From assembly GCA_964432945.1 (NCBI GenBank), contig CAYSPO010000001.1, forward strand, positions 21,506-85,505: a DNA stretch of 64,000 bases, written 5' to 3'. Shown one piece after another: positions 1 to 64,000 of this stretch. Below the pieces are notes generated by a model that saw only the letters and a list, made by a program, of their open reading frames with translations, was not told where the DNA came from and did no database searches. This DNA is from an uncultured Peptoniphilaceae bacterium. Its GTDB lineage: Bacteria; Bacillota; Clostridia; Tissierellales; Peptoniphilaceae. Position 1 is the first letter of the stretch. Each line of letters starts with the position of its first letter. Position numbers and translations under genes: made by a program.

Positions 1-825
1 GTAACGGATGGAATACTTATTTATTCTAGAGTAAAAAAATCTTTAGATAGTGAAATTCATATATCTGCAGGTGAAGGTGTTGGAATAATAACAAGAAAAA
101 ATTTATTCGGTGAAATAGGCGATCCAGCTATAAATCCAGTTCCCTTAAAGATGATTAGAAAAGAATTAGAAAATCTTGGTGGTGAACTTAGTGCAGAAAT
201 CTATGTACCAGAAGGTGAGGCTATTGCCAAGAGAACCTTCAATAGTCAATTAGGAATTAAAGGTGGAATTTCAATAATCGGGACTACTGGTTTAGTTAAG
301 CCAATGAGTACAGAAGCCTTGCTAAAAACTATTTACTTAGAAATAGATATGATTGCAGAAGAAAATATAAATAAGGGTATAGCCTTTGTTCCTGGTTCTT
401 ATGGAGAAGAACTTTATAGAAAAAGTAATATAAATCTTCAAGTAGTCAAAGTTTCTAACTATATGGGAGATGCTTTGATGTATGCAGCTAGTCTTGGTTT
501 TAAGAAAGTTGTTATATTTGGTCATGTAGGAAAATTATCTAAATTATCTATAGGAATTTTCAATACCCATAATAGAATTGCCGATGGAAGAAAAGAGTCT
601 TTTATTTATTATCTTGCTTTAGAAGGAGAAAATAAGCAAATTATAAATGCAGTTAATAAAAGCCAATCAGCTGAGCAAATTGTGGAGATTTTACTAGATA
701 AAGGGAAAAAATATATATTTGAAGAAATGAAAAAGGGAATTGAGGAAAGAGTAAAGTCTTACTTAAAGGATTCATCTCTTGATGTTAGTGTTTATATCTA
801 CTCAATGGAAAGAGGATTATTATGA
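1..825 (+). CDS. cbiD: cobalt-precorrin-5B C1-methyltransferase CbiD (5' end outside window)
   Basis: Frame 1 is open from base 1 and continuous with track ORF 151..825. Motifs GEGVGIITRK...AINPVP and IIGTTGLVKPMS are typical of CbiD. The TGA stop overlaps the next ATG (ATGA at 822..825). Confidence 0.85.
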   Translation, partial: VTDGILIYSRVKKSLDSEIHISAGEGVGIITRKNLFGEIGDPAINPVPLKMIRKELENLGGELSAEIYVPEGEAIAKRTFNSQLGIKGGISIIGTTGLVKPMSTEALLKTIYLEIDMIAEENINKGIAFVPGSYGEELYRKSNINLQVVKVSNYMGDALMYAASLGFKKVVIFGHVGKLSKLSIGIFNTHNRIADGRKESFIYYLALEGENKQIINAVNKSQSAEQIVEILLDKGKKYIFEEMKKGIEERVKSYLKDSSLDVSVYIYSMERGLL

Positions 826-1412
826 TAAAGGTTTGCGGAATTGGTCCAGGACATCCTGATTATTTAACTTTTGAGTCCTATAAAATAATTAAAGAATCAG
901 AGAAAGTTTATGCATTCAAAAGGGCTAAAGAAACTTTAAAAAATATAAGAGATGATATTATTGAAATTTCTTCTTTGAAAAATCTACTTCCTTTAGGAAA
1001 TGAAAATATAACAATACTTGCCTCAGGTGATCCTTTGTTTTTTGGAATTTGTAAGTATCTTAAAGATAAGGGAGTAGAAATAGAATCAGTTTCCCCTGGG
1101 ATCAGTTCTTACCAATATCTTATGGCTAAGCTAAATTTACCTTGGCAAGATGCCTTTCTTGGTTCACTTCATAATAGAGAAATAGATTTCAAAAATCTTT
1201 TAAGGGAAGAACTTATAATTTTACTTACTGATTTAGAAAATAATCCAAATTATATTTCTAAAGAACTGTCTAAAATAGGATTTCAAGGAAAAATAATAGC
1301 TGGTTATGACCTTTCTTATCCAGAAGAGAAAATTATAGAAAAAACTATTGGTGAGAGTTTTGATGAAAAAAATGGACTTGCAGTTGTGGTGGTAATAAAT
1401 GAGATGGTTTAA
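822..1412 (+). CDS. cbiE: cobalt-precorrin-7 C5-methyltransferase CbiE
   Basis: N-terminal tetrapyrrole-methylase motif VCGIGPGHPDYLT and ASGDPLFFG. It is translationally coupled between cbiD and cbiT. Confidence 0.85.
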   Translation: MIKVCGIGPGHPDYLTFESYKIIKESEKVYAFKRAKETLKNIRDDIIEISSLKNLLPLGNENITILASGDPLFFGICKYLKDKGVEIESVSPGISSYQYLMAKLNLPWQDAFLGSLHNREIDFKNLLREELIILLTDLENNPNYISKELSKIGFQGKIIAGYDLSYPEEKIIEKTIGESFDEKNGLAVVVVINEMV

Positions 1413-1959
1413 AGATGAAGATTTTATAAGAGATAAAGTGCCTATGTCAAAAGAGGAAGTCAGATTTATAACTTCTGCTCTTTTTCAAATAAAAGAAGGG
1501 GATAAAATACTTGATATCGGTACTGGAACTGGCTCGATGTCTTGTCAGTTTGCAGAACTTGGAGCGGATGTATATGGTATTGAGTCAAAAGAGTTAGCTT
1601 ATGATCTAACTATAAAGAATTTCGAAAACTTTGGACTTAAAGGCAAGTTTATAAAGGGATTTGCTCCTGAAGATCTAGATAAGTTAGGAGAAAACTCTTA
1701 CGATAAAGTTTTTATTGGAGGATCAAGAGGTAGACTAGAAGAAATCTTTCTTTACTTAGATAAAAATTTAAAAAACAGAGGAATTTTAATAGGAAATTTT
1801 ATTAGCCTTGATAATCTAAGTGAGTTTAGACATCTATTAAAGAAAAACTCATATTCAGATATTTCTTGTAGGCTAGTTCAAGTCTCTAAAGAAGATAAGC
1901 TGGGACTTATGAGGGGAGAAAACCCGATTTATATAATAAAAGGAGTAAAAAATGATTAG
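1399..1959 (+). CDS. cbiT: cobalt-precorrin-6B C15-methyltransferase (decarboxylating) CbiT
   Basis: Class I SAM-binding motif ILDIGTGTGSMS. Size and position directly after cbiE match the split cbiE/cbiT arrangement. Confidence 0.85.
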   Translation: MRWFKDEDFIRDKVPMSKEEVRFITSALFQIKEGDKILDIGTGTGSMSCQFAELGADVYGIESKELAYDLTIKNFENFGLKGKFIKGFAPEDLDKLGENSYDKVFIGGSRGRLEEIFLYLDKNLKNRGILIGNFISLDNLSEFRHLLKKNSYSDISCRLVQVSKEDKLGLMRGENPIYIIKGVKND

Positions 1960-2704
1960 TTTTGTAGGAGCAGGGCCAGGAGATCCGGATTTAATAACGG
2001 TTAAAGGAAGACGAATTTTAGAAAATGCAGATGTAATTATTTATGCTGGAAGTCTTGTTGATCCTTCTCATTTAGAAGTTAATCAAGAAGCAGAGATTTA
2101 TAATTCAGCCAAAATGAACTTAGATGAAGTTTTAGATGTAATGGTTAGGGCTGACAAGGCTGGCAAGGATGTTTGTAGGTTACATACTGGGGATCCAACT
2201 ATTTATGGAGCTATCCAAGAACAGATGGATTATTTAGAAAAACTAGATATTTCCTATGAACTAATTCCTGGAGTAAGTTCTTTTTCAGCTGCAGCTTGTG
2301 CAATTAAAAGAGAATTTACTTTGCCTGATGTAAGTCAAACTATAATTTTAACGAGAATTGCAGGAAGAACTCCAGTACCTGAGAAAGAAAAACTCTCTAG
2401 CCTTGCTCAGCATAGGGCGTCAATGGCAATCTTTCTTTCTGTCCAAGATATTGAATCGGTGGTAGGAGAACTTTTAGAATCTTATAGGGAAGATACACCT
2501 GTAGCAGTTGTTTATAGGGCGAGTTGGTCTGATGAAAAGATTGTAATTTCAATCTTAAAAGATATAGCTGAAAAAGTTAAAGATGCAGATATAAATAGAC
2601 AGGCTCAAATCCTTGTAGGAGATTTTATAGACACAGAATATTCTAAATCTAAACTTTACGATAAAAACTTCACTACTGGATATCGAAAGGCTGAAGATGA
2701 TTAG
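1952..2704 (+). CDS. cbiF: cobalt-precorrin-4 C11-methyltransferase CbiF
   Basis: Has FVGAGPGDPDLITVKG, HTGDPTIYGA and PGVSSF motifs of tetrapyrrole methylases, and CbiF-like length. Confidence 0.9.
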   Translation: MISFVGAGPGDPDLITVKGRRILENADVIIYAGSLVDPSHLEVNQEAEIYNSAKMNLDEVLDVMVRADKAGKDVCRLHTGDPTIYGAIQEQMDYLEKLDISYELIPGVSSFSAAACAIKREFTLPDVSQTIILTRIAGRTPVPEKEKLSSLAQHRASMAIFLSVQDIESVVGELLESYREDTPVAVVYRASWSDEKIVISILKDIAEKVKDADINRQAQILVGDFIDTEYSKSKLYDKNFTTGYRKAEDD

Positions 2705-3683
2705 CATAATTTCATTTACTTCTAGTGGATTTAAAATTGGGAAGAAAATAGAAAATCATTTTGAAAATTGTAAGCATTATTATCATAAAGACTTAGGCGT
2801 AAAAGTTAGCTCTTTAATGAAAGATATATACGAAGAAAGCCAAGCAATAGTTTTTATTTCGGCAACTGGTATAGCTGTTAGAATGATTAGCCCCTATATA
2901 AAGAATAAAAAAGTTGATCCAGCTGTTTTAGTTATAGATGACCAAGGTAGATTTATAATTCCTTTATTTAGTGGTCACTTGGGAGGAGCCAATGAACTTA
3001 GCAAAAAAATTACAGAGCTTTTTCCTAAATCTACACTCGTTATAACTACAGCTTCTGATTCAAGAGGCTTTATAAGTCCTGACTTATTTGTAAAAGATAT
3101 GGGTTTTTATTTTTACAACGAAGAAAAATTAACGGAATTTACTTCGGCCATGGTAGAAGGAGAAAAGATTTATTTATATAGTGAAGTAGAGATTAATTGG
3201 GACTATCCAAACTTTATAAGGATAGATAGTCTTGAAAACATAAAAGATTCTGAAAAACTTATTTATATATCTTCTAGGAAAATTTCAGGGAAATATAATT
3301 ATTTACAAATTATTCCTAAAAATCTCCACCTAGGGATTGGTTGTAGAAGAGGAGTTAGCTCTAAGCTTATGAGAGAGTTTGTTGAAGAAGTATTTAAGGA
3401 TAATAAACTTTTACCAGAGGCTATAGAAAGTATTTCTTCAATAGATCTAAAATCTGATGAGCAAGGAATTTTAGAGTTAGCTAAGAATTACAAAGCTAAA
3501 ACTATTTTTTATAGAACAGAAGAATTACAGGAAGTTGAATATATGTTTGAGATTTCAGAATTTGTAAGAAAAACTGTAGGAACAGGATCTGTGGCAGAAG
3601 CTTCATGCTATTTAACTAGTAAAAATATTATTGTTGATAAAAAAAATGCTCCTAGTATGACGCTCGCTGTAGGGAGGAAATAA
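2697..3683 (+). CDS. cbiG: cobalt-precorrin-5A hydrolase CbiG
   Basis: Two-domain 328-aa protein with a C-terminal LGIGCRRG motif and GTGSVAEA. It lies between cbiF and cbiH. Confidence 0.8.
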   Translation: MISIISFTSSGFKIGKKIENHFENCKHYYHKDLGVKVSSLMKDIYEESQAIVFISATGIAVRMISPYIKNKKVDPAVLVIDDQGRFIIPLFSGHLGGANELSKKITELFPKSTLVITTASDSRGFISPDLFVKDMGFYFYNEEKLTEFTSAMVEGEKIYLYSEVEINWDYPNFIRIDSLENIKDSEKLIYISSRKISGKYNYLQIIPKNLHLGIGCRRGVSSKLMREFVEEVFKDNKLLPEAIESISSIDLKSDEQGILELAKNYKAKTIFYRTEELQEVEYMFEISEFVRKTVGTGSVAEASCYLTSKNIIVDKKNAPSMTLAVGRK

Positions 3684-4426
3684 TGAATAAACTTTATATT
3701 ATAGGTATAGGACCAGGTGGAGCTGGCTCTATGACTTTAGATGCTATTGATAAGATTAAAGAATCGGATGCTATTGTTGCTTATGGCCCATATTTAGATT
3801 ATATAAAAGAAGCTATTGATATTGAAGGAAAAGAAACTTTTACTTCAGGAATGACTAAAGAAATAGAAAGATGTCAAAAGGCAATAGATTTAGCTTTAGA
3901 AGGAAAAACAACTTCTATTCTTTCTACAGGAGATGCTGGTCAATATGGAATGGCAGGTCCCATTTATGAGCTTTTAATTGAACAAGGAAAGATTAATAAA
4001 GTGTGTGTAGAGGTTATTCCTGGTGTTGGAGCTATATATGCAGCAGCTGCAGAAGTTGGAGCTCCGATAATGATGGACCTTGCTTTAATTAGTCTTTCTG
4101 ATTTATTAGTTCCTTGGGAAACAATTGAAAAAAGATTAGATAAGGCAGCAGATGCTGATTTTGTTATAGGAATATACAACCCTAGATCTAAAACTAGAGT
4201 TAAGCATTTACCGAGAGCTTTAGAGATAATAGGGAAATATAGAGATAAGGAAACTCCTGTAGCTTTAGTAAGAAATGCAGGAAGAGATGATACTTATATT
4301 GAATTAAGTAATTTAAATGATTTTGACTATGAAAAAGCTGATATGAAATCCTTGGTTATAGTGGGTAACTCTACAAGTATGATAAAAGAGGGACTGATGA
4401 TTACCAAAAGGGGATACAATATTTGA
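3683..4426 (+). CDS. cbiH: cobalt-precorrin-3B C17-methyltransferase CbiH
   Basis: Has YIIGIGPGG, STGDAGQYGMAG and PGVGAIYAAAA motifs. ATG overlaps the cbiG stop. Confidence 0.9.
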   Translation: MNKLYIIGIGPGGAGSMTLDAIDKIKESDAIVAYGPYLDYIKEAIDIEGKETFTSGMTKEIERCQKAIDLALEGKTTSILSTGDAGQYGMAGPIYELLIEQGKINKVCVEVIPGVGAIYAAAAEVGAPIMMDLALISLSDLLVPWETIEKRLDKAADADFVIGIYNPRSKTRVKHLPRALEIIGKYRDKETPVALVRNAGRDDTYIELSNLNDFDYEKADMKSLVIVGNSTSMIKEGLMITKRGYNI

Positions 4427-5154
4427 TTTGGTTAATTGGCGGGACTAGTGAAGCTAAACAATTTGTGGATAAGTTTCCTATGTCAGAAAAATTAATAGTA
4501 AGTGTTACTACAAACTATGGAGCGTCTTTAATTAAAGACTGTAAAGTAAAAATATCTGCTATGGATTACGAAGAAATGAAAGAATTTGTAGAGGAAAATA
4601 ACATCAGTGGAATCATAGATATGTCCCATCCATTTGCAGAAATAGTAACAAGTAATGCTCAAAAAATATCTAAGGACATGAAAATTAAATACCTTAGATA
4701 CATAAGACCTATTACCTCTAAGGCTGATTATAGTTTTAAAGAAATGAAAGAATTTGAAAAGTTTTCTAAAGAGAATAAAGGTACATATTTCATTACCGTT
4801 GGAAGTAAAATGATTGGGGAACTTGAAAGTATAAAAAACAAGAATAGATTTATTTATAGGATTCTTCCAATGACTAAAAGTATAGAAATTTGTAGAAAAT
4901 ATAATATTAAATTAGAGGATATTGTTTGTATGAAAGGACCTTTTTCTTTAGATATGAATATAGCTTTTCTAAAAGAATTTTCTGCTGATTATATGCTTAT
5001 GAAAGATAGTGGAGAAGCTGGAGGAATGGAAGCTAAGTTAGGAGCTTGTGAAAAATTAGGAATAAATTCTTTAGCTTTTACCAGAAAATCAGAAGAAGGA
5101 ATACAAGATATAGATGAACTTATATACAAAGCTATTGTTCTATTAGGAGAATAG
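4423..5154 (+). CDS. cbiJ: cobalt-precorrin-6A reductase CbiJ
   Basis: TTG start overlaps the cbiH stop (TTGA). Has N-terminal LIGGTSEA and MKDSGEAGG motifs of the CobK/CbiJ family. Confidence 0.8.
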   Translation: MIWLIGGTSEAKQFVDKFPMSEKLIVSVTTNYGASLIKDCKVKISAMDYEEMKEFVEENNISGIIDMSHPFAEIVTSNAQKISKDMKIKYLRYIRPITSKADYSFKEMKEFEKFSKENKGTYFITVGSKMIGELESIKNKNRFIYRILPMTKSIEICRKYNIKLEDIVCMKGPFSLDMNIAFLKEFSADYMLMKDSGEAGGMEAKLGACEKLGINSLAFTRKSEEGIQDIDELIYKAIVLLGE

Positions 5155-5158
5155 GAAA

Positions 5159-5836
5159 ATGTATATTCCAATAATGTTAAAAGTAAAAAATAAAAAAGTT
5201 AAAGTTTTTGGGGGAGGGCCTGTTGCTTATAGAAAATCTAAGAAATTTTTAGATGAAGGAGCAGAAGTAACAGTTATAAGCCCTGATTTTATAAAAAAAT
5301 TTGAAGATATAAAAGATTTTTGTATAAAAAGACCTTACAAGAAAAGTGATTTACTAGATATAGATATAGTTATAGCTGCCACTAATGATAGAAATATAAA
5401 CTTAGAAATTTCATCTTACTGCGAGGATAAAGGTATTCTTGTTAATGTTGCAGACTCTAAAGAAGAGTCCAGCTTCATACTACCTTCAAAAATAGATACA
5501 GGTGGTTTAGTAATTTCTTTTTCTACATTAGGAAAATATCCAGCATTATCTAGGTCTTTAAGAATGGAATTAGAAGATAAGTTTTCAATTTATGATAAAG
5601 AATATTTAGATTTATTAGAATTATATAGGCAAAAAATATTAAAAGAAAACCCTGAAAATAAGCTGGAGCTTCTTAGACAGGCACTAACTTATAGTAAGGG
5701 GGAAATTGAAAATTTGCTATATTTAATATTTTATAATATAGATGGGAATGAGGTTAGAATCCTCAGCAGCCCCGCTACTGTATTACTGAGCAAACCTAGA
5801 TATGCCACTGAAAGGGAAGGCCTAGGTAAGCTTTGA
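5159..5836 (+). CDS. precorrin-2 dehydrogenase / sirohydrochlorin ferrochelatase (SirC / CysG N-terminal type)
   Basis: Rossmann motif VFGGGPVAYRKSKKFLDEGAEVTVISP and AATNDRNIN resemble the siroheme-synthase N-terminal domain. The last ~30 codons read into the riboswitch aptamer. Confidence 0.7.
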   Translation: MYIPIMLKVKNKKVKVFGGGPVAYRKSKKFLDEGAEVTVISPDFIKKFEDIKDFCIKRPYKKSDLLDIDIVIAATNDRNINLEISSYCEDKGILVNVADSKEESSFILPSKIDTGGLVISFSTLGKYPALSRSLRMELEDKFSIYDKEYLDLLELYRQKILKENPENKLELLRQALTYSKGEIENLLYLIFYNIDGNEVRILSSPATVLLSKPRYATEREGLGKL

Positions 5837-5870
5837 CGTTAAGCCAGGACACCAGAATTCTTCGGAGGGA
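5735..5870 (+). promoter_or_regulatory. cobalamin (B12) riboswitch upstream of cbiMNQO
   Basis: Conserved blocks are present: GGGAAUGAGGUUAGAAUCCUC, GCCCCGCUACUGUA, GCCACUG, GGGAAGGC, and the B12 box AAGCCAGGACACC. The downstream CUUCUCCU (5882..5889) could pair with the cbiM RBS AGGAGGG (5901..5907). Confidence 0.85.
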
Positions 5871-5911
5871 AGTATATTTACTTCTCCTAGCAAAAATAAT
5901 AGGAGGGAAAA

Positions 5912-6637
5912 ATGAAGAAAAAAGCTAAAAAATTATTAAAAGTTTATGTGTTATTAGCTGTCATTTTATTGCCAACAATGGCAGGAGCTATGCACATAAT
6001 GGAAGGATATCTACCAAAGGTACATTCATTAATTTGGTCATTGATTTCACTTCCATTTGTAATCTACGGTGCAAAGAGTGCATCAAAAGTAACAAAGGAG
6101 TACCCTGATAAAAAGCTATTACTAGCAATGGCAGGTGCTTTTACATTTTTATTATCATCATTAAAAATACCATCAGTAACAGGATCTTGTTCTCATCCAA
6201 CTGGTATAGGTTTTGGAGCAATTATATTTGGGCCAGGACCGATGTTTATAATTGGAGTTATTGTTTTATTATTCCAAGCTTTGTTATTAGCTCATGGAGG
6301 AATTACAACTCTTGGAGCAAATACTTTTTCAATGGCTATTGTTGGTTCTCTAGTTTCTTATGGACTATTTAAGTCACTGAAAAAAACAGGAATAAATGAA
6401 TATGTAAATGTATTTATTGCTGTAACTCTAGGAAATCTTGCAACTTATGCAACAACTGCTCTGCAATTAGCAATAGCTTTTCCAGCAGGAAATTTTGCAG
6501 GTGAATTAGTTAAGTACCTTTCAATATTTGCTCTAACCCAAGTTCCTATTGCAATAGTAGAAGGTTTATTATCTACTTTAATTTATGAAAGAGTTAAGAA
6601 ATATGACGGTGGAGGTTTATTATATGAAAACATCTAG
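5912..6637 (+). CDS. cbiM: cobalt ECF transporter substrate-capture component CbiM
   Basis: After the signal-like N-terminus there is an MHIMEGYLP motif. Polytopic membrane protein, followed by cbiN/Q/O. Confidence 0.9.
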   Translation: MKKKAKKLLKVYVLLAVILLPTMAGAMHIMEGYLPKVHSLIWSLISLPFVIYGAKSASKVTKEYPDKKLLLAMAGAFTFLLSSLKIPSVTGSCSHPTGIGFGAIIFGPGPMFIIGVIVLLFQALLLAHGGITTLGANTFSMAIVGSLVSYGLFKSLKKTGINEYVNVFIAVTLGNLATYATTALQLAIAFPAGNFAGELVKYLSIFALTQVPIAIVEGLLSTLIYERVKKYDGGGLLYENI

Positions 6638-6908
6638 TAAGGTAATAATTATAATTTTAATCCTAGCAATTATAATTGCTCCGCTTTATCTGCTTCCAGA
6701 TGCAGATTTCGAAGGAGCAGATGATGAAGGTATGGACACTCTTGCTGAAAATAACCCAGAATATGAAGCATGGGCAGAACCATTTATTGAACCAGCTAGT
6801 GGGGAAATAGAATCACTTTTATTTGCCAGCCAAGCAGCTCTAGGAGCATCTGTAATTGGATATTATTTTGGAGTAAGTAAAGGTAAAAGAAATGTTGAAG
6901 ATAGATAA
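6624..6908 (+). CDS. cbiN: cobalt transport protein CbiN
   Basis: Small two-TM protein. I prefer ATG 6624, preceded by GGAGG, over the track start 6585. Confidence 0.8.
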   Translation: MKTSSKVIIIILILAIIIAPLYLLPDADFEGADDEGMDTLAENNPEYEAWAEPFIEPASGEIESLLFASQAALGASVIGYYFGVSKGKRNVEDR

Positions 6909-7569
6909 ACTTGCCTATGAGAATAATTTATTTAAAATTAGGCCAAGTTTAAAAGTGGGCATGAGTATGTTATTACTCATGCTCTCTATTATTATAGACA
7001 ATAATTTTATTAAGTTTAATATAGTATTATTAAATATTTTAGTTTGTATAGTTTTTGCTAAAATTCCTTTTTTAGAATATTTGAAGTTATATAGAATACC
7101 TTTAGTTTTTCTTATATTAGGTCTGGTTAGTATGATTTTATCAATAAGTAAAGACAACAGGGACTATATATTTTCCTTTAATGTTTTTAATTTTTATCTT
7201 GGAGTCTCTGAGAATTCTCTGATTAATGGATTTAACACTTTTATTAGGTCTATTTCAGCATTAAGTTCTACCTATTCTTTGATATTAACTACTCCAATTA
7301 ACCAGCTTATTAATTTTCTGAAATCCATAAAATTTCCTATTATAATTACTGAACAGCTACTGCTTATATACAGATTTATAAATGTATTTTTAGAAGAACT
7401 AGAAAAAATGAAAATAGCAATGGAGTTAAAGCAAGGATATGGTAAAAAGAAAAATTGGATAAAAAGTCTTTCTCTTATAGGAAGTTCATTGTTTATAAAA
7501 ATAATGAATTCTTTTAAGGATTATTCTTTAACACTTGAACTTAAACACTTTAATGGAGACTTTTATTAG
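6892..7569 (+). CDS. cbiQ: cobalt ECF transporter T component CbiQ
   Basis: Polytopic membrane protein of about 225 aa between cbiN and the ECF ATPase. Overlaps the cbiN end. Confidence 0.8.
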   Translation: MLKIDKLAYENNLFKIRPSLKVGMSMLLLMLSIIIDNNFIKFNIVLLNILVCIVFAKIPFLEYLKLYRIPLVFLILGLVSMILSISKDNRDYIFSFNVFNFYLGVSENSLINGFNTFIRSISALSSTYSLILTTPINQLINFLKSIKFPIIITEQLLLIYRFINVFLEELEKMKIAMELKQGYGKKKNWIKSLSLIGSSLFIKIMNSFKDYSLTLELKHFNGDFY

Positions 7570-7577
7570 GTGATTTT

Positions 7578-8393
7578 ATGATAGAGATTAAAAACTTGTG
7601 CTTTAAATATGACAATGGATATGAAGCTTTAAAAAATATTAATATGGAAATTAAAGAAGGACAAATTATCGGACTTATTGGAGAGAACGGATCTGGTAAA
7701 TCAACTCTTTTCCTTTCTATCCTAGGAATTAACAAAAAATCTCAAGGTGATATTTTATTCAGAGGTGAAAGTATCTCTTACAAGAAAACTTTTATGAGAG
7801 ATTATAGAAAAAAAGTAAATATGGTATTGCAAGATCCAGACAAACAAATATTTTATTCTGATGTCTATTCAGATATAGCCTTTGGACTTAAAAATTTAGG
7901 ATTAAGCGATAATGAGATTAAAAAAAGAGTAAATTCATCTTTGGAAGATTTAGAAATAAGTAATTTGAAAGATAAGGCTGTTCATTACTTAAGCTATGGC
8001 CAAAAGAAACGGCTTACGATTGCAGGGGTATTAGCTATGAATCCAGAGCTTATTCTATTAGATGAGCCTACAGCAGGCCTAGACCCTAGGCTTACCAAAC
8101 AGATGGTTAAAACCATTAAAAAATTAAAAGATAATAGTAAAACTATTTTAGTTTCATCTCATGATATGGATTTTATTTATGAAGTTTGTGACTATATATA
8201 TGTTATCAATAAAGGACAAATTATTAGTAATGGAAAGCCAGAAGAAGTTTTTATAGATGAAGAAAAAATTATATCTGCAGGTTTAAGTTTACCAATGTTA
8301 GTTAAACTCCATGTTAATACAAATTTACCTCTTTTTAAAGATGAAGATAGACTTTATAAATATATAAATAAATATAAAAATAATAATCAGTAA
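7578..8393 (+). CDS. cbiO: cobalt ECF transporter ATPase CbiO
   Basis: Walker A GENGSGKST, signature LSYGQKKR, Walker B LILLDEPTAGLD. Confidence 0.85.
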   Translation: MIEIKNLCFKYDNGYEALKNINMEIKEGQIIGLIGENGSGKSTLFLSILGINKKSQGDILFRGESISYKKTFMRDYRKKVNMVLQDPDKQIFYSDVYSDIAFGLKNLGLSDNEIKKRVNSSLEDLEISNLKDKAVHYLSYGQKKRLTIAGVLAMNPELILLDEPTAGLDPRLTKQMVKTIKKLKDNSKTILVSSHDMDFIYEVCDYIYVINKGQIISNGKPEEVFIDEEKIISAGLSLPMLVKLHVNTNLPLFKDEDRLYKYINKYKNNNQ

Positions 8394-8502
8394 CATAAAC
8401 TAATAAGTTATTACAGTAAAGTAATATATTAAAGCAAAAGAAATATTGAGTTACAGAGTTATTCAAGTTAAATAACATGTTATTTCTAAAATAAATATTA
8501 AT

Positions 8503-8545
8503 AAAATAGCTTACTATAAAGAAAGTTTATAGTAAGCTATTTTGT
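8503..8545 (+). terminator. rho-independent terminator after cbiO
   Basis: About 18-bp stem AAATAGCTTACTATAAA / TTTATAGTAAGCTATTT with loop GAAAG, followed by a T run. Confidence 0.75.
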
Positions 8546-8665
8546 TCTTATAAAATTTATCAAAGAATTATTGTAATATATTACTTGCGTGGTAAATTAA
8601 AACAATATATCACTATTATATTAAGAATAAAAAGGTTTATATGTAAAAATACAAGAGGTGAAAAA

Positions 8666-9832
8666 ATGAAAAAAGGATTAATATTAACTTTATTATCATT
8701 TGTTTTAGTTTTTTCAGTAGGTTGTAATCAAACAACAGAAACTGAAGCTACAACTGAAGGAAATAAAGAAGTAGCAGAAACTACCGAAGCTACAACTGAA
8801 GAAGAAAAAGTAACACAAACTGAAGAAGTTTCAGAAACAGAAGAATCTGAAGAAGAAGAAACTGAAAAAGTTTGGCCAGAAGAATTAAAAGGTAAACTAA
8901 CTTTTGAAGTGGATCTTTCAAAACACGAATCAGATAAACCAGTTCGCCTATGGCTACCAGCAGCTCAGTCAGATGAATATCAAGAAATTTCTAATGTTGA
9001 AGTAGTAGTTGATGAACAAACAGCTACAACACAAACAAATAAAGATGACTTAGGAAATGAAATGATATACATTGAATTTTCTCCTGAAGCTAAAGAACGT
9101 AAAGCAATATATTCTTTTGACCTAGTTAGAAAAGAAATCAAAGCTCCTAAATTTGCTGAAGAAGAAGATTTTGATGCAGCAGAATATGAAGAATATCTTT
9201 CATCATCTAACCTAATGCCTTTAGATGGTAAAATTAAAGAACTTTCTGATGAAATAACAAAAGGAAAAGAAACAGTAGAAGATAAGGCTTTAGCTATCCA
9301 CGAATGGATTTTTGAAAATATGGTTCGTAATGATGATGTAACAGGATGTGGTCTAGGAGATGTGGAAAGCACATTAGTATCTTTAGATGGTAAATGTACT
9401 GATATTGGATCAGTTAATATAGCATTATTAAGAGCTGCAGGAATACCAGCAAGAGAAATATTTGGTGTTCGTTTGAAAGACGAATCAGGCGTTTCTGATG
9501 TTACTAAAAGCCAACACTGTTGGGTTGAATATTATCAACCAGGAACAGGCTGGGTAACAACAGATGTTGCAGATGTTCTAAGAGCTGTTCTATATGAAGA
9601 TTTAGAAAAAGATGGAGATAAAGCACAAGAAATAAAAGAATTCTACTTTGGAAATCTAGATGCTGTTCGTGTTGGATTAACAACAGGAAGAGATTTAACT
9701 TTAGTTCCAGAACAAGAAGCTCCATTTGTAAATCAATTTGGCTACCCATATGCTGAAGTTGATGGAGAACCTCTTGATTTCTATAATTCTGAAGAATTCG
9801 CATACAGCATAACTTTTGAAAAAGCTGAATAA
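8666..9832 (+). CDS. transglutaminase-like lipoprotein
   Basis: ATG 8666 gives a signal peptide plus lipobox (LVFSVGC). An acidic T/E-rich linker follows. Cys-His-Asp core GKCTDIGS...QHCWVEYY...GWVTTD matches the transglutaminase-like fold. Confidence 0.7.
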   Translation: MKKGLILTLLSFVLVFSVGCNQTTETEATTEGNKEVAETTEATTEEEKVTQTEEVSETEESEEEETEKVWPEELKGKLTFEVDLSKHESDKPVRLWLPAAQSDEYQEISNVEVVVDEQTATTQTNKDDLGNEMIYIEFSPEAKERKAIYSFDLVRKEIKAPKFAEEEDFDAAEYEEYLSSSNLMPLDGKIKELSDEITKGKETVEDKALAIHEWIFENMVRNDDVTGCGLGDVESTLVSLDGKCTDIGSVNIALLRAAGIPAREIFGVRLKDESGVSDVTKSQHCWVEYYQPGTGWVTTDVADVLRAVLYEDLEKDGDKAQEIKEFYFGNLDAVRVGLTTGRDLTLVPEQEAPFVNQFGYPYAEVDGEPLDFYNSEEFAYSITFEKAE

Positions 9833-9855
9833 TCCTAAAAAAATCTAAAATATTA

Positions 9856-9889
9856 AACCACCTAGATTTAGGTGGTTTTTCTTTTTTTA
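9856..9889 (+). terminator. rho-independent terminator
   Basis: AACCACCTA-GATT-TAGGTGGTT stem-loop followed by TTTTCTTTTTTT. Confidence 0.7.
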
Positions 9890-10005
9890 TAAGTAAATCT
9901 GAATATTAAATAAAATTATAATTTTTTATAATATTTTGCTTATAAAAAGAAGAATTTTTGAGCTTTTGACTTTCAAATAAGAAATAAAATCTCAGAGATA
10001 TTTAT

Positions 10006-10034
10006 TTGATTAATTATAAATTAGTATATATAAT
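10006..10034 (+). promoter_or_regulatory. candidate sigma-A promoter for the first Cys-Sec-COOH gene
   Basis: TTGATT, 17 nt, TATAAT, about 38 nt upstream of ATG 10073. AT-rich context makes chance matches common. Confidence 0.4.
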
Positions 10035-10072
10035 CAATTGAAAATAAATAATCTTAAAAAAAGGTGTGAAAT

Positions 10073-10576
10073 ATGGATCTTAAAAAGCTAAAAATTAAAA
10101 ATATATTACTAGTTATATTTGCTATAGGAGTGTTATATATAGGATTTACCAGCTTTAATACTGGAACAGAAGATGACGTAGTGGATATAGGTGTATCTGA
10201 AGATAATGAATTATTGAAGTATTTTAGAAAAAGCTATCCTGATTATGAGGTTCTCAAAGCTGGTGAAGAAGATGTAGATGCAAATGGATTTAATGATCTA
10301 GTTGTTATTTATAATATTTCAAGAGATAAGCTAGGTTACCCTACAAAAAACGAAATGTTAGTTATATTAAATAATAATGGTGTTTATGAAATGACTCAAT
10401 CTACAAGAGCACCTATTGAAAAACATGTAATACAGTTTCAAAACATTGAAAATGATGATAGGTATGAAATAACAGTCTCTGGTTCAAAAAGAGGGCAATA
10501 TGGTTTTGGTATATATGAAATAAAAGACAATGCTCTTGTGAATATATATGGTGAAGGAATGGAAAAATGCTGATAG
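10073..10576 (+). CDS. membrane-anchored protein ending in Cys-Sec-COOH (TGA 10571..10573 read as selenocysteine, real stop TAG 10574..10576)
   Basis: Has an N-terminal TM helix. It is a paralogue of 15355..15897, and both end ...GEGM(E/D)xC with the identical hexamer context TGC-TGA-TAG. A hairpin follows in the 3' UTR. This may correspond to the family I recall being named 'Cys-Cys-COOH (seleno)protein SaoC'; I cannot verify that here. Confidence 0.7.
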
Positions 10577-10585
10577 AAAATATGT

Positions 10586-10602
10586 ATGCTTAGGATAAGC
10601 AT
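10586..10602 (+). promoter_or_regulatory. candidate SECIS hairpin (3' of TGA 10571)
   Basis: ATGCTTA-GGA-TAAGCAT, starting 15 nt after the TGA. The apical loop contains GG. Confidence 0.5.
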
Positions 10603-10650
10603 GAATAAGAAAACTTTATATAAGAATAAAAAATTAAAATGATACAATCG

Positions 10651-10681
10651 TTGGGTTAAAGTCGACTTTAATGTTTATACT
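10651..10681 (+). promoter_or_regulatory. MerR-type promoter/operator P1
   Basis: TTGGGT (-35), a 19-nt spacer, then TATACT (-10). The perfect 16-bp palindrome TTAAAGTCGACTTTAA (10656..10671) lies inside the spacer. Confidence 0.6.
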
Positions 10682-10696
10682 TAGAAGGAGGTGAAT

Positions 10697-11248
10697 ATGA
10701 TGAAAATCAAAGATGTAAGTGAATTGACAGGTTTAGCTGGATCCACTATAAGATATTATGATAGCTTAGGACTATTAGGTCCTATAGATAGATTATCAAA
10801 TAATTATAGAAAATTCAATAAACATGATGTAGATATACTTAATTTTATCTCTGAGTCTAGAGATCTTGGTTTTTCTCTTGCCGAAGTTAAAGAAATTTTG
10901 CAAATGAAAAATAGCGGTAAAGAGCCATGTGCGTATGTTGAGAATAAGATTAAGGAAAAAATTACCTTAATAGATGAACATATAAAAGATTTGGAAAAGA
11001 AAAGAGTTGAACTTAACAAGCACTTAGAAATTGGACATTCTGTTTGTGGTTGTCATGGTAATGTTTGTCATTATATTGAAGGCTTAGTTGGAGTAGAAGA
11101 GGAGGATTCATCGACTTGTTCCTGTGGGTGTGAAGAAGAAATAGAGAAATCATCAGGATGTTCTTGTGGATGTGAAGAAGAAACTGAGTTAGACAATTCT
11201 TGTTCATCAAAGAATTCTTCTAAAAACAAGGGTTGTAGCTGCTGTTAG
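10697..11248 (+). CDS. MerR-family metal-responsive transcriptional regulator with a Cys-rich C-terminal tail
   Basis: HTH MKIKDVSELTGLAGSTIRYYDSLGLL. Cys residues in EPCAY and VCGCHGNVCH sit at positions comparable to the three metal-ligand cysteines of MerR. The tail has SCGCEEE repeats and ends GCSCC. Start is ATG 10697 or 10700, after AAGGAGG. Confidence 0.85.
   Translation: MMKIKDVSELTGLAGSTIRYYDSLGLLGPIDRLSNNYRKFNKHDVDILNFISESRDLGFSLAEVKEILQMKNSGKEPCAYVENKIKEKITLIDEHIKDLEKKRVELNKHLEIGHSVCGCHGNVCHYIEGLVGVEEEDSSTCSCGCEEEIEKSSGCSCGCEEETELDNSCSSKNSSKNKGCSCC
11117..11188 (+). repeat. tandem 42-nt-period coding repeat (CSCGCEEExE twice) in the regulator tail
   Basis: TGTTCCTGTGGGTGTGAAGAAGAAATAGAG (11117..11146) and TGTTCTTGTGGATGTGAAGAAGAAACTGAG (11159..11188). 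Confidence 0.8.
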
Positions 11249-11279
11249 GCTGAATTACTTATCTTACCTATAGAAAGTT

Positions 11280-12080
11280 GTGATTATGGGAAAAATAAAG
11301 ATAGAGAATTTCAGAAATTTTATCAATTTATTTTTAATAGCTATAATTATTGGACTATCTATAATAATTTTTAAAAATAATAATCCAAAAATAAAAGAAA
11401 ATAATAATAAGCCTGTAATCAGAATTGGTGCAGGTGATGATATATCAGGAATTGTTCTTGACTATATGCAGTCAGAAACTAATGAATTTAAGTTAGAACC
11501 TTATTTTATCAAAGATTGCTGAGCGACTACTTCTCAATGGGCATTGAGTAGTAATGCGTATTCTATGGCAATTGTTTGTAAAGATGCTGCAAAAAAGTAT
11601 ATAGACACAAGTCCTGATTTTGAAATTATAGGACCTGTAATTATGAATTCAGACATAGTTTTAGAGTCGACTAGAGATATTACAAGTGTAGGTATTACAA
11701 GTAAGAAAAGTTATCACAGAGATTTTGTTCGTGAATTATATGGTGAAGATGTTGAAATTATTGAGCTTATGCCTCAAAGTTTGCCATATGTTTATGAAAC
11801 AGCAAGAGTCGATGCAATAATAACTGATATAACAAAATTTACGAGTAACATAAAAGGAGAAGTGAAAAGTCCTAGTCAGGAAGATTATGTAACAAATATT
11901 TTAATAGCAAGAAGTGATTTTATTGGAACTAAAGAATATAAAGATTTTGTTAATAAATATAATGAAATCGTAAATGAACTAAATTCTGAAGGTCTTCCTA
12001 TTGATTATATAGAGAAAAAAACAAATTTAGATGAAGGGAGTTATGAGTATTGGAAAGTAAAGCTACTAACAATAAAGTAG
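11280..12080 (+). CDS. membrane-anchored ABC substrate-binding-like selenoprotein (Cys-Sec at TGC-TGA 11517..11522)
   Basis: Track ORFs 11280..11522 and 11544..12080 are in the same frame, separated only by the TGA and 7 sense codons. Joined length is about 266 aa with an N-terminal TM anchor. It lies directly upstream of the cognate permease and ATPase. A hairpin follows the TGA. Confidence 0.65.
11528..11553 (+). promoter_or_regulatory. candidate SECIS hairpin (3' of TGA 11520)
   Basis: TACT/AGTA plus CTCAAT/ATTGAG stems with one T-T mismatch. Apical loop is GGGC. Confidence 0.5.
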
Positions 12081-12847
12081 TCTCATTTTTTCAAGATGAG
12101 ACTACCAAACATACATTAGCAAGATTACTTACATATGGAACACTCATTTTAGTTTGGCATCTTTTAGCCACTTATATCGATATACCACTTGTTTTGCCCG
12201 CTCCATTAGATACATTAAGGGCTTTTATAGACAGTATCATCGATATTAAAGTTATGAGCAATGTTGGTATAACTTTAATGAGAGTTCTAAAGGGATGGGG
12301 ATTAGCCTTAGTCTTTGGAATACCTATCGGTATTGCAATGGGATTATCTCCTATTTTTGACAGTGTTTTTGGAGGTATAGTTAACTCTTTAAGACAAGTG
12401 CCAATGATGGCTTGGGTACCTCTTTCAATTATTTGGTTTGGAATTGGTGATGGTCCAACGTTATTTATGATTGCACTAAATGGAGTTTTCCAAATCATTA
12501 TGAATACATCTTCAGGTGTGGCTAATATTTCTGAAGATTATTATAATGCAGCCAAAAGCATGGGTGCTAGTAAACTAAGTATCTTTAAGAACATTATTAT
12601 CCCAGCAGCTCTACCAGATATGTTAACTGGAGCAAGATTAGCCATTGGAGCTGGCTGGATGTCTGTTATCTGAGCGGAGTTCATTGCGACAAGTGCCGGG
12701 CTCGGCTACGAAATGATAGAAGCACAATCTATGATGCAAACTAATAAACTTATAGCGTTAATGTTTTTAGCAGCATTTATAGGGTTTTTAATTGACAATG
12801 TAATACAATTTCTAAATAAGAAATTAACAAAATGGAGATATGTATAG
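12050..12847 (+). CDS. ABC transporter permease (NitT/TauT-SsuC type) with in-frame TGA 12671..12673 read as selenocysteine
   Basis: TTG start 9 nt after GAAGGGAG. After the TGA, 57 further sense codons (AEFIATSAGLGYEMIEAQ...LMFLAAFIGFLIDNVIQ...) run to TAG 12845..12847. They align residue-for-residue with the C-terminus of the paralogue at 30608..31453 (VAAEMLPGSMSGLGYLIAHA...IICIGLIGALFDAIYS). The next gene starts at 12848. Confidence 0.75.
12693..12709 (+). promoter_or_regulatory. candidate SECIS hairpin (3' of TGA 12671)
   Basis: A locally GC-rich hairpin, GTGCCG-GGCT-CGGC(T)AC, in an otherwise AT-rich gene. The loop contains GG. Confidence 0.45.
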
Positions 12848-13633
12848 ATGAAATTAGTTGTTGATAATTTATGTAAATCTTATTCGAATTCAGGAGAAGA
12901 TAATCATGTTTTAGAAAATATTAGCTTTTCAGTTGAAGAAGGAGAGGTTGTAACCCTTTTAGGTCCATCAGGATGTGGAAAGACAACAACTTTAACTATT
13001 ATAGCAGGTTTCAATGATTATGATTCAGGTCAAGTTTTATTAAATGGAGAATTAACAGACAAACCAGGTCCTAATAAGGGTTTTATGTTTCAAAACTATG
13101 CATTATTTCCTTGGATGACGGTAGAAGAAAATATTCGCTTTCCAATGAAGCAATTAAAATATGATAAAGAAAAAATCGATAAAAGAACTAAGTATTTATT
13201 AGATCTGGCTAGGTTGACTAAATACAAGGATTATTACCCTCATCAAATATCTGGGGGTATGAAACAAAGAAATTCTTTGGTGAGAGCATTAGCTCTTGAG
13301 CCAGAAATTTTATTGATGGATGAACCTCTTGGGGCTTTAGATATTGAAATGAGACAAAGTCTTCAAGATCAATTATTAGAAATATTTGATGATCTAAAAT
13401 TAACAGTAATAATAGTAACCCATGATGTGGAAGAAGCAATTTACTTGAGCGATAGAGTAATACTTATGTCCACAAATAAGGGTGAGATTATTTTGAACGA
13501 AAAAATAACTATGCCTCACCCAAGAAAAAGAAAAGATCCTCAATACCAACAATATGTAGATTTGTTATCAGAAAAGTTTATAGAAGCAAGTAAAAAAGGA
13601 GCACAAGCTCAAGGAAGTAGTGAAGATGAATAG
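12848..13633 (+). CDS. ABC transporter ATP-binding protein (NitT/TauT family)
   Basis: Walker A GPSGCGKTT, signature ISGGMKQR, Walker B LLMDEPLGALD. Confidence 0.9.
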   Translation: MKLVVDNLCKSYSNSGEDNHVLENISFSVEEGEVVTLLGPSGCGKTTTLTIIAGFNDYDSGQVLLNGELTDKPGPNKGFMFQNYALFPWMTVEENIRFPMKQLKYDKEKIDKRTKYLLDLARLTKYKDYYPHQISGGMKQRNSLVRALALEPEILLMDEPLGALDIEMRQSLQDQLLEIFDDLKLTVIIVTHDVEEAIYLSDRVILMSTNKGEIILNEKITMPHPRKRKDPQYQQYVDLLSEKFIEASKKGAQAQGSSEDE

Positions 13634-14270
13634 TAAAATAGATATTTCAGAAGTTCTTACACATGAAGATAATTTAACTTCAGATGAAAAGTTTTATAGA
13701 TTAAAAATTGTAGAAAAACTGGCAACAGAAGATAGACCTATTAGATTAAATGAGCTTCCAGAAATAAGCTCTCAAATGTATGAAATTCTCCACGACAAAG
13801 GAGCTATTGTATTAGATGAAAATAAAGAAAATATAATGTATGCTTACCCTGTTTCAGGGCCGCATACAAACCATGAAATTCATTTGGCAGATGGCAGGGT
13901 CTTTCATTCTATGTGTGCTATAGACTCTCTTGGCTCTACTTTTACCTTTGGACAAGATTTAACTATAAAATCTCAGTGTTCTACCAGTGGAAAAGAAGTT
14001 ATTGTAGAAATAGAGAATGGAAAAATTAAATCTACAAATGCTGATGATATTTATGCTATTCATGTTGATTTAAATGCATTTGAAGAATGGTCAGCTAGCT
14101 GCTGAAATGTTATGAATTTTTTCCGTGGGAAAGAAAACATGATTGAATATTACGAAGGAAATGAACTTGACGAAAAGACTAGCTTTGGTCTTGATTTAGA
14201 TACAGCATTTAAAGTAGGAAAAAAAGTTTTTAGTGTTGAACATACCTTATATGAATTTGTAGTTAAGTAA
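13620..14270 (+). CDS. organomercurial-lyase (MerB) family selenoprotein (Cys-Sec at TGC-TGA 14100..14105)
   Basis: FHSMCAIDSL matches MerB YAWCALDTL (Cys96/Asp99). SASC-U-NVMNFF matches MerB SFCCHVHFF (Cys159/Cys160). Reading through the TGA adds 54 codons to TAA 14268..14270, giving 216 aa, which is MerB-like length. Start is GTG 13620 or ATG 13626. Confidence 0.75.
14112..14140 (+). promoter_or_regulatory. candidate SECIS hairpin (3' of TGA 14103)
   Basis: ATG..TTTTTTCC-GTG-GGAAAGAA..CAT imperfect hairpin with a G-rich apex. Confidence 0.4.
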
Positions 14271-14281
14271 GGAGGGATTGG

Positions 14282-15352
14282 ATGTTTTTGTCATATATTA
14301 AAGAAATTTTACTCGCTTCATTAGATTTACTTAACGGTACATCCGCTTGGCTTATTGCAAGTTACCTTTTAGCAGGACTTACAAGAGATATAATTTCACC
14401 AGCTAGGCTGCAAAAGTCTTTAGGGAATACAAAAATATCCTCTATTATAAAATCTACATTACTAAGTATGTGTTTACCTGTATGTAGCTGTGGATCAGTT
14501 CCCTTAGGTATAAGTATGTATGAATCAGGGGCTTATGTCGGGCCAACCTTAGCATTTTTTGCAGGCTCTCCTATCTTAAATCCAGCTTCAATTATTTTGA
14601 GCTTTGGTTTGTTAGGTAAAGAAATCACTCTTATAAATATTGGAGCAGGTTTAATTTTACCTATTATAATCGGAGTTTTGGGAAATAAATTAGCTGGCGA
14701 TGAGCTTATGGATACCAAAATTCAAAAAGAGATAGAAAATATTAAAATTGAAAAAGATGAAAGATCTATTTTCTCAAAAATGAAATCAGGACTTAAATGG
14801 GTAAATAGTGAATTTGCTGTTAATTCTAGCAAATATATAGTTTTTGGTATGCTTTTTGGAGGGTTTTTATTAGTATCTTTTCCTCAAGCATTTATTCAAA
14901 AATATCTCGGTGATCCGGGAGTTATGACACTTTGGAATGTTGCACTTCTGGCTACTCTTATGTATGTATGTGCAGTAGGGCATATTCCTTTTATTGCAGC
15001 TTTGATAGCTAGTGGGGCATCCCCTGGAGCAGCTATAACATTTTTAATGGCAGGAGCAGCAACAAATATTCCAGAAATTATAAGTATAGGATCAATGATT
15101 GGTAAAAAAACAGCAGCCATCTATACTATTGTAATTAGTTCATTTTCTATGCTTGTAGGTATGATTACAAACAAGTTATTAATGCCTGGGTTTCAAAGGC
15201 AAATTGAATATGATGAAGTTGATAAAGCTATAAATACTGCTAATAGTCTTTTATTAAGTTTTCCTGATTGGGTTAAAAACTTATGTACTGCTATTGTAAT
15301 AATTTATTTTCTAAAGGCAATGTATAATTCTTTAATTAGAGATAGGATTTAA
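14282..15352 (+). CDS. polytopic permease, DUF318/ArsP-like family, CxC motif
   Basis: About 10 TM segments in a two-repeat architecture. Motif LPVCSCGSVPLG. Paralogue of 18162..19256 and more distantly of 46081..47121 (FCSCSSIP). Good RBS AGGAGGG. Confidence 0.8.
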   Translation: MFLSYIKEILLASLDLLNGTSAWLIASYLLAGLTRDIISPARLQKSLGNTKISSIIKSTLLSMCLPVCSCGSVPLGISMYESGAYVGPTLAFFAGSPILNPASIILSFGLLGKEITLINIGAGLILPIIIGVLGNKLAGDELMDTKIQKEIENIKIEKDERSIFSKMKSGLKWVNSEFAVNSSKYIVFGMLFGGFLLVSFPQAFIQKYLGDPGVMTLWNVALLATLMYVCAVGHIPFIAALIASGASPGAAITFLMAGAATNIPEIISIGSMIGKKTAAIYTIVISSFSMLVGMITNKLLMPGFQRQIEYDEVDKAINTANSLLLSFPDWVKNLCTAIVIIYFLKAMYNSLIRDRI

Positions 15353-15354
15353 CT

Positions 15355-15897
15355 ATGATTAATCTAGATAGGGAAAAGAGAATTATAAATATTTATTATA
15401 AGGAAAAGCTAGTTTTAACAATAGACGCAAGCTTAATGACTAAATTTTTTCTTACAGTAATAGTTATTCTAGTTGGTTATATAGGCTATATTCAAAACGC
15501 TAGTTTTAAAGAAGCAGATTTTGGAGTTGAAAAAGATAATCCACTTTTACTTTATTTTGAAGAAGAATTTCCTAATAATCCTGTTATCAAATGTAAATTA
15601 GGTGATGTAAATAACGATGGTAGAGATGATTTAATAGTTATTTACCAAATGCAGTTTCAAGATGGTAATGAATTGCGAGTGGTCTTTGATACAGATAATG
15701 GATATGAAGTTTCTAATCAAAATAGAGCTCCTTATGAAAACCAAACTATTGAATTAATTGATATAGATAATTCTCCTCCTATGGAATTTATTGCATCTGG
15801 CTCTAAAAGAGGAAGATATGGCTATGAGATTTATAGGGTTGATAATTCTACTCAGTTAGCCAGCGTCTTTGGAGAGGGAATGGATGTGTGCTGATAG
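15355..15897 (+). CDS. membrane-anchored protein ending in Cys-Sec-COOH (TGA 15892..15894 read as Sec, stop TAG 15895..15897)
   Basis: Paralogue of 10073..10576. They share blocks DVNNDGRDDLIVIY / DANGFNDLVVIY, SGSKRG(R/Q)YG and GEGM. Same TGC-TGA-TAG ending, with a downstream hairpin. Confidence 0.7.
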
Positions 15898-15906
15898 GTT
15901 TATAAA

Positions 15907-15922
15907 AAGTTCAGGTGAGCTT
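15907..15922 (+). promoter_or_regulatory. candidate SECIS hairpin (3' of TGA 15892)
   Basis: AAGTTC-AGGT-GAGCTT hairpin 13 nt after the TGA. The loop contains GGU. Confidence 0.45.
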
Positions 15923-15970
15923 ATATATAAGAAAATCTTATCCATTATAAATTAGCATAAGTAAATATTA

Positions 15971-16003
15971 TTAGACTATAAAGACGACTTTATAGTTTAT
16001 AAT
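15971..16003 (+). promoter_or_regulatory. second MerR-type operator/promoter P2
   Basis: ACTATAAAGACGACTTTATAGT (15975..15996) has core TAAAGACGACTTTA, matching 13 of 14 positions of the P1 core TAAAGTCGACTTTA. Its centre lies at the same distance from a -10 hexamer (TATAAT 15998..16003) as in P1. It could also fold as an RNA hairpin. Confidence 0.55.
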
Positions 16004-16075
16004 AATATTATGATATTGAGTATATATATATTCAACAAATAATGTTATACATAGGTAAAACTTTTAGGAGGAAAT

Positions 16076-17329
16076 ATGAAAAAGAAAGTATTAGCAAGCA
16101 TATTAGCTTGTACTCTTATTCTTTCATCTTTTACTGCTTGTAAAAACTCTGGAACATCATCTGTAGAAAAAATCGAATATGATCCTGTAGCAGAGCTTGA
16201 AAATTTCGAATTAAGAGAAATACCAGAAGCAGATAAAGATTTCAAAATTGAGATGGGCTATAATAACTGTGACCATATGGTTGGAGCTATTATAGGGGAA
16301 GAAGCAGGAATTTATGACGCTTTAGACTTAAATGTAAATGTAACTCAAACTAACAATACAAACATAGCTCAAGCCATGTCAACTAATGAAATGCAAGTTG
16401 GTTATATGGGAATTGACGGAGCAATAAGATCTCACAATGAAGGAGCACCTCTATTTATGAGTGCTGCAAATCATATTGGTGGATCAAGATACTTAGTAGC
16501 TTCTAATGATATTAAAAAGCCAGAAGATTTAATTGGTAAAACATTAGGAATTTCTCAAGATACAGCGAATAACCCAGAATGGTTACAATGGGCAAAAGAA
16601 TTAGGAATTCCAGCAGAAGCTGAAAACTATGAAATAGTAGAAATAGCACAAAAAGATGGACCTTTAGCTTTAAAAGCAGGACAAATAGATGCATTCGCTT
16701 GCTGTGATCCGTTTGCTTCACAATCAGAGCTTATGGAAGTTGGCCACATTATGGCAATAGGTTGGGGAACTGATGTAGAACAAGCTGAAAGTAATGATGC
16801 ATGGGGCATGTGCTGTATACATGCTATGAACCAAAACTTTGAAAAAGAACATCCAGAACTAGCTCAAAGACTTATGGTAGCTCATATATTAGCAGTTCAA
16901 TACTTATATGAACATCCATACAATGCGGCTATGATGTTTGCTGAAGGGTTTGGGACAACACCAGAAGTTGGTTTATTAACAGTATATATGAAGACTGTTG
17001 CTGAAGGTAGAACAATAACTTGGGAATTTGATGAAGAAAACCTTAAAAACTTCGTAAAAGAGTATGAAGATTGGAATGTTGATCCAGAGAAAATTCCTGA
17101 TTTAAGTAAAATAGAATCATTTATGGGTAAAAATATGCTTGAAGAAAGCAATATTATGCACTTTGAGGATTACCTAGAAGAATCAAATTTAGATGAAGTA
17201 TTCCCACTTGGAATGCCATTTGAAGATTGGTTAGCGAAAGCTAAAGCAATAGATGGTATTGATAATGAAATGGGTAATGATATTAAAGTTCCAGAAATTT
17301 ACCAAGAACAAGGATACTCAGCTAACTAA
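16076..17329 (+). CDS. ABC substrate-binding lipoprotein (NMT1/SsuA-like, NitT/TauT family)
   Basis: Signal peptide plus lipobox SSFTAC. About 417 aa and SsuA/NMT1-like (...GQIDAFACCDPFASQ...). Strong RBS AGGAGG. Confidence 0.75.
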   Translation: MKKKVLASILACTLILSSFTACKNSGTSSVEKIEYDPVAELENFELREIPEADKDFKIEMGYNNCDHMVGAIIGEEAGIYDALDLNVNVTQTNNTNIAQAMSTNEMQVGYMGIDGAIRSHNEGAPLFMSAANHIGGSRYLVASNDIKKPEDLIGKTLGISQDTANNPEWLQWAKELGIPAEAENYEIVEIAQKDGPLALKAGQIDAFACCDPFASQSELMEVGHIMAIGWGTDVEQAESNDAWGMCCIHAMNQNFEKEHPELAQRLMVAHILAVQYLYEHPYNAAMMFAEGFGTTPEVGLLTVYMKTVAEGRTITWEFDEENLKNFVKEYEDWNVDPEKIPDLSKIESFMGKNMLEESNIMHFEDYLEESNLDEVFPLGMPFEDWLAKAKAIDGIDNEMGNDIKVPEIYQEQGYSAN

Positions 17330-17340
17330 AAAATTAAAAT

Positions 17341-17369
17341 AATAGGATCATTTATGATCCTATTATTTT
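17341..17369 (+). terminator. rho-independent terminator
   Basis: AATAGGATCA-TTTA-TGATCCTATT followed by ATTTTG. Confidence 0.6.
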
Positions 17370-17466
17370 GTTATTATCAATTAGTATAAGAAATTTTTAT
17401 GATAAAGAATGATTATGCTTAATGAAATTAAACTATGCTAAAATATAGTAAGTAAGAGGAGTGTGT

Positions 17467-17730
17467 ATGAGAGATAAGGTTTTAGTGGAATTTATCAACA
17501 CTTGACCTAGTTGTGATTCACTTGGCAGGTCGGTTCAAGAAGTAGCATCACAATTTGGAGATAAGGTCGAGGTAAAGCTTTATTTCGCAGGAAAAGATGT
17601 TGAATATATTGCCAAATATGGAATGATATATTCAGGGACGATGATAATTAATGAAACTAAAAAAGTACAAAGACTTAGCAGATCTAATATTGAAAAAGAA
17701 ATTAGGGCTGCAGTAGAAGAAATTCAGTAA
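17467..17730 (+). CDS. small thioredoxin-fold selenoprotein with UxxC motif (TGA 17503..17505); not in the ORF track
   Basis: ATG 17467 follows AGAGGAG. Translation is MRDKVLVEFINT-U-PSCDSLGRSVQEVASQFGDKVEVKLYF...GTMIINE...EEIQ, 87 aa, stop TAA 17728..17730. It aligns with the CxxC protein at 45731..46069 (ILGSGCAKCKQLE...). A long hairpin follows the TGA. Confidence 0.7.
17511..17553 (+). promoter_or_regulatory. candidate SECIS hairpin (3' of TGA 17503)
   Basis: Outer stem TTGTGAT/ATCACAA and inner stem CTTG/CAAG. The apical region is GCAGGUCGGUU, which contains GGUC. Confidence 0.5.
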
Positions 17731-17747
17731 AATATTGGAGGTATTTA

Positions 17748-18080
17748 ATGAGAGTTGCTTACGTAATGGGTTCAGAAAATGCTAGAAAGACAGTTAGAGA
17801 TATGATAGTTCCACAAATGGAAGCAAGGGAACATGTTGCAGAAGTTGTAGCAATGTTTTTTACATATGACACAACTTTTATGCTGTTAAAAGATACTGAT
17901 CTTGGAAATAGACTTCAAAAGTTAGCTGATGAAAAAGGCTTGATGATAGTTGCTTGTGACCAATGTGTTATTGAAAGGGAAATTGATGATAAGCTTATTC
18001 CTGCAGCAAGTTTAGGATGCTTTCCAATGGTTTATGGAGCATTAAATAGTGCAGATATAGACCAAGTTATATCCATCTAA
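17748..18080 (+). CDS. DsrE/DsrF-like sulfur(selenium)-relay family protein
   Basis: 110 aa with a DsrE-like pattern (MRVAYVM..., IVACDQCV active-site-like Cys). RBS GGAGG. Confidence 0.6.
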   Translation: MRVAYVMGSENARKTVRDMIVPQMEAREHVAEVVAMFFTYDTTFMLLKDTDLGNRLQKLADEKGLMIVACDQCVIEREIDDKLIPAASLGCFPMVYGALNSADIDQVISI

Positions 18081-18098
18081 TCGGATTAATGTACTTGA

Positions 18099-18140
18099 AA
18101 TAAGCATCAATCTTAAATTAGATTGATGCTTATTATTTTT
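18099..18140 (+). terminator. rho-independent terminator
   Basis: 15-bp stem AATAAGCATCAATCT / AGATTGATGCTTATT followed by ATTTTT. Confidence 0.7.
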
Positions 18141-18161
18141 GCGAAATATGAGAGGTGAGAA

Positions 18162-19256
18162 GTGAATTTTATTAGAGAAGTAATTTTAACAGCATTAGAA
18201 CTATTAAACGGAACATCAACATGGATAGTAGTAAGTTACATAATAGCTGGACTACTTCATGATGTTATATCACCAGTAAGGTTTCAAAAAGGCTTAGGTA
18301 ATACTAAATTTTCTTCTATTGTAAAGGCAACCTTATCTGCTATGATTATTCCTATATGTAGCTGTGGATCTGTTCCTTTAGGAATCAGCTTATATTATTC
18401 GGGAGCTTATCTAGGGCCAACCCTAGCATTCTTAGCATCGAGCCCATTTTTAAATCCAGCAGCAATTATTATGAGTCTAGGACTTTTAGGTTGGGAGATA
18501 ACTTTAATTAATATAATAGCAGGGCTTTTCCTTCCTCTTTTAATAGGGGTAATTGGAAATAAAATAGGTGGAGATGAATTAAGAAAGCCTATGCTAGAAG
18601 AAGAAATAGTTAATATTTCTTTAGAAGAATCAGACGATAGAAGTCTTGTTGAAAAATTTAAATCAGGATTAATTTGGGTTTCTAATGATCTTGCATTAAC
18701 TTTAAGTAAATATACAGTCTTGGGAATGCTTTTAGGAGGATTGATATTATCTATTTTTCCAGAAAGCTTTATTCAAGAATATTTAGGTAATCCTTCATTA
18801 TTATCCTTGATGAATGTAGCAGTAATGGGAACGATAATGTATGTTTGTGCAGTAGGACATATTCCATTTATTGCAGCTTTAATAGTAAGCGGAGCATCTC
18901 CAGGCTCAGCTATTACTTTTTTAATGGCAGGAGCAGCAACAAATGTTCCAGAATTATATAGTATATATAAAATGATAGGAAAGAAAACAGCAGCTATATA
19001 TGGATTTATTGTAACAATTTATGCTTTTATTATCGGATATATCACAAACTTAATTTTAATGCCAGGATTTAAGCCAGTAGCTGATTTTTCTCAAGCAAAT
19101 AAATCGATTGAAATTGCAAACAGATTTCAATTTACAATTCCAGATCCAATTAACTGGATTTGTACAGTAATATTATTAATATTTTTTATAAAAAGTATTC
19201 GTCCATTTTTAGAAGATTTTGCTTACAAAATAAAAGGATTTTTTATAGAAGATTAA
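18162..19256 (+). CDS. polytopic permease, DUF318/ArsP-like family, CxC motif (paralogue 2)
   Basis: GTG start after GAGAGGTGAG. Motif IPICSCGSVPLG. Collinear and highly similar to 14282..15352. Confidence 0.8.
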   Translation: MNFIREVILTALELLNGTSTWIVVSYIIAGLLHDVISPVRFQKGLGNTKFSSIVKATLSAMIIPICSCGSVPLGISLYYSGAYLGPTLAFLASSPFLNPAAIIMSLGLLGWEITLINIIAGLFLPLLIGVIGNKIGGDELRKPMLEEEIVNISLEESDDRSLVEKFKSGLIWVSNDLALTLSKYTVLGMLLGGLILSIFPESFIQEYLGNPSLLSLMNVAVMGTIMYVCAVGHIPFIAALIVSGASPGSAITFLMAGAATNVPELYSIYKMIGKKTAAIYGFIVTIYAFIIGYITNLILMPGFKPVADFSQANKSIEIANRFQFTIPDPINWICTVILLIFFIKSIRPFLEDFAYKIKGFFIED

Positions 19257-19821
19257 TAAAAAGTAAAACTCAGAAAAAATAGATAATATATTGTAAAAAT
19301 AACTATATTTAATTCTAATAAAAGATATGGTTATTTTTATTTGTTTTTATAAATACACTTATTGAAAATAATAATATCTCTCAAATTATTAAGTTAAATT
19401 AACAAAGAATTAACAAAATATAAAAATATTTTTGAAAAATATGATAAATTTTGTTTATGATATAGTCTTTAATTTATAAATCATATTAATTACATCTAAA
19501 ATAGGCTATTTATAATAAGCTATGCTTATCAAATGAGTTATGAATAAAATAACATAATCTAAAAAGTAGTTTATATATGTTAAATTTAAATCGACCGAGA
19601 TATTTATCTAAGGTAAATAAATTTTTAATCGTTATAATATTTTTCTAAAAATAAATTAATTTAGAAAATTTTTTATTGTGTAAAAGTAAAGTTTTTGTAT
19701 TTTTAAGAAAGATTTGAATAATTTATTTTCTTTATTATAAATAAGTATTTAGAAAAATATTTATATATAAATTAATTAAATATTAATCTATAAAAATAGG
19801 TTAAGGATAGTAGGTTATTGT

Positions 19822-20787
19822 ATGAAAAGTTATTTAAGAAAAAGAATATTAACAAGTATTTTTACAATTTCCTTTGCTTTTGTTCTTACATTTTTCTTAG
19901 TTAGACTAGCACCAGGAAATCCAGTTAGAATGCTTGCTGGGGTAGATTCACCTAACCCAAAGCAAATAGAAAAATTAAACGAAGTTTATGGCTTAGATCA
20001 GCCTGTAGGAGTACAGTTTGCTAACCATATAAAAGAAATATTCAAAGGGAATTTTGGATATTCTTATAAGAGCAATAGACCAGTTACTGAGATTATTTTA
20101 GAAAAGGTTGGACCTACTCTTATATTATCTTTAACAGCCAGTATTATTTCTGTAATTTTAGGAACTATATTAGGGCTTTATGCCGGACGAAACCAAGGAT
20201 CTGTATTTGATAGGGTACTTATAAGTATTTCTTATTTTACTGATGCCTTGCCTGTCTTTTGGTTAGCTTTGATGTTAATAGTTATATTTGCTACTAAACT
20301 TGGCTGGCTTCCTACAAGTGGAATGTATAGTGTAAGAAATAGTTATGAAGGTGTTGATAAGTTTTTAGATCTTCTGAAACATATGATTTTACCTATAGCA
20401 ACTATTGTAATTGTCAGAATACCTTACTTTTTTAGGATAACCAGATCTTCAGTAATTGGAGTTATGAATGACAATTTTATTAGAACATTACGTGCTACTG
20501 GTATGGACGAAGATTACATATTCAACAAATACGTCCTTAGAAATGCTTTAATACCTGTAATAACTGCTTTTAGTATGTCTTTAGCATCAGTTATAGCAGG
20601 AGTTACTTTAATTGAGATAGTTTTTGCATGGCCAGGAATGGGAAGAGTTTTAATGGATGCTATAACTGGGAGAGATTACTCTGTTATTTCAGGCTTATAT
20701 CTGATGATATCAATTTCTATCTCAGTTTTTATGCTTTTTACAGATATTATTTATGTACTGGTAGATCCAAGGATGAAATTAGAATGA
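19822..20787 (+). CDS. Opp/Dpp/Nik-type ABC permease (OppB-like)
   Basis: N-terminal MKSYLRKRILTSI...RLAPGNP pattern typical of OppB/DppB/NikB. Six TM segments. Confidence 0.85.
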   Translation: MKSYLRKRILTSIFTISFAFVLTFFLVRLAPGNPVRMLAGVDSPNPKQIEKLNEVYGLDQPVGVQFANHIKEIFKGNFGYSYKSNRPVTEIILEKVGPTLILSLTASIISVILGTILGLYAGRNQGSVFDRVLISISYFTDALPVFWLALMLIVIFATKLGWLPTSGMYSVRNSYEGVDKFLDLLKHMILPIATIVIVRIPYFFRITRSSVIGVMNDNFIRTLRATGMDEDYIFNKYVLRNALIPVITAFSMSLASVIAGVTLIEIVFAWPGMGRVLMDAITGRDYSVISGLYLMISISISVFMLFTDIIYVLVDPRMKLE

Positions 20788-21596
20788 TGAAAAAAATAAA
20801 AAAAGTGCCTATTGAATTTAAATTAGGCTTAATCTTAATTGGTTTATTGGTTTTGATAGCAATATTTTCTGACCAGATTGTTACTTATAGTCCAAAGAAA
20901 TTAAATGACGATATTCTTCATCCCCCTTCTTCAAGTTATTATTTTGGTACTGATGGGATTGGAAGAGATGTGTTCAGTATGATTATTACTGGAACAAAAA
21001 CCTCTCTTTATGTAGGTTTAACTGCAGCTTTAATCTCTATGCTTATAGGTACAGTGGTTGGTGCTATTGCTGGATATTTTGGAGGTTGGGCAGATAGAAT
21101 AATTTATGAAATATTGAATGTTTTTTCTATGGTTCCTACCTTATTTCTTATAATTATGGTTATTTCTGCTTTTGGAAGTAGCTTAAGAAATACAGTTATA
21201 GTAATTGGATTAACTAGCTGGACAGGAACAGCTAGATTAATGCGTGGGCAAACAAAGAGCTTAAAAGAGAGAACCTTTATAAAGGCTGCTAGAGTTAGTG
21301 GTGAAAGTGATGCTAAGATTTTATTTAGTCATATAATCCCCCATGGAATTTCACCAATTTTAGTTAATGCTGCCTTATCTGTTTCTAATGCAATTTTATA
21401 TGAGGCAAGTTTGGCCTTTATTGGCTTAGGGGATCCCAATGTTATTAGCTGGGGACAGCTTATAAATAACGGTAGAGCCTATATATTAAGCGGTTGGTGG
21501 GTTATTACTTTTCCTGGTTTAGCCATAGTTATTATAGTAATTGGTTTTCATTTGTTAGCTGAAGGTCTTAACAAAATGATTAACCCTAATAACTAA
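20784..21596 (+). CDS. Opp/Dpp/Nik-type ABC permease (OppC-like)
   Basis: ATG 20784 overlaps the upstream stop. The track's longer N-terminus (20628) is an out-of-frame overlap artefact. GTDGIGRDVFS motif. Confidence 0.85.
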   Translation: MMKKIKKVPIEFKLGLILIGLLVLIAIFSDQIVTYSPKKLNDDILHPPSSSYYFGTDGIGRDVFSMIITGTKTSLYVGLTAALISMLIGTVVGAIAGYFGGWADRIIYEILNVFSMVPTLFLIIMVISAFGSSLRNTVIVIGLTSWTGTARLMRGQTKSLKERTFIKAARVSGESDAKILFSHIIPHGISPILVNAALSVSNAILYEASLAFIGLGDPNVISWGQLINNGRAYILSGWWVITFPGLAIVIIVIGFHLLAEGLNKMINPNN

Positions 21597-21606
21597 AGGA
21601 GTATAA

Positions 21607-22566
21607 ATGATAGAGATAAAAAATTTAAATATAAAATATATTTCTGATGAAAATAAGGTCTGGGCTGTAAGAGATGTAGACTTACAACTAGAGCAAGGTA
21701 AATCCTACGGTATTGTAGGGGAGTCAGGATCAGGTAAGACAACATTGGCAATGGCAGTATTAAAGTTGTTGCCTAAGACCTGTGAAATTAATGGAGAAAT
21801 CTTTTATAAAGATATTGATTTATTAGATATAAGTGAAGATGAGTTTAAAAAATATAGATGGAAAGATTTTTCAGTAGTTTTTCAAGGCTCTATGGATAGT
21901 TTTAGTCCTGTTCATAGGCTAAGAACTCAGTTTAGAGATATTTACCATGTTCATTATCCGAAAAAATCAAACGATGAAATAGATAAGGAAGTTTTAGAAT
22001 TATTTAATAAGTTTTCTCTACCTCCAAATGCTTATAAGTCCTATCCTCATGAGCTTTCAGGAGGAATGATACAAAGGGTTGCCATTGTGTTAAGTTTGAT
22101 ACTTAGGCCAAATGTTTTGGTTTTAGATGAAGCTACAACAGCCCTTGATTTAATAAATGAAAGGCAAATTTTAGAGACGATTAATGATATAGAAGAAGAG
22201 GTTAGTTTAATTAGGATTAATATCACTCATGATATATCCGTTGTTTATTCCTCTTGTTCAGATGTGATAGTAATGTATGCTGGACATTTGCTTGAGAAAG
22301 GTCCAACTGATGAAGTTTTTAAATCTCCTAGACACCCTTATACAAAAGGATTACTTGATTCTTATCCAGATATTGCTAAAAGAGAAGGAGAAATAAAAGG
22401 CATTAAAGGAACTCTTCCTGATCTAACTAAAGAATATAATTCCTGCATATTTTATTCTAGGTGTCCTTATAGGCTAGATAAATGTAAAAATATTAAACCA
22501 GAACTAGAAACTGAAGGAAATAGAGTATTTAAGTGCCATAATCCTATAGGTGTGAATTATGAATAA
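21607..22566 (+). CDS. Opp/Dpp/Nik-type ABC ATPase (OppD-like)
   Basis: Walker A GESGSGKTT, signature LSGGMIQRV, and a C-terminal oligopeptide-transporter extension with HPYT. Confidence 0.85.
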   Translation: MIEIKNLNIKYISDENKVWAVRDVDLQLEQGKSYGIVGESGSGKTTLAMAVLKLLPKTCEINGEIFYKDIDLLDISEDEFKKYRWKDFSVVFQGSMDSFSPVHRLRTQFRDIYHVHYPKKSNDEIDKEVLELFNKFSLPPNAYKSYPHELSGGMIQRVAIVLSLILRPNVLVLDEATTALDLINERQILETINDIEEEVSLIRINITHDISVVYSSCSDVIVMYAGHLLEKGPTDEVFKSPRHPYTKGLLDSYPDIAKREGEIKGIKGTLPDLTKEYNSCIFYSRCPYRLDKCKNIKPELETEGNRVFKCHNPIGVNYE

Positions 22567-23515
22567 TTATATAAAAATAAAAGATGTAAAAAAATATTAT
22601 AAATCTTCATCTCATAAAGACTGGGTTAAGGCTTTAGATGGAATTGATTTAGAGATTAAAGAAGGAGAAATCTTAGGCTTAATTGGGGAATCTGGATGTG
22701 GAAAATCAACTTTAGGAAAGTTACTAGTTGGAATTGAAAAGCCCACTGATGGCGAAATATTATTTGATGATGAAAATCAGCTTGATATTTTGAAGAAAGA
22801 TAGAAAAATATTCTATAAAAATGTTCAAATGATTTTTCAAAATCCTTATGATGTTTTTGACAATAGGTTTACCATTGAAAGAATTTTTGAAAGAATTTTA
22901 AAAAATTATAAACTTGGCGAAAATGCAAATGAAAGAAATAAAATAATGGAAGAAGCCCTAGAGAATGCTTCTTTATATCCTGCTAAAGATTACTTAGGGA
23001 GACTTCCTAGGGAATTATCAGGAGGACAGCTCCAAAGAATAGCTATAATGAGATCTATGCTTCTTCAACCAAAGTTTTTAGTAGCAGATGAACCTATAAC
23101 TATGCTTGATGTTTCTGTAAGATCAGAAATTATAAAATTACTTTTGAAAATGACTAAGGAAAATAATACATCTATACTTTTCATAAGCCATGATATTGCT
23201 ACTACAAGTTATATATCTGATAGAATAGCAATTATGTATCTAGGTCAAATAGTAGAAGAAGCCAATACAGATGAAATTATCAATAATCCTTGTCACCCTT
23301 ATACAAAAGCTCTTTTATCAAATGTTGTTAGTTTAACTGAAGAAAATGATGAAAGAATTTCGTTAAAGGGAGATCCGCCTTCTCCTATAGGAATAAATAA
23401 TAAATGTTATTTTTCTGATAGGTGCTATATGGCTAAAGAACGTTGCTTTAAAGAATGTCCTGAACTAATAGATGAGGAAGGTAATCATAAGGTTAGATGT
23501 TTTTATTATAAATAG
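22559..23515 (+). CDS. Opp/Dpp/Nik-type ABC ATPase (OppF-like)
   Basis: Walker A GESGCGKST, signature LSGGQLQRI, C-terminal HPYTKAL. Confidence 0.85.
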   Translation: MNNYIKIKDVKKYYKSSSHKDWVKALDGIDLEIKEGEILGLIGESGCGKSTLGKLLVGIEKPTDGEILFDDENQLDILKKDRKIFYKNVQMIFQNPYDVFDNRFTIERIFERILKNYKLGENANERNKIMEEALENASLYPAKDYLGRLPRELSGGQLQRIAIMRSMLLQPKFLVADEPITMLDVSVRSEIIKLLLKMTKENNTSILFISHDIATTSYISDRIAIMYLGQIVEEANTDEIINNPCHPYTKALLSNVVSLTEENDERISLKGDPPSPIGINNKCYFSDRCYMAKERCFKECPELIDEEGNHKVRCFYYK

Positions 23516-23567
23516 AATATACCCCGATACAGGGATATATATAAATTATTACTTAATAGGAGGAAAA

Positions 23568-25229
23568 ATGTTTAAAAAATTATCAAAATTAAAAATGTTT
23601 GTATTATTAGTTCTTGCAACAGCTATGATTTTTACAGGTTGTTCAGATAATAATGCAAAAAAAGATGATGTAACTGAAGCTGAAAAAACAGAAGCTGTTA
23701 CTGAAGCTGAGAAAACAGAAGAAACAAAAGAAGAAACTGAAGAAGCTAAAGATGATGAAACAGCTGGAGAAGGTGGAGTATTTGTTAGAGCTTTAACTAA
23801 GGAACCTCAAGGTTACAACCCAAATGCTGCTCCAGATAATGCAGCTTACCAAATCCATCAAAATATTTCTAATAAATTATTAAAAATCAATGGAAATGAC
23901 CAAGTTGTTCCAGATATCGCAGAAAGCTGGGAATTTTCAGAAGATGGAAAAGTTTTAACATTCAAATTACATGAAGCTAAATGGCATGATGGGGAAGACT
24001 TTACTGCAGACGATGTTAAATGGACATTTGATACTATCTTAGCTGAAGAAGGTTTTGCATCAGCTTCTCTTGAAGATATTACTGAAGTTAATGTTATTGA
24101 TGATAGAACAGTTGAGTTTGTTTTAGATCAACCAAATGCAGGAATATTAGGAAGTATCGCATGGCAAGGAACTTACATTATGCCAGAACATATTTATGCA
24201 GGAACTGATTGGTTAACTAATGAAGCTAACCAAAATCCAATAGGAACAGGTCCTTTCAAATTTGTTGAACATAAACCAGGAGAAAGCATAACTTTAACTA
24301 GAAATGATGACTTCTTTGGTGATGTAGCAAAATTAGACGAAGTTAAATATGTAATTATGCCTGATGGTGCTACAGCATACCAAGCATGGTTAAATGGAGA
24401 AATCGATGATGGTGGCTCTATTCCAGAAGAAGAAAAAGATGGTTTAAGAGATAATCCTGATTATATTGAAATTGAAAAATCATGGCCAAATAAATCTTAC
24501 TTCTGCTTTAATGTTAAAGAAGGTAAATTTGCAGATCCATTAGTAAGAGAAGCTGTTTTATATGGTATTGACCTTGATGATATTTTCAATAGAGCATATA
24601 AAGGTGTAGGTAAAAATCAAGAATACTTTATTCCTTGGCAATATGACTGGGCTTTAAATGAAGATGTTAAGAGTCCAGAAAGAGATATTGAAAAAGCTAA
24701 GAGTCTTCTTGAACAAGCTGGATATGAAGCAGATGCAGATGGTTACTACTTTGAAACAACTCTAGATACTTTCCCAGGATGGGACGAAACATTCCCAATC
24801 TTCCAATCTCAATTTAAAGAATTTGGAATTAAATTAAACCATAATTCAATGGATGATGCAACTTATGATAAGAAAGTCCTTGAAGATCAAGATTTTGAAT
24901 TAACTTGTCTAGGCGGATATATTGGACCAGATATATCATCAATTTCAAATAGAATTGGAACAGATGGTTTTATGAACTACGGTTTATATAGTTCAGAAGA
25001 AATGGACGCTTTATTAGAAGAAGGTTTAAGAACAACTGATGAAGCTGAAAGAGCAGTTCCATACCAAAAAATTCAAGAATTATTAAGAAAAGATTTACCA
25101 GTTGTTTACTTTAGAGATATGTTTGCAACAGATTTCTTAAAATCATATGTTAAGGATCATCCTTCAACAGAAGGTGTTAGAGATAAATGTTCTGAATCAG
25201 AATATACTTACCTATGGTTAGATAAATAA
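23568..25229 (+). CDS. family-5 (peptide/nickel) substrate-binding lipoprotein
   Basis: ATG 23568 follows AGGAGG. Lipobox IFTGC, acidic linker, SBP_bac_5-like body. The binding protein is encoded last in the operon. Confidence 0.85.
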   Translation: MFKKLSKLKMFVLLVLATAMIFTGCSDNNAKKDDVTEAEKTEAVTEAEKTEETKEETEEAKDDETAGEGGVFVRALTKEPQGYNPNAAPDNAAYQIHQNISNKLLKINGNDQVVPDIAESWEFSEDGKVLTFKLHEAKWHDGEDFTADDVKWTFDTILAEEGFASASLEDITEVNVIDDRTVEFVLDQPNAGILGSIAWQGTYIMPEHIYAGTDWLTNEANQNPIGTGPFKFVEHKPGESITLTRNDDFFGDVAKLDEVKYVIMPDGATAYQAWLNGEIDDGGSIPEEEKDGLRDNPDYIEIEKSWPNKSYFCFNVKEGKFADPLVREAVLYGIDLDDIFNRAYKGVGKNQEYFIPWQYDWALNEDVKSPERDIEKAKSLLEQAGYEADADGYYFETTLDTFPGWDETFPIFQSQFKEFGIKLNHNSMDDATYDKKVLEDQDFELTCLGGYIGPDISSISNRIGTDGFMNYGLYSSEEMDALLEEGLRTTDEAERAVPYQKIQELLRKDLPVVYFRDMFATDFLKSYVKDHPSTEGVRDKCSESEYTYLWLDK

Positions 25230-25237
25230 ATAAAGTA

Positions 25238-25268
25238 GAAACCCTAGATATCTAGGGTTTCTTTTTTT
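25238..25268 (+). terminator. rho-independent terminator
   Basis: GAAACCCTAGA..TCTAGGGTTTC followed by TTTTTTT. Confidence 0.75.
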
Positions 25269-25436
25269 GTATTATAAAATCTTATTTTGCTGGTTATTCA
25301 TAATTAAAATTAATTAAAAATTTGGCTAAAATGTTATATATTTAATATACTTACATAGAGAGTCCTCAATATATTTTGATTTAATTAATGGAACAATATA
25401 CTATGTAATAGCAAATATTATTAGAAGGAGAATATA

Positions 25437-26093
25437 ATGGAAAATAAAGAAAGACTAGATGGACAAAAAGACCACTGGAATTCAATGCTTGGAAAAAACA
25501 AAGAAATGTTTGGAGAAGATCCAAGTTTTTCAGGAATAAAAGCTGCCGAAGTGTTTAAGGAAAATGGGGTTAAAACAATTTTAGAGCTTGGTGCTGGACA
25601 AGGAAGAGATACCTTTTATTTTATAAAAGAAGGCTTCAATGTTCATGTCCTTGATTACTCTCAAGAAGGACTAAACGATATAAAAGCTAAAGCTAAGGCG
25701 TTGGGCGTAGAAGATAAAATAAAGTGTGATCTTGTAGATTTAAGAAAAGAAATATCACTGGAAGATGAATCTTTTGATGCTTGTTACTCTCATATGCTAT
25801 ATTGCATGGCATTTACAAAAGCTGAATTAAAGCATCTTACAAATGAAGTTAAAAGAGTATTAAAAGTAGGAGGTATTCAGGCATATACTTCACGAAATAC
25901 TAGGGATTCTGACTTTGGAAAGGGAGATCATCTAGGAGATAATCTTTATGTAGATGGTGGATTTATCATTGAATTTATAGATGAAGAAATGATAAAAGAT
26001 TATTCAGAAGGTTTTGAAATTATAGAAAATACTGAATTTGAAGAAGGAGGATTACCAAGAGTTCTAACTTTAATTATTCAAAAAAAATTATAA
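25437..26093 (+). CDS. class I SAM-dependent methyltransferase
   Basis: Motif I ILELGAGQGRD plus an acidic post-I residue (VLDYS). About 218 aa. Confidence 0.75.
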   Translation: MENKERLDGQKDHWNSMLGKNKEMFGEDPSFSGIKAAEVFKENGVKTILELGAGQGRDTFYFIKEGFNVHVLDYSQEGLNDIKAKAKALGVEDKIKCDLVDLRKEISLEDESFDACYSHMLYCMAFTKAELKHLTNEVKRVLKVGGIQAYTSRNTRDSDFGKGDHLGDNLYVDGGFIIEFIDEEMIKDYSEGFEIIENTEFEEGGLPRVLTLIIQKKL

Positions 26094-26283
26094 ATACATA
26101 AACTGCCTTAAAGGAAGTTTTTATAACACAGTCCAAGAATATACATTCTTGGACTATGGAATAAGTATTTATTTTGTGGATAACTTTTGTATCTTTTTTA
26201 ATTTATAAATATAGAATTATCCCTAGGATACTCAGGATAATACCAAAAATAAGTTCTAATTTGCCAATCTTTTTAGCATAACT

Positions 26284-26418
26284 TTAATTTTTTATTTCTC
26301 TTTTTTTATTAAATTCATACATATTTATTAGATTATATTTTTCTTTGAAATAAATTAAATATCCAAAACTTATGAAAGTTAGTCCTATTAAAATAATCAA
26401 TACTTCTATAAAAATCAT
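26284..26418 (-). CDS. possible 44-aa single-TM peptide downstream of the reductase gene
   Basis: Translation is MIFIEVLIILIGLTFISFGYLIYFKEKYNLINMYEFNKKREIKN. It starts 5 nt after the upstream stop. No homology support is possible here. Confidence 0.25.
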   Translation of the reverse strand: MIFIEVLIILIGLTFISFGYLIYFKEKYNLINMYEFNKKREIKN

Positions 26419-26422
26419 ATAT

Positions 26423-27595
26423 TTATAACATTTCAATAAAAGCAGAAATTCTTGTTGCTAACTGACCTTTGTCATTATCTGAGTAATCAGTTTCTATTTT
26501 CATATAAGGAATTCCTAAGTCTTCTTTTATTCCTTTTTCCATTTTAACTGCTTCAATATTAAATGTATGGCAAGATTGTAAAACTACATCAATAACCCCA
26601 TCTACTTGATATTTTTCACAAAGGTGTTTTGTATGCTCTATTCTATCATCATTAGGAGACATAACAGCGCAGCTAATTTCTAGATATCTATCGGAAATTG
26701 CTCTTAAGATATCATCAGCCTCAGTATCTACCATCATTTTCATAGTTCTTTCTCCACCACAGTTATCGTTACTAACTATGATAGCACCATTTTGTTCAAT
26801 CACATTACATACCTTATCTATAACTCCTCCAGTTGGACAGCCTGTAACTAGAATTCTTGGGGTATTAGGAGCTACGAGATAATTAGGATCTTTGGAATAT
26901 TGTTCTAAGGCTTGATCGATTGTGTTGCTAACTAACTCCGTTGAGTCTTCAACGGTGAATTGAAAAACATTTCTTTGAAGTGAAAGTGCAACTTGGCTAC
27001 CTGTTATTGCGGGTGGATTATATCCTTGAATTTCCATTAACTTCACATAACCTTCTCTCCAAGCATTTCTTCTTTTAGCAGCATTTCTAAGGTCTTCATC
27101 AGTAATTTCTATATCAAATAATTCTTCCAATTTCTCTTTTAAAAGTTTACATTCTTCATACCATATATCCCTTGCATAAGACCTATTTTGTGCTTGGGGT
27201 AGTTGCATTATATGAACATCTTTTAATTCCCCAAGAAGTTCATACATTTTTTTCTTACCATCACAAGTAGTTTCACCGATAATTAAATCAGAGAACCAAG
27301 TATAAGGACAGGTTTCAGTATAAGCAAAACCATATGTACTTTTAATAAGGGGACACATATTTTTAGGAAGAACTTTTTCTGCATCAGGTATAACTGAATC
27401 AGAAGTCCCACATAGACCAACAGCTGAAGCTCCTGCTGCTTCTATAATTTCAGTAGGAGTATAGGAACAAAGAGTTCCAATTAGTCTGCCACCATTTTCT
27501 TTAAACTCTTTTACATTTACAAAGCCTTCCTTTCTAGCTTCTTCAAATTCTTCAAAAGTTTTAGGAAGTAGGGCTTTTTCTTTTACTTTTTCCAT
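26423..27595 (-). CDS. double-cubane-cluster / 2-hydroxyacyl-CoA dehydratase (HgdB/BcrB) family anaerobic reductase, copy 1
   Basis: 390 aa with Cys-rich motifs LCSYTP, GLCGTS, NMCPLIKS and GETTCDGKKK typical of this family. Paralogue of 32316..33485. Confidence 0.7.
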   Translation of the reverse strand: MEKVKEKALLPKTFEEFEEARKEGFVNVKEFKENGGRLIGTLCSYTPTEIIEAAGASAVGLCGTSDSVIPDAEKVLPKNMCPLIKSTYGFAYTETCPYTWFSDLIIGETTCDGKKKMYELLGELKDVHIMQLPQAQNRSYARDIWYEECKLLKEKLEELFDIEITDEDLRNAAKRRNAWREGYVKLMEIQGYNPPAITGSQVALSLQRNVFQFTVEDSTELVSNTIDQALEQYSKDPNYLVAPNTPRILVTGCPTGGVIDKVCNVIEQNGAIIVSNDNCGGERTMKMMVDTEADDILRAISDRYLEISCAVMSPNDDRIEHTKHLCEKYQVDGVIDVVLQSCHTFNIEAVKMEKGIKEDLGIPYMKIETDYSDNDKGQLATRISAFIEML

Positions 27596-27743
27596 ATATT
27601 ACCTCTTTTCCTTATTTTCAAATATTATTATATCAAATTTCCAAGATGTTTTATATTTAATATCTAAGAATATATAAAAAAAGCGTTTTATTATTTGTCT
27701 TACTTCCTATATAATTAAAGAAGGATAATTATTAGGAGGAAAA

Positions 27744-28922
27744 ATGAAATATAATTTTGAAACATTTCAAGATAGAAGAAATCTAGGTTCATCTAAATAC
27801 GAACTTATGCTGAAACAAAAGCCTGATGTTAGCGGGGAGATAGTTCCTCTTTCTACTGCAGATATGGAGTTTAATATAGCACCTGAAATTCAAGAAGGAT
27901 TAAAAGAGTTTATAACAGACGCTATTCTAGGTTATCAAATTCCTACAGATTCTTATAAAAAAGCAGTAGTTAATTGGTTTAAAAAAAGATACAATACAGA
28001 TATAAAGCCAGAGTGGATTACTACATCTTCAGGGGTTGTAAATGGTTTTAATGGTGGAGTTTTAGCTTTTAGTAAACCAGGAGATGGAGTTATATTAATG
28101 CCACCTGTATATGGCCCGTTTTTCGCTGCAATAGAAAACCATAATAGAAAGCCTGTAGCTTGTAATCTTATAGAAGAAGATAACTATTATAAAATTGACT
28201 TTGATAAATTTGAAGAACTTGCTAAAGATGAAAATAATAAAATACTGATGTTTTGTAACCCTCACAACCCTGCAGGAAGGGTGTGGGCTAAAGAAGAATT
28301 AGAGAAACTTGCTGAAATAGCTTTAGCCAATGATTTAATAATAATATCTGATGAAATACATTCAGATTTTATTTTATCTGGTAATGAATTTACTTCTTTC
28401 TTAAATGTATCAGAAGAAATTCTAAACAATTTATTAGTGTGCCATGCACCTAATAAAACTTTCAATATAGCAGGACTTTCAGCTGGAAATAATATTGTTC
28501 CAAACCCTGAACTAAAAGAGATTTATGATGAAACTATGAATAAATATAGACTACAAGGAACAAATTCATTAGCTTTAAAAGCAACAGAAATAGCATATAC
28601 AAAGTGTGAGGAATGGGTAGATGAATTAGTAAAAGTAATAGAAGGAAATATTGATTACTTTATAGAAAGAGTAGAAAAACAATTACCTGAGATAAGAGTA
28701 TTCAAACCTGAAGGGGGATATCTAGTTTGGATGGATATGTGTCCACTAGGATATTCAGGAGAAGAATTAGATGAGATTTTGATAAATGAAGCTGAATTAT
28801 TTTTAAATCCAGGATCTTTCTTTAAAGTAGATGGAGATTGCTATAAAAGAGTAAATTTAGCTTGCCCAAGATATGTAGTAGAAGATTCGGTAGATAGATT
28901 AGTGAAAACATTCCAAAAATAA
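27744..28922 (+). CDS. PatB/MalY-type PLP-dependent C-S lyase (aminotransferase class I/II)
   Basis: About 392 aa. Has CNPHNPAGRVW, SDEIHSDF and the PLP-lysine context APNKTFNIAGL, typical of MalY/PatB cystathionine beta-lyases. Confidence 0.8.
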   Translation: MKYNFETFQDRRNLGSSKYELMLKQKPDVSGEIVPLSTADMEFNIAPEIQEGLKEFITDAILGYQIPTDSYKKAVVNWFKKRYNTDIKPEWITTSSGVVNGFNGGVLAFSKPGDGVILMPPVYGPFFAAIENHNRKPVACNLIEEDNYYKIDFDKFEELAKDENNKILMFCNPHNPAGRVWAKEELEKLAEIALANDLIIISDEIHSDFILSGNEFTSFLNVSEEILNNLLVCHAPNKTFNIAGLSAGNNIVPNPELKEIYDETMNKYRLQGTNSLALKATEIAYTKCEEWVDELVKVIEGNIDYFIERVEKQLPEIRVFKPEGGYLVWMDMCPLGYSGEELDEILINEAELFLNPGSFFKVDGDCYKRVNLACPRYVVEDSVDRLVKTFQK

Positions 28923-28925
28923 AAA

Positions 28926-28957
28926 CAAAAGTCCTTGGCTTTAGCCAAGGACTTTTG
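28926..28957 (+). terminator. rho-independent terminator
   Basis: CAAAAGTCCTTGGC-TTTA-GCCAAGGACTTTTG. Confidence 0.7.
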
Positions 28958-29159
28958 TTATAGATATTGTATTTTAGTATAATCAATATCTATTAAATAT
29001 TTTTAGATTCTTATCAAACTTAAATATATATTGTTTTATCTATTAAGTATAGTTATGGAGATTTTGTAAGGATAGAAAAAAATTATAAATATTGATTATT
29101 ATTTAATAACATATATCATATAGTGAGGAGTTGATATTATTAATATAAGGAGGATTGGA

Positions 29160-30401
29160 ATGAAAAAGAGAGTTTTACTATTAATTACTATGATATTTTC
29201 ATTAGTAATGGTTAGTGCGTGTAGTAATGGAAATGAAACGACAGAAGAAGTTAAAGATGACCAAGTATCAGAAACAGAAGCAGTAGAGAAAACTGAAAAT
29301 AAAACTGAAACTGAAACAGATAAAGAAAAAGAAGATTCAGAAGATGCAAAAAAAGATGAGGATAATAAAGATATACCTGTTATAAAAGTTGGTTGGAATA
29401 ATGAATTACATACAGGTAATATGCATTTAGCTTTTAAAGCACCTGAAGAGTTTGAAAATAATGATGTTTATTTAAGACCAATTTCTGATCAACAATTAGA
29501 GCTTGTAAAAGATGGAGAACCACTAGCTATTTTAGAGTTTACTTTAGTTAAAGGAGCTTCAGAATCTGTTACTTTAATGACACAAGGACATATGGATATC
29601 GCATATGGATCTAGTACAGCTTATATGACAGCTGCAGATCAAGGCTTAGAATGCTCTATTTTATGTCCTGTACAAAGTGGTGGCGTATCTATAGTTGCTT
29701 CTAAAGATGCACCTTACTCTAATTTTGATGAGCTTGTGGAATACGCAAAATCTGAAGAAGTACCTATAAAAGCTGGATATCATTCACCTATTTCTAGTCC
29801 AAGAATAGTTTTAGAATATGCTTTAAAAGAAGCTGGCTTAAATGTTACTGAAGATACTTCAGATTACCAAGCAGATGTAGTTATGACTGACTTAAAAGGA
29901 TTAAGTAACTTAGTACCATCATTAAGTTCAAATCAAGTTGAATTATGGGCAGGCCCAGTTCCTCACCCTCAAAATGCTGAGATACAAGGGGTAGGCAAAA
30001 TTATCGCAACTTTAGATGAACTGCCAGGTGGAAAATGGGTTGATTTCCCTTGCTGTACAATGAATGTTACAAATGAACTTATTGATACACACCCAGAAAT
30101 TGTTGAAGCAATGGTAAAAGCTACTACAGATATTCATGATTTTGCACAAGAAAATAGAGAAGCAACAGCTGACTATTTAGCAGAATTTATGGGATTAGAA
30201 AAAGAAGTAATCATGAATAATGATACAACTTATTCAACAACTCCTAGCGACAATTTCAAAAATGGTATGAGAATTTACTATGATGCTATGACAGAAATGG
30301 GTAAATTCACAGGAGAATTCCAAGGCAAAGAATTTGATGATATAAAGGATCAAGTATTTGATCTAACTTTTATTGAAAATGTCATCAAAAATAAAGAATA
30401 A
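29160..30401 (+). CDS. ABC substrate-binding lipoprotein (NMT1/SsuA-like)
   Basis: Lipobox MVSAC with an acidic linker. Encoded upstream of a NitT/TauT-type permease and ATPase. Confidence 0.75.
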   Translation: MKKRVLLLITMIFSLVMVSACSNGNETTEEVKDDQVSETEAVEKTENKTETETDKEKEDSEDAKKDEDNKDIPVIKVGWNNELHTGNMHLAFKAPEEFENNDVYLRPISDQQLELVKDGEPLAILEFTLVKGASESVTLMTQGHMDIAYGSSTAYMTAADQGLECSILCPVQSGGVSIVASKDAPYSNFDELVEYAKSEEVPIKAGYHSPISSPRIVLEYALKEAGLNVTEDTSDYQADVVMTDLKGLSNLVPSLSSNQVELWAGPVPHPQNAEIQGVGKIIATLDELPGGKWVDFPCCTMNVTNELIDTHPEIVEAMVKATTDIHDFAQENREATADYLAEFMGLEKEVIMNNDTTYSTTPSDNFKNGMRIYYDAMTEMGKFTGEFQGKEFDDIKDQVFDLTFIENVIKNKE

Positions 30402-30538
30402 TTAGCAAGTTATATAATAATAAATTTTTAAATTTCTTATTATATTTTTAGCTTATAGAAATAAGTTCATATTAAAAATAATAGGTATTTATTATAAGAA
30501 AATATGGTTTTGGTAAGGGTATAGAATAATATGTTAGG

Positions 30539-30570
30539 GATAAAGGCTTTCAAAATTGAAAGCCTTTATC
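30539..30570 (+). other. perfect 13-bp-stem hairpin between the binding-protein and permease genes
   Basis: GATAAAGGCTTTC-AAAATT-GAAAGCCTTTATC with no clear U tract. It could be an attenuator or mRNA-stabilising element. Confidence 0.4.
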
Positions 30571-30607
30571 TATTGAATAAGATAAGGTAGGGGTTGAAGA
30601 AATATAT

Positions 30608-31453
30608 ATGGAAAAAAACAAAAAAAATATTTCATCTTTTATTGTTCCAATGATAGCTCCAATATTATTTATAATATTGTGGGAGTTCCTTGCAATTAAA
30701 GTAGATAATAATGCAGTTCTTCCTAGAGTAACAAGAGTTGCCCAGCATTTTATTAATATAAATGAAGATATAATAGGAATAGGAACAATATCAAAAAACA
30801 TCTTATATAGCTTAATAAGAGTTTTTATTGGATATATTTTAGCAATAATTATTGGTCTACCTCTTGGATTATTAATGGGATACTCAAAGGGAGCTAAAGA
30901 ATCTTTAAACTTATTTATAAGTATTTTTCAGCCAGTTCCTGCAATTGCTTGGAGACCTCTAGTTTTAGGGTGGTTTGGAGTAAGTTCACTTGCTACAATT
31001 TTAAAACTCGATTATGGACAAACTTATGCAATTATGGATAATTTTAAAATGTCTATGATATTTTTGATTTTTTTAGGGGCGTTTTTTCCAATATGGGGAA
31101 ATACTATGTTTGGAGTAAGTAGTGTAAGAGATGTTTTAGTAGAAAGTGCTCAAGTATTAGGAGCAACAGAAAAAGATATTTTTCTTCATGTTCTATTACC
31201 TGGGGCAGGTCCAAATGTAGTTAATGGATTAAAGTCTGGTTTAACTGCAGCATGGAGCTGTTTGGTGGCAGCAGAGATGCTTCCTGGAAGTATGAGTGGA
31301 TTAGGGTATCTTATAGCCCATGCTTATGAGCTGGCCAGAATGGATTTGGTAATCGTAGGGATAATATGTATAGGATTGATTGGTGCATTATTTGATGCAA
31401 TATATAGTATGATATTTAATAAATATTTTGCTTGGCAAAGGCTTGTAAGGTAG
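30608..31453 (+). CDS. ABC transporter permease (NitT/TauT-SsuC type)
   Basis: Six TM segments with an EAA-like region. All-Cys/Ala paralogue of 12050..12847. Confidence 0.85.
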   Translation: MEKNKKNISSFIVPMIAPILFIILWEFLAIKVDNNAVLPRVTRVAQHFININEDIIGIGTISKNILYSLIRVFIGYILAIIIGLPLGLLMGYSKGAKESLNLFISIFQPVPAIAWRPLVLGWFGVSSLATILKLDYGQTYAIMDNFKMSMIFLIFLGAFFPIWGNTMFGVSSVRDVLVESAQVLGATEKDIFLHVLLPGAGPNVVNGLKSGLTAAWSCLVAAEMLPGSMSGLGYLIAHAYELARMDLVIVGIICIGLIGALFDAIYSMIFNKYFAWQRLVR

Positions 31454-31458
31454 ATAAT

Positions 31459-32232
31459 ATGAAAGAAACTGTATTTAAATTAAATAATATCGATAAATTA
31501 TATAACCAAGGTGAACATAATGAAATTCAAGTTATAAAAGATTTTAATTTGGAGATAAAAGAAAAAGAATTTGTTTGTTTAATAGGACCATCTGGTTGTG
31601 GGAAATCTACCTTACTAAGGATGCTTTCGGGGTTAGAAAGACCAAGTAATGGAGAAATTTATCACAGAAACGAAATTTTAATGAAGCCAAAAAAAGATAT
31701 AGGAATGGTTTTTCAAAATTATTCACTTATGCCATGGCTTTCTGTTGAAGATAATATAGCTTTAGGGTTAAAATTTCAAAATCTTTCTCAAGAAAAGCAA
31801 AAAGAAATTGTAGATGAATATTTAAATATTATAGGTTTAAATAAATTCAGAAAAAATAAGCCTTACGAACTTTCAGGAGGAATGCAGCAAAGAGTTGCAA
31901 TAGCAAGATCTTTAGCTAATGATCCAGACATTGTACTAATGGATGAGCCTTTTGGAGCCCTTGATGCTTATACAAGGATACAGCTACAAAAAGAATTACT
32001 TAGAACTTGGGAAACTCATAAAAAGACGATAGTATTTGTAACTCATAGTGTAGATGAAGCTATATACTTAGCAGATAGAATAATTATGATGAGTAAAGAT
32101 AGTGGTAAAATCGCATTAGATATACAAGTGGACATGCCTAGAGAAAGAGATAGAGCTAATCCAAAATTTGCTCAATTAAATCAAGATTTGTTGAATGAAT
32201 TAGAGAAATTAAATTCGAACACTCCTAGATAG
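31459..32232 (+). CDS. ABC transporter ATP-binding protein (NitT/TauT family)
   Basis: I prefer ATG 31459 to the track TTG 31432. Walker A GPSGCGKST, signature LSGGMQQRV. Confidence 0.85.
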   Translation: MKETVFKLNNIDKLYNQGEHNEIQVIKDFNLEIKEKEFVCLIGPSGCGKSTLLRMLSGLERPSNGEIYHRNEILMKPKKDIGMVFQNYSLMPWLSVEDNIALGLKFQNLSQEKQKEIVDEYLNIIGLNKFRKNKPYELSGGMQQRVAIARSLANDPDIVLMDEPFGALDAYTRIQLQKELLRTWETHKKTIVFVTHSVDEAIYLADRIIMMSKDSGKIALDIQVDMPRERDRANPKFAQLNQDLLNELEKLNSNTPR

Positions 32233-32281
32233 AATACTTTTATTTATTATTAATAAATAATATAAATATAGAATAAAAAGC

Positions 32282-32313
32282 AAAAAGTCCTTGGGCAAAT
32301 CCAAGGACTTTTT
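32282..32313. terminator. bidirectional terminator between convergent genes
   Basis: AAAAAGTCCTTGG-GCAAAT-CCAAGGACTTTTT. The stem is nearly the same sequence as the terminator at 28926..28957. Confidence 0.7.
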
Positions 32314-32315
32314 TA

Positions 32316-33485
32316 TTATAGCATCTCTATAAAAGCAGATATACGCGTAGTTAATTGACCTTTATCATTATCTGAGTAGTCAGTTTCTATTTTCATATAA
32401 GGAATTCCTAAATCTTCTTTAATTCCTTTTTCCATTCTAACTGCTTCTATATTAAAAGTATGGCAAGATTGTAAAACTACATCAATAACTCCATCAACTT
32501 CATATTTCTCGCAAAGCTCTTTTGTATGTTCCACTCTATTAGTGTTTGGAGACATAACAGCACAACTAATTTCAAGATACCTATCAGAAATTGCTCTTAA
32601 GATATCATCAGCTTCAGGATCTATCATCATATTCATAGTACGTTCACCGCCGCAATTATCATTACTTACAATAACTGCACCATTAGCTTCGATCACATTA
32701 CATACCTTGTCTATAACTCCACCAGTTGGGCAGCCTGTAACTAATATTCTTTTATTTGAAGGATCTACAGGATAGATTCCATTTTTATGATTTTCTAAAG
32801 CTTCTTCAATTGTATTATCTATTGTCTCTGTAACATCATTTACATCAAAACTGAATAGATTTTTTTGCATAGCTAGTGCAACTTCGCTACCAGTAATAGC
32901 AGGAGGATTCATTCCTTGAAGGGCAAATAATTTTTTATATGCTTCTCTTTGTTTATTTCTTTTTCTAACTGCTTCTCTTAAATCTTCATCAGTTATTTTT
33001 ATGTCATAAATATTTTCTAACTTTTCTTTTAGAAGCTTACATTCCTCATACCAAGCATCACTTGCCCATTCTCTATTTTGAGCTTGAGGTAATTGCATTA
33101 CATAAGTTTCTTTTATATCATTTAGAAGTTCATACATTTTTTTCTTTCCATCACAAGTAGTTTCACCTATGATTAAATCAGAAAACCAAGTATATGGGCA
33201 AGTTTCAGTATAAGCAAAGCCATATGTACTTTTGATAAGAGGACACATATTCTTAGGAAGAACTTTTTCTGCATCTGGAACAACCGCATTTGACGTACCA
33301 CAAAGCGCTACTCCAGAAGCTCCTGCTGCCTCTATAATTTCAAGAGGTGTATAAGAACAAAGGAAACCTACAACTCTTCCTCCATTTTCTTTGTATTCTT
33401 TTACATGAATAAATCCAGCTTGCCTAGCTTCTTCAAACTCATCAAAAGTCTTAGGTAAGACTTGTTTTTCTTTAACTTTATCCAA
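32316..33485 (-). CDS. double-cubane-cluster / HgdB-BcrB family anaerobic reductase, copy 2
   Basis: 389 aa, collinear with copy 1. The last ~55 residues are almost identical. Confidence 0.7.
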   Translation of the reverse strand: MDKVKEKQVLPKTFDEFEEARQAGFIHVKEYKENGGRVVGFLCSYTPLEIIEAAGASGVALCGTSNAVVPDAEKVLPKNMCPLIKSTYGFAYTETCPYTWFSDLIIGETTCDGKKKMYELLNDIKETYVMQLPQAQNREWASDAWYEECKLLKEKLENIYDIKITDEDLREAVRKRNKQREAYKKLFALQGMNPPAITGSEVALAMQKNLFSFDVNDVTETIDNTIEEALENHKNGIYPVDPSNKRILVTGCPTGGVIDKVCNVIEANGAVIVSNDNCGGERTMNMMIDPEADDILRAISDRYLEISCAVMSPNTNRVEHTKELCEKYEVDGVIDVVLQSCHTFNIEAVRMEKGIKEDLGIPYMKIETDYSDNDKGQLTTRISAFIEML

Positions 33486-33679
33486 AAAATCACCTTTTCT
33501 ATATCTATAATTGTTTTTTCCTACATATAATATTATAAGACATAAAAATACAAGTATAATATTTTAATTTTGTATATATAAGTTAACAGATAAGCAAATC
33601 TAATCCATAGTTAAAAAAATATTTTATATACCTATGATATACTTAATAAAGATAATAAATTATAGATGAGAGGGAAATA

Positions 33680-35410
33680 ATGTTTAAAAAATACCTAGAT
33701 CCATATAAGAAAGATATAAGTATTAATTTAGTAATTAAATCAATAGGAACATTAATGGAAATTTTATTACCTGCAATTTTAGCTTATATTATCGATACAG
33801 TTGTTCCACGTGAAGATAAAAACGCTATCATAATGGGTGGATTATTAATGGTAGTTATTGCTATAGTAGCTTGGATCTTGAATATAATAGCTAACAGAAT
33901 GTCTGCAAAGCTATCTACATCAATAATTTTTCAGTTAAGACAAGACTTGTTTTCTAAATCATTAAATTTATCACCTAGACAAGTGGATATGTTTGGAGCA
34001 TCTTCTTTAGAATCGAGACTAACATCTGATACTTACACTGTCCACAGATTTTTAGCTGGATCTTTAAGAATGGGAATAAGAGTTTTACTAGTATTCTTTG
34101 GGGGTATATTTTTCTGTTTTGTTCTTAGCCCAAAGCTTGCTTCAATTCTAATTTTTATGATTATAGCGATTCTATTTTTTGTAGGTAGAATTTTTTCTAA
34201 AGGATTACCTTTATTTAGAGCTGTTCAAGAAAAGTTAGACAATATGGTTCAAATAATAAGGGAAAACATAAGTGGTATAAGGATTATAAAAGCATTAAAT
34301 AAAACAGATTATGAAAAAGAAAGATATAGTGAAGCTAACCATATATATAAAGATGTAGAAATATCTGCATCATATACTATGGCAGCTTTAAGGCCAGTAG
34401 TTAACTCTATTTTATTTACAGGTCTTGCTTTTGTTTTGGTATATGGATCTGTATTGGTTAAAAGAGGAGAAATAAATACAGGTGTAATAATGGCTTTTAT
34501 GACATATTTTATTCAAATTACAAATTCTTTTATAGGTCTTAACTTTATCTTCAATATATACAATAGGGCTTCTGCTTGTTGGGATAGAATAGAAGAAGTA
34601 TTAGTAACTCCTTTAGATGATAATCAACTTGAGAAAAAAGATACAGTTAAACTTCCAGAAGCCTCAGCTAGTGTACCGGAAATAGAATTTAAGAATGTTT
34701 CTTTTTCATATCTTGGAGAAAAAAATAATCTGGAAAATATTAGCTTTAAGATATATCCTGGACAAACACTTGGAATTATGGGATCTACGGGCTCAGGTAA
34801 AACAACTATAATTAGACTTATGCTAAGGCAATACGATGCAACAGAAGGTCAGGTGCTAATAAGAGGAGTAGATATAAAAGATTTAGCTATAGAAGATATT
34901 AAAAGAATATTTTCAGGAGCTTTCCAAAGTGATTTCTTATATGCAGGAACAATTAGAGAAAATATTTCATTCGGTAGAGATTTAAGCCAAAGCGAAATTG
35001 AAGAAGCAGTTAGTTATGCAATGGCAAATGAATTTGTTTATGAAAAAGAAAATAATCTTGATTTTGAACTCGCATCAAAAGGAGTAAATCTTTCAGGAGG
35101 TCAAAAGCAAAGGCTTATTTTAGCGAGAGCTTTAGCTGCTAAGCCAGAAATTCTTATTCTTGATGACTCAACATCTGCCTTAGACTTTAAGACAGAATCA
35201 AAGGTTAGAAAGGTCTTAAAGGAAAATTTTGAAAATACCACTAGTATAATAATAGGACAAAGGGTGGCATCAGTTGCTGAGGCAGATCTTATATTAATTT
35301 TAAATGAGGGAAGATGTATAGCTTTAGGAAGCCACGAAGAATTGATGAAAGAAAGTCCTTTATATAAAGAAATATTCCAAATGCAATTAGGGAAAGGGAG
35401 GGATATTTAA
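33680..35410 (+). CDS. ABC exporter, fused permease/ATPase (heterodimer half 1)
   Basis: Six-TM domain followed by Walker A GSTGSGKTT and signature LSGGQKQR. Confidence 0.85.
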   Translation: MFKKYLDPYKKDISINLVIKSIGTLMEILLPAILAYIIDTVVPREDKNAIIMGGLLMVVIAIVAWILNIIANRMSAKLSTSIIFQLRQDLFSKSLNLSPRQVDMFGASSLESRLTSDTYTVHRFLAGSLRMGIRVLLVFFGGIFFCFVLSPKLASILIFMIIAILFFVGRIFSKGLPLFRAVQEKLDNMVQIIRENISGIRIIKALNKTDYEKERYSEANHIYKDVEISASYTMAALRPVVNSILFTGLAFVLVYGSVLVKRGEINTGVIMAFMTYFIQITNSFIGLNFIFNIYNRASACWDRIEEVLVTPLDDNQLEKKDTVKLPEASASVPEIEFKNVSFSYLGEKNNLENISFKIYPGQTLGIMGSTGSGKTTIIRLMLRQYDATEGQVLIRGVDIKDLAIEDIKRIFSGAFQSDFLYAGTIRENISFGRDLSQSEIEEAVSYAMANEFVYEKENNLDFELASKGVNLSGGQKQRLILARALAAKPEILILDDSTSALDFKTESKVRKVLKENFENTTSIIIGQRVASVAEADLILILNEGRCIALGSHEELMKESPLYKEIFQMQLGKGRDI

Positions 35411-37167
35411 TGGAAAAAGAAAATTTAAATACTAATAATAAAAGTTATAAAAGAACTATTAACGGTATAATTGAATATCTTAAACCTCATAAATCAAAAC
35501 TATTTCTCCTAATTGTACTTTTAATTTCAGCAAATACAGTAGTTTTATTAGGTCCATACATGAGTGGGCTTGCTATTGACGCTATGGCTGAAGGAAAAGA
35601 AATAAATGAAGTAATTAAGTATTCTGTTTTTATGGCATTAGCCTATGTTGGAGCTGGTGGCTTGCAGTATATAATGTCTAGGTTAGTTGTTCGAGTTGCT
35701 CAAACAACAACTGCAACCATGAGACAAGATACATTTAATAAAATAGTAGAACTTCCTATTAGTTATATAGATACGCATCAGACAGGAGACTTAGTTTCAA
35801 GGATTTCCTATGATTTAAATCTAGTTAATCAAGCTATTAACAATGATATTGTTCAGATGTTTGCTAGTGCTATTACAGTTATAGGATCACTCGTAATGAT
35901 GATTAGAATATCTCCAACTATGTCTTTGATATTTATTATATTAGTTCCAGTAACAGTTTTATTTACAGCTTATAGGATAAAAAAGACAAGACCTTTATTT
36001 TCAAAAAGATCAAAAAAGCTAGGAGAGATGAATGGCTATGTAGAAGAAATTTTACATGGACAAAAGACTATATCTTCTTATAATAAAGAAGATTATTTCA
36101 CCGAAGAATTTGAACATAGAAATAAAGATAGTATGGAGGCTTATTATCATGCAGATTATCAAGCATCTATTAACGGGCCATCTGTTTCTTTAATAACGAA
36201 TCTTTCTTTAGCTCTAATATCAATGTTTGGCGCACTCCTTTTCCTAGATGGAAGGGTTAGTATAGGTAATTTAACATCTTTTATTCTTTATTCTAGAAGA
36301 TTTGCAGGACCAATAAATGAAATGGCAGCAGTTATAGCTGAACTTCAATCAGCCCTATCTGCAGGAGATAGAGTATTTAAACTTTTAGATGAACCATCTG
36401 AGCCAAAGGATATAGAAAATGCAATAGACTTAAAAAATGTAGATGGAGAGATCGTATTTAACGATATCAAATTCTCCTATGAAGAAGATAAAAATATAAT
36501 AAAAGACTTCTCAATAGATATAAAAGAAGGAGAACTGACAGCTATTGTTGGACCAACAGGTTCAGGTAAATCAACAATAATAAATTTATTAATGAGATTT
36601 TATGATCCACAAGATGGAGAAATTTTAATAGATGGAATACCTATAGAAAAGATAACAAGGAAAAGCTTAAGAGATTCATTTGCAATGGTGCTTCAAGATA
36701 CTTGGTTTTTTAAAGGAACTATTAAAGAAAATATTGCATATGGGAGACCAGATGCAAGTGATGAGGAAATTAAAAAAGCTGCAGAAGCAGCTAATATAGC
36801 TAATTTTATTGAAAACCTACCTGATGGATATGACAGTATTATTTCAGATGGAGCAGGAAATTTATCTCAAGGTCAAAAGCAGCTTTTATCAATCGCAAGA
36901 GCTATGCTTATTGATGCTCCAATGTTAATTTTAGATGAAGCAACTTCAAATGTAGACTCAAAAACAGAAATAATAATACAAGAAGCAATGTCTAGATTAA
37001 TAGAAGGTAGAACTTCCTTAGTGATTGCCTATAGATTATCTACAATAAAAAATGCAGATAATATTATCGTTCTCGTAGATGGGATAATAAGAGAAGAAGG
37101 TAATCATGAGGAGTTAATGGAAAATGAATCATATTATAGAGAACTTTATAGTTCTCAGTTTGCTTAA
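35410..37167 (+). CDS. ABC exporter, fused permease/ATPase (heterodimer half 2)
   Basis: TAATG overlap with half 1. Walker A GPTGSGKST, signature LSQGQKQL. Confidence 0.85.
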   Translation: MEKENLNTNNKSYKRTINGIIEYLKPHKSKLFLLIVLLISANTVVLLGPYMSGLAIDAMAEGKEINEVIKYSVFMALAYVGAGGLQYIMSRLVVRVAQTTTATMRQDTFNKIVELPISYIDTHQTGDLVSRISYDLNLVNQAINNDIVQMFASAITVIGSLVMMIRISPTMSLIFIILVPVTVLFTAYRIKKTRPLFSKRSKKLGEMNGYVEEILHGQKTISSYNKEDYFTEEFEHRNKDSMEAYYHADYQASINGPSVSLITNLSLALISMFGALLFLDGRVSIGNLTSFILYSRRFAGPINEMAAVIAELQSALSAGDRVFKLLDEPSEPKDIENAIDLKNVDGEIVFNDIKFSYEEDKNIIKDFSIDIKEGELTAIVGPTGSGKSTIINLLMRFYDPQDGEILIDGIPIEKITRKSLRDSFAMVLQDTWFFKGTIKENIAYGRPDASDEEIKKAAEAANIANFIENLPDGYDSIISDGAGNLSQGQKQLLSIARAMLIDAPMLILDEATSNVDSKTEIIIQEAMSRLIEGRTSLVIAYRLSTIKNADNIIVLVDGIIREEGNHEELMENESYYRELYSSQFA

Positions 37168-37170
37168 AAT

Positions 37171-37197
37171 AAAAAAAGACCATAATGGTCTTTTTTT
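37171..37197. terminator. bidirectional terminator
   Basis: AAAAAAAGACCA-TAA-TGGTCTTTTTTT between convergent genes. Confidence 0.7.
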
Positions 37198-37198
37198 A

Positions 37199-38542
37199 TT
37201 ACTCGAATTCTAATTCTAAATCATTTAGTCTTCCCCTAAGAACAAGATAGAAAACTAGTCCTTTTAATATACTACTTATAGACATTGACATCCATATCCC
37301 TAGAACACCAAAATATCTCATAAAGAAAAGAGCCATAGGTATTCTTAAAAGATTTAGAAGAGAACCAGCAACACCTGGAAATCTGGTTTGTCCTATTCCA
37401 TTAAAGACCCCACTAGATCCTGTTTCTATATTCATAAGAGGTTGGCTTACTCCTAAAATTATAAAGTATTTAACACCTAATTTTACTGCTTCAGGATCAT
37501 TAGGAAGAAATATATTGAAAATTTCATTTCCAAAAAATATAAAAGCTAACATTACAACAGTTCCTGCAGCAAACATCATAGATAAGGATTTTTTTGCCAT
37601 TTCCCTTATTCTATCAAATTTTCTAGCTCCAAAGTTTTGGCCAGCGAATGCAGTTATTGCCGAAGCAAATCCTTCAGATGTTAACCAAGATATAGACTCT
37701 ACTTGGCTTCCTACACTATATACTGCAATTGGCATAGAACCATAAATTGAAGTGAATTTATTTAATACCATGGTAACTATTGCTTGAATACCTGAGCTTA
37801 AAGCTCCTGGAATACCTAATTTTGTTATTTTCTTAAGTTCATCTAAGGATGGAGCTTGGGAATAGTTTGCATGATACAATAAATCATTCTCTCTTATTAT
37901 GAAAGTGATAAAAAGTATGGTTACTATAAATTGAGCAAAGACAGTTGCTATAGCTGCTCCAGTTATTCCTAAAGCAGGGATAGGCCCATATCCAAAGATT
38001 AGTACAGGATCTAGAATAATATTTGTTATAAGTCCTATTATGTTGTACTTAAATGGTGTAAGGGAATTTCCCATAGATCCATAGCAAGCTGAAATAATTG
38101 GATTAAGGAATGTAAAGGCAAAACCAAGAGCAATTATAGTAAAGTAATCAAGACCCATTTGATGTACATTTGCTTCAAAATTATATATTCCTATTAAAGA
38201 TTCTCTAAAAGTTATACATAAGATTGAAAGAATTATACTCAAAAATACCCCATATTGCAGGGCATTTCTAAAAGATTTCTTGGTTTGTTCGTAGTCTCCT
38301 GCTCCATAAGATTGACTTCCTCTTATGCTAACGCCTATTTTAGGTATAAGCATAATTGAGTTTATTAGCCATACATATGTACCAACAGTTCCTGCAGCTG
38401 CAACAGCATTAGTACCAAGCCGCCCTAACCACATCATATCAACTAGTGCGTATGTAACTTGAACAAATGATGTTGCCATCAGTGGCCAAGCTAATTTTAA
38501 AAGACTTGGCAATATTTTTTCTCTTAATAAATCTACTTTCAT
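37199..38542 (-). CDS. MATE family efflux transporter
   Basis: 447 aa, 12 predicted TM segments. N-terminal ...LAWPLM...VDMMWLGRLG pattern typical of the MATE/NorM family. Confidence 0.85.
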   Translation of the reverse strand: MKVDLLREKILPSLLKLAWPLMATSFVQVTYALVDMMWLGRLGTNAVAAAGTVGTYVWLINSIMLIPKIGVSIRGSQSYGAGDYEQTKKSFRNALQYGVFLSIILSILCITFRESLIGIYNFEANVHQMGLDYFTIIALGFAFTFLNPIISACYGSMGNSLTPFKYNIIGLITNIILDPVLIFGYGPIPALGITGAAIATVFAQFIVTILFITFIIRENDLLYHANYSQAPSLDELKKITKLGIPGALSSGIQAIVTMVLNKFTSIYGSMPIAVYSVGSQVESISWLTSEGFASAITAFAGQNFGARKFDRIREMAKKSLSMMFAAGTVVMLAFIFFGNEIFNIFLPNDPEAVKLGVKYFIILGVSQPLMNIETGSSGVFNGIGQTRFPGVAGSLLNLLRIPMALFFMRYFGVLGIWMSMSISSILKGLVFYLVLRGRLNDLELEFE

Positions 38543-38760
38543 TTCATCACCTATTTTTATGCTAAGTGTTATTATAAATGATTAAATGATTAAATGAAAG
38601 CTTTTATCAAATCAACTATAAAAAATTATTATAATTATAAAAGATTATAAAATATTCTAATATTTTTGAAATTTATTTTAAGTAATATATAATAGGATAA
38701 AGCGATAATTTAAATGTTATAATAGTAGAGTACTTGAGATTAGCAAAGAGGGGAGTTGTC

Positions 38761-39840
38761 ATGAAGAAATTAAAATATATTGGGGAAATTAATTCTAATG
38801 ATAAAGTTTTAGATGTTTTTATTAAAGAAGATGATACTTTTTTTTATATTGAAAAACAAGCTTGCTCTCATTGCAAATCTTGTGATAATAAAAATAAAGA
38901 AGAAGAGTGGGGTAAATCCTTATTTAAGGACAAGGAATTAGAAAAAATCGTAAGGTTATCTTTAGATAATTATCCAGGAGATTTAAATCAAAATCATTTA
39001 GATGAAATAGAAGAAATAGATTTTTCTGCAAGTGAGATTAGAGATTTTTCTGGGCTTGATAAGCTTAGAAATTTAAAAACGCTTCGACTTTGGTCTTGTC
39101 CAATGTTTTCTATATTTTTACACATTATTAAAAAATTTAAACAGTTAGAGTATATTGATTTAGGAAATTGTGATTTAAAAAATATAAGTTGCGATACCTT
39201 TGAAGGATTAGAGAATCTAAAAGAAATTGCTTTAGATGACAATAACTTATATGAACTTCCTAATGACCTTTTTATTACTAATAAAAACTTAAAATGGCTT
39301 CATGTAGATAACACAGGAGTTATAAACCTTGAGTTCTTAACAGGACTTGATAATCTTGAAGCTCTTTACGCTGAAGAAAATAGGATAACTAATATAAGAG
39401 GGTTAAGATATACCTCAAACTTGAAGACACTTAGGCTTTCTCATAATAAAATTAGAAATATAGATGCAATAAGGAGTCTTTATAAACTAGAAAGACTACA
39501 TATTGATAACAACCAAATAACAGATATCAGAGCTTTGGAATCTTTATCTAAGCTCAAAAGATTAAGAGCACATAATAACTCAATTATCGATATACATTCA
39601 TTAAAACCTTTAAAAAACATTGAAATTTTGAACTTAGATGATAATAAAATACAAGATATTTCACCGTTAAGATATAAAGTAAATTTAGAGCAGCTCCAAA
39701 TAAGAAATAATAAACTTAAAACAGTTGAGCCGCTCCATAAACTAAATAAACTAAAAGTTCTTTGCTTAGAAGGAAATAGATTAATAGATTTTAGTCATTT
39801 AGATGGTATATATGATGGACTTAAAAATAAAGATTTTTAA
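38761..39840 (+). CDS. leucine-rich-repeat (internalin-type LRR) protein, no signal peptide
   Basis: ATG 38761 follows GAGGGGAG. About ten 22-residue LxxLxxLxLxxNxIxDIxxL units lie between roughly 39000 and 39800. N-terminal CSHCKSC motif. Confidence 0.75.
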   Translation: MKKLKYIGEINSNDKVLDVFIKEDDTFFYIEKQACSHCKSCDNKNKEEEWGKSLFKDKELEKIVRLSLDNYPGDLNQNHLDEIEEIDFSASEIRDFSGLDKLRNLKTLRLWSCPMFSIFLHIIKKFKQLEYIDLGNCDLKNISCDTFEGLENLKEIALDDNNLYELPNDLFITNKNLKWLHVDNTGVINLEFLTGLDNLEALYAEENRITNIRGLRYTSNLKTLRLSHNKIRNIDAIRSLYKLERLHIDNNQITDIRALESLSKLKRLRAHNNSIIDIHSLKPLKNIEILNLDDNKIQDISPLRYKVNLEQLQIRNNKLKTVEPLHKLNKLKVLCLEGNRLIDFSHLDGIYDGLKNKDF

Positions 39841-39908
39841 TCTTTTATATAAAAAGTCTTTGAATTAAAATTATGGAATATTAATTATAATAGAGTATAA
39901 ATTAAAAG

Positions 39909-39940
39909 AGCTTTTATAGTAGTCTATAAAAGCTTTTTTT
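39909..39940 (+). terminator. rho-independent terminator
   Basis: AGCTTTTATAG-TAGT-CTATAAAAGCT followed by TTTTTT. Confidence 0.7.
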
Positions 39941-40239
39941 AGTGATTACATTTTTAAAATAAACTAATTATTATCAGGGGTTTTATAGATGATTCATATT
40001 AAGTTCTGAAGAAGATTAAGAATAAATAGAGATTTTAAGATTTTATTTAACTCTTATAAATTATATAAAAGCAGATTTTATGTCGTATTAGTGTTTTAAA
40101 TATATCCCTGTTAAGAGCATAGGAATATATAATACTATTATTTTGTTATTGTAATATTTAATATGAATGTGTAATTTATCAAATTCACTAGTTAAAGTGA
40201 TATACTTTATATTGAATATTATAATAACTAGGAGGGCTT

Positions 40240-41979
40240 ATGAAAAAATTTGTTTCTAAGATATTAGCGGTCACTTTAACATTAGGGATGACAATTAGTG
40301 TTGCTAATGCAGTTGATAATGTAAATAGGGTTTCTGGTAAAGATAAGTATAAAACAGCTATTGAGGTATCTAAAAGTAACTATACTAATTCAGAAAATGT
40401 GATACTTGCTAGTGGTGATGAATTTGCAGATGCTTTAGCTGGAGGTCAGCTATCTTTAAATCTTGATGCACCTATCCTTTTAGTAGGAAAAGGGCCAATA
40501 AGTTCTGATCTTAAAGAAGAGATTAAAAGATTGGAAGCTAAAAATATTTATATTCTAGGAGAGAAAAATTCTATTTCAAAAGAAATAGAAGATAATCTAG
40601 ATAAAGATTATAAAATTATAAGACTTGGTGGAAAAGATAGATATGAGACTTCTAAACTTATAATGAAAGAAACTGAAAAATTAGGTGAGTTTGATAAGTT
40701 AGTTTTAGTTAGTGGAATAGATTTTGCAGATGCACTTTCTTCATCTAACTATCTAGCAAAGAATAGTGCTCTTTTAATGTTATCAAATGGTAAAGAACTT
40801 CCAAAAACAGATAAAGAAATTATAGTTATTGGCGGAAAAGAGAAAATAGAACTTCCGGATTTTAAGGGAAGAAGGATAGCAGGTAAAGATAGATATGAAA
40901 CTTCAATGTTATTATTAGATGAGTTTTTCAAAGATGCTAAAAATGGTGTTTTAGTAAGCGGGGAGAGATATCCTGATGGACTTACTTCAGTTTCATTTTT
41001 AAATAAATTTGAATCACCTATTATATTAACTAGGAAAGGTGCATTAGATGATGAAGCAAAATCTTATATAGATAAACTAGAAAAGCTAGTTATAGTTGGA
41101 GGAGAACAAACTATATCTGAAGATATACTTAAAGATGACGAAACTCCAATAGATATAGAAGGCAGAGTTTTAGACGCTAAAGAAGTTACTAAAATGATAA
41201 AAAAAGAAGATGTTAAAGTTTTTGATCTTAGAAAACCAGAAGATTACGAACTTGGACATATACCTGGCGCTTTAAATATTAGTAACAAGGAATTTGAAGA
41301 TCCAGACAATCCAATAGATGGAGAACTTGCAACTCCACAACAATTTGAAGAATTAATGTCTTCATATGGTATAAAAAATACAGATACAATAATAGTTTAT
41401 TCTCAAGCTTCAAAGCCTCAAATGGCTCCAAGACTTATTTGGACATTAGAAGCATACGGTCATACAAATACTTATATCTTAGATGGTCATTACGATAAGT
41501 GGTCAAATGGAGAATTTGAGATAGAAGAGGGGCCTCAAAAAGAACAAGTTAAATCAGAATATAAAATAATAACTCAAGAAAACACAATAAATGTAGATAA
41601 AAATTATGTTATCGATATTATAGATGGGAAAATAGATGCTATATTATTAGATTGTAGGCCAGCAGAACAGTATGCTAGCAAAGAGCCAACTAGTGGTGGG
41701 AATGCTAAGGGTGGTCATATACCAGGAGCTGTAAATGTTCCATATATGTCTACTGTTGGAGAAGACGGTAGATTTTTATCAGCTGAAGAATTAAAACAGC
41801 TATATTCTGAAGTAGGAATCAATGAAGATTCAGATGTAGTAGTTTACTGTCAAAGAGGGCATAGAGCTTCTCATTCTTGGTTTGTTCTTAAATATGTTTT
41901 AGGATATGAAAATATAAAAGTATATGATGGCTCAATGATGGAATGGAGCAATCTCGAGGATCAAAAAGTTGAATTTTAA
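40240..41979 (+). CDS. secreted cell-wall-binding (3x CWB2) protein fused to tandem rhodanese domains (sulfurtransferase)
   Basis: Signal peptide ...ISVANA. Three G(K)D(K/R)Y(K/E)T(A/S) CWB2 repeats. The C-terminal rhodanese pair has the active-site loop CQRGHRAS. Confidence 0.75.
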   Translation: MKKFVSKILAVTLTLGMTISVANAVDNVNRVSGKDKYKTAIEVSKSNYTNSENVILASGDEFADALAGGQLSLNLDAPILLVGKGPISSDLKEEIKRLEAKNIYILGEKNSISKEIEDNLDKDYKIIRLGGKDRYETSKLIMKETEKLGEFDKLVLVSGIDFADALSSSNYLAKNSALLMLSNGKELPKTDKEIIVIGGKEKIELPDFKGRRIAGKDRYETSMLLLDEFFKDAKNGVLVSGERYPDGLTSVSFLNKFESPIILTRKGALDDEAKSYIDKLEKLVIVGGEQTISEDILKDDETPIDIEGRVLDAKEVTKMIKKEDVKVFDLRKPEDYELGHIPGALNISNKEFEDPDNPIDGELATPQQFEELMSSYGIKNTDTIIVYSQASKPQMAPRLIWTLEAYGHTNTYILDGHYDKWSNGEFEIEEGPQKEQVKSEYKIITQENTINVDKNYVIDIIDGKIDAILLDCRPAEQYASKEPTSGGNAKGGHIPGAVNVPYMSTVGEDGRFLSAEELKQLYSEVGINEDSDVVVYCQRGHRASHSWFVLKYVLGYENIKVYDGSMMEWSNLEDQKVEF

Positions 41980-41991
41980 AAAATAATCACT

Positions 41992-42023
41992 TAGAAGCTA
42001 GGACTGTCCTAGCTTCTATTTTT
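41992..42023 (+). terminator. rho-independent terminator
   Basis: TAGAAGCTAGG-ACTGT-CCTAGCTTCTA followed by TTTTT. Confidence 0.75.
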
Positions 42024-42176
42024 AGGTATAAAGATAAATAATAATTATATAAGATAAATTAATCATAATAAACAAATGTTACATATATACTATATAGAAG
42101 AGAAACAGAGCAATTGCCTTGTTTATTTTTATTTTACATAGAATTATGTTTCCCTGAAAATAATAAAGGAGGATTT

Positions 42177-44318
42177 ATGTCAGAAATATCAAATAAGATG
42201 GAGATAATAGAGGGTATATGCGGTATATGCCCTGGAAACTGTGCTGTTGAAATACATAAAATAGATGGAAAGATTGATAAGGTATTAAAATCTGAAAAGA
42301 ATAAATATGGATTAATTTGCCTAAGGGCATCAAAAGCTAAGGAAATAGTTTATTCTGAAGATAGAATAACAACTCCACTAATAAGAACAGGTAAAAAAGG
42401 TACAAAAGATTTTAGAGAAGCAACATGGGAAGAAGCTTTAAGCTATGCAAGTGAAGGTTTTTTGAAAATAAAAGATAAATATGGAGCACAGTCTTTAGCA
42501 AGTCATTACGGACGAGGTGCTTTTGATCAGCAATTTGAAGATTTTTTCTCTGGAACTGGCGACAATAAATATGGTGGAATATTTGGCTATCTTGGATCTC
42601 CAAATACTGGAAGTGTAGGCTCCCTTTGTTATGTTTCATATGGAGTTTTTGCTCCTATACCTACAATGGGAATACCATCAAGTTTTATAAACGCGGATAT
42701 AGAAAATGCAGATACTATATTTGTATGGGGAACAAATCCTCCAGCAGCTTCACCTCCTCTTAAGTATCATAGAATTAAAGAAGCAAGAAAAAGAGGAGCA
42801 AAAGTTATAACCGTTGACCACTATAAGTCTATAATGGCAGATAATTCTAATGAAGTTGTATTAGTAAACTCTGGGACAGATGGATTTCTAATATTTGGAC
42901 TGATAAATTATTTAATCGAAAATAATAAATATAATAAAGAGTTTGTTGAAGAATATACTTATGGTTTTGAAGAATTAAAAAAATATGTAAAAGATTTTAC
43001 TTTGGATAAAGTTTTAGATGTATGTGGAATAAAGGAAGAAGATTTTTATCTAATAGCTAGAGAATTGTCCAAAGAAAAAGTAACACTTTTAACTTATACA
43101 GGACTAGAGTATTCAAATTGTGGAGTTCAAACAATTAGAGCTATTTATTCATTGTGGGCAATGACAGGTCATTTAGATGAAAAAGGAGGATTAATTCTAG
43201 ATAAAGCTAAAAAAGAAGAATATTCATTAAAAAAAGAAAGAAGTCTAGAAGAAAATCTTCCAGTTGGTTATAAAAATTATCCTTTATTCTGTGATCTTAC
43301 TGGAAATATGCAATTTAATAGTTTTCCAAAAGCTGTATTGGAAGAAAAACCATATAAGATTGCAGGACTTTTTAATGTTGGATCAGTAATAAGCATAAAT
43401 TATCCTTCAAGCCAACTTTATGAAGAAGCATTAAAATCTTTAGAAATGTTTGTAACAGTGGATAGATTTATGTCTAAAGATACACTTTATGCAGATGTTG
43501 TATTACCAGCAACTACTTATTTTGAAGATGAATCTTACGCTTGTTATCCCGATATGGTAAGAAAAAGGGAAAGAATAATTGAGCCAATTGGTCAAGCTAA
43601 GTCTCATATTGAAATCATCCATGCTTTAGCTGAAAAACTGGGATATGGAGATAATTATCCTGAGAATTCAGAAGAATTACTTCAAGCTAAATTTGGTTCA
43701 GATCCTGAACTTCTAAAAGCAATACTAGAAAATCCACAAGGAGTAAGCTTAGACAAAGGTGAAAGAACTTATTATAAATATAAAACAGGTGGGCTTAGAA
43801 ATGACAAAAAGGCTGGGTTTCCTACACAAAGTGGCAAGTTTGAATTTAAATCTTCTATGCTAGAATCCTATGGATTTGATGGTTTACCTAAATTTGAATT
43901 TTCTAAAGAAGGTAGAATAAATAATCCAGACTTGGCAGAAAAATATCCATTAATTTTAAATTCAGGAGCGAGAATTCAAAGCACATTTAGAACTCAGCAT
44001 CTAAATATTCCAGAATTAGTAAAATTTCAAGAATCACCTCATATAATTATGAATATAGAAGATGCAACAGAAAGAGAAATTTCAACTGGAGATGAAGTAA
44101 TAGTTTCAACATTAAGAGGAGAAATAAAAGTTATTGCTAATGTAATAGAAGGTATTAATAAAGGTGATACAGAAATAAATGTAGGTGGAGGTCAAGATTT
44201 TCAACTTGGCTTATGGAAAGATGCAAATACAAACTATTTAACAGATATAGAAAATGTTGATCCTATAAGTGGTTTTCCTGTATTAAAAAATTTACTTTGT
44301 GAAGTTAGAAAAGCTTAG
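42177..44318 (+). CDS. molybdopterin oxidoreductase (DMSO-reductase superfamily), cytoplasmic
   Basis: ATG 42177 follows AAGGAGG. N-terminal 4Fe-4S motif CGICPGNCAV...C. About 713 aa with a C-terminal MGD-binding beta-barrel-like region. No twin-arginine signal. Confidence 0.75.
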   Translation: MSEISNKMEIIEGICGICPGNCAVEIHKIDGKIDKVLKSEKNKYGLICLRASKAKEIVYSEDRITTPLIRTGKKGTKDFREATWEEALSYASEGFLKIKDKYGAQSLASHYGRGAFDQQFEDFFSGTGDNKYGGIFGYLGSPNTGSVGSLCYVSYGVFAPIPTMGIPSSFINADIENADTIFVWGTNPPAASPPLKYHRIKEARKRGAKVITVDHYKSIMADNSNEVVLVNSGTDGFLIFGLINYLIENNKYNKEFVEEYTYGFEELKKYVKDFTLDKVLDVCGIKEEDFYLIARELSKEKVTLLTYTGLEYSNCGVQTIRAIYSLWAMTGHLDEKGGLILDKAKKEEYSLKKERSLEENLPVGYKNYPLFCDLTGNMQFNSFPKAVLEEKPYKIAGLFNVGSVISINYPSSQLYEEALKSLEMFVTVDRFMSKDTLYADVVLPATTYFEDESYACYPDMVRKRERIIEPIGQAKSHIEIIHALAEKLGYGDNYPENSEELLQAKFGSDPELLKAILENPQGVSLDKGERTYYKYKTGGLRNDKKAGFPTQSGKFEFKSSMLESYGFDGLPKFEFSKEGRINNPDLAEKYPLILNSGARIQSTFRTQHLNIPELVKFQESPHIIMNIEDATEREISTGDEVIVSTLRGEIKVIANVIEGINKGDTEINVGGGQDFQLGLWKDANTNYLTDIENVDPISGFPVLKNLLCEVRKA

Positions 44319-44514
44319 AGGTTAATGCGAATTAAAAAAGATTTATTTTAGAGTAGTATTGAATTTAGTTAAACATTAATACTACTTTTTATTTTAAGTT
44401 AATAAGCAAAGTATATATAAGTTTATTTGCATAGAGTAATTTTATAACTGCTAATCATTATCAGTGATATGCTTTTAATAAGTATAACAGAATAAACTTT
44501 AAGGAAGTGAAAGT

Positions 44515-45630
44515 ATGGATTATTCAGTAATAGAAAAAGACATGGAAAATTATGTACCAGAAATGACATCATCAGAAAGAATGAAAAAATATATAAGTGG
44601 CGAAAGAGTGGATCATATACCTTATATGCTTCATCTACCAGATTTTGCAGTTGCACAAATTCTAGGTCACAAAATAGAAGACTTGCAAGATTTAGATGTT
44701 TATAGTGAAATTGTTGCTTATATAAAAGATGAATTAGGTGTGGAAGGGTTAAGTAATAGACTAAGCTTAAGAACTATGGGAGCTGCTGTTGGATCTAAGC
44801 TTCATTACCCAGAAGATGGAATTGATATAATCGTCGAAAGAGTTTTAGAAGATTATAATGATTTTTATAAAATCGAAAAAATTGATCCTTGGAATAATGA
44901 AATTCTAACTCCTTTAATGAAAAGGGGAATGGCTATAAGAGAAAAATTTCCTGATGTAAAAGTTACTACTGGGGTAGTTTGTCCTTTATCTACAGCTGTT
45001 GCAATTAGACCAATTGAAAAAATCTTAAAGGATACTAGAAAAAATAAAGAAGAACTTCATAAATTATTACAGCTTTGTGTTGATCATAATTTAACTTGGG
45101 TTAGAGCCTTTACAGAAGAATTCGGTCCCGGTCCTACTTCTATTTCGGCTCCTTTAACAAGCACTGATATTTTAAGTAAAGAACAATTTAAAGAATTTTC
45201 TTATCCTTATATGGAAAAATTAGTAGATGGATTAATTGAAATAACTGGCATAAAACCGAGCCTACATATATGTGGCCATACTAAAGGAATCTGGGAAGAT
45301 ATTAAAAAATTAAATGTTGCTTCTTTTAGTGTAGATAATGTTGAAGATTTAGGAGAATTAAAGGAAGTTTTAGGTGATATTATGCCTATTCTAGGCAATG
45401 TTCCACCTGTTGAAGTTATGAGATTTGGAAGTGTAGATGATGTAATCGAAGCTTGTAAGTCTTGTATAAGAAAAGGTTCCACTTCTCAAAGGGGATATAT
45501 TTTAGGAACAGGATGTCAAATTCCTCCTGGAACTAGCGAAAAAAATCTTAAAGCTTTCGTTTGGGCTGCTAGAACTTATGGGGCTGGAGCTAAGCTTGGC
45601 GAAATGCCTGAAGGTATGAAAGAAGATTAG
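44515..45630 (+). CDS. URO-D/MtaA-family corrinoid methyltransferase (paralogue A)
   Basis: SERMKKYISGERVDHIP N-terminus. Zn motif LHICGHTKG...GTGCQIP. Paralogous to 54647..55768 and 55854..56924. Confidence 0.75.
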   Translation: MDYSVIEKDMENYVPEMTSSERMKKYISGERVDHIPYMLHLPDFAVAQILGHKIEDLQDLDVYSEIVAYIKDELGVEGLSNRLSLRTMGAAVGSKLHYPEDGIDIIVERVLEDYNDFYKIEKIDPWNNEILTPLMKRGMAIREKFPDVKVTTGVVCPLSTAVAIRPIEKILKDTRKNKEELHKLLQLCVDHNLTWVRAFTEEFGPGPTSISAPLTSTDILSKEQFKEFSYPYMEKLVDGLIEITGIKPSLHICGHTKGIWEDIKKLNVASFSVDNVEDLGELKEVLGDIMPILGNVPPVEVMRFGSVDDVIEACKSCIRKGSTSQRGYILGTGCQIPPGTSEKNLKAFVWAARTYGAGAKLGEMPEGMKED

Positions 45631-45730
45631 AAGTTAATTACAATGAATTTATTAATAAAAACCTCCTACACTTTAATATATTTGTGTAGGAGTTTTACAT
45701 TTATAGGAAGGACCAATATAGTTTACTATT

Positions 45731-46069
45731 TTATATTCTATCTTTTAAAAGTTCTTTTATTTCCTCAGTTTTTAATACTTTTCCATAGGAAAGGACTTCT
45801 CCATCTAACACTAGGGCTGGTGTTGTCATTACACCATAGCTTGCTATTTCAGAAAAATCTGTTACATGCTCTACTTCTAAATCAAGATTTAATTCTGAGA
45901 TTGCTTTTATAGTGGCTTTTTCTAATTGTTTGCATTTTGCACAACCAGATCCTAGTATTTTTATTCCTTCGTTATTTTTTCTATCTTCTTCTTTGCTAAT
46001 TTTAATTGGAGTATCACTTGAACAACAACTACATTCTTTTGGTTTTTTATTTTTACCAAATAATTTCAT
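45731..46069 (-). CDS. thioredoxin-fold 'redox-active disulfide protein 2'-like protein with a Cys-rich N-terminal extension
   Basis: Core IKILGSGCAKCKQLE...TPALVLDGEV. Has a ~35-aa extension containing ECSCCSS. Confidence 0.7.
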   Translation of the reverse strand: MKLFGKNKKPKECSCCSSDTPIKISKEEDRKNNEGIKILGSGCAKCKQLEKATIKAISELNLDLEVEHVTDFSEIASYGVMTTPALVLDGEVLSYGKVLKTEEIKELLKDRI

Positions 46070-46080
46070 ATTATTCTCCT

Positions 46081-47121
46081 TTATATTAAAACTGGACTAA
46101 AAATATTAAAAATATAACCTACAATAATGATTCCTAAGGTACATATTGTGAAGAATAAAGCAAGTAGCTTAGGCTTTACGACTTTCTTTAACATTATTAA
46201 TGAAGGTAAACTTAAAGTAGTAACTGCCATCATAAAGGACAGTACAGTTCCTAATTGGGCACCTTTTGCTAGTAGGGCTTCGGCAACTGGAATTGTTCCG
46301 AAGATATCGGCATACATCGGTACACCAACAAGTGTTGCTAAGATTACTCCAAATGGATTATCTTGACCTAAAATACTTTCAATCCATTCTTGAGGTAGCC
46401 AATTATGTATAAATGCTCCTATTCCAACTCCTAATATAATATAAGGAAAAACTTTTTTAAAAGTTCCTACTACTTGTTCTTTAGCAAAATTTAATCTGTC
46501 TTTTTTATTTAGTGTTGGTGAGTTAATATCTACATTACCAGCCTCTGTTACAAAGCCTTCGACATATTCTTCCATGTGCATTTTTTCTATTAAGCTACCA
46601 CCAACAACTGCGATTACTAAACCTAGTAATACATAGGCAATTGCAATTTTTGCACCAAAAATACTCATTAACAAGACAAGACTTCCTAGATCAACCATAG
46701 GAGAAGATATTAGAAAAGAAAATGTAACACCTAGAGGTAGTCCTGCACTAGTGAATCCTATAAAAATTGGAATCGATGAACATGAACAAAACGGGGTTAT
46801 CGTTCCTAAAAGGGCAGATATGATGTTGGCTCCAAGTCCATTGAAACGACCTAGGATTTTTTTGCTTCTTTCTGGTGGGAAAAAGCTTTGTATATACGAA
46901 ATTATAAAAATAAGTAAACATAAGAGTATAGTTATTTTGATAACATCGTAGAAGAAAAATTGTAGACTTCCACCGACTTTACTAGTAATATCAATTCCAA
47001 AATTTGATAAGATATTACCTACCAGTTTGTTTAACCACTTCATACCTAGTACTTGGTTTTGAATGAATAGCCAAATAGAACTAAATAAATTCATAGAATC
47101 ACACTCCATTATTTTTTTCAT
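46081..47121 (-). CDS. polytopic permease, DUF318/ArsP-like family
   Basis: Motif TPFCSCSSIPIF. Two-repeat membrane protein. The true start may be ATG 47094 (MNLFSS...), because an operator-like repeat abuts ATG 47121. Confidence 0.75.
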   Translation of the reverse strand: MKKIMECDSMNLFSSIWLFIQNQVLGMKWLNKLVGNILSNFGIDITSKVGGSLQFFFYDVIKITILLCLLIFIISYIQSFFPPERSKKILGRFNGLGANIISALLGTITPFCSCSSIPIFIGFTSAGLPLGVTFSFLISSPMVDLGSLVLLMSIFGAKIAIAYVLLGLVIAVVGGSLIEKMHMEEYVEGFVTEAGNVDINSPTLNKKDRLNFAKEQVVGTFKKVFPYIILGVGIGAFIHNWLPQEWIESILGQDNPFGVILATLVGVPMYADIFGTIPVAEALLAKGAQLGTVLSFMMAVTTLSLPSLIMLKKVVKPKLLALFFTICTLGIIIVGYIFNIFSPVLI

Positions 47122-47137
47122 ATCAAATAAATTTGAT
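47122..47137. promoter_or_regulatory. ArsR-operator-like inverted repeat, copy 1
   Basis: ATCAAATAAATTTGAT (14 of 16 positions palindromic), immediately upstream of the permease ORF. Confidence 0.4.
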
Positions 47138-47174
47138 GTATAAAGTATTTTAAAAAGCCATCGAAAGATGACTT

Positions 47175-47480
47175 TTATTTAAAGCATTCTAATTTTTCTT
47201 TTGTATTGGAAAGTGATAATTCTAATACTCTATTAGAAGCATATTTAATACCTTCTTTATTAAGGCTATAATGTGTCCATTTTCCCTCTTGTCTACTAGA
47301 AACTATCCCAGATTCACATAATATTTTCATATGATAGGATAGAGCAGATTGTCCCATGTCCATATAGTCTATTAGAACACATGCACATTTTTCTCCGTTT
47401 TTTAAGTGGTCTAGAATTCTTAACCTTTTTTCATCGGCAAGAGCTTTAAAAATTTGAGCATCTCTAGAAAAATCTGTCAT
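47175..47480 (-). CDS. ArsR/SmtB-family metal(loid)-responsive repressor
   Basis: Winged-helix ...LADEKRLRILDHL..GEKCACVLIDYMDMGQSALSYHMKIL, with a CxC sensing pair at the alpha-3 position. Confidence 0.85.
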   Translation of the reverse strand: MTDFSRDAQIFKALADEKRLRILDHLKNGEKCACVLIDYMDMGQSALSYHMKILCESGIVSSRQEGKWTHYSLNKEGIKYASNRVLELSLSNTKEKLECFK

Positions 47481-47493
47481 ATTTTCACCCCTT

Positions 47494-47515
47494 ACATCAA
47501 AAATATTTGATATGT
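47494..47515. promoter_or_regulatory. ArsR-operator-like inverted repeat, copy 2
   Basis: ACATCAAAAATATTTGATATGT, 14 nt upstream of the arsR-like start codon. Confidence 0.4.
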
Positions 47516-47550
47516 ATATCTTACTCCTTTATTTATCTATTGTCAATAAT

Positions 47551-47572
47551 TACATCAAATAAATTTTATGTA
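47551..47572. promoter_or_regulatory. ArsR-operator-like inverted repeat, copy 3
   Basis: TACATCAAATAAATTTTATGTA, in the same family as copies 1 and 2. Confidence 0.35.
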
Positions 47573-47709
47573 TTAGTTATTTTAATACTCACATATTAAT
47601 ATAAGTTATACATATATATGTGTTATAAAAAAACATAATCCTACTATATTATAATAAATGATACACTGTTTAAGTGAAAGAGTAATGATAACTATTATAG
47701 GAGGTGATT

Positions 47710-49098
47710 ATGAAAGGTTATTTATTTGTAGACTTTGGAAGTACCAATACTAAACTTACTTTAGTGGATATAGATAAAGAAGAAATTGCTGCAACAGCTA
47801 GATCTTATACAACGGTTGAAACAGATGTTATGGAAGGCTTTCATATTGCCCTTGATGAAATAAAATCTAAAGTAGATGAAGAAATTGAAATAGTGAAAAC
47901 TTCAGTTTGTTCATCAGCTGCAGGTGGACTTCAAATAATTGCGATTGGTCTTGTTCCAGCTTTAACATCTGAAGCAGCTAAAAGAGCAGCTTTAGGTGCA
48001 GGAGCTAAGATTACAGGAGTTTATTCTCATGAGCTTAATAGAGCAGAACTTGAAGAAATTGTTTCTTCAAATCCAGATATTGTTCTTTTAGCAGGTGGAA
48101 CCAATGGAGGCAATAAGGAAGTTATAATACATAACGCAAGAATGCTTAGAGAAAATAATATTAAATGTCCTATTGTAGTTGCTGGAAATAAATCAGTTAA
48201 TGATGAAATCTCTAAAATCTTTGAGGGTAGTATTGAATATTTTATAACTGAGAACGTTATGCCTAAAATCAATGAGCTAAATGTAGAGCCTTGCAGGGAG
48301 ACTATAAGGGAAATCTTTATGGATAATATTGCCAAGGCAAAGGGAATGGAAAAGATAGAAGAAGAGATAGGTCAAGTTGTTATGCCAACCCCTGCAGCTG
48401 TTCTTACAGCAGCTGAAACTTTATCTAAAGGAAACAAAAATGAAGAAGGCTTTGGAGATTTAGCTGTTGTTGATATTGGTGGGGCAACAACAGATATTCA
48501 TTCAATTGCCAAGGGTTGGCCAAGTAATCCTTCTGTAAGTTTTAAGGGGCTTGAAGAGCCTTTCGCTAAACGAACTGTAGAAGGCGATTTAGGTATGAGA
48601 TATTCTTGTCCTCATGTTTATGAAGCTAATCCTGAAATGTTTGAAAATTACTTAGGTGATAAGTGGGATTATGAAATAGATAAAGAAATAGAAAAGAGAA
48701 TTGATAATCCATCTTTTATTGCAACAGAAGATAGAGATCTAAATTTTGATATAAGTATAGCAAAAGTGTGTTCTAGGCTTTCTATGACTAGACATGCAGG
48801 TATTGTTAAAGAAGTATATTCGCCGATTGGGCCAATATTCCAGCAAACAGGAAAAGATTTACTTAATCTCCCAGTTGTAATAGGAACTGGTGGTGTTCTT
48901 GTTAACACAAACTATCCTTATGAAATCTTAAAATCTACAGTTTATAATACAGAAGAATCTGATTCGCTAAAACCTCAAAATCCTGAGTTCTATATAGATG
49001 AGAATTATGTGCTATCTGCGATGGGACTTTTATCTATGATTGATGAAGATTTAGCTGTTAGGGTGATGAAGAAGAATTTGAAATTAATTAAAAAATAA
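47710..49098 (+). CDS. GlmL/MutL-like ASKHA-fold protein (glutamate-mutase accessory family)
   Basis: ATG 47710 follows AGGAGG. Has LFVDFGSTNTKLTLVD and VVDIGGATTDIHS phosphate-binding motifs. Size is about 460 aa. Confidence 0.6.
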   Translation: MKGYLFVDFGSTNTKLTLVDIDKEEIAATARSYTTVETDVMEGFHIALDEIKSKVDEEIEIVKTSVCSSAAGGLQIIAIGLVPALTSEAAKRAALGAGAKITGVYSHELNRAELEEIVSSNPDIVLLAGGTNGGNKEVIIHNARMLRENNIKCPIVVAGNKSVNDEISKIFEGSIEYFITENVMPKINELNVEPCRETIREIFMDNIAKAKGMEKIEEEIGQVVMPTPAAVLTAAETLSKGNKNEEGFGDLAVVDIGGATTDIHSIAKGWPSNPSVSFKGLEEPFAKRTVEGDLGMRYSCPHVYEANPEMFENYLGDKWDYEIDKEIEKRIDNPSFIATEDRDLNFDISIAKVCSRLSMTRHAGIVKEVYSPIGPIFQQTGKDLLNLPVVIGTGGVLVNTNYPYEILKSTVYNTEESDSLKPQNPEFYIDENYVLSAMGLLSMIDEDLAVRVMKKNLKLIKK

Positions 49099-49099
49099 T

Positions 49100-49280
49100 A
49101 TTGAAGGAATCTGGTTAGAATCCAGAACAGCTTACTCTACTGTGTGATTGACGATAAGGCAGGAGCCACTTAACGGGAAGGCGCTTTAATTCGGTTGAAA
49201 TCAAGTCAGGATACCTCAAGAACTTTTTTCGGTAAGGATTAAAAAGTGGCCTAACCTCTTTTTGCTTATCGTTTTTTTTA
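49100..49280 (+). promoter_or_regulatory. cobalamin (B12) riboswitch upstream of the methyltransferase operon
   Basis: Conserved blocks GGAAUCUGGUUAGAAUCCAGAACAGC, CUACUGU, GAGCCACU, GGGAAGGCG, and the B12 box AAGUCAGGAUACCUC. The expression platform ends in a U8 run (49272..49279). Its exact folding is unresolved. Confidence 0.85.
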
Positions 49281-49389
49281 TACAAAAATATATTTTAATT
49301 ACTGATTAATAATACCAGTAATTAGATTGTTATTATAGGAATTAAAATTTTTTACACATATTAGATTTAATTTAGTTAAATTAAAGGAG

Positions 49390-50277
49390 ATGAATATTTT
49401 AGTGGAAAATATGAAAATAAGGGACTACTCTTGTTTTAATGACAATCCAACAACTATTAATCCAGAGGTAAAACAATCTTTGAATTTACAATTTCCGGAT
49501 GCTTACAAAGAGGCTAAGTCTATGGCTAATATTTCAAAGTATATAAGGCAGAAAAATGAAACGCCTTATGCCACACTTCCTTTTTGTTATACAGTTGAAG
49601 GGGAAGCCTTTGGAGGAAATGTGAACTATGGTGATGAAAATATTGGTCCAAGGGGTGCAAATCCAATTTTCAAAAATCTTGAAGAATTTTTAAAAATTCC
49701 TGACATAGATTTTTCTAAAGGAAGAATTAAGGAAGTTTTAGATGCTATTGAAATTCTTAAAGAAGATGGCGAAGATGTAATACTTAAGGTTTCAGGGCCT
49801 ATTGCAGTTTTGAATATTTTAACTGAGCCTAAAAATATATTTAAGACTATGCGAAGAAATCCTGAACTAATGGATAAGGTTTATGAAAAAGTCCATAGAA
49901 ATATAAAGGCCTATATCCAAGAGGGAATAAAAAGAGGAGCAGATATTATATCTTATGGGGACTCTGCAGTATCAGTGAGTATTTTAGGGGATAAGATGAT
50001 GGTTCAATATATAGATAATTTTCTTGTAGATTTTCTTAAGGATTTAGAAAATACTCTAGAGAAGAAAGTTCCTATACATATATGTCCTAAGTTAACTTAT
50101 GGCTTAATAGATTCAGGGAGAGCTGAATTTGTTGATGTAGCTGTTGATGAAAATCTTAACTATGGAGAAGCTTTTCCAGAAGTTCTAGATGAAGGAATTC
50201 TTATAGGTTCTAGATGTATCAATAATATTAAAAGTCATATGAAAAGTGGAAAAATAGAAGTTATTAAAATTAAATAA
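49390..50277 (+). CDS. URO-D-like methyltransferase (short paralogue; candidate substrate:corrinoid MT)
   Basis: 295 aa. VSGPIAVLNIL, ADIISYGDSA and IHICPK motifs resemble MtaA/URO-D TIM-barrel methyltransferases. The start is uncertain (ATG 49390, GTG 49402 or ATG 49411). Confidence 0.5.
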   Translation: MNILVENMKIRDYSCFNDNPTTINPEVKQSLNLQFPDAYKEAKSMANISKYIRQKNETPYATLPFCYTVEGEAFGGNVNYGDENIGPRGANPIFKNLEEFLKIPDIDFSKGRIKEVLDAIEILKEDGEDVILKVSGPIAVLNILTEPKNIFKTMRRNPELMDKVYEKVHRNIKAYIQEGIKRGADIISYGDSAVSVSILGDKMMVQYIDNFLVDFLKDLENTLEKKVPIHICPKLTYGLIDSGRAEFVDVAVDENLNYGEAFPEVLDEGILIGSRCINNIKSHMKSGKIEVIKIK

Positions 50278-50297
50278 AAAATAAAGGAGAGATAAAA

Positions 50298-50954
50298 ATG
50301 ACAAGATCAAAAGATGAATTATTATTAGAATTAAAAAACATGGTAATTGATATGGAAGATGAAGAAATAGCCGAAGTTGCTCAAGAATACATAGATGCAG
50401 GATATGATGCCTATGAAGGTATTATGGAAGGACTTGTAGCAGGAATGAATGTTGTATCTGAGTATTATGATGAAGGTGAATATTTTATAACTGACGTTTT
50501 AATTGCATCTGATGCAATGTATAACGGTCTTGATGTTATTCAACCACACCTAGAAAAAAATGATGATGAGAAAAAAGTAACAGGAGTTATCGGTGTTGTT
50601 GAAGGAGATACTCATGATATTGGTAAGAACCTTGTTAAAATTATGATGGAAACAGCTGGTTTTAATATGATTGACTTAGGTAGAGATGTTCCTCTTTCTC
50701 AATTTGTAGATGCAGCTATTGAGTCTGATGCTCAGTTAGTTTGTATGTCCACTTTAATGACTACAACAATGGGTGGAATGGAAACTGTTATCCAACACTT
50801 AGAAGAAGCAGGAATTAGAGATAAAGTAAAAGTTATGATTGGTGGAGGCCCAATTTCAAATAAATTTGCAGAGAAAATTGGAGCAGATGCATATACTGAA
50901 AATGCAGTTGAAGCAGCAAAAAGAGCAAAAGAATTGCTTAATATAGGAGCATAG
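50298..50954 (+). CDS. corrinoid (B12-binding) protein
   Basis: B12-binding signature GDTHDIGKN (DxHxxG), with MSTLMTTT and MIGGGPI. Has the N-terminal helical cap domain. Confidence 0.85.
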   Translation: MTRSKDELLLELKNMVIDMEDEEIAEVAQEYIDAGYDAYEGIMEGLVAGMNVVSEYYDEGEYFITDVLIASDAMYNGLDVIQPHLEKNDDEKKVTGVIGVVEGDTHDIGKNLVKIMMETAGFNMIDLGRDVPLSQFVDAAIESDAQLVCMSTLMTTTMGGMETVIQHLEEAGIRDKVKVMIGGGPISNKFAEKIGADAYTENAVEAAKRAKELLNIGA

Positions 50955-50961
50955 GTGAAAT

Positions 50962-51975
50962 ATGAATTCTAAAGCCAGACTTATTGAAGTATTAAGAGGC
51001 AACGATGTAGACAGACCTCCTGTTATGTGTCCAGGGGGAATGATGAATATGATTACTAAAGATCTTCAAGATATTTCTGGAATTGATTACGAAGAAGCCC
51101 ACTGGGATGCAGAAAAAATGGCTGGGCTTGCCATGGCAGTTGTTGAGAACAATATTTTTGAAAATTATGGTATTCCGTTTGATATGACTGCTGAATCTGA
51201 AGATATGGGAGCTGAGGTTGATTTAGGAACTGATATTTATGAACCACATGTTTCAGGATATCCTATAAAATCAGTTGAACATTACAATATTCTAAAACCT
51301 ATTAACTTTGATGAAGGTAGGTGTAAGGTTGTAATTGATGGGATAAAGATACTTAAAGAAAAAGGAAATCCTGATATACCAATAGTAGGAAATGTTACAG
51401 GACCTTTTTCAACTGCAGGATCTGTTATGGATCCGGTGCCATTTTATAAAGAATTAATTAGAAAAAGAGAAATGGCTCATGAATATATGGAATTTATAAC
51501 TGAACAAGTTGTAGCTTTTGCTGTAAAACAAGCAGAGGCTGGAGCCGATATAATTTCTATTTCTGATCCTACTGCTACTGGAGAGTTATTAGGGCCAAAA
51601 ATGTTTGTGGAATATGCAGTTCCGTACTTAAATAAGGTTCTCGATGCTCTTCCTGATGATGTATTTACCATAGTTCATATATGCGGTAGGATGCAGGCTG
51701 TTTTGAAAGAATTTGATGCTGTCAAAGCAGATGCTCTAAGTTTTGATTCCTATGTTCCTATCTCTAAGGTAAAAGAAGTTTTAGGTCATAGAGTAGTTAT
51801 GGGAAATGTTAGCACATATTCTTTGGAATTTATGGATCCAGAGAAAATTAGGTCTCTTACTAGAAACACTATAAATAATGGAACAGATATAGTAGCACCT
51901 GCTTGTGGAATTGGTATGAAGACTCCAATTGAAAATTTAAAAGCAATGTTAGAAGAAGTTAAGGAAGAAGATTAG
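50962..51975 (+). CDS. MtaA/URO-D-family methylcorrinoid methyltransferase
   Basis: 337 aa. Zn motif VHICGRM...APACGIG. PPVMCPGGMMN N-terminus. Confidence 0.75.
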   Translation: MNSKARLIEVLRGNDVDRPPVMCPGGMMNMITKDLQDISGIDYEEAHWDAEKMAGLAMAVVENNIFENYGIPFDMTAESEDMGAEVDLGTDIYEPHVSGYPIKSVEHYNILKPINFDEGRCKVVIDGIKILKEKGNPDIPIVGNVTGPFSTAGSVMDPVPFYKELIRKREMAHEYMEFITEQVVAFAVKQAEAGADIISISDPTATGELLGPKMFVEYAVPYLNKVLDALPDDVFTIVHICGRMQAVLKEFDAVKADALSFDSYVPISKVKEVLGHRVVMGNVSTYSLEFMDPEKIRSLTRNTINNGTDIVAPACGIGMKTPIENLKAMLEEVKEED

Positions 51976-53598
51976 ATGAAAAAAGTTAAGATTTTTAATG
52001 AAGATATTAGCTTTGAAGTAGAAGACGATGTAACTTTATTAGAAGCACTTGTTAACCATGGGCATTTTATAGATAATCCTTGCAATGGAAAAGGAACTTG
52101 TGGTAAGTGTAAGGTTAAAATTCATTCAGGAGATCCGGGAGAAATCGGTATTTCTGAAAGAAAACATATTAGAGAAAAAGACGAAGCAGAAGGAATAAGA
52201 CTATCTTGTTTAATCACTGATTGGACTGAGCTCGAGGTAGAACTTATTCAAAATGAAAGAAAAACAAAAGTATTAACTAAAGGATATATTCCAGAATTCG
52301 AAATGCATTTTAAAGAAGGATATGGAATTTCTATTGATATAGGAACAACTACTGTAGCAGTATCTTTAATTGATTTAAGAGATGGAGAAACTAAGGCAGA
52401 CGCTTCTATGGTTAATATGCAAAAGAACTTTGGACTTGATGTTTTAACAAGGATTTCTTATGCAGCTGACCACCCTGATGGGAAGGATAAGTTACAAGAA
52501 GCAATTGTAGGCTCTATCAATAGCATGATAAGTTTACTTGTTGAAGAAGCTAAAATTGATCCAGATGAAATACTAGAAATAATTATTTCAGCTAACACAA
52601 CTATGGCTCACTTACTTATGGGAATAGATTCAACAAGTATGGGAAGATACCCATATAAACCAGCTTTTACTAAAAGTCAAAAAGTTCTTGCTAGCGAAAT
52701 AGGTTTAGAAGCTGGAAAAGATACTATTCTTTATACATTACCTCATGTTTCAGCTTTTATAGGCTCAGATGTTGTAGCTGGAGTATATGTAGCAGAGATG
52801 GAAAAGAAAAAAGAAAACCAACTTTTCATCGATATTGGAACAAATGGTGAAATTGTTTTAGCTAAAGAGGGTAAACTTTATTCTTGTTCATGTGCTGCAG
52901 GTCCAGCTTTGGAAGGAATGAATATTTCTTGCGGTATGAGAGCAGAGCCAGGTGCCATTGAAGATATTACTATAAGTGAAGAAGGCGTAAAGCTGAAAAC
53001 AATAGATGATGAAGATCCTATAGGTATTTGTGGCTCAGGTATTTTAGCAGTTGTTAAAGAATTACTTAAGGTTGGCTTAGTAAAAGATAGAGGAGTTTTT
53101 ATTAAAAAAGAAGATTTATCTGAAGATGATTATAGGTATGACCTTATCGAACTTGATGGTAAAAAAAGGGAATTCTTAATGAATGAATCTCCAAGACTTG
53201 TTATAACTCAAGATGATGTTAGGCAAGTTCAGCTAGCTAAAGGAGCAATCTTGTCAGGATTTTTAGCTCTTCTTAATGTAGCGGGTATTACTATGGATGA
53301 CCTTGATGTTGTCTATGTTGCTGGTCAATTCGGTTCTCATCTGCCAGCAGATTCATTAGTTGGGACTGGAATTCTTCCAGCAGGAGTTAAAGATAAGATT
53401 CAATATCTTGGGAACTCTGCCAAGACAGGAGCATATATGGCTCTTATGAATAATGATATAAAAGAAGAATTAAATAGAATTGCAAAAGATATAGAATATG
53501 TTGAATTGGCTGTTACTGAAAATTATGAAAGTATATTTAGAAATTCAATGATATATCCTAAGTTTAAAGATGGAAAATTGATAGAGGAGATAAAATGA
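51976..53598 (+). CDS. RACE-type reductive activator of corrinoid enzymes (2Fe-2S ferredoxin + ASKHA ATPase)
   Basis: N-terminal plant-type 2Fe-2S motif CNGKGTCGKCKV...SC. ASKHA motifs ISIDIGTTTVAV and FIDIGTNGEIVL. Confidence 0.8.
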   Translation: MKKVKIFNEDISFEVEDDVTLLEALVNHGHFIDNPCNGKGTCGKCKVKIHSGDPGEIGISERKHIREKDEAEGIRLSCLITDWTELEVELIQNERKTKVLTKGYIPEFEMHFKEGYGISIDIGTTTVAVSLIDLRDGETKADASMVNMQKNFGLDVLTRISYAADHPDGKDKLQEAIVGSINSMISLLVEEAKIDPDEILEIIISANTTMAHLLMGIDSTSMGRYPYKPAFTKSQKVLASEIGLEAGKDTILYTLPHVSAFIGSDVVAGVYVAEMEKKKENQLFIDIGTNGEIVLAKEGKLYSCSCAAGPALEGMNISCGMRAEPGAIEDITISEEGVKLKTIDDEDPIGICGSGILAVVKELLKVGLVKDRGVFIKKEDLSEDDYRYDLIELDGKKREFLMNESPRLVITQDDVRQVQLAKGAILSGFLALLNVAGITMDDLDVVYVAGQFGSHLPADSLVGTGILPAGVKDKIQYLGNSAKTGAYMALMNNDIKEELNRIAKDIEYVELAVTENYESIFRNSMIYPKFKDGKLIEEIK

Positions 53599-54491
53599 AA
53601 GTTGATATAATATCAGGATTTTTAGGGGCAGGAAAAACAAGCTTTATTAATAAATATCTTCCATTAATAGAAGGAAAGTCAGCTTTAATAGAAAATGAAT
53701 TTGGAGATGTTTCTATTGATACAGACCTAATAATAGAAGAAGTGCCTGTAAAAGAGATTTTTGCTGGCTGCATTTGCTGTACTCTCAGAGGTGATTTTGC
53801 TAGTGGAATAAAGGAAATTCATGATGAATTTAATCCAGAAACCATAGTAATAGAGCCATCAGGTGTTGGTAGATTGTCTGATGTTATTCAAGGCATAAAA
53901 GATGCAAGTAGGATGACAAACATTAATCTTGAAATAAATAAATTAGTTTCATTAGTAGATATAGATACTTACTGGGACTATAAAGAAAATTTCGGACCAT
54001 TTTATCTAGATCAAATAGAGAATGCAAATATAATATTTTTAACTAACTTAGAAGATTTTTCAGATGAAGAAATATCAAAGGTAGCCAAGGATATAGCACA
54101 GCTTAATAGCAAGGCAGTTGTTTTCTCATCAGATTATAGAAAGCTAGATAAAGAAGATTTAATTCAAGTAATAGATACAGCAGAAATTGGTTTTTTAGGG
54201 GAAGAAGAAAAATCAGTTTCAAACCCTGCTGATTTAGTTTTCTCTAGCTTTAGTATAGAGAGTAAAGGATTAACTGAAGAAAAGATAACTGAATGTATAG
54301 AAGAAATTGAAAAAGGTGAATTTGGAAAGCTTCTAAGGTTAAAAGGTTTTATAAATGATGGAGGAGGTAAAATTATTAATTACACTCCTTCAAAACTAGA
54401 TATAGAAGAAACTGATAAAAACCTTGATGAAGTTATTGTAATCATAGGAACGGATTTAAAGAGAAAGAACATTAAAGATTTATTTAATTAA
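53595..54491 (+). CDS. CobW/COG0523-family G3E GTPase metallochaperone
   Basis: P-loop GFLGAGKTSF and the CxCC motif GCICCTLRGDF. ATGA overlap with the upstream gene. Confidence 0.75.
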   Translation: MKVDIISGFLGAGKTSFINKYLPLIEGKSALIENEFGDVSIDTDLIIEEVPVKEIFAGCICCTLRGDFASGIKEIHDEFNPETIVIEPSGVGRLSDVIQGIKDASRMTNINLEINKLVSLVDIDTYWDYKENFGPFYLDQIENANIIFLTNLEDFSDEEISKVAKDIAQLNSKAVVFSSDYRKLDKEDLIQVIDTAEIGFLGEEEKSVSNPADLVFSSFSIESKGLTEEKITECIEEIEKGEFGKLLRLKGFINDGGGKIINYTPSKLDIEETDKNLDEVIVIIGTDLKRKNIKDLFN

Positions 54492-54646
54492 GGAGAAAAC
54501 ACAATATATCATTGGAAAAACAATATAAAGGATTAAACTAAGCTTTAGTTTAAAAGTAAGCACTTAAAATGTATCTTTTTATAGATGCTAAATATTTACA
54601 CTTAATATAAAGGCTTTCAAATAAAACAAATAATTAGGGAGGCAAT

Positions 54647-55768
54647 ATGGAGAAAATAAATTACAGAGAAGAAGTTGCAAACTATAAAGAAGCAATGACA
54701 GATTCTGAAAGAATGAAGAAATATATGTCAGGAGAAGTAGTCGATCATTTACCTTTTAGCTTTTTATCTGCAGAGCAAGCTTTTGCTAATATTTTAGGTT
54801 ATACAACAAGTGAGATAAATAATGATGTTGAAAAATTTGCAGAAGTTGTTAAGAAAAAAGTCAGCCAATATGGAGTTGGTGCAGGTATAAATGTAGGACT
54901 TAGTCTAAGAACAGTAGGGGCTTCTGTAGGTTCTGAGTTATCTTTTCCCGAAAATGGAGTTGACCATGTTGAAAGATATATTCTTGACTATGAACTTGAT
55001 GTAGATTCTTTAGAGTTACCTGATCCATATAACAATAAAGTATTAACTCCCTTGTTAGAACGAGCAAGAAAGCTAAAAGAGATATTTCCTGATGAAGTTA
55101 TCTCAACTTCTGTAACAGGACCTATTTCTAATGCAACATCTATTAGACCAATAGAGAAATTACTTAAAGATACAAGGAAGAACTGGGATGAAGTCGCTAA
55201 ACTGCTAGAGTTTTGCAATGAAGTTTCTATCCTTTGGGTAGAAGCATTCGTAAAAGAGTTTGGTCCTTGTCCAACTAGTATTGCAGATCCTGTAAGCTGT
55301 ACAGATATCCTAAGTCCAAAACAATTTGAAAAAATATCTTTTCCTTATCTCTCAGACCTAGCTATAAGATTAGAAGAGGTAGGTAAAAGTAAGCCAGCCC
55401 TACATATATGTGGCCATACGAAAGGCATTTGGCCATATCTTAGAGAATTAAATATTTCATCATTCTCTGTTGATAATTGGGAGGATATAGGAGAAACAAA
55501 AGAAGCCTTTGGAGATAAGATGCCGATTGTAGGGAATATTCCTCCTACCGATGTTTTGCTTTTAGGAAAACCAGAAGATGTTATAGAGTCTGTAAAAACT
55601 TGTATAAAAAAAGCTGCTGATAGTCCTTGTGGATATATTGTTAACTCAGGTTGTCAAATTGTATTTTCAACTCCTAGGGAAAATCTTGATGCATATACTT
55701 ATGCTATAAGAAAATATGGAGCAAATGCTAAATTAGGAGAAATACCTGAGGCTGTTTTCCAAGATTAA
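54647..55768 (+). CDS. URO-D/MtaA-family corrinoid methyltransferase (paralogue B)
   Basis: SERMKKYMSGEVVDHLP N-terminus. LHICGHTKG...NSGCQIV Zn motif. Confidence 0.75.
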   Translation: MEKINYREEVANYKEAMTDSERMKKYMSGEVVDHLPFSFLSAEQAFANILGYTTSEINNDVEKFAEVVKKKVSQYGVGAGINVGLSLRTVGASVGSELSFPENGVDHVERYILDYELDVDSLELPDPYNNKVLTPLLERARKLKEIFPDEVISTSVTGPISNATSIRPIEKLLKDTRKNWDEVAKLLEFCNEVSILWVEAFVKEFGPCPTSIADPVSCTDILSPKQFEKISFPYLSDLAIRLEEVGKSKPALHICGHTKGIWPYLRELNISSFSVDNWEDIGETKEAFGDKMPIVGNIPPTDVLLLGKPEDVIESVKTCIKKAADSPCGYIVNSGCQIVFSTPRENLDAYTYAIRKYGANAKLGEIPEAVFQD

Positions 55769-55853
55769 ATAATTTAAGGAAAATAATAAATATTAGGTGG
55801 TAAAAATGTAAGAAATTAATTATATAGAAGAATTTAAGAACTACAAATCAAAG

Positions 55854-56924
55854 ATGACTGAAGCAGAGAGAATGGAAAAATACTTTGCAGGAGAAAGAGT
55901 AGACCATATTCCATTTCAAATAGAAGAATTTGATATGCCTTTTTGGAATAATCAAGGGTATACAACTCGTGAGGTAAACAATAATTTTGATTTATTTGTT
56001 GACCTACAAGAGAAAAAATTTAAAGAATATGATTTAAATGGCCTAGCTTTAGGTTATGGTCTTCAAAACTTTGGTGAAGCTCTAGGATCTGAATTAACTG
56101 AGCCGGAAAATGGTGTTAGTAGAATAACTAGACATGCAATGGCAGGTGGAATAGATTTAGAGAATTTTGAAGTTCCAACTCGAGCGAATAATGAATATGT
56201 AAGGGATATGTTTGAAGAAGCAAAGAAATTAAAAGAAAGATTCCCAAATCAAGATATCAATCCTTTTACTGTTGGACCAATTTCTCTTGCAACTGAATTA
56301 AGACCAATTGAAAAGTTTTTAAGAGATCTTAGAAAAGACCCAGAAAGTGCTAAAGAATTATTAGACTTTGTAACAAAGTCATCTTTAACTTTTATAGAAG
56401 AATTTACTAGAGAGTTTGGTAAGGCTGAAGCCTATATACCTGATCCAATAAGTTCGTCAGACCTTTTGAGTGAAGATCAGTTTGCGAATTACTCATTCCC
56501 ATATTTAAACGAGTTAATTGATGGAATTAATGAAATTACTGGATATAAACCTACTCTTCATATTTGTGGATATACAAAGAAATTCTGGTCATACTTATAT
56601 GAATTAAATATTTCTTCTTTCTCAGTAGATAACTGCGAAGACATAGGAGAAACTAAGGAAAAATTTGGAGATAAATTCACTGTTATAGGGAATATTCCTC
56701 CAACAGAAATAATGAGATTCGGTAGCCCTGCAGATGTTGTGGAAGCAGTAAAAGATTGTATAAAAAAAGCAGCTGATAGTCCAAATGGATATATCTTAAA
56801 CCTTGGTTGCGATATGCCTATTGGAACTAGCGAAGAAAATATAGCAGCATTTTTCTATGCAGCTAGAAAATATGGTGCAGATGCAAAAATGGGCGAAATC
56901 CCTGAAGCAGTTTATCAAGATTAA
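55854..56924 (+). CDS. URO-D/MtaA-family corrinoid methyltransferase (paralogue C, N-terminally shortened)
   Basis: AERMEKYFAGERVDHIP N-terminus. LHICGYTKK...NLGCDMP Zn motif. An in-frame ATG-TAA lies 16 codons upstream (55806..55811). Confidence 0.7.
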   Translation: MTEAERMEKYFAGERVDHIPFQIEEFDMPFWNNQGYTTREVNNNFDLFVDLQEKKFKEYDLNGLALGYGLQNFGEALGSELTEPENGVSRITRHAMAGGIDLENFEVPTRANNEYVRDMFEEAKKLKERFPNQDINPFTVGPISLATELRPIEKFLRDLRKDPESAKELLDFVTKSSLTFIEEFTREFGKAEAYIPDPISSSDLLSEDQFANYSFPYLNELIDGINEITGYKPTLHICGYTKKFWSYLYELNISSFSVDNCEDIGETKEKFGDKFTVIGNIPPTEIMRFGSPADVVEAVKDCIKKAADSPNGYILNLGCDMPIGTSEENIAAFFYAARKYGADAKMGEIPEAVYQD

Positions 56925-56929
56925 AATTA

Positions 56930-56965
56930 AAGAACCAACCCTTATTTAGGTTGGTTCTTTTTATT
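56930..56965 (+). terminator. rho-independent terminator
   Basis: AAGAACCAACC-loop-GGTTGGTTCTT followed by TTTATTT. Confidence 0.75.
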
Positions 56966-57154
56966 TGAATTTTATAATAGAAAATAAATGTTTATTACCT
57001 ATATCTTAAGAATTCGAATCAAATAAATTAATCTATTAGTTAAACTTATGGTAAATTATTTTCTTAATAATTGCTTATAACCATTGCAGTTATCAAATCC
57101 TAAGCATATACTCAAATTGTCATATTATCATATTTATAATAAAGGAGTGGTTTA

Positions 57155-57715
57155 ATGGTTGAAACAAACAAAACAAAAATAATGGTTTTTGGTGCATTGG
57201 CTATTGTCTTAAATGTAGTATTAGGTCTTGCTGTATCTTCTTTAAAAATACCTCTACTATTTTTAGACACAATGGGTACTATTTTTATGGCGGCTTGTTA
57301 TGGTACTGGATGGGGAATATTAGTTGCAATTGGAACTCATTTACTTATGGGTATTATGGATGGCTTCGTTGCTTTTCCTTTTGTATTAGTTAGTATAGCA
57401 ACTGCTATTGTTGTGGGAATTATGGCAAAAGATGGTAAATTTGATTACAAAAAAGCTCTTATAACTGGATTAATTCTTGCTATTGTAAGCCCACTAATTG
57501 GAACTCCAATAAGGTTAATTTTATTTGGAGGATTTACAGGCTCTGGTGCAGATATTATTATTGCTGGATTAAGGGCTGCTGGTCAAGAAATATTTGCTTC
57601 TACATTTATTGGTGTAGTTGTATCAAATTTTGTAGATAAAATAGTTTCTTGCCTATTGGTTTCATTACTTATCCAAAAACTCCCTCATAATTTATTAGGA
57701 AGAGAAAATGCGTAG
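57155..57715 (+). CDS. ECF-transporter S-component-like membrane protein
   Basis: 186 aa, about 6 TM segments, glycine-rich helices. It resembles what I recall as the 'CD3073 family putative ECF S component'; I cannot verify that here. Confidence 0.5.
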   Translation: MVETNKTKIMVFGALAIVLNVVLGLAVSSLKIPLLFLDTMGTIFMAACYGTGWGILVAIGTHLLMGIMDGFVAFPFVLVSIATAIVVGIMAKDGKFDYKKALITGLILAIVSPLIGTPIRLILFGGFTGSGADIIIAGLRAAGQEIFASTFIGVVVSNFVDKIVSCLLVSLLIQKLPHNLLGRENA

Positions 57716-58196
57716 TAGGAAATTAATAGCTGTATCTTATTGCTGTCTTAATCAGAATTCAGTTTTACCAAAGTGGGAAAGAGCTAGAGGGGCATATCCA
57801 TTTATGGATAAGTTAGTAAAAGAAGGATACGGAATTATTCAATTAGATTGTCCAGAACTTTTGAGCAAGGGGCTTGATAGACCTCCTTTAGCTTACCAAG
57901 ATTATAATATTGCTAGTCATAGGAGTTTATGTAGAAAATTAGTTTCTAATAGTATTGATACTATTAAGGCTCATATAGCTGGTGGTGATGAATTTATAGG
58001 CATTATTGGAATAGAATCTAGCCCTAATTGTGCTATAGATATTCCAAGTGGTGTATTTATGGAAGAATTAATTAGATCTTTAAGAGAAGTTAATATCTAT
58101 CCGAAATATATAGAAGTTCCTGAGACATATATAGAGAATAATGAAAAAGAAGAAGGCGATTTTGAGATAATACTAGATAATTGGTTGAAAGAATAA
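57708..58196 (+). CDS. DUF523/TudS-related putative Fe-S desulfidase
   Basis: Overlaps the upstream gene by 8 nt. Cys residues in SYCCLNQNS, LDCPE and SPNCA could ligate a 4Fe-4S cluster as in TudS-type proteins. This is a recollection-level assignment. Confidence 0.4.
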   Translation: MRSRKLIAVSYCCLNQNSVLPKWERARGAYPFMDKLVKEGYGIIQLDCPELLSKGLDRPPLAYQDYNIASHRSLCRKLVSNSIDTIKAHIAGGDEFIGIIGIESSPNCAIDIPSGVFMEELIRSLREVNIYPKYIEVPETYIENNEKEEGDFEIILDNWLKE

Positions 58197-58197
58197 T

Positions 58198-58236
58198 AAA
58201 AAACATTGCTAATATAATAAATTAGCAATGTTTTTT
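58198..58236 (+). terminator. rho-independent terminator
   Basis: AAAAAACATTGCTAAT-ATAATAA-ATTAGCAATGTTTTTT. Confidence 0.75.
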
Positions 58237-58697
58237 ATTAAGTACTATTATACTTGATATATATTATTAATTAGAAACATTTATGTGTGAGATAAAAGAT
58301 TAGATTTTTCTATAACAATTTTTTTGTTTTACATATATACTAATAGTGTTAACAATTTTACTTGATTAAAACAAGTGCATAAATTCGAAAAAATAATATT
58401 AAAGGATTAACAGATAATTTTATATAGATATATATTTTTTATTGATGTTTAACTTTTTTTATAAAGGAAAGGCTTTAAAAATTAGTTTTTTCTTTTTTTA
58501 TATGCCTAGATTTACTAGAGTATAATATATGAATAAGTTTATTGTGTTAATAACAAGGCTCTAATATACATTGTATATTTTATCAGCTAAGCTTATGATT
58601 GCATAAGATATAATTATCATTATAACTTTAAGTTTTTTATCTTTTACTATAAACTGATAGTATATCTTTAACTAAAAATAAAAGGAGAGGAGGTTAT

Positions 58698-60185
58698 ATG
58701 AAAAGAAAAATTATTTTATTTGCTAGAGCACCTAGATTAGGGTTTGGAAAAGCTAGGATGTCCGAACTTCTTAATGAAGAAGAAAGATTGGAGCTGGTTA
58801 AGCGGCTACTTCATAATACATTATCCATAATCAAAGAAACAAATATACCTTATTCAATACATTATATTGGAGAAGAAGAAGATATTAAAAGTTTAACAGA
58901 TTCTTTAATAGTTAAGCAGACAGGAGAAAATCTCGGTGACAGAATGTTTAATACTTTGGCCTATGAACTTAAGAACAATGACTCGGTAGTTCTTGTAGGA
59001 TCTGATTTAATTAATTTGAATGCTTCTTATATAGAAGAAGCTTTTTCTTATTTAGAAAATAATCAAATTGTAATTGGGCCTAGTGAAGATGGTGGTTATG
59101 GTTTAATAGGAATGAATAGTGCTAATGATGTTTTTTCTGGTATAACATATAGTCGATCAGATGTTTGTGAAAATACAGTGAAAACAGCTGAAAAACTTGG
59201 GAAAAAAACTAAGATTTTATCTTTATTAAGAGATTTGGACTATCCTGAAGACTTAGTTAGGGAAGAAGTTGGGGCTAATGAAGTAAGCATTCTTGGTCAT
59301 GGAGAGTATAATCTAAACTATAGGTATGATAAAGATTATGTATTTAGAATCAATATAGGTAGTCAGCTTCATCTTGAGGATAATCAGATAGTTTATGAAT
59401 ATCAGGCTCTTAAGAAACTAGAAAATTCAGGCGTTACTCCAAAGGTTTACAAAGTCCAAAAAAAAGGTAAATGGATCCCTAAAGGTTTTTTGACGATGGA
59501 ATTTTTAGAAGGCAAGCCTCTTAATTACGATACAGATTTGGATATAGCAGCCTATCTATTAGCCAAAGTACATAATCAACCATTTACAAATGATGGAATG
59601 ATATTAGCAGATGAGCCTTTCAAAGTTATGTATGATGAATTTATTACTATGTTTAGTGTATATAAAGCTTGGGATAATAAAGATATTAAACTTGAAAGGT
59701 CTATTGAAAACTTACTTAGAATAGCAAAAAGCCGTGGACTTTATGATGAAGTAAAAAGACCATGTATTATAAATACTGAACTTAATAATAGGAATTTTAT
59801 TATTGGGAAAGATAAAGAAAGCTCTTATATAATAGATTGGGAAAAGCCTTTAATTGGAGACTGTGAACAAGATTTAGCTCACTTTACAGCTCCTACTACT
59901 ACAAATTGGAAAACTGAAAAGATAATGACTAGAAAAGAAATTGATAGTTTTCTTGATGAATACGAAAATTATAGATCTATTGATAGAATACTTTTCGATA
60001 AATACTATATGTTCAACTGCTTAAGAGGACTAACTTGGTGCAGTATGGCAAAAGTTGAATATGAAAGTGGTAGGACTTTATCAAATGATGAAACGTTGGC
60101 AAAAATAAATCTTTTCCTATCTGAAGAATTTATTAACTTTATTTACAAAGAATTTTATGAGGTGTATGATGAAAAAAACAACTAA
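58698..60185 (+). CDS. fusion protein: DUF2064 (TIGR04282-like GT-A/nucleotidyltransferase fold) + APH/choline-kinase-like phosphotransferase
   Basis: N-terminus ILFARAPRLGFGKARM...VLVGSDL...DGGYGLIG is a DUF2064 pattern. The C-terminus has IIDWEKPLIGDCEQDLAHF (the APH-family IDWE...D motif), with NTELNNRN in place of HxDxxxxN. Confidence 0.65.
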   Translation: MKRKIILFARAPRLGFGKARMSELLNEEERLELVKRLLHNTLSIIKETNIPYSIHYIGEEEDIKSLTDSLIVKQTGENLGDRMFNTLAYELKNNDSVVLVGSDLINLNASYIEEAFSYLENNQIVIGPSEDGGYGLIGMNSANDVFSGITYSRSDVCENTVKTAEKLGKKTKILSLLRDLDYPEDLVREEVGANEVSILGHGEYNLNYRYDKDYVFRINIGSQLHLEDNQIVYEYQALKKLENSGVTPKVYKVQKKGKWIPKGFLTMEFLEGKPLNYDTDLDIAAYLLAKVHNQPFTNDGMILADEPFKVMYDEFITMFSVYKAWDNKDIKLERSIENLLRIAKSRGLYDEVKRPCIINTELNNRNFIIGKDKESSYIIDWEKPLIGDCEQDLAHFTAPTTTNWKTEKIMTRKEIDSFLDEYENYRSIDRILFDKYYMFNCLRGLTWCSMAKVEYESGRTLSNDETLAKINLFLSEEFINFIYKEFYEVYDEKNN

Positions 60186-60891
60186 GAAAAAAATTGTACT
60201 GTTGTCAATCGTAGGTATTATTGCATTAATTTATTTATTTGTTGAACCAGTTAGAACTGAAATAAACACAGCTGTAAAAGTTCTAACATCTATGGGAATT
60301 GATGGGGTTATTGAATATATTAGAGGATATGGTTCTTATGCAGCTGTAGTTTCTTTTTTACTAATGATCTTACAATCAATTATCTCGCCTATTCCTGCAT
60401 TTTTAATAACACTTTCAAATGCTGCAATATTTGGATGGGTAAAAGGAGCTATTTTGTCTTGGACTTCTTCAATGGTGGGAGCAGTAATGTGTTTTTATAT
60501 TTCAAGAATTTTAGGAAGAGATGTTGCTGTTAAATTTACTGGAAGAGAAGGATTAAGACAAGTAGATGTGTTTTTTGAAGATTATGGTAAGTATGCAATT
60601 TTAGTTGCAAGACTACTTCCTTTTATATCTTTTGATATAGTTAGTTATGCAGCAGGTCTTACTTCAATGAGTCTACCTGCTTTTGTAATAGCAACAGGTC
60701 TAGGTCAGCTTCCTGCAACAATAGTGTATTCATATGTTGGAGGATCACTAACAGGTGGAGCTCAAAAACTTATGATAGCTTTACTACTTCTTTTCGCTTT
60801 AAGTATTGTTATATATGCAGGAAAAAAATATATGAATGATAAGCAAAAGAAAAAAGAAGCTGTAAAAGAAAAAACAAATATAGAAAAATAA
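60157..60891 (+). CDS. TVP38/TMEM64 (DedA-related) family membrane protein
   Basis: Has the SPIPAFLITLSNAAIFG and ARLLPFISFDIVSYAAGLT signature. The probable true start is ATG 60166/60169, after GAGGTG. Confidence 0.75.
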   Translation: MRCMMKKTTKKKIVLLSIVGIIALIYLFVEPVRTEINTAVKVLTSMGIDGVIEYIRGYGSYAAVVSFLLMILQSIISPIPAFLITLSNAAIFGWVKGAILSWTSSMVGAVMCFYISRILGRDVAVKFTGREGLRQVDVFFEDYGKYAILVARLLPFISFDIVSYAAGLTSMSLPAFVIATGLGQLPATIVYSYVGGSLTGGAQKLMIALLLLFALSIVIYAGKKYMNDKQKKKEAVKEKTNIEK

Positions 60892-60912
60892 GAAATTTAT
60901 AAGATAAAGATT

Positions 60913-61614
60913 ATGACTAAAGATAATTTATTCAAAATATTTAAAATAGCTATTTTAATTCTAGTAATATATATAGCTTATAAACTTATACCTTATATGG
61001 ATCCTTATGTAATAAGAGACTGGGTAGATTCAAATGAATCTTTAAGTTCCGTTATTTATATACTTTTATGGGCAATATTACCTATATTTTTATTTCCAGT
61101 TCCAGCCCTTGCTTTGCCGGGAGGAATGATATTTGGTCTTGTAGAAGGAAGTATTTATACTCTTATTGGAGTATTTTTGAATTCTACAATAATGTTTTTT
61201 ATGACAAGATATCTAGCAAAGGATTCTGTGAAAGATTTTCTATATCCAAGATTGCCTGATTCAGTAAAAAATAGGCTATATCTAAAAAATCAAAAATCCT
61301 TATGGATATATTTTGCTATATTGAGATTTTTGCCAGTAATATCTTATAATTTAATTAATTATGCAGCTGGTTTAACTGAAATGAAATACAAGCACTATTT
61401 AACTTCTACTATTATCGGAGTTCTACCAGGAACTATTGCTTATATTAACTTTGGAGATAAACTTATAGAACCTAATCCTAAAGATTTAATTATAGCTATT
61501 GCTATTGTAGCTGTTGTTGTAGTTTTATCGTTAATAGTTGCAAAATTTTATATGCCTGAAGGAGAAGAAAGCCTTGAAGGAAAAGAAGATAACAATAATA
61601 GTTCCGACCTATAA
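60913..61614 (+). CDS. TVP38/TMEM64 family membrane protein (second copy)
   Basis: Has FPVPALALPGGMIFG and LRFLPVISYNLINYAAGLT. Confidence 0.75.
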   Translation: MTKDNLFKIFKIAILILVIYIAYKLIPYMDPYVIRDWVDSNESLSSVIYILLWAILPIFLFPVPALALPGGMIFGLVEGSIYTLIGVFLNSTIMFFMTRYLAKDSVKDFLYPRLPDSVKNRLYLKNQKSLWIYFAILRFLPVISYNLINYAAGLTEMKYKHYLTSTIIGVLPGTIAYINFGDKLIEPNPKDLIIAIAIVAVVVVLSLIVAKFYMPEGEESLEGKEDNNNSSDL

Positions 61615-62239
61615 TGAAATAAATAATATAGAAAAATTTGAAGATAGTATCAGTAAATTGAAGGGAAATTTTGATATTATATTTAGTGATGGTTTTAGTA
61701 AAGATGGAACTTTTGAAAAAATAAGTTATCCTAAAATTCAACAAGCCAAAGGCAGAGGTGCTCAGCTAAATGCTGGAGCTTCTTTAGCAAAAACACAGTA
61801 TCTTTGGTTTGTTCATATTGATTCTATTCCTCATCCTGATAGTATAAAGGCTATTGAGAATTCTAATGTAGATTTAGGATGTTTTACGATAAAATTTGAT
61901 AAGCAGACACCTTTAATGAAATTTGAACAATGGTGTTCTAATATTCGAGTCCCTATGAGGAATATAGCTTTTGGTGATCAAGGAATTTTTATAAAGAGAG
62001 ATCTTTTTGAAAAAATAGGTGGTTATAGAGATATTCCAATTATGGAAGATTATCAGCTTTCAATTGATATGAAAAATTTAGGAATTAAATTTAAACAGTT
62101 AAAACTTCCTATCAAAGCTTCAGCAAGAAAATTCAGAAATGAAGGAATAATTAAAATGATTGGAAAAATGCAGTATCTTCAGCACTTATATAGAAAAGGT
62201 GAGGATATCGAAAAAATTAGAGAACTATATTATGGTTAG
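61538..62239 (+). CDS. family-2 glycosyltransferase (TIGR04283-like partner of DUF2064 proteins)
   Basis: ITIIVPTYNE start of the GT2 fold, followed by FSDGFSKDGT. The real start is possibly TTG 61574, after GGAG. Confidence 0.65.
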   Translation: MQNFICLKEKKALKEKKITIIVPTYNEINNIEKFEDSISKLKGNFDIIFSDGFSKDGTFEKISYPKIQQAKGRGAQLNAGASLAKTQYLWFVHIDSIPHPDSIKAIENSNVDLGCFTIKFDKQTPLMKFEQWCSNIRVPMRNIAFGDQGIFIKRDLFEKIGGYRDIPIMEDYQLSIDMKNLGIKFKQLKLPIKASARKFRNEGIIKMIGKMQYLQHLYRKGEDIEKIRELYYG

Positions 62240-62247
62240 GGGACTTT

Positions 62248-62667
62248 ATGGATAAAGATAGACTACAATATTTAATGGAAAATAACTATAGCTGTTCTCA
62301 AGCAGTATTATGCTATTTTGCAGATAAATATGGGATAGATGAAGATAAAGCTAAAAACCTTGTAAGTGGGATGGACTGTGGAATGAGCCAAGCAAAAACC
62401 TGCGGTGCGGTAACATCAGCTTATTTAGTTTTAGGTCTTGAAGATGCATACGGTGAAAACAATAAGAATGTTAAAGATACTATTAAAATTTTTAATGAAA
62501 AATTTATAGAAGAACACAAAACTTTAGAATGCTATGAACTTCTAGGGTTAGATATTTCCACTGAAGAAGGTATGGTAGAAGCATTCAAAAACGATTTAAT
62601 AAACAAAGTTTGTGTAAATTGTATTTCAGATACAATTAATATTTTAGAAGAGATTATTAAAGAGTAA
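62248..62667 (+). CDS. C_GCAxxG_C_C family protein
   Basis: The Cys pattern NYSCSQAV...KTCGAVTSA...ECYE...CVNC matches that family's signature spacing. Confidence 0.65.
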   Translation: MDKDRLQYLMENNYSCSQAVLCYFADKYGIDEDKAKNLVSGMDCGMSQAKTCGAVTSAYLVLGLEDAYGENNKNVKDTIKIFNEKFIEEHKTLECYELLGLDISTEEGMVEAFKNDLINKVCVNCISDTINILEEIIKE

Positions 62668-62754
62668 TCTAAAGAATTTTAAAAGTATTAGTAATTATTA
62701 TAATGTTATAGATTTATATAAATAAAAAACCCGGCTTTTTTAAGCCAGATTTTT

Positions 62755-63867
62755 TTATTTGTTTATAGATTTCGCTTTATACCTATTCATCCATGAATTA
62801 ACTGATGAATAAGGTCTATAAGAAGTAAAGGCTTTTTCTTTATCATCAAAGATTAAATTTATTATATGGTCAATTTCTCTTTGATTGCCAAGTCTGTTTA
62901 CACATTCTTTACAGTAAGTAACCATTGGCTTATCTCCTTCTGAGCTTCTTCTTTTCATATGCCTTTGGCTTATTTCAGGAGAAGTTTGACTAACCATTCC
63001 TCCTGAAGAACAACAAATAGTTTTGTTTTTAGAATAATCTAGTTCTTCAATAGTAAAACCTAAGGATATTAGAATTTCTCTTATTGATTCTTGAAGTTCA
63101 TCGTCATACCTAGAAGGACAAGGATCATGAATATTTACTATATTGTCGGAATTAGAATACTTACCGATAGCTTCTTTTGGAAGATTATTTGCTAAAATTT
63201 TATAAATAGGAATAACCTCTATACCTTCGCAAAACTCTTTAAAAGTAATACTACAATTTTCGCAAGCAGTAACTATTCTTTTTACTCCTCTTTTTTCAAG
63301 TTCAGCCTTTAGCATATCCATTCTTTCATGAAATTTTTCTTCTCTACCTAGAAAATTAGTAGGCTTTCCACAGCAGCTATTCCAAAATCCAATGCCTGGA
63401 AATATTTCTTTTAAATAATCATAAGTTTTTTCTACTAAACTAGGACTATCAGCAAGAAAAGCACAGCCTGGGAAGAATATTATATCGGAATTCAAATGAC
63501 TTATAGGACTTTTGAATATTTTAGTAAAGCTTAAATCTTGATGGAAATTTGCAGGTGTCGCCTTAACATCACTTTTAATATTACCACCATTAATATATAT
63601 ATATTGTTGCCTCATTTTGAAGAATAAATCTTTAAAACTAACATCTTTCGGGCATACTTCTTCACAATAGCCGCAAAGCATACATGAATAAGGCATATTA
63701 CTAGAAAATTCTAGCTTAGCTCTTAAATCGTTCAATAGATTTTTTGGGTTTTCTGTAAACTCATCTAGCATTGGACAACCACGCATACATAGCTTACAAG
63801 CAATACATTTTTCCGATTCTTCTTCAATTAGATGACATAGCTCATGATTAAATTTTATATTTTGCAT
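62755..63867 (-). CDS. Fe-S oxidoreductase with two 4Fe-4S motifs and CCG domains (HdrD/GlpC/GlcF-like)
   Basis: CIACKLCMRGCP and CMLCGYCEEVCP ferredoxin motifs. Two CCG-type cysteine clusters (...NSCCGKP..., ...ICCSSGG...). Confidence 0.75.
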   Translation of the reverse strand: MQNIKFNHELCHLIEEESEKCIACKLCMRGCPMLDEFTENPKNLLNDLRAKLEFSSNMPYSCMLCGYCEEVCPKDVSFKDLFFKMRQQYIYINGGNIKSDVKATPANFHQDLSFTKIFKSPISHLNSDIIFFPGCAFLADSPSLVEKTYDYLKEIFPGIGFWNSCCGKPTNFLGREEKFHERMDMLKAELEKRGVKRIVTACENCSITFKEFCEGIEVIPIYKILANNLPKEAIGKYSNSDNIVNIHDPCPSRYDDELQESIREILISLGFTIEELDYSKNKTICCSSGGMVSQTSPEISQRHMKRRSSEGDKPMVTYCKECVNRLGNQREIDHIINLIFDDKEKAFTSYRPYSSVNSWMNRYKAKSINK

Positions 63868-63931
63868 AACACTTACTCCTTATTTTTTACTAATAAATAG
63901 GATAGGATATAATTAATATTAAAGAAATATT

Positions 63932-64000
63932 TTAATCTAGGCTACCGCCACAAGAAGAACCAGCTCCCGCAGTACAACCATAACAATGATAGTCTATTGC
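63932..64000 (-). CDS. 3' end of an unidentified ORF (partial)
   Basis: One open minus-strand frame reads ...AIDYHCYGCTAGAGSSCGGSLD, with stop at 63932..63934. A second frame is also open, so the assignment is weak. Confidence 0.2.
   Translation of the reverse strand, partial: AIDYHCYGCTAGAGSSCGGSLD

Follow-up and report, generated by a model that had tools for sequence, protein, structure and literature searches.

The selenocysteine-assisted organometallic (SAO) system was described by Haft and Gwadz (bioRxiv 10.1101/2022.07.06.499078; J Bacteriol 2023, 205:e0025922) and is represented by the models NF040727-NF040736; these authors hypothesized that its Cys-Sec sites traffic a soft metal or organometal (10.1101/2022.07.06.499078). 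A double-cubane family is statistically associated with SAO, and nearby copies were predicted (10.1101/2022.07.06.499078). According to a 2026 review, no Sao protein has so far been characterised biochemically.

The locus examined here lies in a 64 kb stretch of DNA, the whole of which was analysed (the "window"), and it is a further member of this system, with an extra saoC and an extra saoE. We are rather confident that this SAO locus is complete and chromosomal, that its uncultured host is an anaerobe of the class Tissierellia, that the six in-frame UGAs of the locus specify selenocysteine (Sec), and that the locus would encode a metal relay and a MerR switch. Its gene order is saoC1 / merR-saoB-P-A-L-E1-C2 / saoX / saoT-D / saoE2 (Table 1). 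All nine Sao families (SaoA, B, C, D, E, L, P, T and X) are matched by curated NCBIfam models, seven of the nine above cutoff, while SaoA (NF040729) and SaoD (NF040732) score marginally (5-7 bits) below theirs, each as the top match by a wide margin. The original prediction had mentioned family names of the "Sao" type, and such names are indeed those of the matching models; the expansion it offered, "selenium-associated operon", is wrong. Its gene inventory is borne out by Pfam and NCBIfam (a MerR regulator, two binding proteins, an ABC permease and ATPase, a MerB-family lyase, two ArsP-like permeases, a thioredoxin-fold protein, a DsrE-like protein and two Cys-Sec-COOH proteins), and the soft-metal(loid) relay that it proposed from these sequences is essentially the published hypothesis of Haft and Gwadz. 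The newness it implied is not borne out, because the SAO system, its six selenoprotein families and their curated HMMs have already been published.

Table 1. Features of the SAO locus and of its downstream neighbours (positions counted from the first letter of the window)
Feature	Position	Strand	Match or remark
saoC1, membrane-anchored Cys-Sec-COOH protein, 167 aa, U167 at 10571 then TAG	10073..10576	+	NF040734 141.9 bits vs 80
saoC1 SECIS-like hairpin, 3' UTR, UAUGCUUA-GGA-UAAGCAUG	10585..10603	+	dG -5.5, loop at +22
P1, MerR-type promoter TTGGGT-19 nt-TATACT	10651..10681	+	perfect palindrome TTAAAGTCGACTTTAA at 10656-10671
MerR-family metal-sensor regulator (predicted), 183 aa from ATG 10697	10697..11248	+	Pfam MerR_1, MerR-DNA-bind
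saoB, substrate-binding selenoprotein, Cys-Sec at 11517-11522	11286..12080	+	NF040727 214.1 bits vs 140
saoP, ABC permease selenoprotein, U208 (TGA 12671) at gating position	12050..12847	+	NF040733 375.9 bits vs 295
saoA, ABC ATPase	12848..13633	+	NF040729 355 bits vs 360
saoL, MerB-like lyase selenoprotein, Cys-Sec at 14100-14105	13626..14270	+	NF040728 145.8 bits vs 140
saoE1, ArsP-family efflux permease, CSC motif	14282..15352	+	NF040736 485.4 bits vs 325
saoC2, Cys-Sec-COOH protein, U at 15892 then TAG	15355..15897	+	54% identity to L. massiliensis SaoC
saoC2 SECIS-like hairpin, AAGUUC-AGGU-GAGCUU	15907-15922	+	dG -3.9
P2, MerR-type promoter TAGACT-20 nt-TATAAT	15972..16003	+	dyad TAAAGACGACTTTA at 15979-15992
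saoX, extra substrate-binding lipoprotein, CC at 209-210, 246-247	16076..17329	+	NF040735 459.9 bits vs 300
Terminator after saoX	17335-17370		
saoT, thioredoxin-like selenoprotein, U13-P-S-C16, TGA at 17503	17467..17730	+	NF040730 125.4 bits vs 65
saoD, DsrE-like protein, CxxC	17748..18080	+	NF040732 161.9 bits vs 169
Terminator after saoD	18099-18134		
saoE2, second ArsP-family efflux permease, CSC motif	18162..19256	+	59% identity to SaoE1
Double-cubane (8Fe-9S) anaerobic reductase	26423..27595	-	NF040772 489.6 bits vs 350
Second double-cubane reductase	32316..33485	-	NF040772 494.9 bits vs 350

The locus shares with the published SAO loci the CU dipeptides of SaoB, SaoL and SaoC, the U at the SaoP gate, UxxC in SaoT, CSC in SaoE, CC in SaoX and CxxC in SaoD, as well as a chromosomal location, a low-GC Firmicute-like genome and double-cubane reductases nearby; its gene order is different. 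With its second saoC and saoE copies it has six Sec codons, against the four of C. difficile and the three of C. botulinum given in the preprint. Both of its SaoC copies are of the Sec type, a type seen by the preprint in 3 of 52 species (10.1101/2022.07.06.499078) and by our own comparison in 23 of 69 copies. The one apparently new element relative to the preprint is a built-in, predicted metal-sensor regulator: a MerR-family protein and its putative operator lie within the present locus, and the words "MerR" and "regulator" are absent from the preprint text (10.1101/2022.07.06.499078).

The host is a relative of Lagierella and Tissierella, its closest relatives being Tissierellia. SaoA and SaoD are 65-68% and 67-68% identical, respectively, to their Lagierella-type counterparts, each in the same operon position; SaoE1 shares 68% identity with Lagierella SaoE, and SaoE2 65.5% with that of Tissierella simiarum. 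By sequence, saoC2 is the orthologue of Lagierella SaoC, and saoC1 is a divergent extra copy with ~35% identity to all other SaoC proteins.

The six in-frame TGAs lie on the + strand at 10571, 11520, 12671, 14103, 15892 and 17503, as predicted, in the contexts TGC-TGA-TAG (twice), TGC-TGA (twice), ATC-TGA (permease) and TGA-CCT-AGT-TGT (thioredoxin-like ORF); the last of these ORFs is real and encodes 87 aa. Read-through adds 185 codons to the binding protein and, in agreement with the lengths proposed earlier, 57 to the permease and 54 to the MerB-like protein. Among 80 related loci, the Sec-site columns hold TGA, TGC or TGT in all 320 orthologous codons (38 TGA and 28 Cys codons in saoB, 75 TGA and 2 TGT in saoP, 42 TGA and 1 TGC in saoL, 23 TGA and 46 Cys codons in saoC, and 17 TGA and 48 Cys in saoT). 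Single alignments cross the TGA in 172 cases, and homology runs on for 44-184 residues beyond it at the same level as before it, so the homologue alignment proposed with the original prediction gave only TGA or Cys codons at the UGA columns and conservation that continues past them. The model matches behave likewise: NF040727 matches saoB in one stretch across the TGA, NF040733 spans the TGA of saoP (where 40 of the 57 post-Sec residues are identical to Lagierella), and the Pfam MerB match on SaoL (residues 81-204) spans it as well.

Each of the six TGAs is followed by a SECIS-like hairpin whose G-containing apical loop (GGA, GGGC, GGCU, GUG, AGGU or GGC) starts 19-28 nt after the U; a hairpin had been predicted at all six sites, with a GG or GGU apex that is present at five of them and replaced by GUG at SaoL. 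Their folding energies of -3.9 to -9.2 kcal/mol fall in the top 0.7-9% of those of 300 other TGAs in the window (Mann-Whitney p = 4.7e-7 for the six jointly). In this window the hairpins are strong evidence for SaoC, SaoB, SaoP and SaoL; those of SaoT (-4.5 kcal/mol) and SaoC2 (-3.9 kcal/mol) carry less weight and are weak on their own. Among SaoC orthologues, every Sec-type gene has a hairpin whose GGU-type loop lies at +19 to +23, and the Cys-type genes lack one (p = 1.8e-9); the stem sequences of this hairpin vary among lineages and the position of the GGU apex is kept. In SaoT, five of the eight predicted pairs downstream of the TGA show compensatory change. The hairpin score did not separate Sec from Cys orthologues of SaoB or SaoT, and no further read-through candidate with a hairpin turned up when the entire window was scanned.

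Could these TGAs have another meaning? Were they genuine stops, we would be looking at split or shortened genes, either pseudogenes or forms that are short by nature, with chance frames downstream. Standard gene callers do split or truncate these genes, and no selA, selB, selC, selD or tRNA-Sec gene was found within the 64 kb window, so that Sec decoding in this organism is something we infer; yet, apart from TGA itself, other species have only Cys codons in the columns of these six independent TGAs, homology continues after them undiminished, hairpins are present, and up to 75 loci have kept the same TGAs. Together these observations effectively refute termination, which we consider very improbable. 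A genetic code in which TGA is a standard amino acid (code 4 or 25, Trp or Gly) is more improbable still: one short contig of the same organism does have gene calls of read-through length across two of these TGAs, but the aligned orthologue residue is always Cys and never Trp or Gly, and at least five ordinary genes in the window terminate at a TGA (823, 4424, 5834, 20785 and 53596, several of them ATGA overlaps), just as the original prediction had noted. That idea too is effectively refuted, and hairpins comparable to those of the Sec sites are absent at these ordinary stops. Hairpin-assisted Sec decoding of the six UGAs, giving putative Cys-Sec or Sec-x-x-Cys sites in five protein families, is strongly supported by these sequence comparisons.

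The predicted regulator (an in-frame GTG at 10691 also precedes its ATG) has all the sequence features of a metal-sensing MerR activator, and shares with CadR/PbrR, ZntR and CueR the HTH and dimerisation-helix architecture, a C-terminal Cys loop with candidate ligand positions, and 19-20 nt promoter spacers with a central dyad. It carries C80, C119, C121, C126 and H127; all of these but C119 are invariant in 16 species. C80, the candidate ligand Cys at the N-terminus of the dimerisation helix, aligns with Ser77 of CueR, and in having Cys there the protein is like sensors of divalent thiophilic metals. Unlike the known sensors, it has a C-x-G-x-x-C-H-Y-I-E-G loop, with four residues between the two Cys, that fits no curated equivalog, and it falls below the cutoff of every CueR, CadR, ZntR and MerR equivalog model (best 82 bits vs 147). 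The window's protein ends in an added 50-residue Cys-rich tail of (S/G)CSCGCEEE repeats. All 16 of the 16 Tissierellia-type loci have a MerR-family regulator inside the locus; the remaining 64 of the 80 have no close regulator homologue (at least 40 bits) within 10 kb of saoX.

The putative operator dyad TAAAGNCGACTTTA has two exact matches in the 64 kb, both at promoters, P1 and P2, whose over-long spacers surround it. Outside the window, all 15 other merR-bearing loci have TTGAC[AC]-20 nt-TAnAAT plus a dyad upstream of merR or saoX (background for the same architecture, 24 matches in 298 kb), and the MerR control first suggested for this island is thereby supported. The operator is absent at saoC1, saoT-saoD and saoE2, and only part of the locus appears, from this distribution, to be under MerR control. 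Tissierella sp. P1 carries this promoter a second time, ahead of a gene for a Csac_0668-type 2Fe-2S (seleno)protein. On balance we lean towards the view that Tissierellia SAO is wired to a dedicated MerR sensor (putative ligands Cys80/Cys121/Cys126/His127) acting on a conserved dyad in promoters with 19-20 nt spacers.

Like the mer operon, the locus combines a predicted MerR-family sensor on long-spacer promoters with a putative MerB-fold lyase of Cys/Asp/Cys active-site geometry and a proposed hand-off among paired thiol(ate) ligands. Both resemblances are at the level of Pfam domains, since SaoL scores 41 and 36.7 bits against MerB equivalog cutoffs of 193 and 200, and the regulator 66.3 bits against 150.85 for MerR. 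Unlike mer, the locus has no MerA (an absence already recognized in the original prediction), MerT or MerP, no island protein matching any of these in Pfam or NCBIfam; uptake would be by an ABC importer and efflux by ArsP-type permeases, Sec takes the place of Cys, and the locus is not plasmid-borne. With HgcAB it has in common that proteins thought to act on a carbon-metal bond carry a CU dipeptide and a CC-COOH tail, but the Sao proteins have no homology to HgcA or HgcB.

In the inferred scheme (substrate, direction of transport and order of hand-offs alike), which follows Haft and Gwadz, a thiophilic metal, probably on an organic ligand, would be captured outside the cell by the SaoC tail, SaoB and SaoX and imported through Sec-gated SaoP2-SaoA2; SaoL would cleave the carbon-metal bond at its Cys/Asp/Cys-Sec site, SaoT and SaoD would then handle the metal, and SaoE would expel it. 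In Tissierellia, we suggest, the dedicated sensor turns on the core operons, binding the dyad inside the over-long spacers and activating transcription in its metal-bound form, by analogy with MerR, CueR and ZntR.

What this relay is for may be read in two ways. Mer-like resistance, in which an organomercurial or soft metal is taken up, cleaved and expelled under induction by the toxic metal, with no metabolic role, would fit the thiophilic-metal-type regulator with its MerR-style promoters inside the locus, the Cys-rich tail of that regulator and the two efflux permeases, and the 2026 review places Sao proteins with heavy-metal resistance. We nevertheless hold it rather doubtful: the locus is chromosomal, has the base composition of its flanks and no mobility genes, SaoX homologues are absent from 72,556 plasmids, MerA is missing, high-affinity import would be odd for resistance in a monoderm and selenium dependence a liability (10.1101/2022.07.06.499078), and the locus is associated with double-cubane reductases. 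The other reading is the energy or carbon metabolism proposed by Haft and Gwadz, in which a trace metal would be cycled catalytically via organometallic intermediates, these intermediates would feed the nearby double-cubane reductases, and MerR would only tune expression to the availability of the metal. Two NF040772 genes lie 7-13 kb downstream of the locus, matching the preprint's prediction, 33 of the 80 loci have double-cubane homologues within 10 kb of saoX, one such gene is inside the operon of Tissierella sp. P1, and the locus is conserved as well as chromosomal. The case is purely correlative, however; no chemistry links double-cubane enzymes to organometals, and a MerR-type inducible switch with duplicated efflux looks more like the handling of a toxic species; we hold a metabolic role to be as doubtful as resistance. 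The window also has genes for corrinoid methyltransferases at 44-57 kb, and their adjacency to SAO is not conserved in other genomes.

If the regulator is indeed a dedicated sensor, expression of SAO in Tissierellia would be induced by the system's own metal ligand, which would weigh on the question of metabolism versus detoxification, and reporter fusions to its promoters, or metal binding to the purified protein, would offer the first simple assay for the SAO metal.

The six in-frame TGA codons of the original prediction are all present, in exactly the codon contexts it gave, and reading through them yields two products with a Cys-Sec C-terminal end (167 and 180 aa), a binding protein of 266 aa in which two ORFs are fused, a 265-aa ABC permease with 57 C-terminal residues restored, a 216-aa MerB-like protein with 54 restored, and an 87-aa thioredoxin-like protein with U-P-S-C close to its N-terminus. 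Pfam finds only generic domains on the island (MerB, BPD_transp_1, ABC_tran, ArsP_1, NMT1, DsrE and MerR); every island gene matches a curated NCBIfam model described as "Sao", SaoA and SaoD below cutoff. The models are the work of Haft and Gwadz, whose preprint (bioRxiv 10.1101/2022.07.06.499078), in its available text, names the SAO (selenocysteine-assisted organometallic) system and counts six of its nine families as selenoproteins. Elsewhere in the window, whose G+C is 30%, TGA is a normal stop as predicted, ATGA overlaps being among the examples.

Profile matches of the island genes, and codons aligned to each Sec position in 80 related SAO loci
Family	NCBIfam model	Score (bits)	Cutoff (bits)	TGA	Cys codon (TGC/TGT)	Median residues past TGA (tblastn)
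SaoC	NF040734	141.9	80	23	46	
SaoB	NF040727	214.1	140	38	28	184
SaoP	NF040733	375.9	295	75	2	55
SaoA	NF040729	355	360			
SaoL	NF040728	145.8	140	42	1	44
SaoE	NF040736	485.4	325			
SaoX	NF040735	459.9	300			
SaoT	NF040730	125.4	65	17	48	73
SaoD	NF040732	161.9	169			

The aligned codon at each Sec position of the window was taken from 80 SAO loci, on contigs chosen at one genome per species. All 320 aligned codons are TGA or Cys and none is anything else, and single tblastn alignments cross the TGA, with identity past Sec about equal to overall identity (L. massiliensis, for instance, shares 40 of the 57 SaoP residues). Tandem pairs of saoP genes, each with TGA, occur in several Oscillospiraceae and Flavonifractor loci. 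Sec-type SaoC makes up 23 of the 69 copies in these loci (L003–L082), mostly from Lachnospiraceae (Dorea, Bariatricus, Merdimonas) and Peptoniphilaceae, and is far commoner than the 3 of 52 in the available preprint text. The window's own SaoX has 100% identity only with metagenome contigs (Logan SRR8925796 and SRR9699875); among named relatives, Lagierella (~62%) and Tissierella (~56%) come nearest.

SECIS-like hairpins were scored sequence by sequence in place of consensus folding, as a single hairpin with an apical loop of 3–14 nt starting 16–37 nt past the U, a G at loop position 1 or 2 and an upper stem no shorter than 4 bp. The hairpin predicted 3' of each TGA was found at all six sites (−3.9 to −9.2 kcal/mol); these rank in the top 0.7–9% against 300 other TGAs of the window (Mann-Whitney p = 4.7e-7), and five ordinary TGA stops scored 0 to −3.6. 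Since SaoC has no translated residues past Sec, there the hairpin itself serves as the test: Sec-type orthologues have a median of −8.2 kcal/mol, with mostly GGU loops at +19 to +23, whereas Cys-type orthologues lack the hairpin (median 0; p = 1.8e-9). The stems of the SaoC hairpins are unrelated in sequence across lineages while pairing is kept, and downstream of the SaoT TGA compensatory changes occur at five of eight predicted pairs. RNAalifold, run on MAFFT alignments of the sequence 3' of the SaoC and SaoL TGAs, found no consensus fold; these hairpins are either non-homologous in sequence or register-shifted between lineages. The score does not separate Sec from Cys orthologues for SaoB (p = 0.5) or SaoT (p = 0.94), likely because many Cys-type loci come from higher-GC genomes.

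Pseudogenes or an alternative genetic code could also place TGA within reading frames, and the columns restricted to Sec and Cys, the homology past TGA and the hairpins together exclude both. At the level of sequence, comparison establishes the gene families, the Sec/Cys columns, the post-UGA homology and the hairpins; Sec insertion in the window's own organism would be expected by extension. A scan of both strands of the whole window gave no further read-through candidate with a hairpin, and no other selenoprotein, sel gene or Sec-decoding gene was found within the 64 kb. Two candidate selenoproteins were rejected: the MduS-like methyltransferase ends in TAA with no extension, and the "diclust_near_Sec"-like ORF is preceded by stops. 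The methyltransferase covers the first two-thirds of the model for MduS, a double selenoprotein (NF045649; 224.8 bits, cutoff 380).

The window carries two saoC and two saoE genes, and in this copy number it differs from the published description; the duplicates bring the number of Sec codons in one locus to six. SaoE1 (68% identity) and SaoC2 (54%) are orthologous to an E-C pair whose genes are adjacent in Lagierella. SaoC1 shares ~35% identity with each of the other SaoC proteins, and SaoE2 is closest to the SaoE of Tissierella simiarum (65.5%). A confident AlphaFold2 model of SaoC (pLDDT 86.7) predicts an N-terminal membrane helix and a beta-rich domain ending in the CU tail. Foldseek found no significant match to this model in the PDB; the best (E = 0.025, TM ~0.42) was to FG-GAP/beta-propeller blades, a likeness that gives no more than a hint, in keeping with a DxDxDG-like loop, D-x-(D/N)-x-(D/N)-G-x-x-D-L-V-V-I-Y, conserved in SaoC1 and its homologues. 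With about two blades per chain, such a fold could imply oligomerisation.

Features of the window and of one related locus (Tissierella sp. P1, in its own coordinates)
Feature	Position	Strand	Description
Cobalamin and corrinoid genes	1–8393 and 44515–56924		biosynthesis genes (CbiD, CbiG, CbiJ and methylases), CbiMNQO and corrinoid methyltransferase cluster
Cobalamin riboswitch	5695–5874		ahead of CbiMNQO
saoC1	10073–10576		
In-frame TGA codons	10571, 11520, 12671, 14103, 15892, 17503		
Promoter P1	10651–10681		TTGGGT-19 nt-TATACT; upstream of merR-saoBPAL-E1-C2
MerR-family regulator gene	10697–11248		
Regulator tail	11094–11248		
Promoter P2	15972–16003		TAGACT-20 nt-TATAAT; upstream of saoX
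MduS-like methyltransferase	25437–26093		
Double-cubane block	26423–33485	minus	two double-cubane (8Fe-9S) reductase genes at either side of C-S lyase and importer paralogues
PatB-family C-S lyase	27744–28922		between double-cubane genes
NMT1-type binding protein	29160–30401		between double-cubane genes
SaoP and SaoA paralogues	30608–32232		no selenocysteine; Ala at gate position
Molybdopterin oxidoreductase	42114–44318		PhsA/Fdh-like
ArsP-like cassette	45731–47480	minus	ArsR-family regulator, ArsP-like permease, MTH895/ArsE thioredoxin-like protein
Second cobalamin riboswitch	49062–49234		
"diclust_near_Sec"-like ORF	62755–63867		
Tissierella sp. P1 (L015)	3544–4057 and 7252–8409		second MerR-type promoter and Csac_0668-family gene; double-cubane gene

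The MerR-family regulator reaches the cutoff of none of the curated metal-sensor equivalogs (best CueR, 82 versus 147), and its closest solved relatives are CueR, CadR and MerR. Its Cys80 aligns to CueR Ser77, a position where sensors of divalent thiophilic metals (MerR, ZntR, CadR) have Cys. A homologue (at least 40 bits) lies inside the SAO locus, directly upstream of saoX, in 15 of the 80 other loci, all of them Tissierellia (Lagierella, Mediannikoviicoccus, Parvimonas, Tissierella and related MAGs), and Cys80, Cys121, Cys126 and His127 are invariant across the 16 proteins (motif C-x-G-x-x-C-H-Y-I-E-G). A tail of ~50 residues with 13 Cys, built of (S/G)CSCGCEEE repeats and a terminal CSCC, is absent from all 15 orthologues and unique to the window; it may be a metal-buffering or sensitivity-tuning extension.

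The 14-mer TAAAGNCGACTTTA occurs without mismatch exactly twice in the 64 kb, each time within a promoter with an over-long spacer (P1 and P2). A long spacer with a central dyad is the hallmark of MerR-type activation by DNA distortion. All 15 regulator-bearing loci carry TTGAC[AC]-20 nt-TAnAAT just ahead of merR or saoX, together with the window's dyad or a degenerate form of it, and this pattern has just 24 matches in their 298 kb. Farther upstream, several Tissierella loci carry it a second time; in Tissierella sp. P1 this second copy precedes a gene for a Csac_0668-family 2Fe-2S cluster-binding (seleno)protein (NF045877; 220.6 bits, cutoff 190). The regulator and promoter architecture is conserved by comparison, and from it the regulator would be predicted to bind the dyad and activate transcription in a metal-dependent manner. 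The words "MerR" and "regulator" are absent from the available text of the 2022 preprint, and regulator and operator are apparently an unreported, modest addition to SAO.

Carriage on a mobile island or plasmid was rejected: the G+C of the locus equals that of its flanks, the neighbouring genes are housekeeping, and none of 72,556 plasmids has a SaoX homologue. The cbi genes, CbiMNQO, two cobalamin riboswitches and corrinoid methyltransferases flanking SAO raised a cobalt/corrinoid link (the same regions hold an MtaA/URO-D-type methyltransferase cluster, a corrinoid protein, a RACo activator and a CobW-like GTPase). These genes hint at "organometallic" chemistry, but no cbi or Cbi-transport gene recurs near SAO in the 80 other loci, and we treat this adjacency as coincidence. 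Of the 80 loci, 33 have a double-cubane homologue within 10 kb of saoX, close to the 40% given in the available preprint text. The window's two reductases (NF040772; 490 and 495 bits) are found 7 and 13 kb downstream of the SAO locus, in a block that resembles another SAO-like importer, this one free of selenium and linked to double-cubane enzymes; in Tissierella sp. P1 a double-cubane gene is inside the SAO operon, between saoA and saoP. The molybdopterin oxidoreductase scores below all curated cutoffs. In 16 of the 80 loci it has homologues (up to 50% identity) no more than 10 kb from saoX, a possible further SAO association that the available preprint text does not mention. The ArsP-like permease, a weak SaoE/SO_0444 match (116 bits), belongs to a cassette whose gene content repeats, on a small scale and without selenium, the pairing of SaoE with SaoT.

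The original prediction read the island as a candidate metal relay, a reading that is supported and is not new: Haft and Gwadz (bioRxiv 10.1101/2022.07.06.499078), in the available text, make the same proposal, at which the prediction arrived independently. In it, repeated CU/CC motifs would hand a mercury-like metal, probably as part of an organometallic compound, from the cell exterior to the MerB-like lyase, with SaoE as efflux partner. A May 2026 review gives the same families and says that their roles still await study, and a full-text literature search found no experimental paper on Sao proteins. We infer that SaoBPA/X imports, that SaoE exports and that SaoL acts as a C-metal lyase; the parts assigned to SaoC, SaoT and SaoD and the identity of the metal are likewise inferred. 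Whether the system serves metabolism, the published case, or detoxification we weigh roughly equally: chromosomal conservation, dependence on selenium and the link with double-cubane proteins favour metabolism, and the predicted inducible thiophilic-metal sensor and duplicated efflux pumps favour detoxification.

The observation is real and correctly read. SAO is an already described kind of system, to which the window contributes a new member, from an uncultured Tissierellia bacterium, and not a new kind. No denser cluster of selenoprotein genes is known in bacteria than SAO, which occurs in gut anaerobes including C. difficile, and this is an unusually complete example, with five Sec-containing families, six Sec codons and adjoining double-cubane reductases. 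A regulator with a clearly defined predicted operator makes the ligand question, which metal or organometal SAO handles, testable, and if SAO expression is metal-inducible, that would bear on whether its role is metabolic or protective.

Follow-up and report, generated by a model that had tools for sequence, protein, structure and literature searches.

The two open reading frames at 10073..10576 and 15355..15897 very likely encode SaoC proteins with a terminal Cys-Sec (Sec, selenocysteine), which would be decoded by SelB and a SECIS element and would stand on an extracytoplasmic tail as a putative soft-metal or organometal ligand. This reading draws on the membership of both proteins in the SaoC family, on the context of the locus, on the alternation of Cys and TGA at the last position of the family, and on a conserved, covarying hairpin past the stop codon. 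The window analysed is a DNA stretch of 64,000 nt, and all coordinates refer to it.

The SAO (selenocysteine-assisted organometallic) system and SaoC were defined by Haft & Gwadz (bioRxiv 10.1101/2022.07.06.499078), who reported that nearly all SaoC proteins end in Cys-Cys and that in 3/52 species a single Cys is followed by a UGA-UAG double stop. They described a 7-bp stem with a GGU loop after UGA-UAG, “as expected for a SECIS element in Gram-positive species,” and read the end of the protein as Cys-Sec-COOH; they also stated that PGAP cannot annotate a C-terminal Sec, and termed their own model “highly speculative.” A 2026 review lists SaoC among the CU selenoproteins. The Cys-Sec reading of SaoC is a rediscovery of a published, HMM-curated family (NF040734), and the “selenol-thiol claw” at the membrane surface is the identical hypothesis of Haft & Gwadz. 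Since the phenomenon had already been published and entered in NCBIfam, no new category is opened here.

What is new is a far larger set of Sec-type SaoC (27 contexts, compared with the three published), quantitative controls and covariation for the predicted untranslated SECIS, the finding that Sec-type SaoC is strictly linked to Sec forms of SaoB, SaoL, and SaoP in its locus, and loci with two predicted Sec-type SaoC paralogues. With 27 contexts, 15 covarying hairpins, and strict co-occurrence of Sec forms, the comparative evidence is stronger than that of the original three. No experimental confirmation of selenium in SaoC was found in the literature searched. The locus described here has six predicted Sec codons in seven selenoprotein-capable genes, two SaoC genes among them, and would suit a first experiment on a C-terminal Sec and on a fully untranslated bacterial SECIS.

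The two SaoC genes and the SAO locus

The genes and their predicted Sec codons are as follows.

10073..10576, plus strand: SaoC paralogue 1 (SaoC1), 166 aa plus predicted Sec, true stop TAG at 10574-10576, family NF040734
10571..10573, plus strand: predicted Sec codon UGA, last residue of SaoC1, aligned with the final, otherwise Cys, profile position
15355..15897, plus strand: SaoC paralogue 2 (SaoC2), 179 aa plus predicted Sec, true stop TAG at 15895-15897, family NF040734
15892..15894, plus strand: predicted Sec codon UGA, last residue of SaoC2, aligned with the final, otherwise Cys, profile position

The original prediction described two diverged paralogues that both end in TGC-TGA-TAG, and both statements proved correct. 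The SaoC1 frame (10073..10573) ends in ...GEGMEKC, with TGC at 10568-10570, TGA at 10571-10573, and TAG at 10574-10576 (the triplet series thus spanning 10568-10576), and the C-terminal Cys is its sole Cys. The SaoC2 frame (15355..15894) ends in ...GEGMDVC, with TGC-TGA-TAG at 15889-15897. The two proteins share 36% identity over 156 aa (E = 2e-31) and are paralogues.

Both match the NCBIfam model NF040734, “Cys-Cys-COOH (seleno)protein SaoC,” with 136.7 bits for SaoC1 and 145.3 bits for SaoC2 (cutoff 80). The alignments span positions 4-147 of the 148 in the profile, and exactly the final position is missing. When a Cys is appended at the TGA position of SaoC1, the match becomes complete (4-148/148, 141.9 bits). 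Judged by sequence, both genes are real members of the already described SaoC family, and they agree with the published SaoC in HMM score, C-terminal motif, and operon context.

The stretch 10073..19256 contains members of all nine SAO families. The other genes of the locus, together with two reductase genes near it, are listed below.

10691..11248, plus strand: MerR-family (CueR/CadR/MerR-like) regulator
11280..12080, plus strand: SaoB substrate-binding selenoprotein, in-frame TGA at 11520-11522 (DC-U-ATT), NF040727 with 214 bits when read through (cutoff 140)
12050..12847, plus strand: SaoP permease selenoprotein, in-frame TGA at 12671-12673, NF040733 with 375.9 bits when read through (cutoff 295)
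12848..13633, plus strand: SaoA ABC ATPase, NF040729 with 355 bits, slightly under the cutoff of 360 (E = 1.9e-106)
13620..14270, plus strand: SaoL MerB-like lyase selenoprotein, in-frame TGA at 14103-14105 (SC-U-N), followed by 54 in-frame codons
14282..15352, plus strand: SaoE efflux permease, NF040736 with 485 bits, ending 2 nt before SaoC2
16076..17329, plus strand: SaoX substrate-binding lipoprotein, Cys form with CC motifs, NF040735 with 459.9 bits
17467..17730, plus strand: SaoT thioredoxin-like selenoprotein, in-frame TGA at 17503-17505 (U-P-S-C), NF040730 with 125.4 bits (cutoff 65)
17748..18080, plus strand: SaoD DsrE-related protein, NF040732 with 161.9 bits, slightly under the cutoff of 169
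18162..19256, plus strand: second SaoE efflux permease, NF040736 with 506 bits
26423..27595 and 32316..33485, minus strand: two double-cubane-cluster reductases

In SaoB, SaoP, SaoL, and SaoT, the in-frame TGA falls at a known Sec site, with family homology on either side. The genes selA, selB, selD, and tRNA-Sec were not found among the larger ORFs and genes of the window, and we infer the Sec-decoding trait of the host solely from the other genes with an in-frame TGA. The order SaoE, SaoC, (MerR), SaoX is kept in 37/38 genome loci, and a MerR-like gene lies 3' of SaoC also in the related loci L001-L007, L120, L123, and L126. The locus differs from the published ones in having two diverged SaoC paralogues, both predicted Sec forms, together with two SaoE genes. 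Both SaoC copies keep the UGA-stop arrangement, one heading the locus before the uptake genes and the other coupled to SaoE. The association of double-cubane reductases with SAO loci is described in the literature. The ORF at 25437..26093 was considered as the selenoprotein MduS and rejected: the model matched over the N-terminal methyltransferase domain only (224.8 bits, cutoff 380), and the frame does not go on beyond its stop.

Cys and TGA at the last position of SaoC

The C-terminal survey combined a scan of GTDB genomes (38 true loci), a metagenome scan (80 loci), and contig look-ups, and yielded 83 distinct C-terminal DNA contexts. These comprise 52 ending in Cys-Cys-stop, 4 in Cys-Cys-X-stop, and 27 in Cys-TGA-stop. 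The codon at the last family position is TGY in 56/83 and TGA in 27/83. Among the 83 contexts, neither a single Cys followed by TAA or TAG, nor any residue or codon other than Cys or TGA at the last position, was found. This is the distribution of C-terminal dipeptides that had been predicted, and the contrary case that the prediction named, namely single-Cys homologues without a second stop after the TGA, does not occur: all the 27 TGA forms have a stop directly behind it. The published proportion of Sec forms was 3 of 52 species; here it is 27 of 83 distinct contexts.

The original prediction also held that only Sec could explain the conserved TAG. A stop directly after TGA is indeed conserved, but the TAG itself is replaced by TAA in two of the 27 distinct Cys-TGA contexts (L125 and L056; TAG in the other 25), and tandem stops are common. 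In the window, which has a GC content of 30%, an in-frame second stop adjoins the first in 13 of the 59 ORFs of at least 120 aa. Because tandem stops are not rare in such a window, the TAG alone is weak evidence, and the case therefore rests on the family-wide comparison.

That frequency of tandem stops suits a simpler reading, in which TGA is a plain stop behind a protein with a single terminal Cys, the TAG an incidental second stop, and the hairpin either a terminator or an element that stabilises the mRNA. The same reading draws on the use of TGA as the ordinary stop of conserved genes in the window (e.g., 151..825, 3683..4426, and 51976..53598), on the origin of the TGA forms from two clades only, and on the absence of experimental evidence for Sec in SaoC from the source paper (Haft & Gwadz). 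It does not account for the choice of the codon. Whenever the second Cys is missing, the codon is always TGA (27/27), and neither TAA nor TAG takes its place. Yet no stop is rarer in the window than TGA, which ends 10 of the 59 ORFs (four of these ten being Sao genes), while TAA and TAG make up 83% of the stops. Furthermore, the TGA forms are confined to loci whose other Sao proteins all occur as Sec forms. In the loci with captured neighbours, a TGA-type SaoC always occurs with the Sec forms of SaoB (15/15), SaoL (18/18), and SaoP (13/13); the loci with a Cys-Cys-type SaoC have mixed Sec and Cys forms of the neighbours.

In a neighbour-joining tree, the TGA forms fall in two clades, one Lachnospiraceae-like and the other Peptoniphilaceae/Tissierellia-like, the latter including both paralogues of the window; by parsimony, this corresponds to two Cys/Sec switches. 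Since there are just two clades, the 27/27 counts are not independent events, and what the sequences indicate is long-term retention, not many independent origins. The TGA-stop and the hairpin are retained in both paralogue lineages, across the gene duplication and down to ~35% protein identity, with the flanking 3' sequence fully diverged.

A predicted SECIS hairpin past the stop codon

A hairpin follows each of the two genes.

10585..10603 (core 10586-10602), plus strand: predicted SECIS hairpin of SaoC1, ATGCTTA-GGA-TAAGCAT, 7 bp (8 with a U-G pair), wholly 3' of the stop codon
15907..15922, plus strand: predicted SECIS hairpin of SaoC2, AAGTTC-AGGT-GAGCTT, 6 bp including one G-U

The positions claimed for them, 10586..10602 and 15907..15922, are exact, and both hairpins begin 12 nt past the TGA. 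RNAfold predicts the SaoC1 hairpin as part of a fold of -6.8 kcal/mol when given the first 45-60 nt past the UGA. The SaoC2 hairpin is the weakest of the set, and the RNAfold minimum-free-energy fold of its 45-nt context differs from it; the L120 orthologue of SaoC2 has AGGCTA-GGTT-TAGCCT at the matching place.

The hairpin census was alignment-free and anchored on the position of the loop, with the Cys-Cys contexts and shuffled sequences as controls. Hairpins qualified when the stem reached 6 bp or more with no more than one G-U, the loop measured 3-5 nt, and the loop began at nt 19-27, counted from the U of UGA. In MAFFT alignments of the 3' regions, hairpins of the Lachnospiraceae type lost register, as their stems have no sequence in common, and the pair counts were made independently of these alignments.

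A qualifying hairpin was found in 27/27 TGA contexts, 6/56 Cys-Cys contexts, and ~5% of shuffles (TGA versus Cys-Cys contexts, Fisher p = 2e-16, with phylogeny ignored). All the 27 hairpins of the TGA forms have a stem of 6-8 bp and a loop of 3-4 nt that starts at nt 20-24 from the UGA and carries a G within its first two positions; only one of the six hairpins in Cys-Cys contexts has such a G loop. The SaoB (loop GGGC) and SaoL (loop GUG) SECIS hairpins of the window, taken as internal controls, likewise have G-rich apical loops at nt 20-26 from the UGA.

Covariation of the stem had been proposed as a check, and it is evident. The stem-loops comprise 15 different sequences, and each of the six loop-proximal pairs takes 3-5 canonical types; examples of the stems are ATGCTTA/TAAGCAT, ATACTTC/GAAGTAT, AGGCTA/TAGCCT, TTGCTTC/GAAGCAA, TTACTTG/CAAGTAA, GATTAGA/TCTAATC, and ATCTGCC/GGCAGAT. 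As the original prediction had it, the putative SECIS lies entirely outside the coding region, the hairpin being wholly 3' of the stop in all the TGA forms (27/27). A scan against Rfam with E up to 10 matched no SECIS family to the SaoC hairpins, nor to the internal sites of SaoB, SaoL, and SaoT; for bacterial elements this short, Rfam is uninformative.

A Rho-independent terminator was also considered for the two hairpins and rejected: both lack a T-tract and neither was called, while true terminators were called elsewhere in the locus at 9855-9878, 17335-17370, and 18099-18134. In the Lagierella-type loci, the next gene has its RBS and ATG within ~10 nt past the hairpin, which also argues against a terminator. 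The spacing from the UGA, the G-containing loop, and the stem covariation are SECIS-like, and hairpins of this kind are nearly absent after the Cys-Cys forms. Taken with the codon usage and the Sec-form neighbours, these features make a plain stop improbable.

A second reading refines the Cys-Sec one and makes the UGA a deliberate two-product switch, with selenium-dependent ...Cys-COOH and ...Cys-Sec-COOH forms that would differ in ligand affinity. With Sec as the last residue, failed recoding would cost one residue only, the immediate second stop would ensure a clean end either way, and Cys is tolerated at the last position, as the 56/83 Cys-ending contexts attest. However, a designed switch and ordinary inefficient Sec insertion look alike in these data, and the lack of any single-Cys member with TAA or TAG indicates that a bare single Cys is apparently not a selected end state; we regard such a switch as highly improbable.

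The protein search retrieved 32 SaoC relatives, most of them with a single C at the end; CC or CCN was seen in four and “CW” in several. In the DNA of their loci, the “CW” entries (P0011, P0014, and P0020) have TGC-TGA-TAG translated with genetic code 4. Standard gene callers miss a carboxy-terminal Sec, and owing to this annotation gap the proteins stand as single-Cys or “CW” entries in the collection searched. A reassignment of TGA to Trp or Gly (genetic code 4 or 25), which the “CW” ends might recall, has a practically negligible probability, as those ends come from a code-4 gene caller, ordinary conserved genes in the window end with TGA, each in-frame TGA aligns with Cys and not with Trp or Gly in the homologues, and the closest relatives found are Bacillota (Peptoniphilaceae, Lagierella, and Parvimonas), which are not known to deviate from the standard bacterial code.

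Proposed product and relation to known systems

In the mechanism that we infer for the Cys-Sec reading, UGA would be the final sense codon of SaoC. SelB with Sec-tRNA(Sec) would be recruited by a minimal SECIS that lies wholly past the coding region, ~10-12 nt past the UGA, and has a stem of 6-8 bp and a G-containing loop of 3-4 nt; Sec would be inserted, and the ribosome would then terminate at the adjoining codon (UAG, rarely UAA). The product would end in ...Gly-Glu-Gly-Met-x-x-Cys-Sec-COOH. Such an end, made from UGA and a real stop behind it, was the core of the original prediction, and it is supported by the Cys/TGA alternation, by the hairpin census (27/27 versus 6/56), and by the Sec-form neighbours.

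Failed Sec insertion would lead to release at the UGA and to a product one residue shorter. In E. coli, termination at UGA is strong when the next base is U, and because a U follows the UGA here, much of the SaoC product may end at Cys. The UGA-UAG could be an adaptive “fail-soft” design, in which the selenium supply would set the proportion of ...Cys-Sec-COOH and ...Cys-COOH SaoC and tune the affinity or reactivity of an extracellular partner of SaoE/SaoX in metal or organometal hand-off; we hold this to be rather unlikely.

The original prediction gave each protein one N-terminal transmembrane helix and suggested a topology check to decide which side the tail faces. Each paralogue has one hydrophobic segment, which covers residues 11-29 of SaoC1 and 25-43 of SaoC2. 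The N-side flank in SaoC1 has 4 K/R versus 1 D/E and the C-side flank has 6 D/E and 0 K/R; in SaoC2, the N-side flank has 5 K/R versus 4 D/E and the C-side flank is near-neutral. The flank charges argue for an N-in, C-out orientation and for an extracytoplasmic tail, so that the check agrees with a single helix and points to a tail outside. Each protein combines the N-terminal hydrophobic segment and its basic N-flank with the absence of a lipobox Cys, and because this Cys is absent the segment is more probably an uncleaved signal anchor than a cleaved signal peptide. In this they differ from published SaoC, most members of which reportedly carry the lipobox Cys (the signal peptide being mostly of the lipoprotein type).

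The AlphaFold2 model (pLDDT 86) shows the membrane helix followed by an all-beta domain. The best Foldseek matches against the PDB are DDB1 and integrin-alpha propeller blades, and they are weak (E ~0.03, TM 0.37-0.44), giving no pointer to a function. The Pfam FG-GAP family (PF01839) scores 19.3 bits on SaoC2, under the gathering threshold of 22.1, and gives no match on SaoC1. The DxNxDGxxD-like loop noticed at the outset is real in both paralogues, as D84-x-N-x-D-G-x-x-D92 in SaoC2 and D67-x-D-x-N-G-x-x-D75 in SaoC1; D84, G89, and D92 are invariant across 24 homologues, with the consensus D-x-[ND]-x-[DN]-G-x-x-D. The weak propeller-blade matches fit with the sub-threshold FG-GAP score and with this invariant loop.

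On the outer side of the cytoplasmic membrane, the single N-terminal segment would place an all-beta domain of ~120 residues that carries a DxNxDGxxD loop of the integrin/FG-GAP type. There, the flexible thiol-selenol pair at the C-terminus could act as a soft-metal or organometal ligand, receiving or passing the SAO substrate at the outer face of the membrane. Among the membrane-surface components of the SAO system, SaoC alone has no activity assigned to it. The likeliest partners of SaoC would be the efflux permease SaoE, whose gene SaoC nearly always directly follows, and the binding proteins SaoX and SaoB; the SaoE-SaoC-SaoX order suggests a functional pairing at the membrane's outer face. 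Metal binding and the partnership with SaoE are putative, drawn only from the analogy of motif and from gene order. Less likely, the partial propeller with its Ca-type loop may oligomerise to present several selenol-thiol claws.

A C-terminal Cys-Sec was first reported in the DUF466 or “KCU-star” selenoproteins of Campylobacter and Helicobacter (Genome Biol Evol 2015, PMC4607533). As predicted for SaoC, a Cys is followed by a terminal Sec and then by TAA/TAG, the SECIS hairpin lies past the stop, and homologues have Cys-Cys (PMC4607533). The original prediction called a SECIS outside the coding region unusual for bacteria, which is fair, but the DUF466 Cys-Sec-COOH proteins are a precedent. 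Unlike SaoC, the DUF466 proteins are ~70 aa long and encoded beside pyruvate uptake transporters (CstA family), according to Haft & Gwadz (bioRxiv 10.1101/2022.07.06.499078), whereas SaoC would be an exported ~120-residue beta domain of a metal/organometal locus. Neither SaoC1 nor SaoC2 matched DUF466 in the Pfam and NCBIfam scans, and the likeness is an analogy only.

The minimal SECIS element of fdhF is reportedly 17 nt long with a spacing of 11 nt, and the SaoC hairpins, of ~17-18 nt and ~10-12 nt past the UGA, come close to these figures. In the summary of Liu et al. (1998) given in PMC4607533, the E. coli fdhF SECIS has a short apical hairpin, a few nt past the UGA, whose loop bears a conserved G. 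It lies within the coding sequence and is translated, unlike the SaoC hairpin, which would be wholly untranslated. The SaoC hairpins conserve neither the loop sequence nor the bulged-U details of the E. coli element.

The mammalian thioredoxin reductase has a Gly-Cys-Sec-Gly tail and MerA a C-terminal Cys-Cys, each a flexible-tail arm for redox or metal transfer. The Sec tail of the reductase is also cited in PMC4607533. With SaoC they would share adjacent Cys-Sec or Cys-Cys residues on a flexible C-terminal tail, a putative analogy of function only: the fold of MerA is unrelated, and thioredoxin reductase has an unrelated fold and unrelated Sec-insertion machinery (a eukaryotic 3'UTR SECIS with SBP2), with Sec penultimate and then Gly.

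The archaeal and eukaryotic 3'UTR SECIS elements, like the hairpin of SaoC, lie outside the coding region. They differ in working from a distance, in their structure, which is of the kink-turn type, and in the factors that they need. The SaoC hairpin keeps the strict bacterial spacing from the UGA, and it lies in the 3'UTR because the UGA would be the last sense codon.

Stop codon and hairpin behind the predicted SaoC selenocysteine codon

Across SaoC, the family with predicted Cys-Sec termini in some members, the Sec codon is directly followed by TAG in 25 of the 27 TGA contexts, and the Cys-Cys forms use TAG as the stop in only 28/52. In the window the commonest stop codon is TAA (32 TAA versus 17 TAG). 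The TAG excess may be due to common descent, as the TGA forms belong to two clades; alternatively, it could reflect a putative bias toward a codon read only by RF1 behind a UGA read by RF2.

In the Lagierella/Parvimonas-type loci (L001-L007, L040, and L126-L128), the 3' arm of the predicted SaoC SECIS hairpin, CAAGTAA, abuts the GGAG ribosome-binding site of the next gene, which is merR-like, and the arrangement spans ~10-45 nt past the SaoC TGA. A longer T-run/GGAG pairing could sequester this ribosome-binding site in these loci, which hints that Sec decoding or termination might be coupled with the translation of the merR-like regulator.

Neighboring gene and SaoX forms

The gene immediately 5' of SaoC1, the first SaoC copy, is separated from it by a terminator (9855..9878) and had no match to any SAO family:
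8585..9832, lipoprotein-like protein of 415 aa that combines an acidic linker rich in Thr/Glu with a transglutaminase-core domain (PF01841, 77 bits)

SaoX, another SAO component, was called as two ORFs (e.g., 211 + 167 aa) in several related metagenomic loci (L123, L125, and L129), consistent with a rarer Sec form of the protein. In contrast, the window copy is an unbroken Cys form with CC motifs.

Metal, corrinoid, and reductase genes in the window

Two cobalamin riboswitches exceeded the Rfam gathering score, the first lying 5' of a cobalt transporter and the second followed downstream by a series of MtaA/CmuA-type methyltransferase genes:
5695..5874, cobalamin riboswitch, 77.8 bits
5912..8393, CbiM/CbiQ/CbiO cobalt ECF transporter
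49062..49234, cobalamin riboswitch, 50.6 bits

In the cluster at 44515..56924, four or more genes encode homologues of MtaA/CmuA-family (methylcobamide:CoM-type) methyltransferases, accompanied by the following gene:
51976..53598, RamA/AcsV-like corrinoid reductive activase

Two further genes add to the signs hinting at metal or metalloid chemistry as a dedicated role of this genomic region:
46081..47121, minus strand, third permease of the SaoE/SO_0444-like kind, distantly related, with a sub-cutoff score of 116 bits
58698..60185, homologue of the TIGR04282-family "arsenosugar biosynthesis glycosyltransferase"

The methyltransferase ORF at 25437..26093 scored 224.8 bits against the "two-Sec selenoprotein MduS" model (cutoff 380), with the match confined to the N-terminal 214 of 338 positions. 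As its frame is closed beyond its stop, an MduS selenoprotein was ruled out, and the ORF is a Sec-less, domain-only relative.

A second ABC transporter is encoded, along with a PatB-type C-S lyase, between two double-cubane-cluster reductases, and loci L120 and L125 carry this same non-Sec ABC triad upstream of SaoC:
26423..27595, minus strand, double-cubane-cluster anaerobic reductase (NF040772, ~490 bits)
29160..32232, second ABC transporter, with an SsuA/NMT1-type binding protein, a SaoP-like permease, and no in-frame stops
32316..33485, minus strand, double-cubane-cluster anaerobic reductase (NF040772, ~490 bits)

Follow-up and report, generated by a model that had tools for sequence, protein, structure and literature searches.

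A probable Cys-Sec substrate-binding protein, SaoB, encoded across an in-frame TGA in a selenocysteine-rich SAO locus of an uncultured Peptoniphilaceae bacterium

Two adjacent open reading frames in the DNA stretch analysed here (the window, 64,000 nucleotides from an uncultured Peptoniphilaceae bacterium) are almost certainly a single gene, saoB, in which a TGA is read as selenocysteine (Sec, U). The best explanation as a whole, which we consider likely, is that saoB encodes a selenoprotein that acts as the dedicated binding protein of the SAO (Selenocysteine-Assisted Organometallic) importer. The system and the CU motif of SaoB were described by Haft & Gwadz (bioRxiv 10.1101/2022.07.06.499078), and the SaoB system is listed in a 2026 review (PMC13188914). 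The finding is real but already known from the 2022 preprint, the NCBIfam models and the 2026 review, and the window holds another instance of it. What it adds is small: a MerR-type operator that is conserved, one SaoB of U-U form, and, from sister loci, a MerR regulator that is a candidate for containing Sec. Selenocysteine in the binding protein and the gate of a transporter is highly unusual, and with six UGA codons the locus contributes an unusually Sec-rich SAO instance.

Results

A single gene across the TGA

The gene and its candidate recoding element are:
11286..12080, + strand: saoB, substrate-binding protein of 264 aa, probable selenoprotein (NF040727); alternative GTG start at 11280
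11528..11553, + strand: candidate SECIS hairpin of saoB (GGGC loop), lying within the stretch that codes for the conserved peptide S-Q-W-A-L-S

The initial annotation had joined the frames 11280..11522 and 11544..12080 into one read-through substrate-binding protein with a Cys-Sec pair at a ...YFIKDC-U- junction. Direct reading bears out the shared frame and the junction: one TGA (11520-11522, U79 of the product) lies between the two halves, directly after the codons for DC, with no other stop or frameshift. The sequence runs ...EPYFIKDC-TGA-ATTSQWALSSNAY, the peptide after U begins ATTSQWALS, and the start of the downstream 'ORF' is merely the TTG that encodes Leu in QWAL. Another 185 codons without a stop follow the TGA, which has a chance probability of about 2e-7 if roughly 8% of random codons are stops at 30% GC. 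The joined protein matches the NCBIfam model NF040727 'SBP_SaoB_CU' with 214.2 bits (curated cut-off 140), and this single match, in which SaoB residues 17-257 correspond to profile positions 3-252 of 262, spans the Sec site and so upholds the read-through reading. The proposed anchoring by a transmembrane helix instead of a lipobox also agrees with the sequence, given that residues 11-29 (NFINLFLIAIIIGLSIIIF) form a hydrophobic 19-mer with a mean Kyte-Doolittle value of 2.6 and contain no Cys. A lipobox was sought at the N-terminus and not found, the first Cys being residue 78; a lipobox-like motif is present in 19 of 100 full-length homologues.

We collected 153 SaoB homologues, of which 105 are full-length forms that carry D-C-C across the junction, 42 are C-terminal fragments beginning just past the Sec position, one is an N-terminal fragment with Cys as its last residue, and five place W at the codon (P0003, P0005, P0008, P0012 and P0022; two of these were checked at the DNA level and both have TGA). 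The full-length forms identify one family rather than two. In an alignment of 101 full-length sequences, made up of 100 family representatives and the window protein, D77, C78, C/U79, C98 and D181 are invariant, so the Cys-Cys/Sec pair is conserved throughout; both Cys and Sec occur at position 79, the alternation that an alignment had been proposed to reveal. The third conserved Cys (C98) lies about 20 residues past the dipeptide. Five further loci show DC-TGA followed by the same peptide as in saoB. TGA occupies this invariant-Cys column in no fewer than eight divergent loci and in about 30% of family representatives, and in locus L004 a U-U variant of SaoB was found.

The SAO locus and its six TGA codons

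A complete SAO locus occupies 10073..19256 in the order saoC, merR-like, saoB, saoP, saoA, saoL, saoE, saoC, saoX, saoT, saoD, saoE. Besides saoB and the regulatory elements, its features are:
10073..10576, + strand: saoC copy 1, Cys-Cys-COOH family (NF040734, 136.7 bits, cut-off 80)
10585-10603, + strand: hairpin of saoC copy 1, UAUGCUUA-GGA-UAAGCAUG
12050..12847, + strand: saoP, ABC permease (NF040733 'ABC_perm_U', 375.9 bits, cut-off 295)
12848..13633, + strand: saoA, ABC ATPase (NF040729, 355 bits, just under the cut-off of 360)
13626..14270, + strand: saoL, MerB-like lyase (NF040728, 145.8 bits, cut-off 140)
14117-14135, + strand: hairpin of saoL
14282..15352, + strand: saoE, efflux permease of ArsP_1 / SO_0444 type with a CSC motif (NF040736, 485 bits, cut-off 325)
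15355..15897, + strand: saoC copy 2 (NF040734, 145.3 bits)
15907-15922, + strand: hairpin of saoC copy 2, AAGUUC-AGGU-GAGCUU
16076..17329, + strand: saoX, all-Cys lipoprotein substrate-binding protein of NMT1/SsuA type (NF040735, 459.9 bits, cut-off 300)
17467..17730, + strand: saoT, small thioredoxin-like selenoprotein (direct reading)
17748..18080, + strand: saoD, DsrE-related protein (NF040732, 161.9 bits, just under the cut-off of 169)
18162..19256, + strand: second saoE paralogue (NF040736, 506 bits, cut-off 325)

The permease and ATPase that the initial annotation had seen directly downstream of saoB are thus saoP, whose product is TauC/SsuC-like, and saoA, and the second, all-Cys lipoprotein binding protein it had noted is SaoX, which also matches Pfam NMT1 and NMT1_2.

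Six TGA codons in the window are assigned to Sec and all belong to SAO genes: those of saoB, saoP, saoL and saoT are mid-gene, and both saoC copies end in Cys-TGA-TAG. Among ORFs of at least 100 codons, mid-gene TGAs occur in three SAO genes only, and the fourth is in the short saoT. The codon of saoP (12671-12673) reads ...GWMSVI-U-AEFIATSAGLGY and is followed by a GC-rich hairpin, GCCG-GGCU-CGGC, which starts 24 nt past the UGA and has its loop at +28. In saoL (14103-14105, ...WSASC-U-NVMNFF) the Pfam MerB match covers the Sec site, and in saoT (17503-17505) the motif is MRDKVLVEFINT-U-PSC.... The C-termini of saoC copies 1 and 2, ...GMEKC-TGA(10571-10573)-TAG and ...GMDVC-TGA(15892-15894)-TAG, are candidate terminal Cys-Sec pairs. 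No selA, selB or selD was found among the scanned window ORFs (about 20 lay outside the scan), and ARAGORN reported no tRNA gene, hence no tRNA-Sec, on the 64-kb window.

Near the locus, the window also encodes a PatB C-S lyase, a rhodanese-domain protein and a second SsuA-type transporter. A MduS-like methyltransferase at 25437..26093 was considered for a hidden Sec-containing C-terminal part and rejected, as many stops close the frame.

Selenocysteine, stop or sense codon

The GGGC-loop hairpin at 11528..11553 is present as first described. Its inner stem CUCAAU/AUUGAG (11533-38 / 11543-48) encloses the loop at 11539-42, its outer stem is UACU/AGUA, and it starts 8 nt downstream of the UGA, with the loop 19 nt past the U. 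Of the six SAO TGAs, four are followed at a distance of 16-30 nt by a hairpin with an unbroken stem of 6 bp or more and GG in its loop; among the 2159 TGA triplets of the whole window, the share is 0.9%. Taken alone, the saoB hairpin is weak evidence, because the folding energy of its 54-nt segment is no better than that of shuffled sequences (z = -0.09). An Rfam scan of 9500..19500 (E <= 10) returned no SECIS family and chance matches only. Among eight Sec-type saoB genes, six keep all 6 stem pairs, with one compensatory change from A-U to G-C, and the remaining two keep 4 of 6; Cys-type genes with the same peptide (n = 3 only) have 5/6, 3/6 and 3/6 pairs.

If the TGA were a true stop, saoB would have to be seen as a disrupted gene, or as two separate small ORFs, with the hairpin a by-product of the conserved QWAL peptide. 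Public gene callers do give two fragments (78 and 171 aa), and the hairpin lies within conserved codons with an energy that is not significant by itself. However, the frame carries no further stops or frameshifts, the TGA recurs at the invariant-Cys column in the divergent loci described above, and stem pairing is stronger in Sec-type than in Cys-type genes, including the compensatory change. The locus also holds five more position-specific TGAs, at least three of which (saoL, saoT and saoC) align with Cys in homologues. We consider a stop very improbable, and a pseudogene or split-gene reading was rejected on the full-length homologues and the DC-TGA loci. The TGA could otherwise be a sense codon of the host (Trp or Gly, genetic code 4 or 25), for which the low GC content of the genome (30%) and the W placed at the codon in the five public predictions named above might speak. 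This has hardly any probability in our assessment: mid-gene TGAs are confined to SAO genes, several ordinary window genes, such as those for an Opp permease and RACo, stop at TGA at their expected C-termini, and in 105 representatives the residue aligned with the saoB codon is always Cys, never Trp or Gly. An alternative genetic code was rejected on this TGA usage and the Cys alignment.

Fold of SaoB

The structure was modelled on P0003, a homologue with 55% identity in which Trp was written for Sec, using AF2 with a 102-sequence alignment (pLDDT 90.2, pTM 0.81); this alignment-based model replaced a single-sequence AlphaFold model of the Cys-type homologue P0004 (pLDDT 37.8). The model predicts an ABC substrate-binding, type II periplasmic-binding-protein fold. 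The pair is located in the loop that links strand 68-74 to helix 80-87, in keeping with the proposed position in a loop preceding a helix, and C97 of the modelled homologue ends the next strand. The best PDB matches of the model in Foldseek are SsuA, TauA, MetQ and NMT1-like binding proteins (for example 2x26, 3ksx, 6ssy, 3hn0 and 3un6), with E values of 2e-11 to 1e-9 and TM scores of 0.55-0.67. The label 'SsuA/NMT1-type' therefore stands at the fold level but not at the family level: Pfam gave no family for SaoB at E <= 0.01, and the NCBIfam scan gave none except SaoB itself, with the SsuA/NMT1 models (PF09084, PF13379 and TIGR01728) not matched. Searched against PDB sequences, the SaoB profile gave only marginal matches (E >= 0.01).

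A MerR-type regulator and its operators

The regulatory features of the locus are:
10651..10681, + strand: MerR-type promoter, -35 TTGGGT, 19-nt spacer, -10 TATACT (direct reading)
10697..11248, + strand: MerR-family, metal-sensor-like regulator, Cys form (Pfam MerR_1 and MerR-DNA-bind)
15978..16003, + strand: second operator copy, ATAAAGACGACTTTAT, upstream of saoX (operator 15978-15993, -10 TATAAT 15998-16003)

The regulator has a loop ...VCGCHGNVCHYIEG and an acidic, Cys-rich tail (CSCGCEEE x2 ... GCSCC), and it scores under the cut-off of the CueR, CadR and ZntR NCBIfam models alike. A perfect 16-bp palindrome, TTAAAGTCGACTTTAA (10656-10671), lies inside the promoter, and the architecture of the merR-saoB promoter recurs in L007 and L015. 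The operator core TAAAG-N4-CTTTA is placed 5 nt ahead of the -10 box. It stands in front of merR-saoB and of saoX alike, in the window as well as in another lineage, with an equivalent site before saoX in L015-L017. The earlier guess that saoB and SaoX belong to the same regulon gains support from this common operator.

In sister lineages (L007, L015-17 and P0160) the regulator loop reads C-G-U-[H/Q]-G-x-x-C-H-Y, with a candidate Sec. A metagenome scan for this motif returned nothing and a relaxed scan returned Cys forms only. A selenocysteine-containing transcription factor is listed neither in the Haft & Gwadz preprint nor in PMC13188914; the window locus leads to a possible one in related loci.

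Discussion

In the mechanism we propose, SaoB would be an extracytoplasmic protein of the type-II periplasmic-binding-protein fold, probably held at the membrane by its uncleaved N-terminal helix, that serves a SaoP2-SaoA2 ABC importer as its dedicated binding protein. The D77-C78-U79 loop, C98 from the end of the following strand and D181 from another part of the protein may form a soft, thiolate- and selenolate-rich site facing the inter-lobe cleft, where coordination through Se/S-metal bonds would take the place of ordinary non-covalent contacts in capturing a thiophilic metal(loid) or organometal. SaoB could then hand the ligand to a selenocysteine pair at the SaoP gate, SaoL (MerB-like, also with CU) would cleave a carbon-metal bond in the cytoplasm, and export of the metal would fall to SaoE. 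The operon of this lineage is predicted to be turned on by the MerR-type soft-metal sensor whose gene lies immediately before it. We give capture by coordination about an even chance. Coordinative or covalent binding by SaoB is a hypothesis identical to one already published. In the model of Haft & Gwadz (10.1101/2022.07.06.499078), the S/Se atoms of three conserved Cys/Sec residues are gathered in a pocket of SaoB. Our literature search on the SAO system found nothing experimental.

CU pairs can form selenenylsulfides, and the Cys-Sec pair could instead be a redox or chalcogen-transfer centre, with SaoB capturing a thiol-, persulfide- or Se-containing substrate through Se-S exchange and the SAO system trafficking S or Se species. 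The DsrE-related SaoD and the thioredoxin-like SaoT with its U-x-x-C motif (described in 10.1101/2022.07.06.499078) would fit such trafficking, as would the C-S lyase, rhodanese-domain protein and second SsuA-type transporter close by. The other components point to metal: SaoL is homologous to MerB and has its CU aligned with the metal-binding Cys pair of MerB, as Haft & Gwadz also found (10.1101/2022.07.06.499078), SaoE is akin to the SO_0444 Cu/Zn efflux proteins, and the operon's MerR-type sensor combines a Cys/His metal loop with a metallothionein-like tail. We regard a chalcogen role as unlikely.

Returning to metal coordination, Sec in SaoB and SaoP would imply uptake of soft metal(loid)s or organometals by coordination chemistry in anaerobes, including Clostridioides difficile. 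A tentative extension, which we think possible but doubtful, is that the SAO importer here is a metal-induced 'selenolate relay' in which a dedicated MerR soft-metal sensor would activate the genes from merR-saoB to saoC, and saoX, via the conserved TAAAG-N4-CTTTA operator, the sensors of sister lineages carrying Sec in their metal-binding loop. If true, the relay and the U-U SaoB of L004 would imply that Se ligands serve every step, from sensing and capture to gating and cleavage, in the handling of a single thiophilic metal(loid) species. The MerR-type sensor and its operator offer a simple experimental handle on the inducing metal(loid), and hence on the ligand of SaoB.

The closest known counterpart is SaoB of C. 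difficile (WP_239591066.1), which belongs to the same family (NF040727), has the D-C-U motif and the third conserved Cys, is likewise followed by a permease with Sec, an ATPase and a MerB-like SaoL, and is also split into two ORFs in databases. The window differs in its host, which is another and uncultured organism, and in having saoC and saoE each duplicated. Both of its SaoC copies end in Cys-Sec, whereas 10.1101/2022.07.06.499078 reports such an ending for just 3 of 52 species, and the MerR-type regulator and conserved operator before the operon are absent from the text of that preprint.

Within the locus, SaoX is like SaoB an extracytoplasmic binding protein of type II. Its Cys or Cys-Cys motifs are conserved and lie in the cleft according to the prediction of 10.1101/2022.07.06.499078, and the two proteins presumably serve the same permease. 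SaoX is, however, a lipoprotein of 417 aa that HMMs place clearly in the NMT1/SsuA family, whereas SaoB has 264 aa, a transmembrane anchor and no Pfam match, and hhalign of the SaoB family against SaoX is weak (probability 7%). SsuA, TauA, NMT1-THI5 and MetQ are, like SaoB, two-lobed binding proteins of ABC importers with TauC/SsuC-like permeases, but their sequence relationship to it is marginal only (profile against PDB, E >= 0.01) and they hold sulfonates, pyrimidines or methionine non-covalently. None of the entries matched by Foldseek is described as a selenoprotein, and we know of no matched binding protein with the Asp-Cys-Sec / Cys / Asp constellation.

The logic of MerP, MerT and MerB is alike in that paired soft ligands pass a thiophilic metal from an outside protein to a membrane protein and on to a cytoplasmic enzyme, and SaoL is a true MerB homologue. 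MerP differs from SaoB in being a small ferredoxin-like protein and no ABC binding protein. According to 10.1101/2022.07.06.499078, no selenocysteine is known in mer systems, and SAO loci, as argued there, are not on mobile resistance islands. A search for related loci with SaoE led only to Tissierella creatinini, whose contig has SaoL, SaoT, SaoE and SaoC and no SaoB; Tissierella also provides the nearest named relatives of neighbouring genes in the window.

One saoB gene across an in-frame TGA

The ORFs at 11280..11522 and 11544..12080 lie in a common frame and, on direct reading, are separated solely by the TGA at 11520-11522; the junction is ...LEPYFIKDC-TGA-ATTSQWALSSNAY, and the second ORF starts at a TTG codon for Leu within Q-W-A-L. 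The sequence is as the initial annotation described, with two track ORFs in one frame around Cys-TGA and a hairpin with a GGGC loop. Written with C in place of U (selenocysteine, Sec), the joined protein scores 214 bits with NF040727 'SBP_SaoB_CU' (curated cut-off 140), a model named 'ABC transporter substrate-binding (seleno)protein SaoB', and the alignment runs unbroken through the Sec site; the protein has no match in Pfam. The neighbouring genes belong to the Selenocysteine-Assisted Organometallic (SAO) locus. The proposed read-through Cys-Sec binding-protein gene is confirmed as an observation, and its interpretation is supported.

Matches of SAO neighbours to family models
SaoP ('ABC_perm_U'), NF040733: 376 bits, cut-off 295
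SaoA, NF040729: 355 bits, cut-off 360
SaoL (MerB-like), NF040728: 146 bits, cut-off 140
SaoE, first copy, NF040736: 485 bits, cut-off 325
SaoE, second copy, NF040736: 506 bits, cut-off 325
SaoC, two copies, NF040734: 136.7 and 145.3 bits, cut-off 80
SaoX, NF040735: 460 bits, cut-off 300
SaoD, NF040732: 162 bits, cut-off 169

The SAO locus was named by Haft & Gwadz (bioRxiv 10.1101/2022.07.06.499078), who describe SaoB as a binding protein with a CU motif, split into two database fragments, with selenoproteins as ~60% of its members, and who hypothesize that an organometallic compound is transported and cleaved. In the AlphaFold model of that preprint, the S/Se atoms of three conserved Cys/Sec converge in a putative pocket. 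SaoB (motif CUxxT), SaoP, SaoL, SaoT, SaoC and SaoX also appear in a 2026 review (PMC13188914), according to which their roles 'require further investigation', and we found no experimental work in the literature searched. The finding is therefore already known, and the window saoB is a further member of a described family.

Conservation of the Cys-Sec pair

Among 1.84 billion representative proteins, a profile search returned 217 SaoB relatives, the best 150 of which were aligned with four earlier hits.

Forms of SaoB in the alignment (n = 154)
Full-length with D-C-C: 105
C-terminal fragments beginning right after the Sec column: 42
N-terminal fragment with Cys at its end: 1
'CW' at the pair: 4
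'WW' at the pair: 1
Gap in the Sec column: 1

D77, C78, C/U79, C98 and D181 (window numbering) are invariant in 101 full-length sequences (100 homologues and the window protein). It follows that the halves do not represent separate families and that the pair is conserved, which disposes of both objections foreseen in the initial annotation. The W residues are TGA codons read with code 4 by the gene caller, as seen at the DNA level in two related loci (TGC TGA in L005, GAT TGA TGA in L004). Five public SaoB entries (P0003, P0005, P0008, P0012 and P0022) carry Trp at the Sec position, with code 4 used on their contigs; such a 'W' in public protein collections is a cheap flag for hidden selenoproteins. 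The metagenomic SaoB of L004 reads ...SIKD-TGA-TGA-ASTAQWALS (TGAs at 786..791), with the same SECIS stem, and is possibly a Sec-Sec variant of the pair, a sequencing error also being possible on this single 1.4-kb contig. Five more loci with TGA at the Sec column (L007-L011) show DC-TGA followed by x-x-x-x-Q-W-A-[L/M]-S and, as in the window, a split permease and a split MerB adjoin each saoB.

Candidate selenocysteine codons and hairpins

When the whole window was scanned with TGA as a sense codon, mid-frame TGAs among ORFs of at least 100 codons were found in three genes only, all in the SAO operon (11520, 12671 and 14103). Because they are confined to SAO genes, and TGA terminates ordinary window genes where their C-termini are expected, reassignment of the genetic code is ruled out as the explanation. 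Three further SAO genes with in-frame TGA codons encode members of families previously reported as selenoproteins:

12671-12673, saoP (permease): ...GWMSVI-U-AEFIATSAGLGY (...SVI-U-AEF)
14103-14105, saoL (MerB-like lyase): ...WSASC-U-NVMNFF
17503-17505, saoT (small, thioredoxin-like; short ORF 17467..17730): MRDKVLVEFINT-U-PSC... (...INT-U-PSC)

Both SaoC paralogues terminate in Cys-TGA-TAG (10571-10576 and 15892-15897, TGA at 10571 and 15892), which implies a predicted C-terminal Cys-Sec; the preprint reports this form in only 3/52 species, whereas here it occurs twice in one locus. A GG-loop hairpin lies 14-15 nt downstream at each saoC end.

The saoB hairpin (11528..11553) consists of an inner stem CUCAAU/AUUGAG, the loop GGGC, which starts 19 nt past the U of UGA, and an outer stem UACU/AGUA. 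Taken alone, the 54-nt stretch folds with an energy no better than that of shuffles (z = -0.09). By position, a qualifying hairpin (unbroken stem of 6 bp or more, loop of 3-6 nt containing GG, start 16-30 nt after TGA) follows 19 of 2159 window TGA triplets (0.9%); in the SAO locus, such a hairpin follows 4 of the 6 candidate codons for Sec. The six base pairs flanking GGGC are complete in 6/8 Sec-type saoB genes, with 4/6 pairs in the other two, and in L010 an A-U pair has become G-C through two synonymous changes that keep the pairing. In three Cys-type genes for the same peptide, 5, 3 and 3 of the six pairs form. In this small sample, the pattern points to selection on the RNA in genes of the Sec type. 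Downstream of the saoP UGA, the hairpin (12692..12709) lies within the codons AGT GCC GGG CTC GGC TAC (S-A-G-L-G-Y), and their strikingly high GC content for a 30% GC genome suggests RNA-level selection.

Structural model

We modelled the homologue P0003, 55% identical to window SaoB, with W in place of U and a 102-sequence alignment (pLDDT 90.2, pTM 0.81). Its N-terminus is a single long helix (residues 4-33), and window SaoB has a hydropathy maximum of 2.6 over residues 11-29 with neither Cys nor lipobox, in agreement with the TM anchor proposed earlier in place of a lipobox. D76-C77-(U)78 lies in the loop joining strand 68-74 and helix 80-87, which bears out, in this homologue, the placement of the pair in a loop preceding a helix. 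C97 ends strand 93-97, immediately before helix 98-107, and D181 is the last residue of strand 177-181. The cleft of binding proteins with this fold is lined by strands at their C-terminal ends and by helices at their N-terminal ends. The top Foldseek matches in the PDB are 3hn0, SsuA (3ksx, 2x26), 3un6, TauA (6ssy), MetQ and Thi5 (E 2e-11 to 1e-9, TM 0.55-0.67), and sequence-level similarity to solved structures is marginal. The label 'SsuA/NMT1-type' thus holds for the fold of the model and, given the Pfam result, not for family membership.

A MerR regulator and its operator

10697..11248: MerR-family regulator gene, similar to CueR, CadR and ZntR, directly upstream of saoB
10651..10681: MerR-type promoter upstream of merR (-35 TTGGGT, 19-nt spacer, -10 TATACT)
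15978..16003: second, related operator upstream of saoX (core at 15979), exactly 5 nt before TATAAT, as at merR

The regulator has a Cys/His loop (...VCGCHGNVCHYIEG) and a Cys-rich acidic tail, and presumably carries Cys at the position separating divalent-metal sensors in the MerR family. The predicted merR promoter is textbook MerR-type, with a perfect palindrome, TTAAAGTCGACTTTAA, at 10656-10671. There are only two copies of the core TAAAG-N4-CTTTA in 64 kb, a count that alone is not significant (at least 2 matches in 14/100 shuffles). Another lineage (L015-L017) has the same arrangement of two sites and L007 has the merR site, and SAO loci without the regulator gene are without the motif. 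This recurrence, before both merR-saoB and saoX, supports the earlier guess placing SaoX in the same regulon, and the operator would fit a metal(loid)-responsive system. The SAO preprint mentions neither MerR nor any regulator; relative to it, regulator and operator are new, and they provide a handle for finding the substrate of an experimentally uncharacterised system.

The regulators of L007 (2258..2710) and L015 (5958..6440) read ...VCG-TGA-[H/Q]G[D/E][V/I]CHYIEG... (HGDVCHYIEG / QGEICHYIEG), with TGA aligned to the second Cys of the window C-G-C and homology resuming downstream. A hairpin, CAUCGA-AGGU[A/G]-UCGAUG, begins 23 nt after UGA in both and is absent from the Cys-type window merR gene. 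P0160, from a third regulator cluster, ends at the same place. These are candidate selenocysteine-containing MerR transcription factors, a type listed in neither the preprint nor the review; a second, relaxed metagenome scan for the motif returned Cys forms only.

Possible chemistry and genomic surroundings

In the window, saoB is one gene: its position-specific UGA falls at a column where Cys is invariant, the hairpin downstream of it is conserved, the product has the fold of a binding protein, and the context is that of an SAO locus. Sec would be inserted at this UGA, and D77, C78, U79, C98 and D181 would form a soft site through which SaoB may capture a thiophilic metal(loid) or organometal by coordination. 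The ligand could then be passed on to the paired Sec residues of the SaoP gate and, once imported, be cleaved by SaoL, and SaoE would perform efflux. The main rival suggested is capture of sulfur or selenium compounds via a selenenylsulfide, in line with the DsrE-like SaoD, the thioredoxin-like SaoT and sulfur enzymes near the locus: a PatB-family lyase, a second SsuA-type transporter and a rhodanese-domain protein place sulfur-compound handling close by.

26423..27595 (-): double-cubane-cluster anaerobic reductase (NF040772, 490 bits), adjoining the SAO locus
27744..32232: PatB-family C-S lyase, then second SsuA-family binding protein, permease and ATPase
32316..33485 (-): HGD-D family protein (Pfam PF06050), adjoining the SAO locus
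40240..41979: rhodanese-domain cell-wall protein
1..8393: upstream cobalamin biosynthesis genes and CbiMNQO cobalt transporter, judged from the matching contig L001
44515..56924: downstream, five URO-D/MtaA-type methyltransferases, corrinoid protein, RACo corrinoid activator, CobW and MutL-like protein

The reductase agrees with the preprint, which reports an SAO/double-cubane association. A CbiO-like ATPase (7578..8393) is the sole member of the upstream set read in the window itself. That corrinoid-dependent methyl transfer neighbours a putative organometal system may be either meaningful or coincidental. The methyltransferase at 25437..26093 (218 aa) aligns with just the N-terminal 214 of the 338 positions in the model of MduS, a double selenoprotein; many stops close the frame beyond it, leaving no C-terminal part with Sec. 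A third ArsP_1-family permease (46081..47121, -) sits next to the methyltransferase cluster and is not part of the SAO locus.
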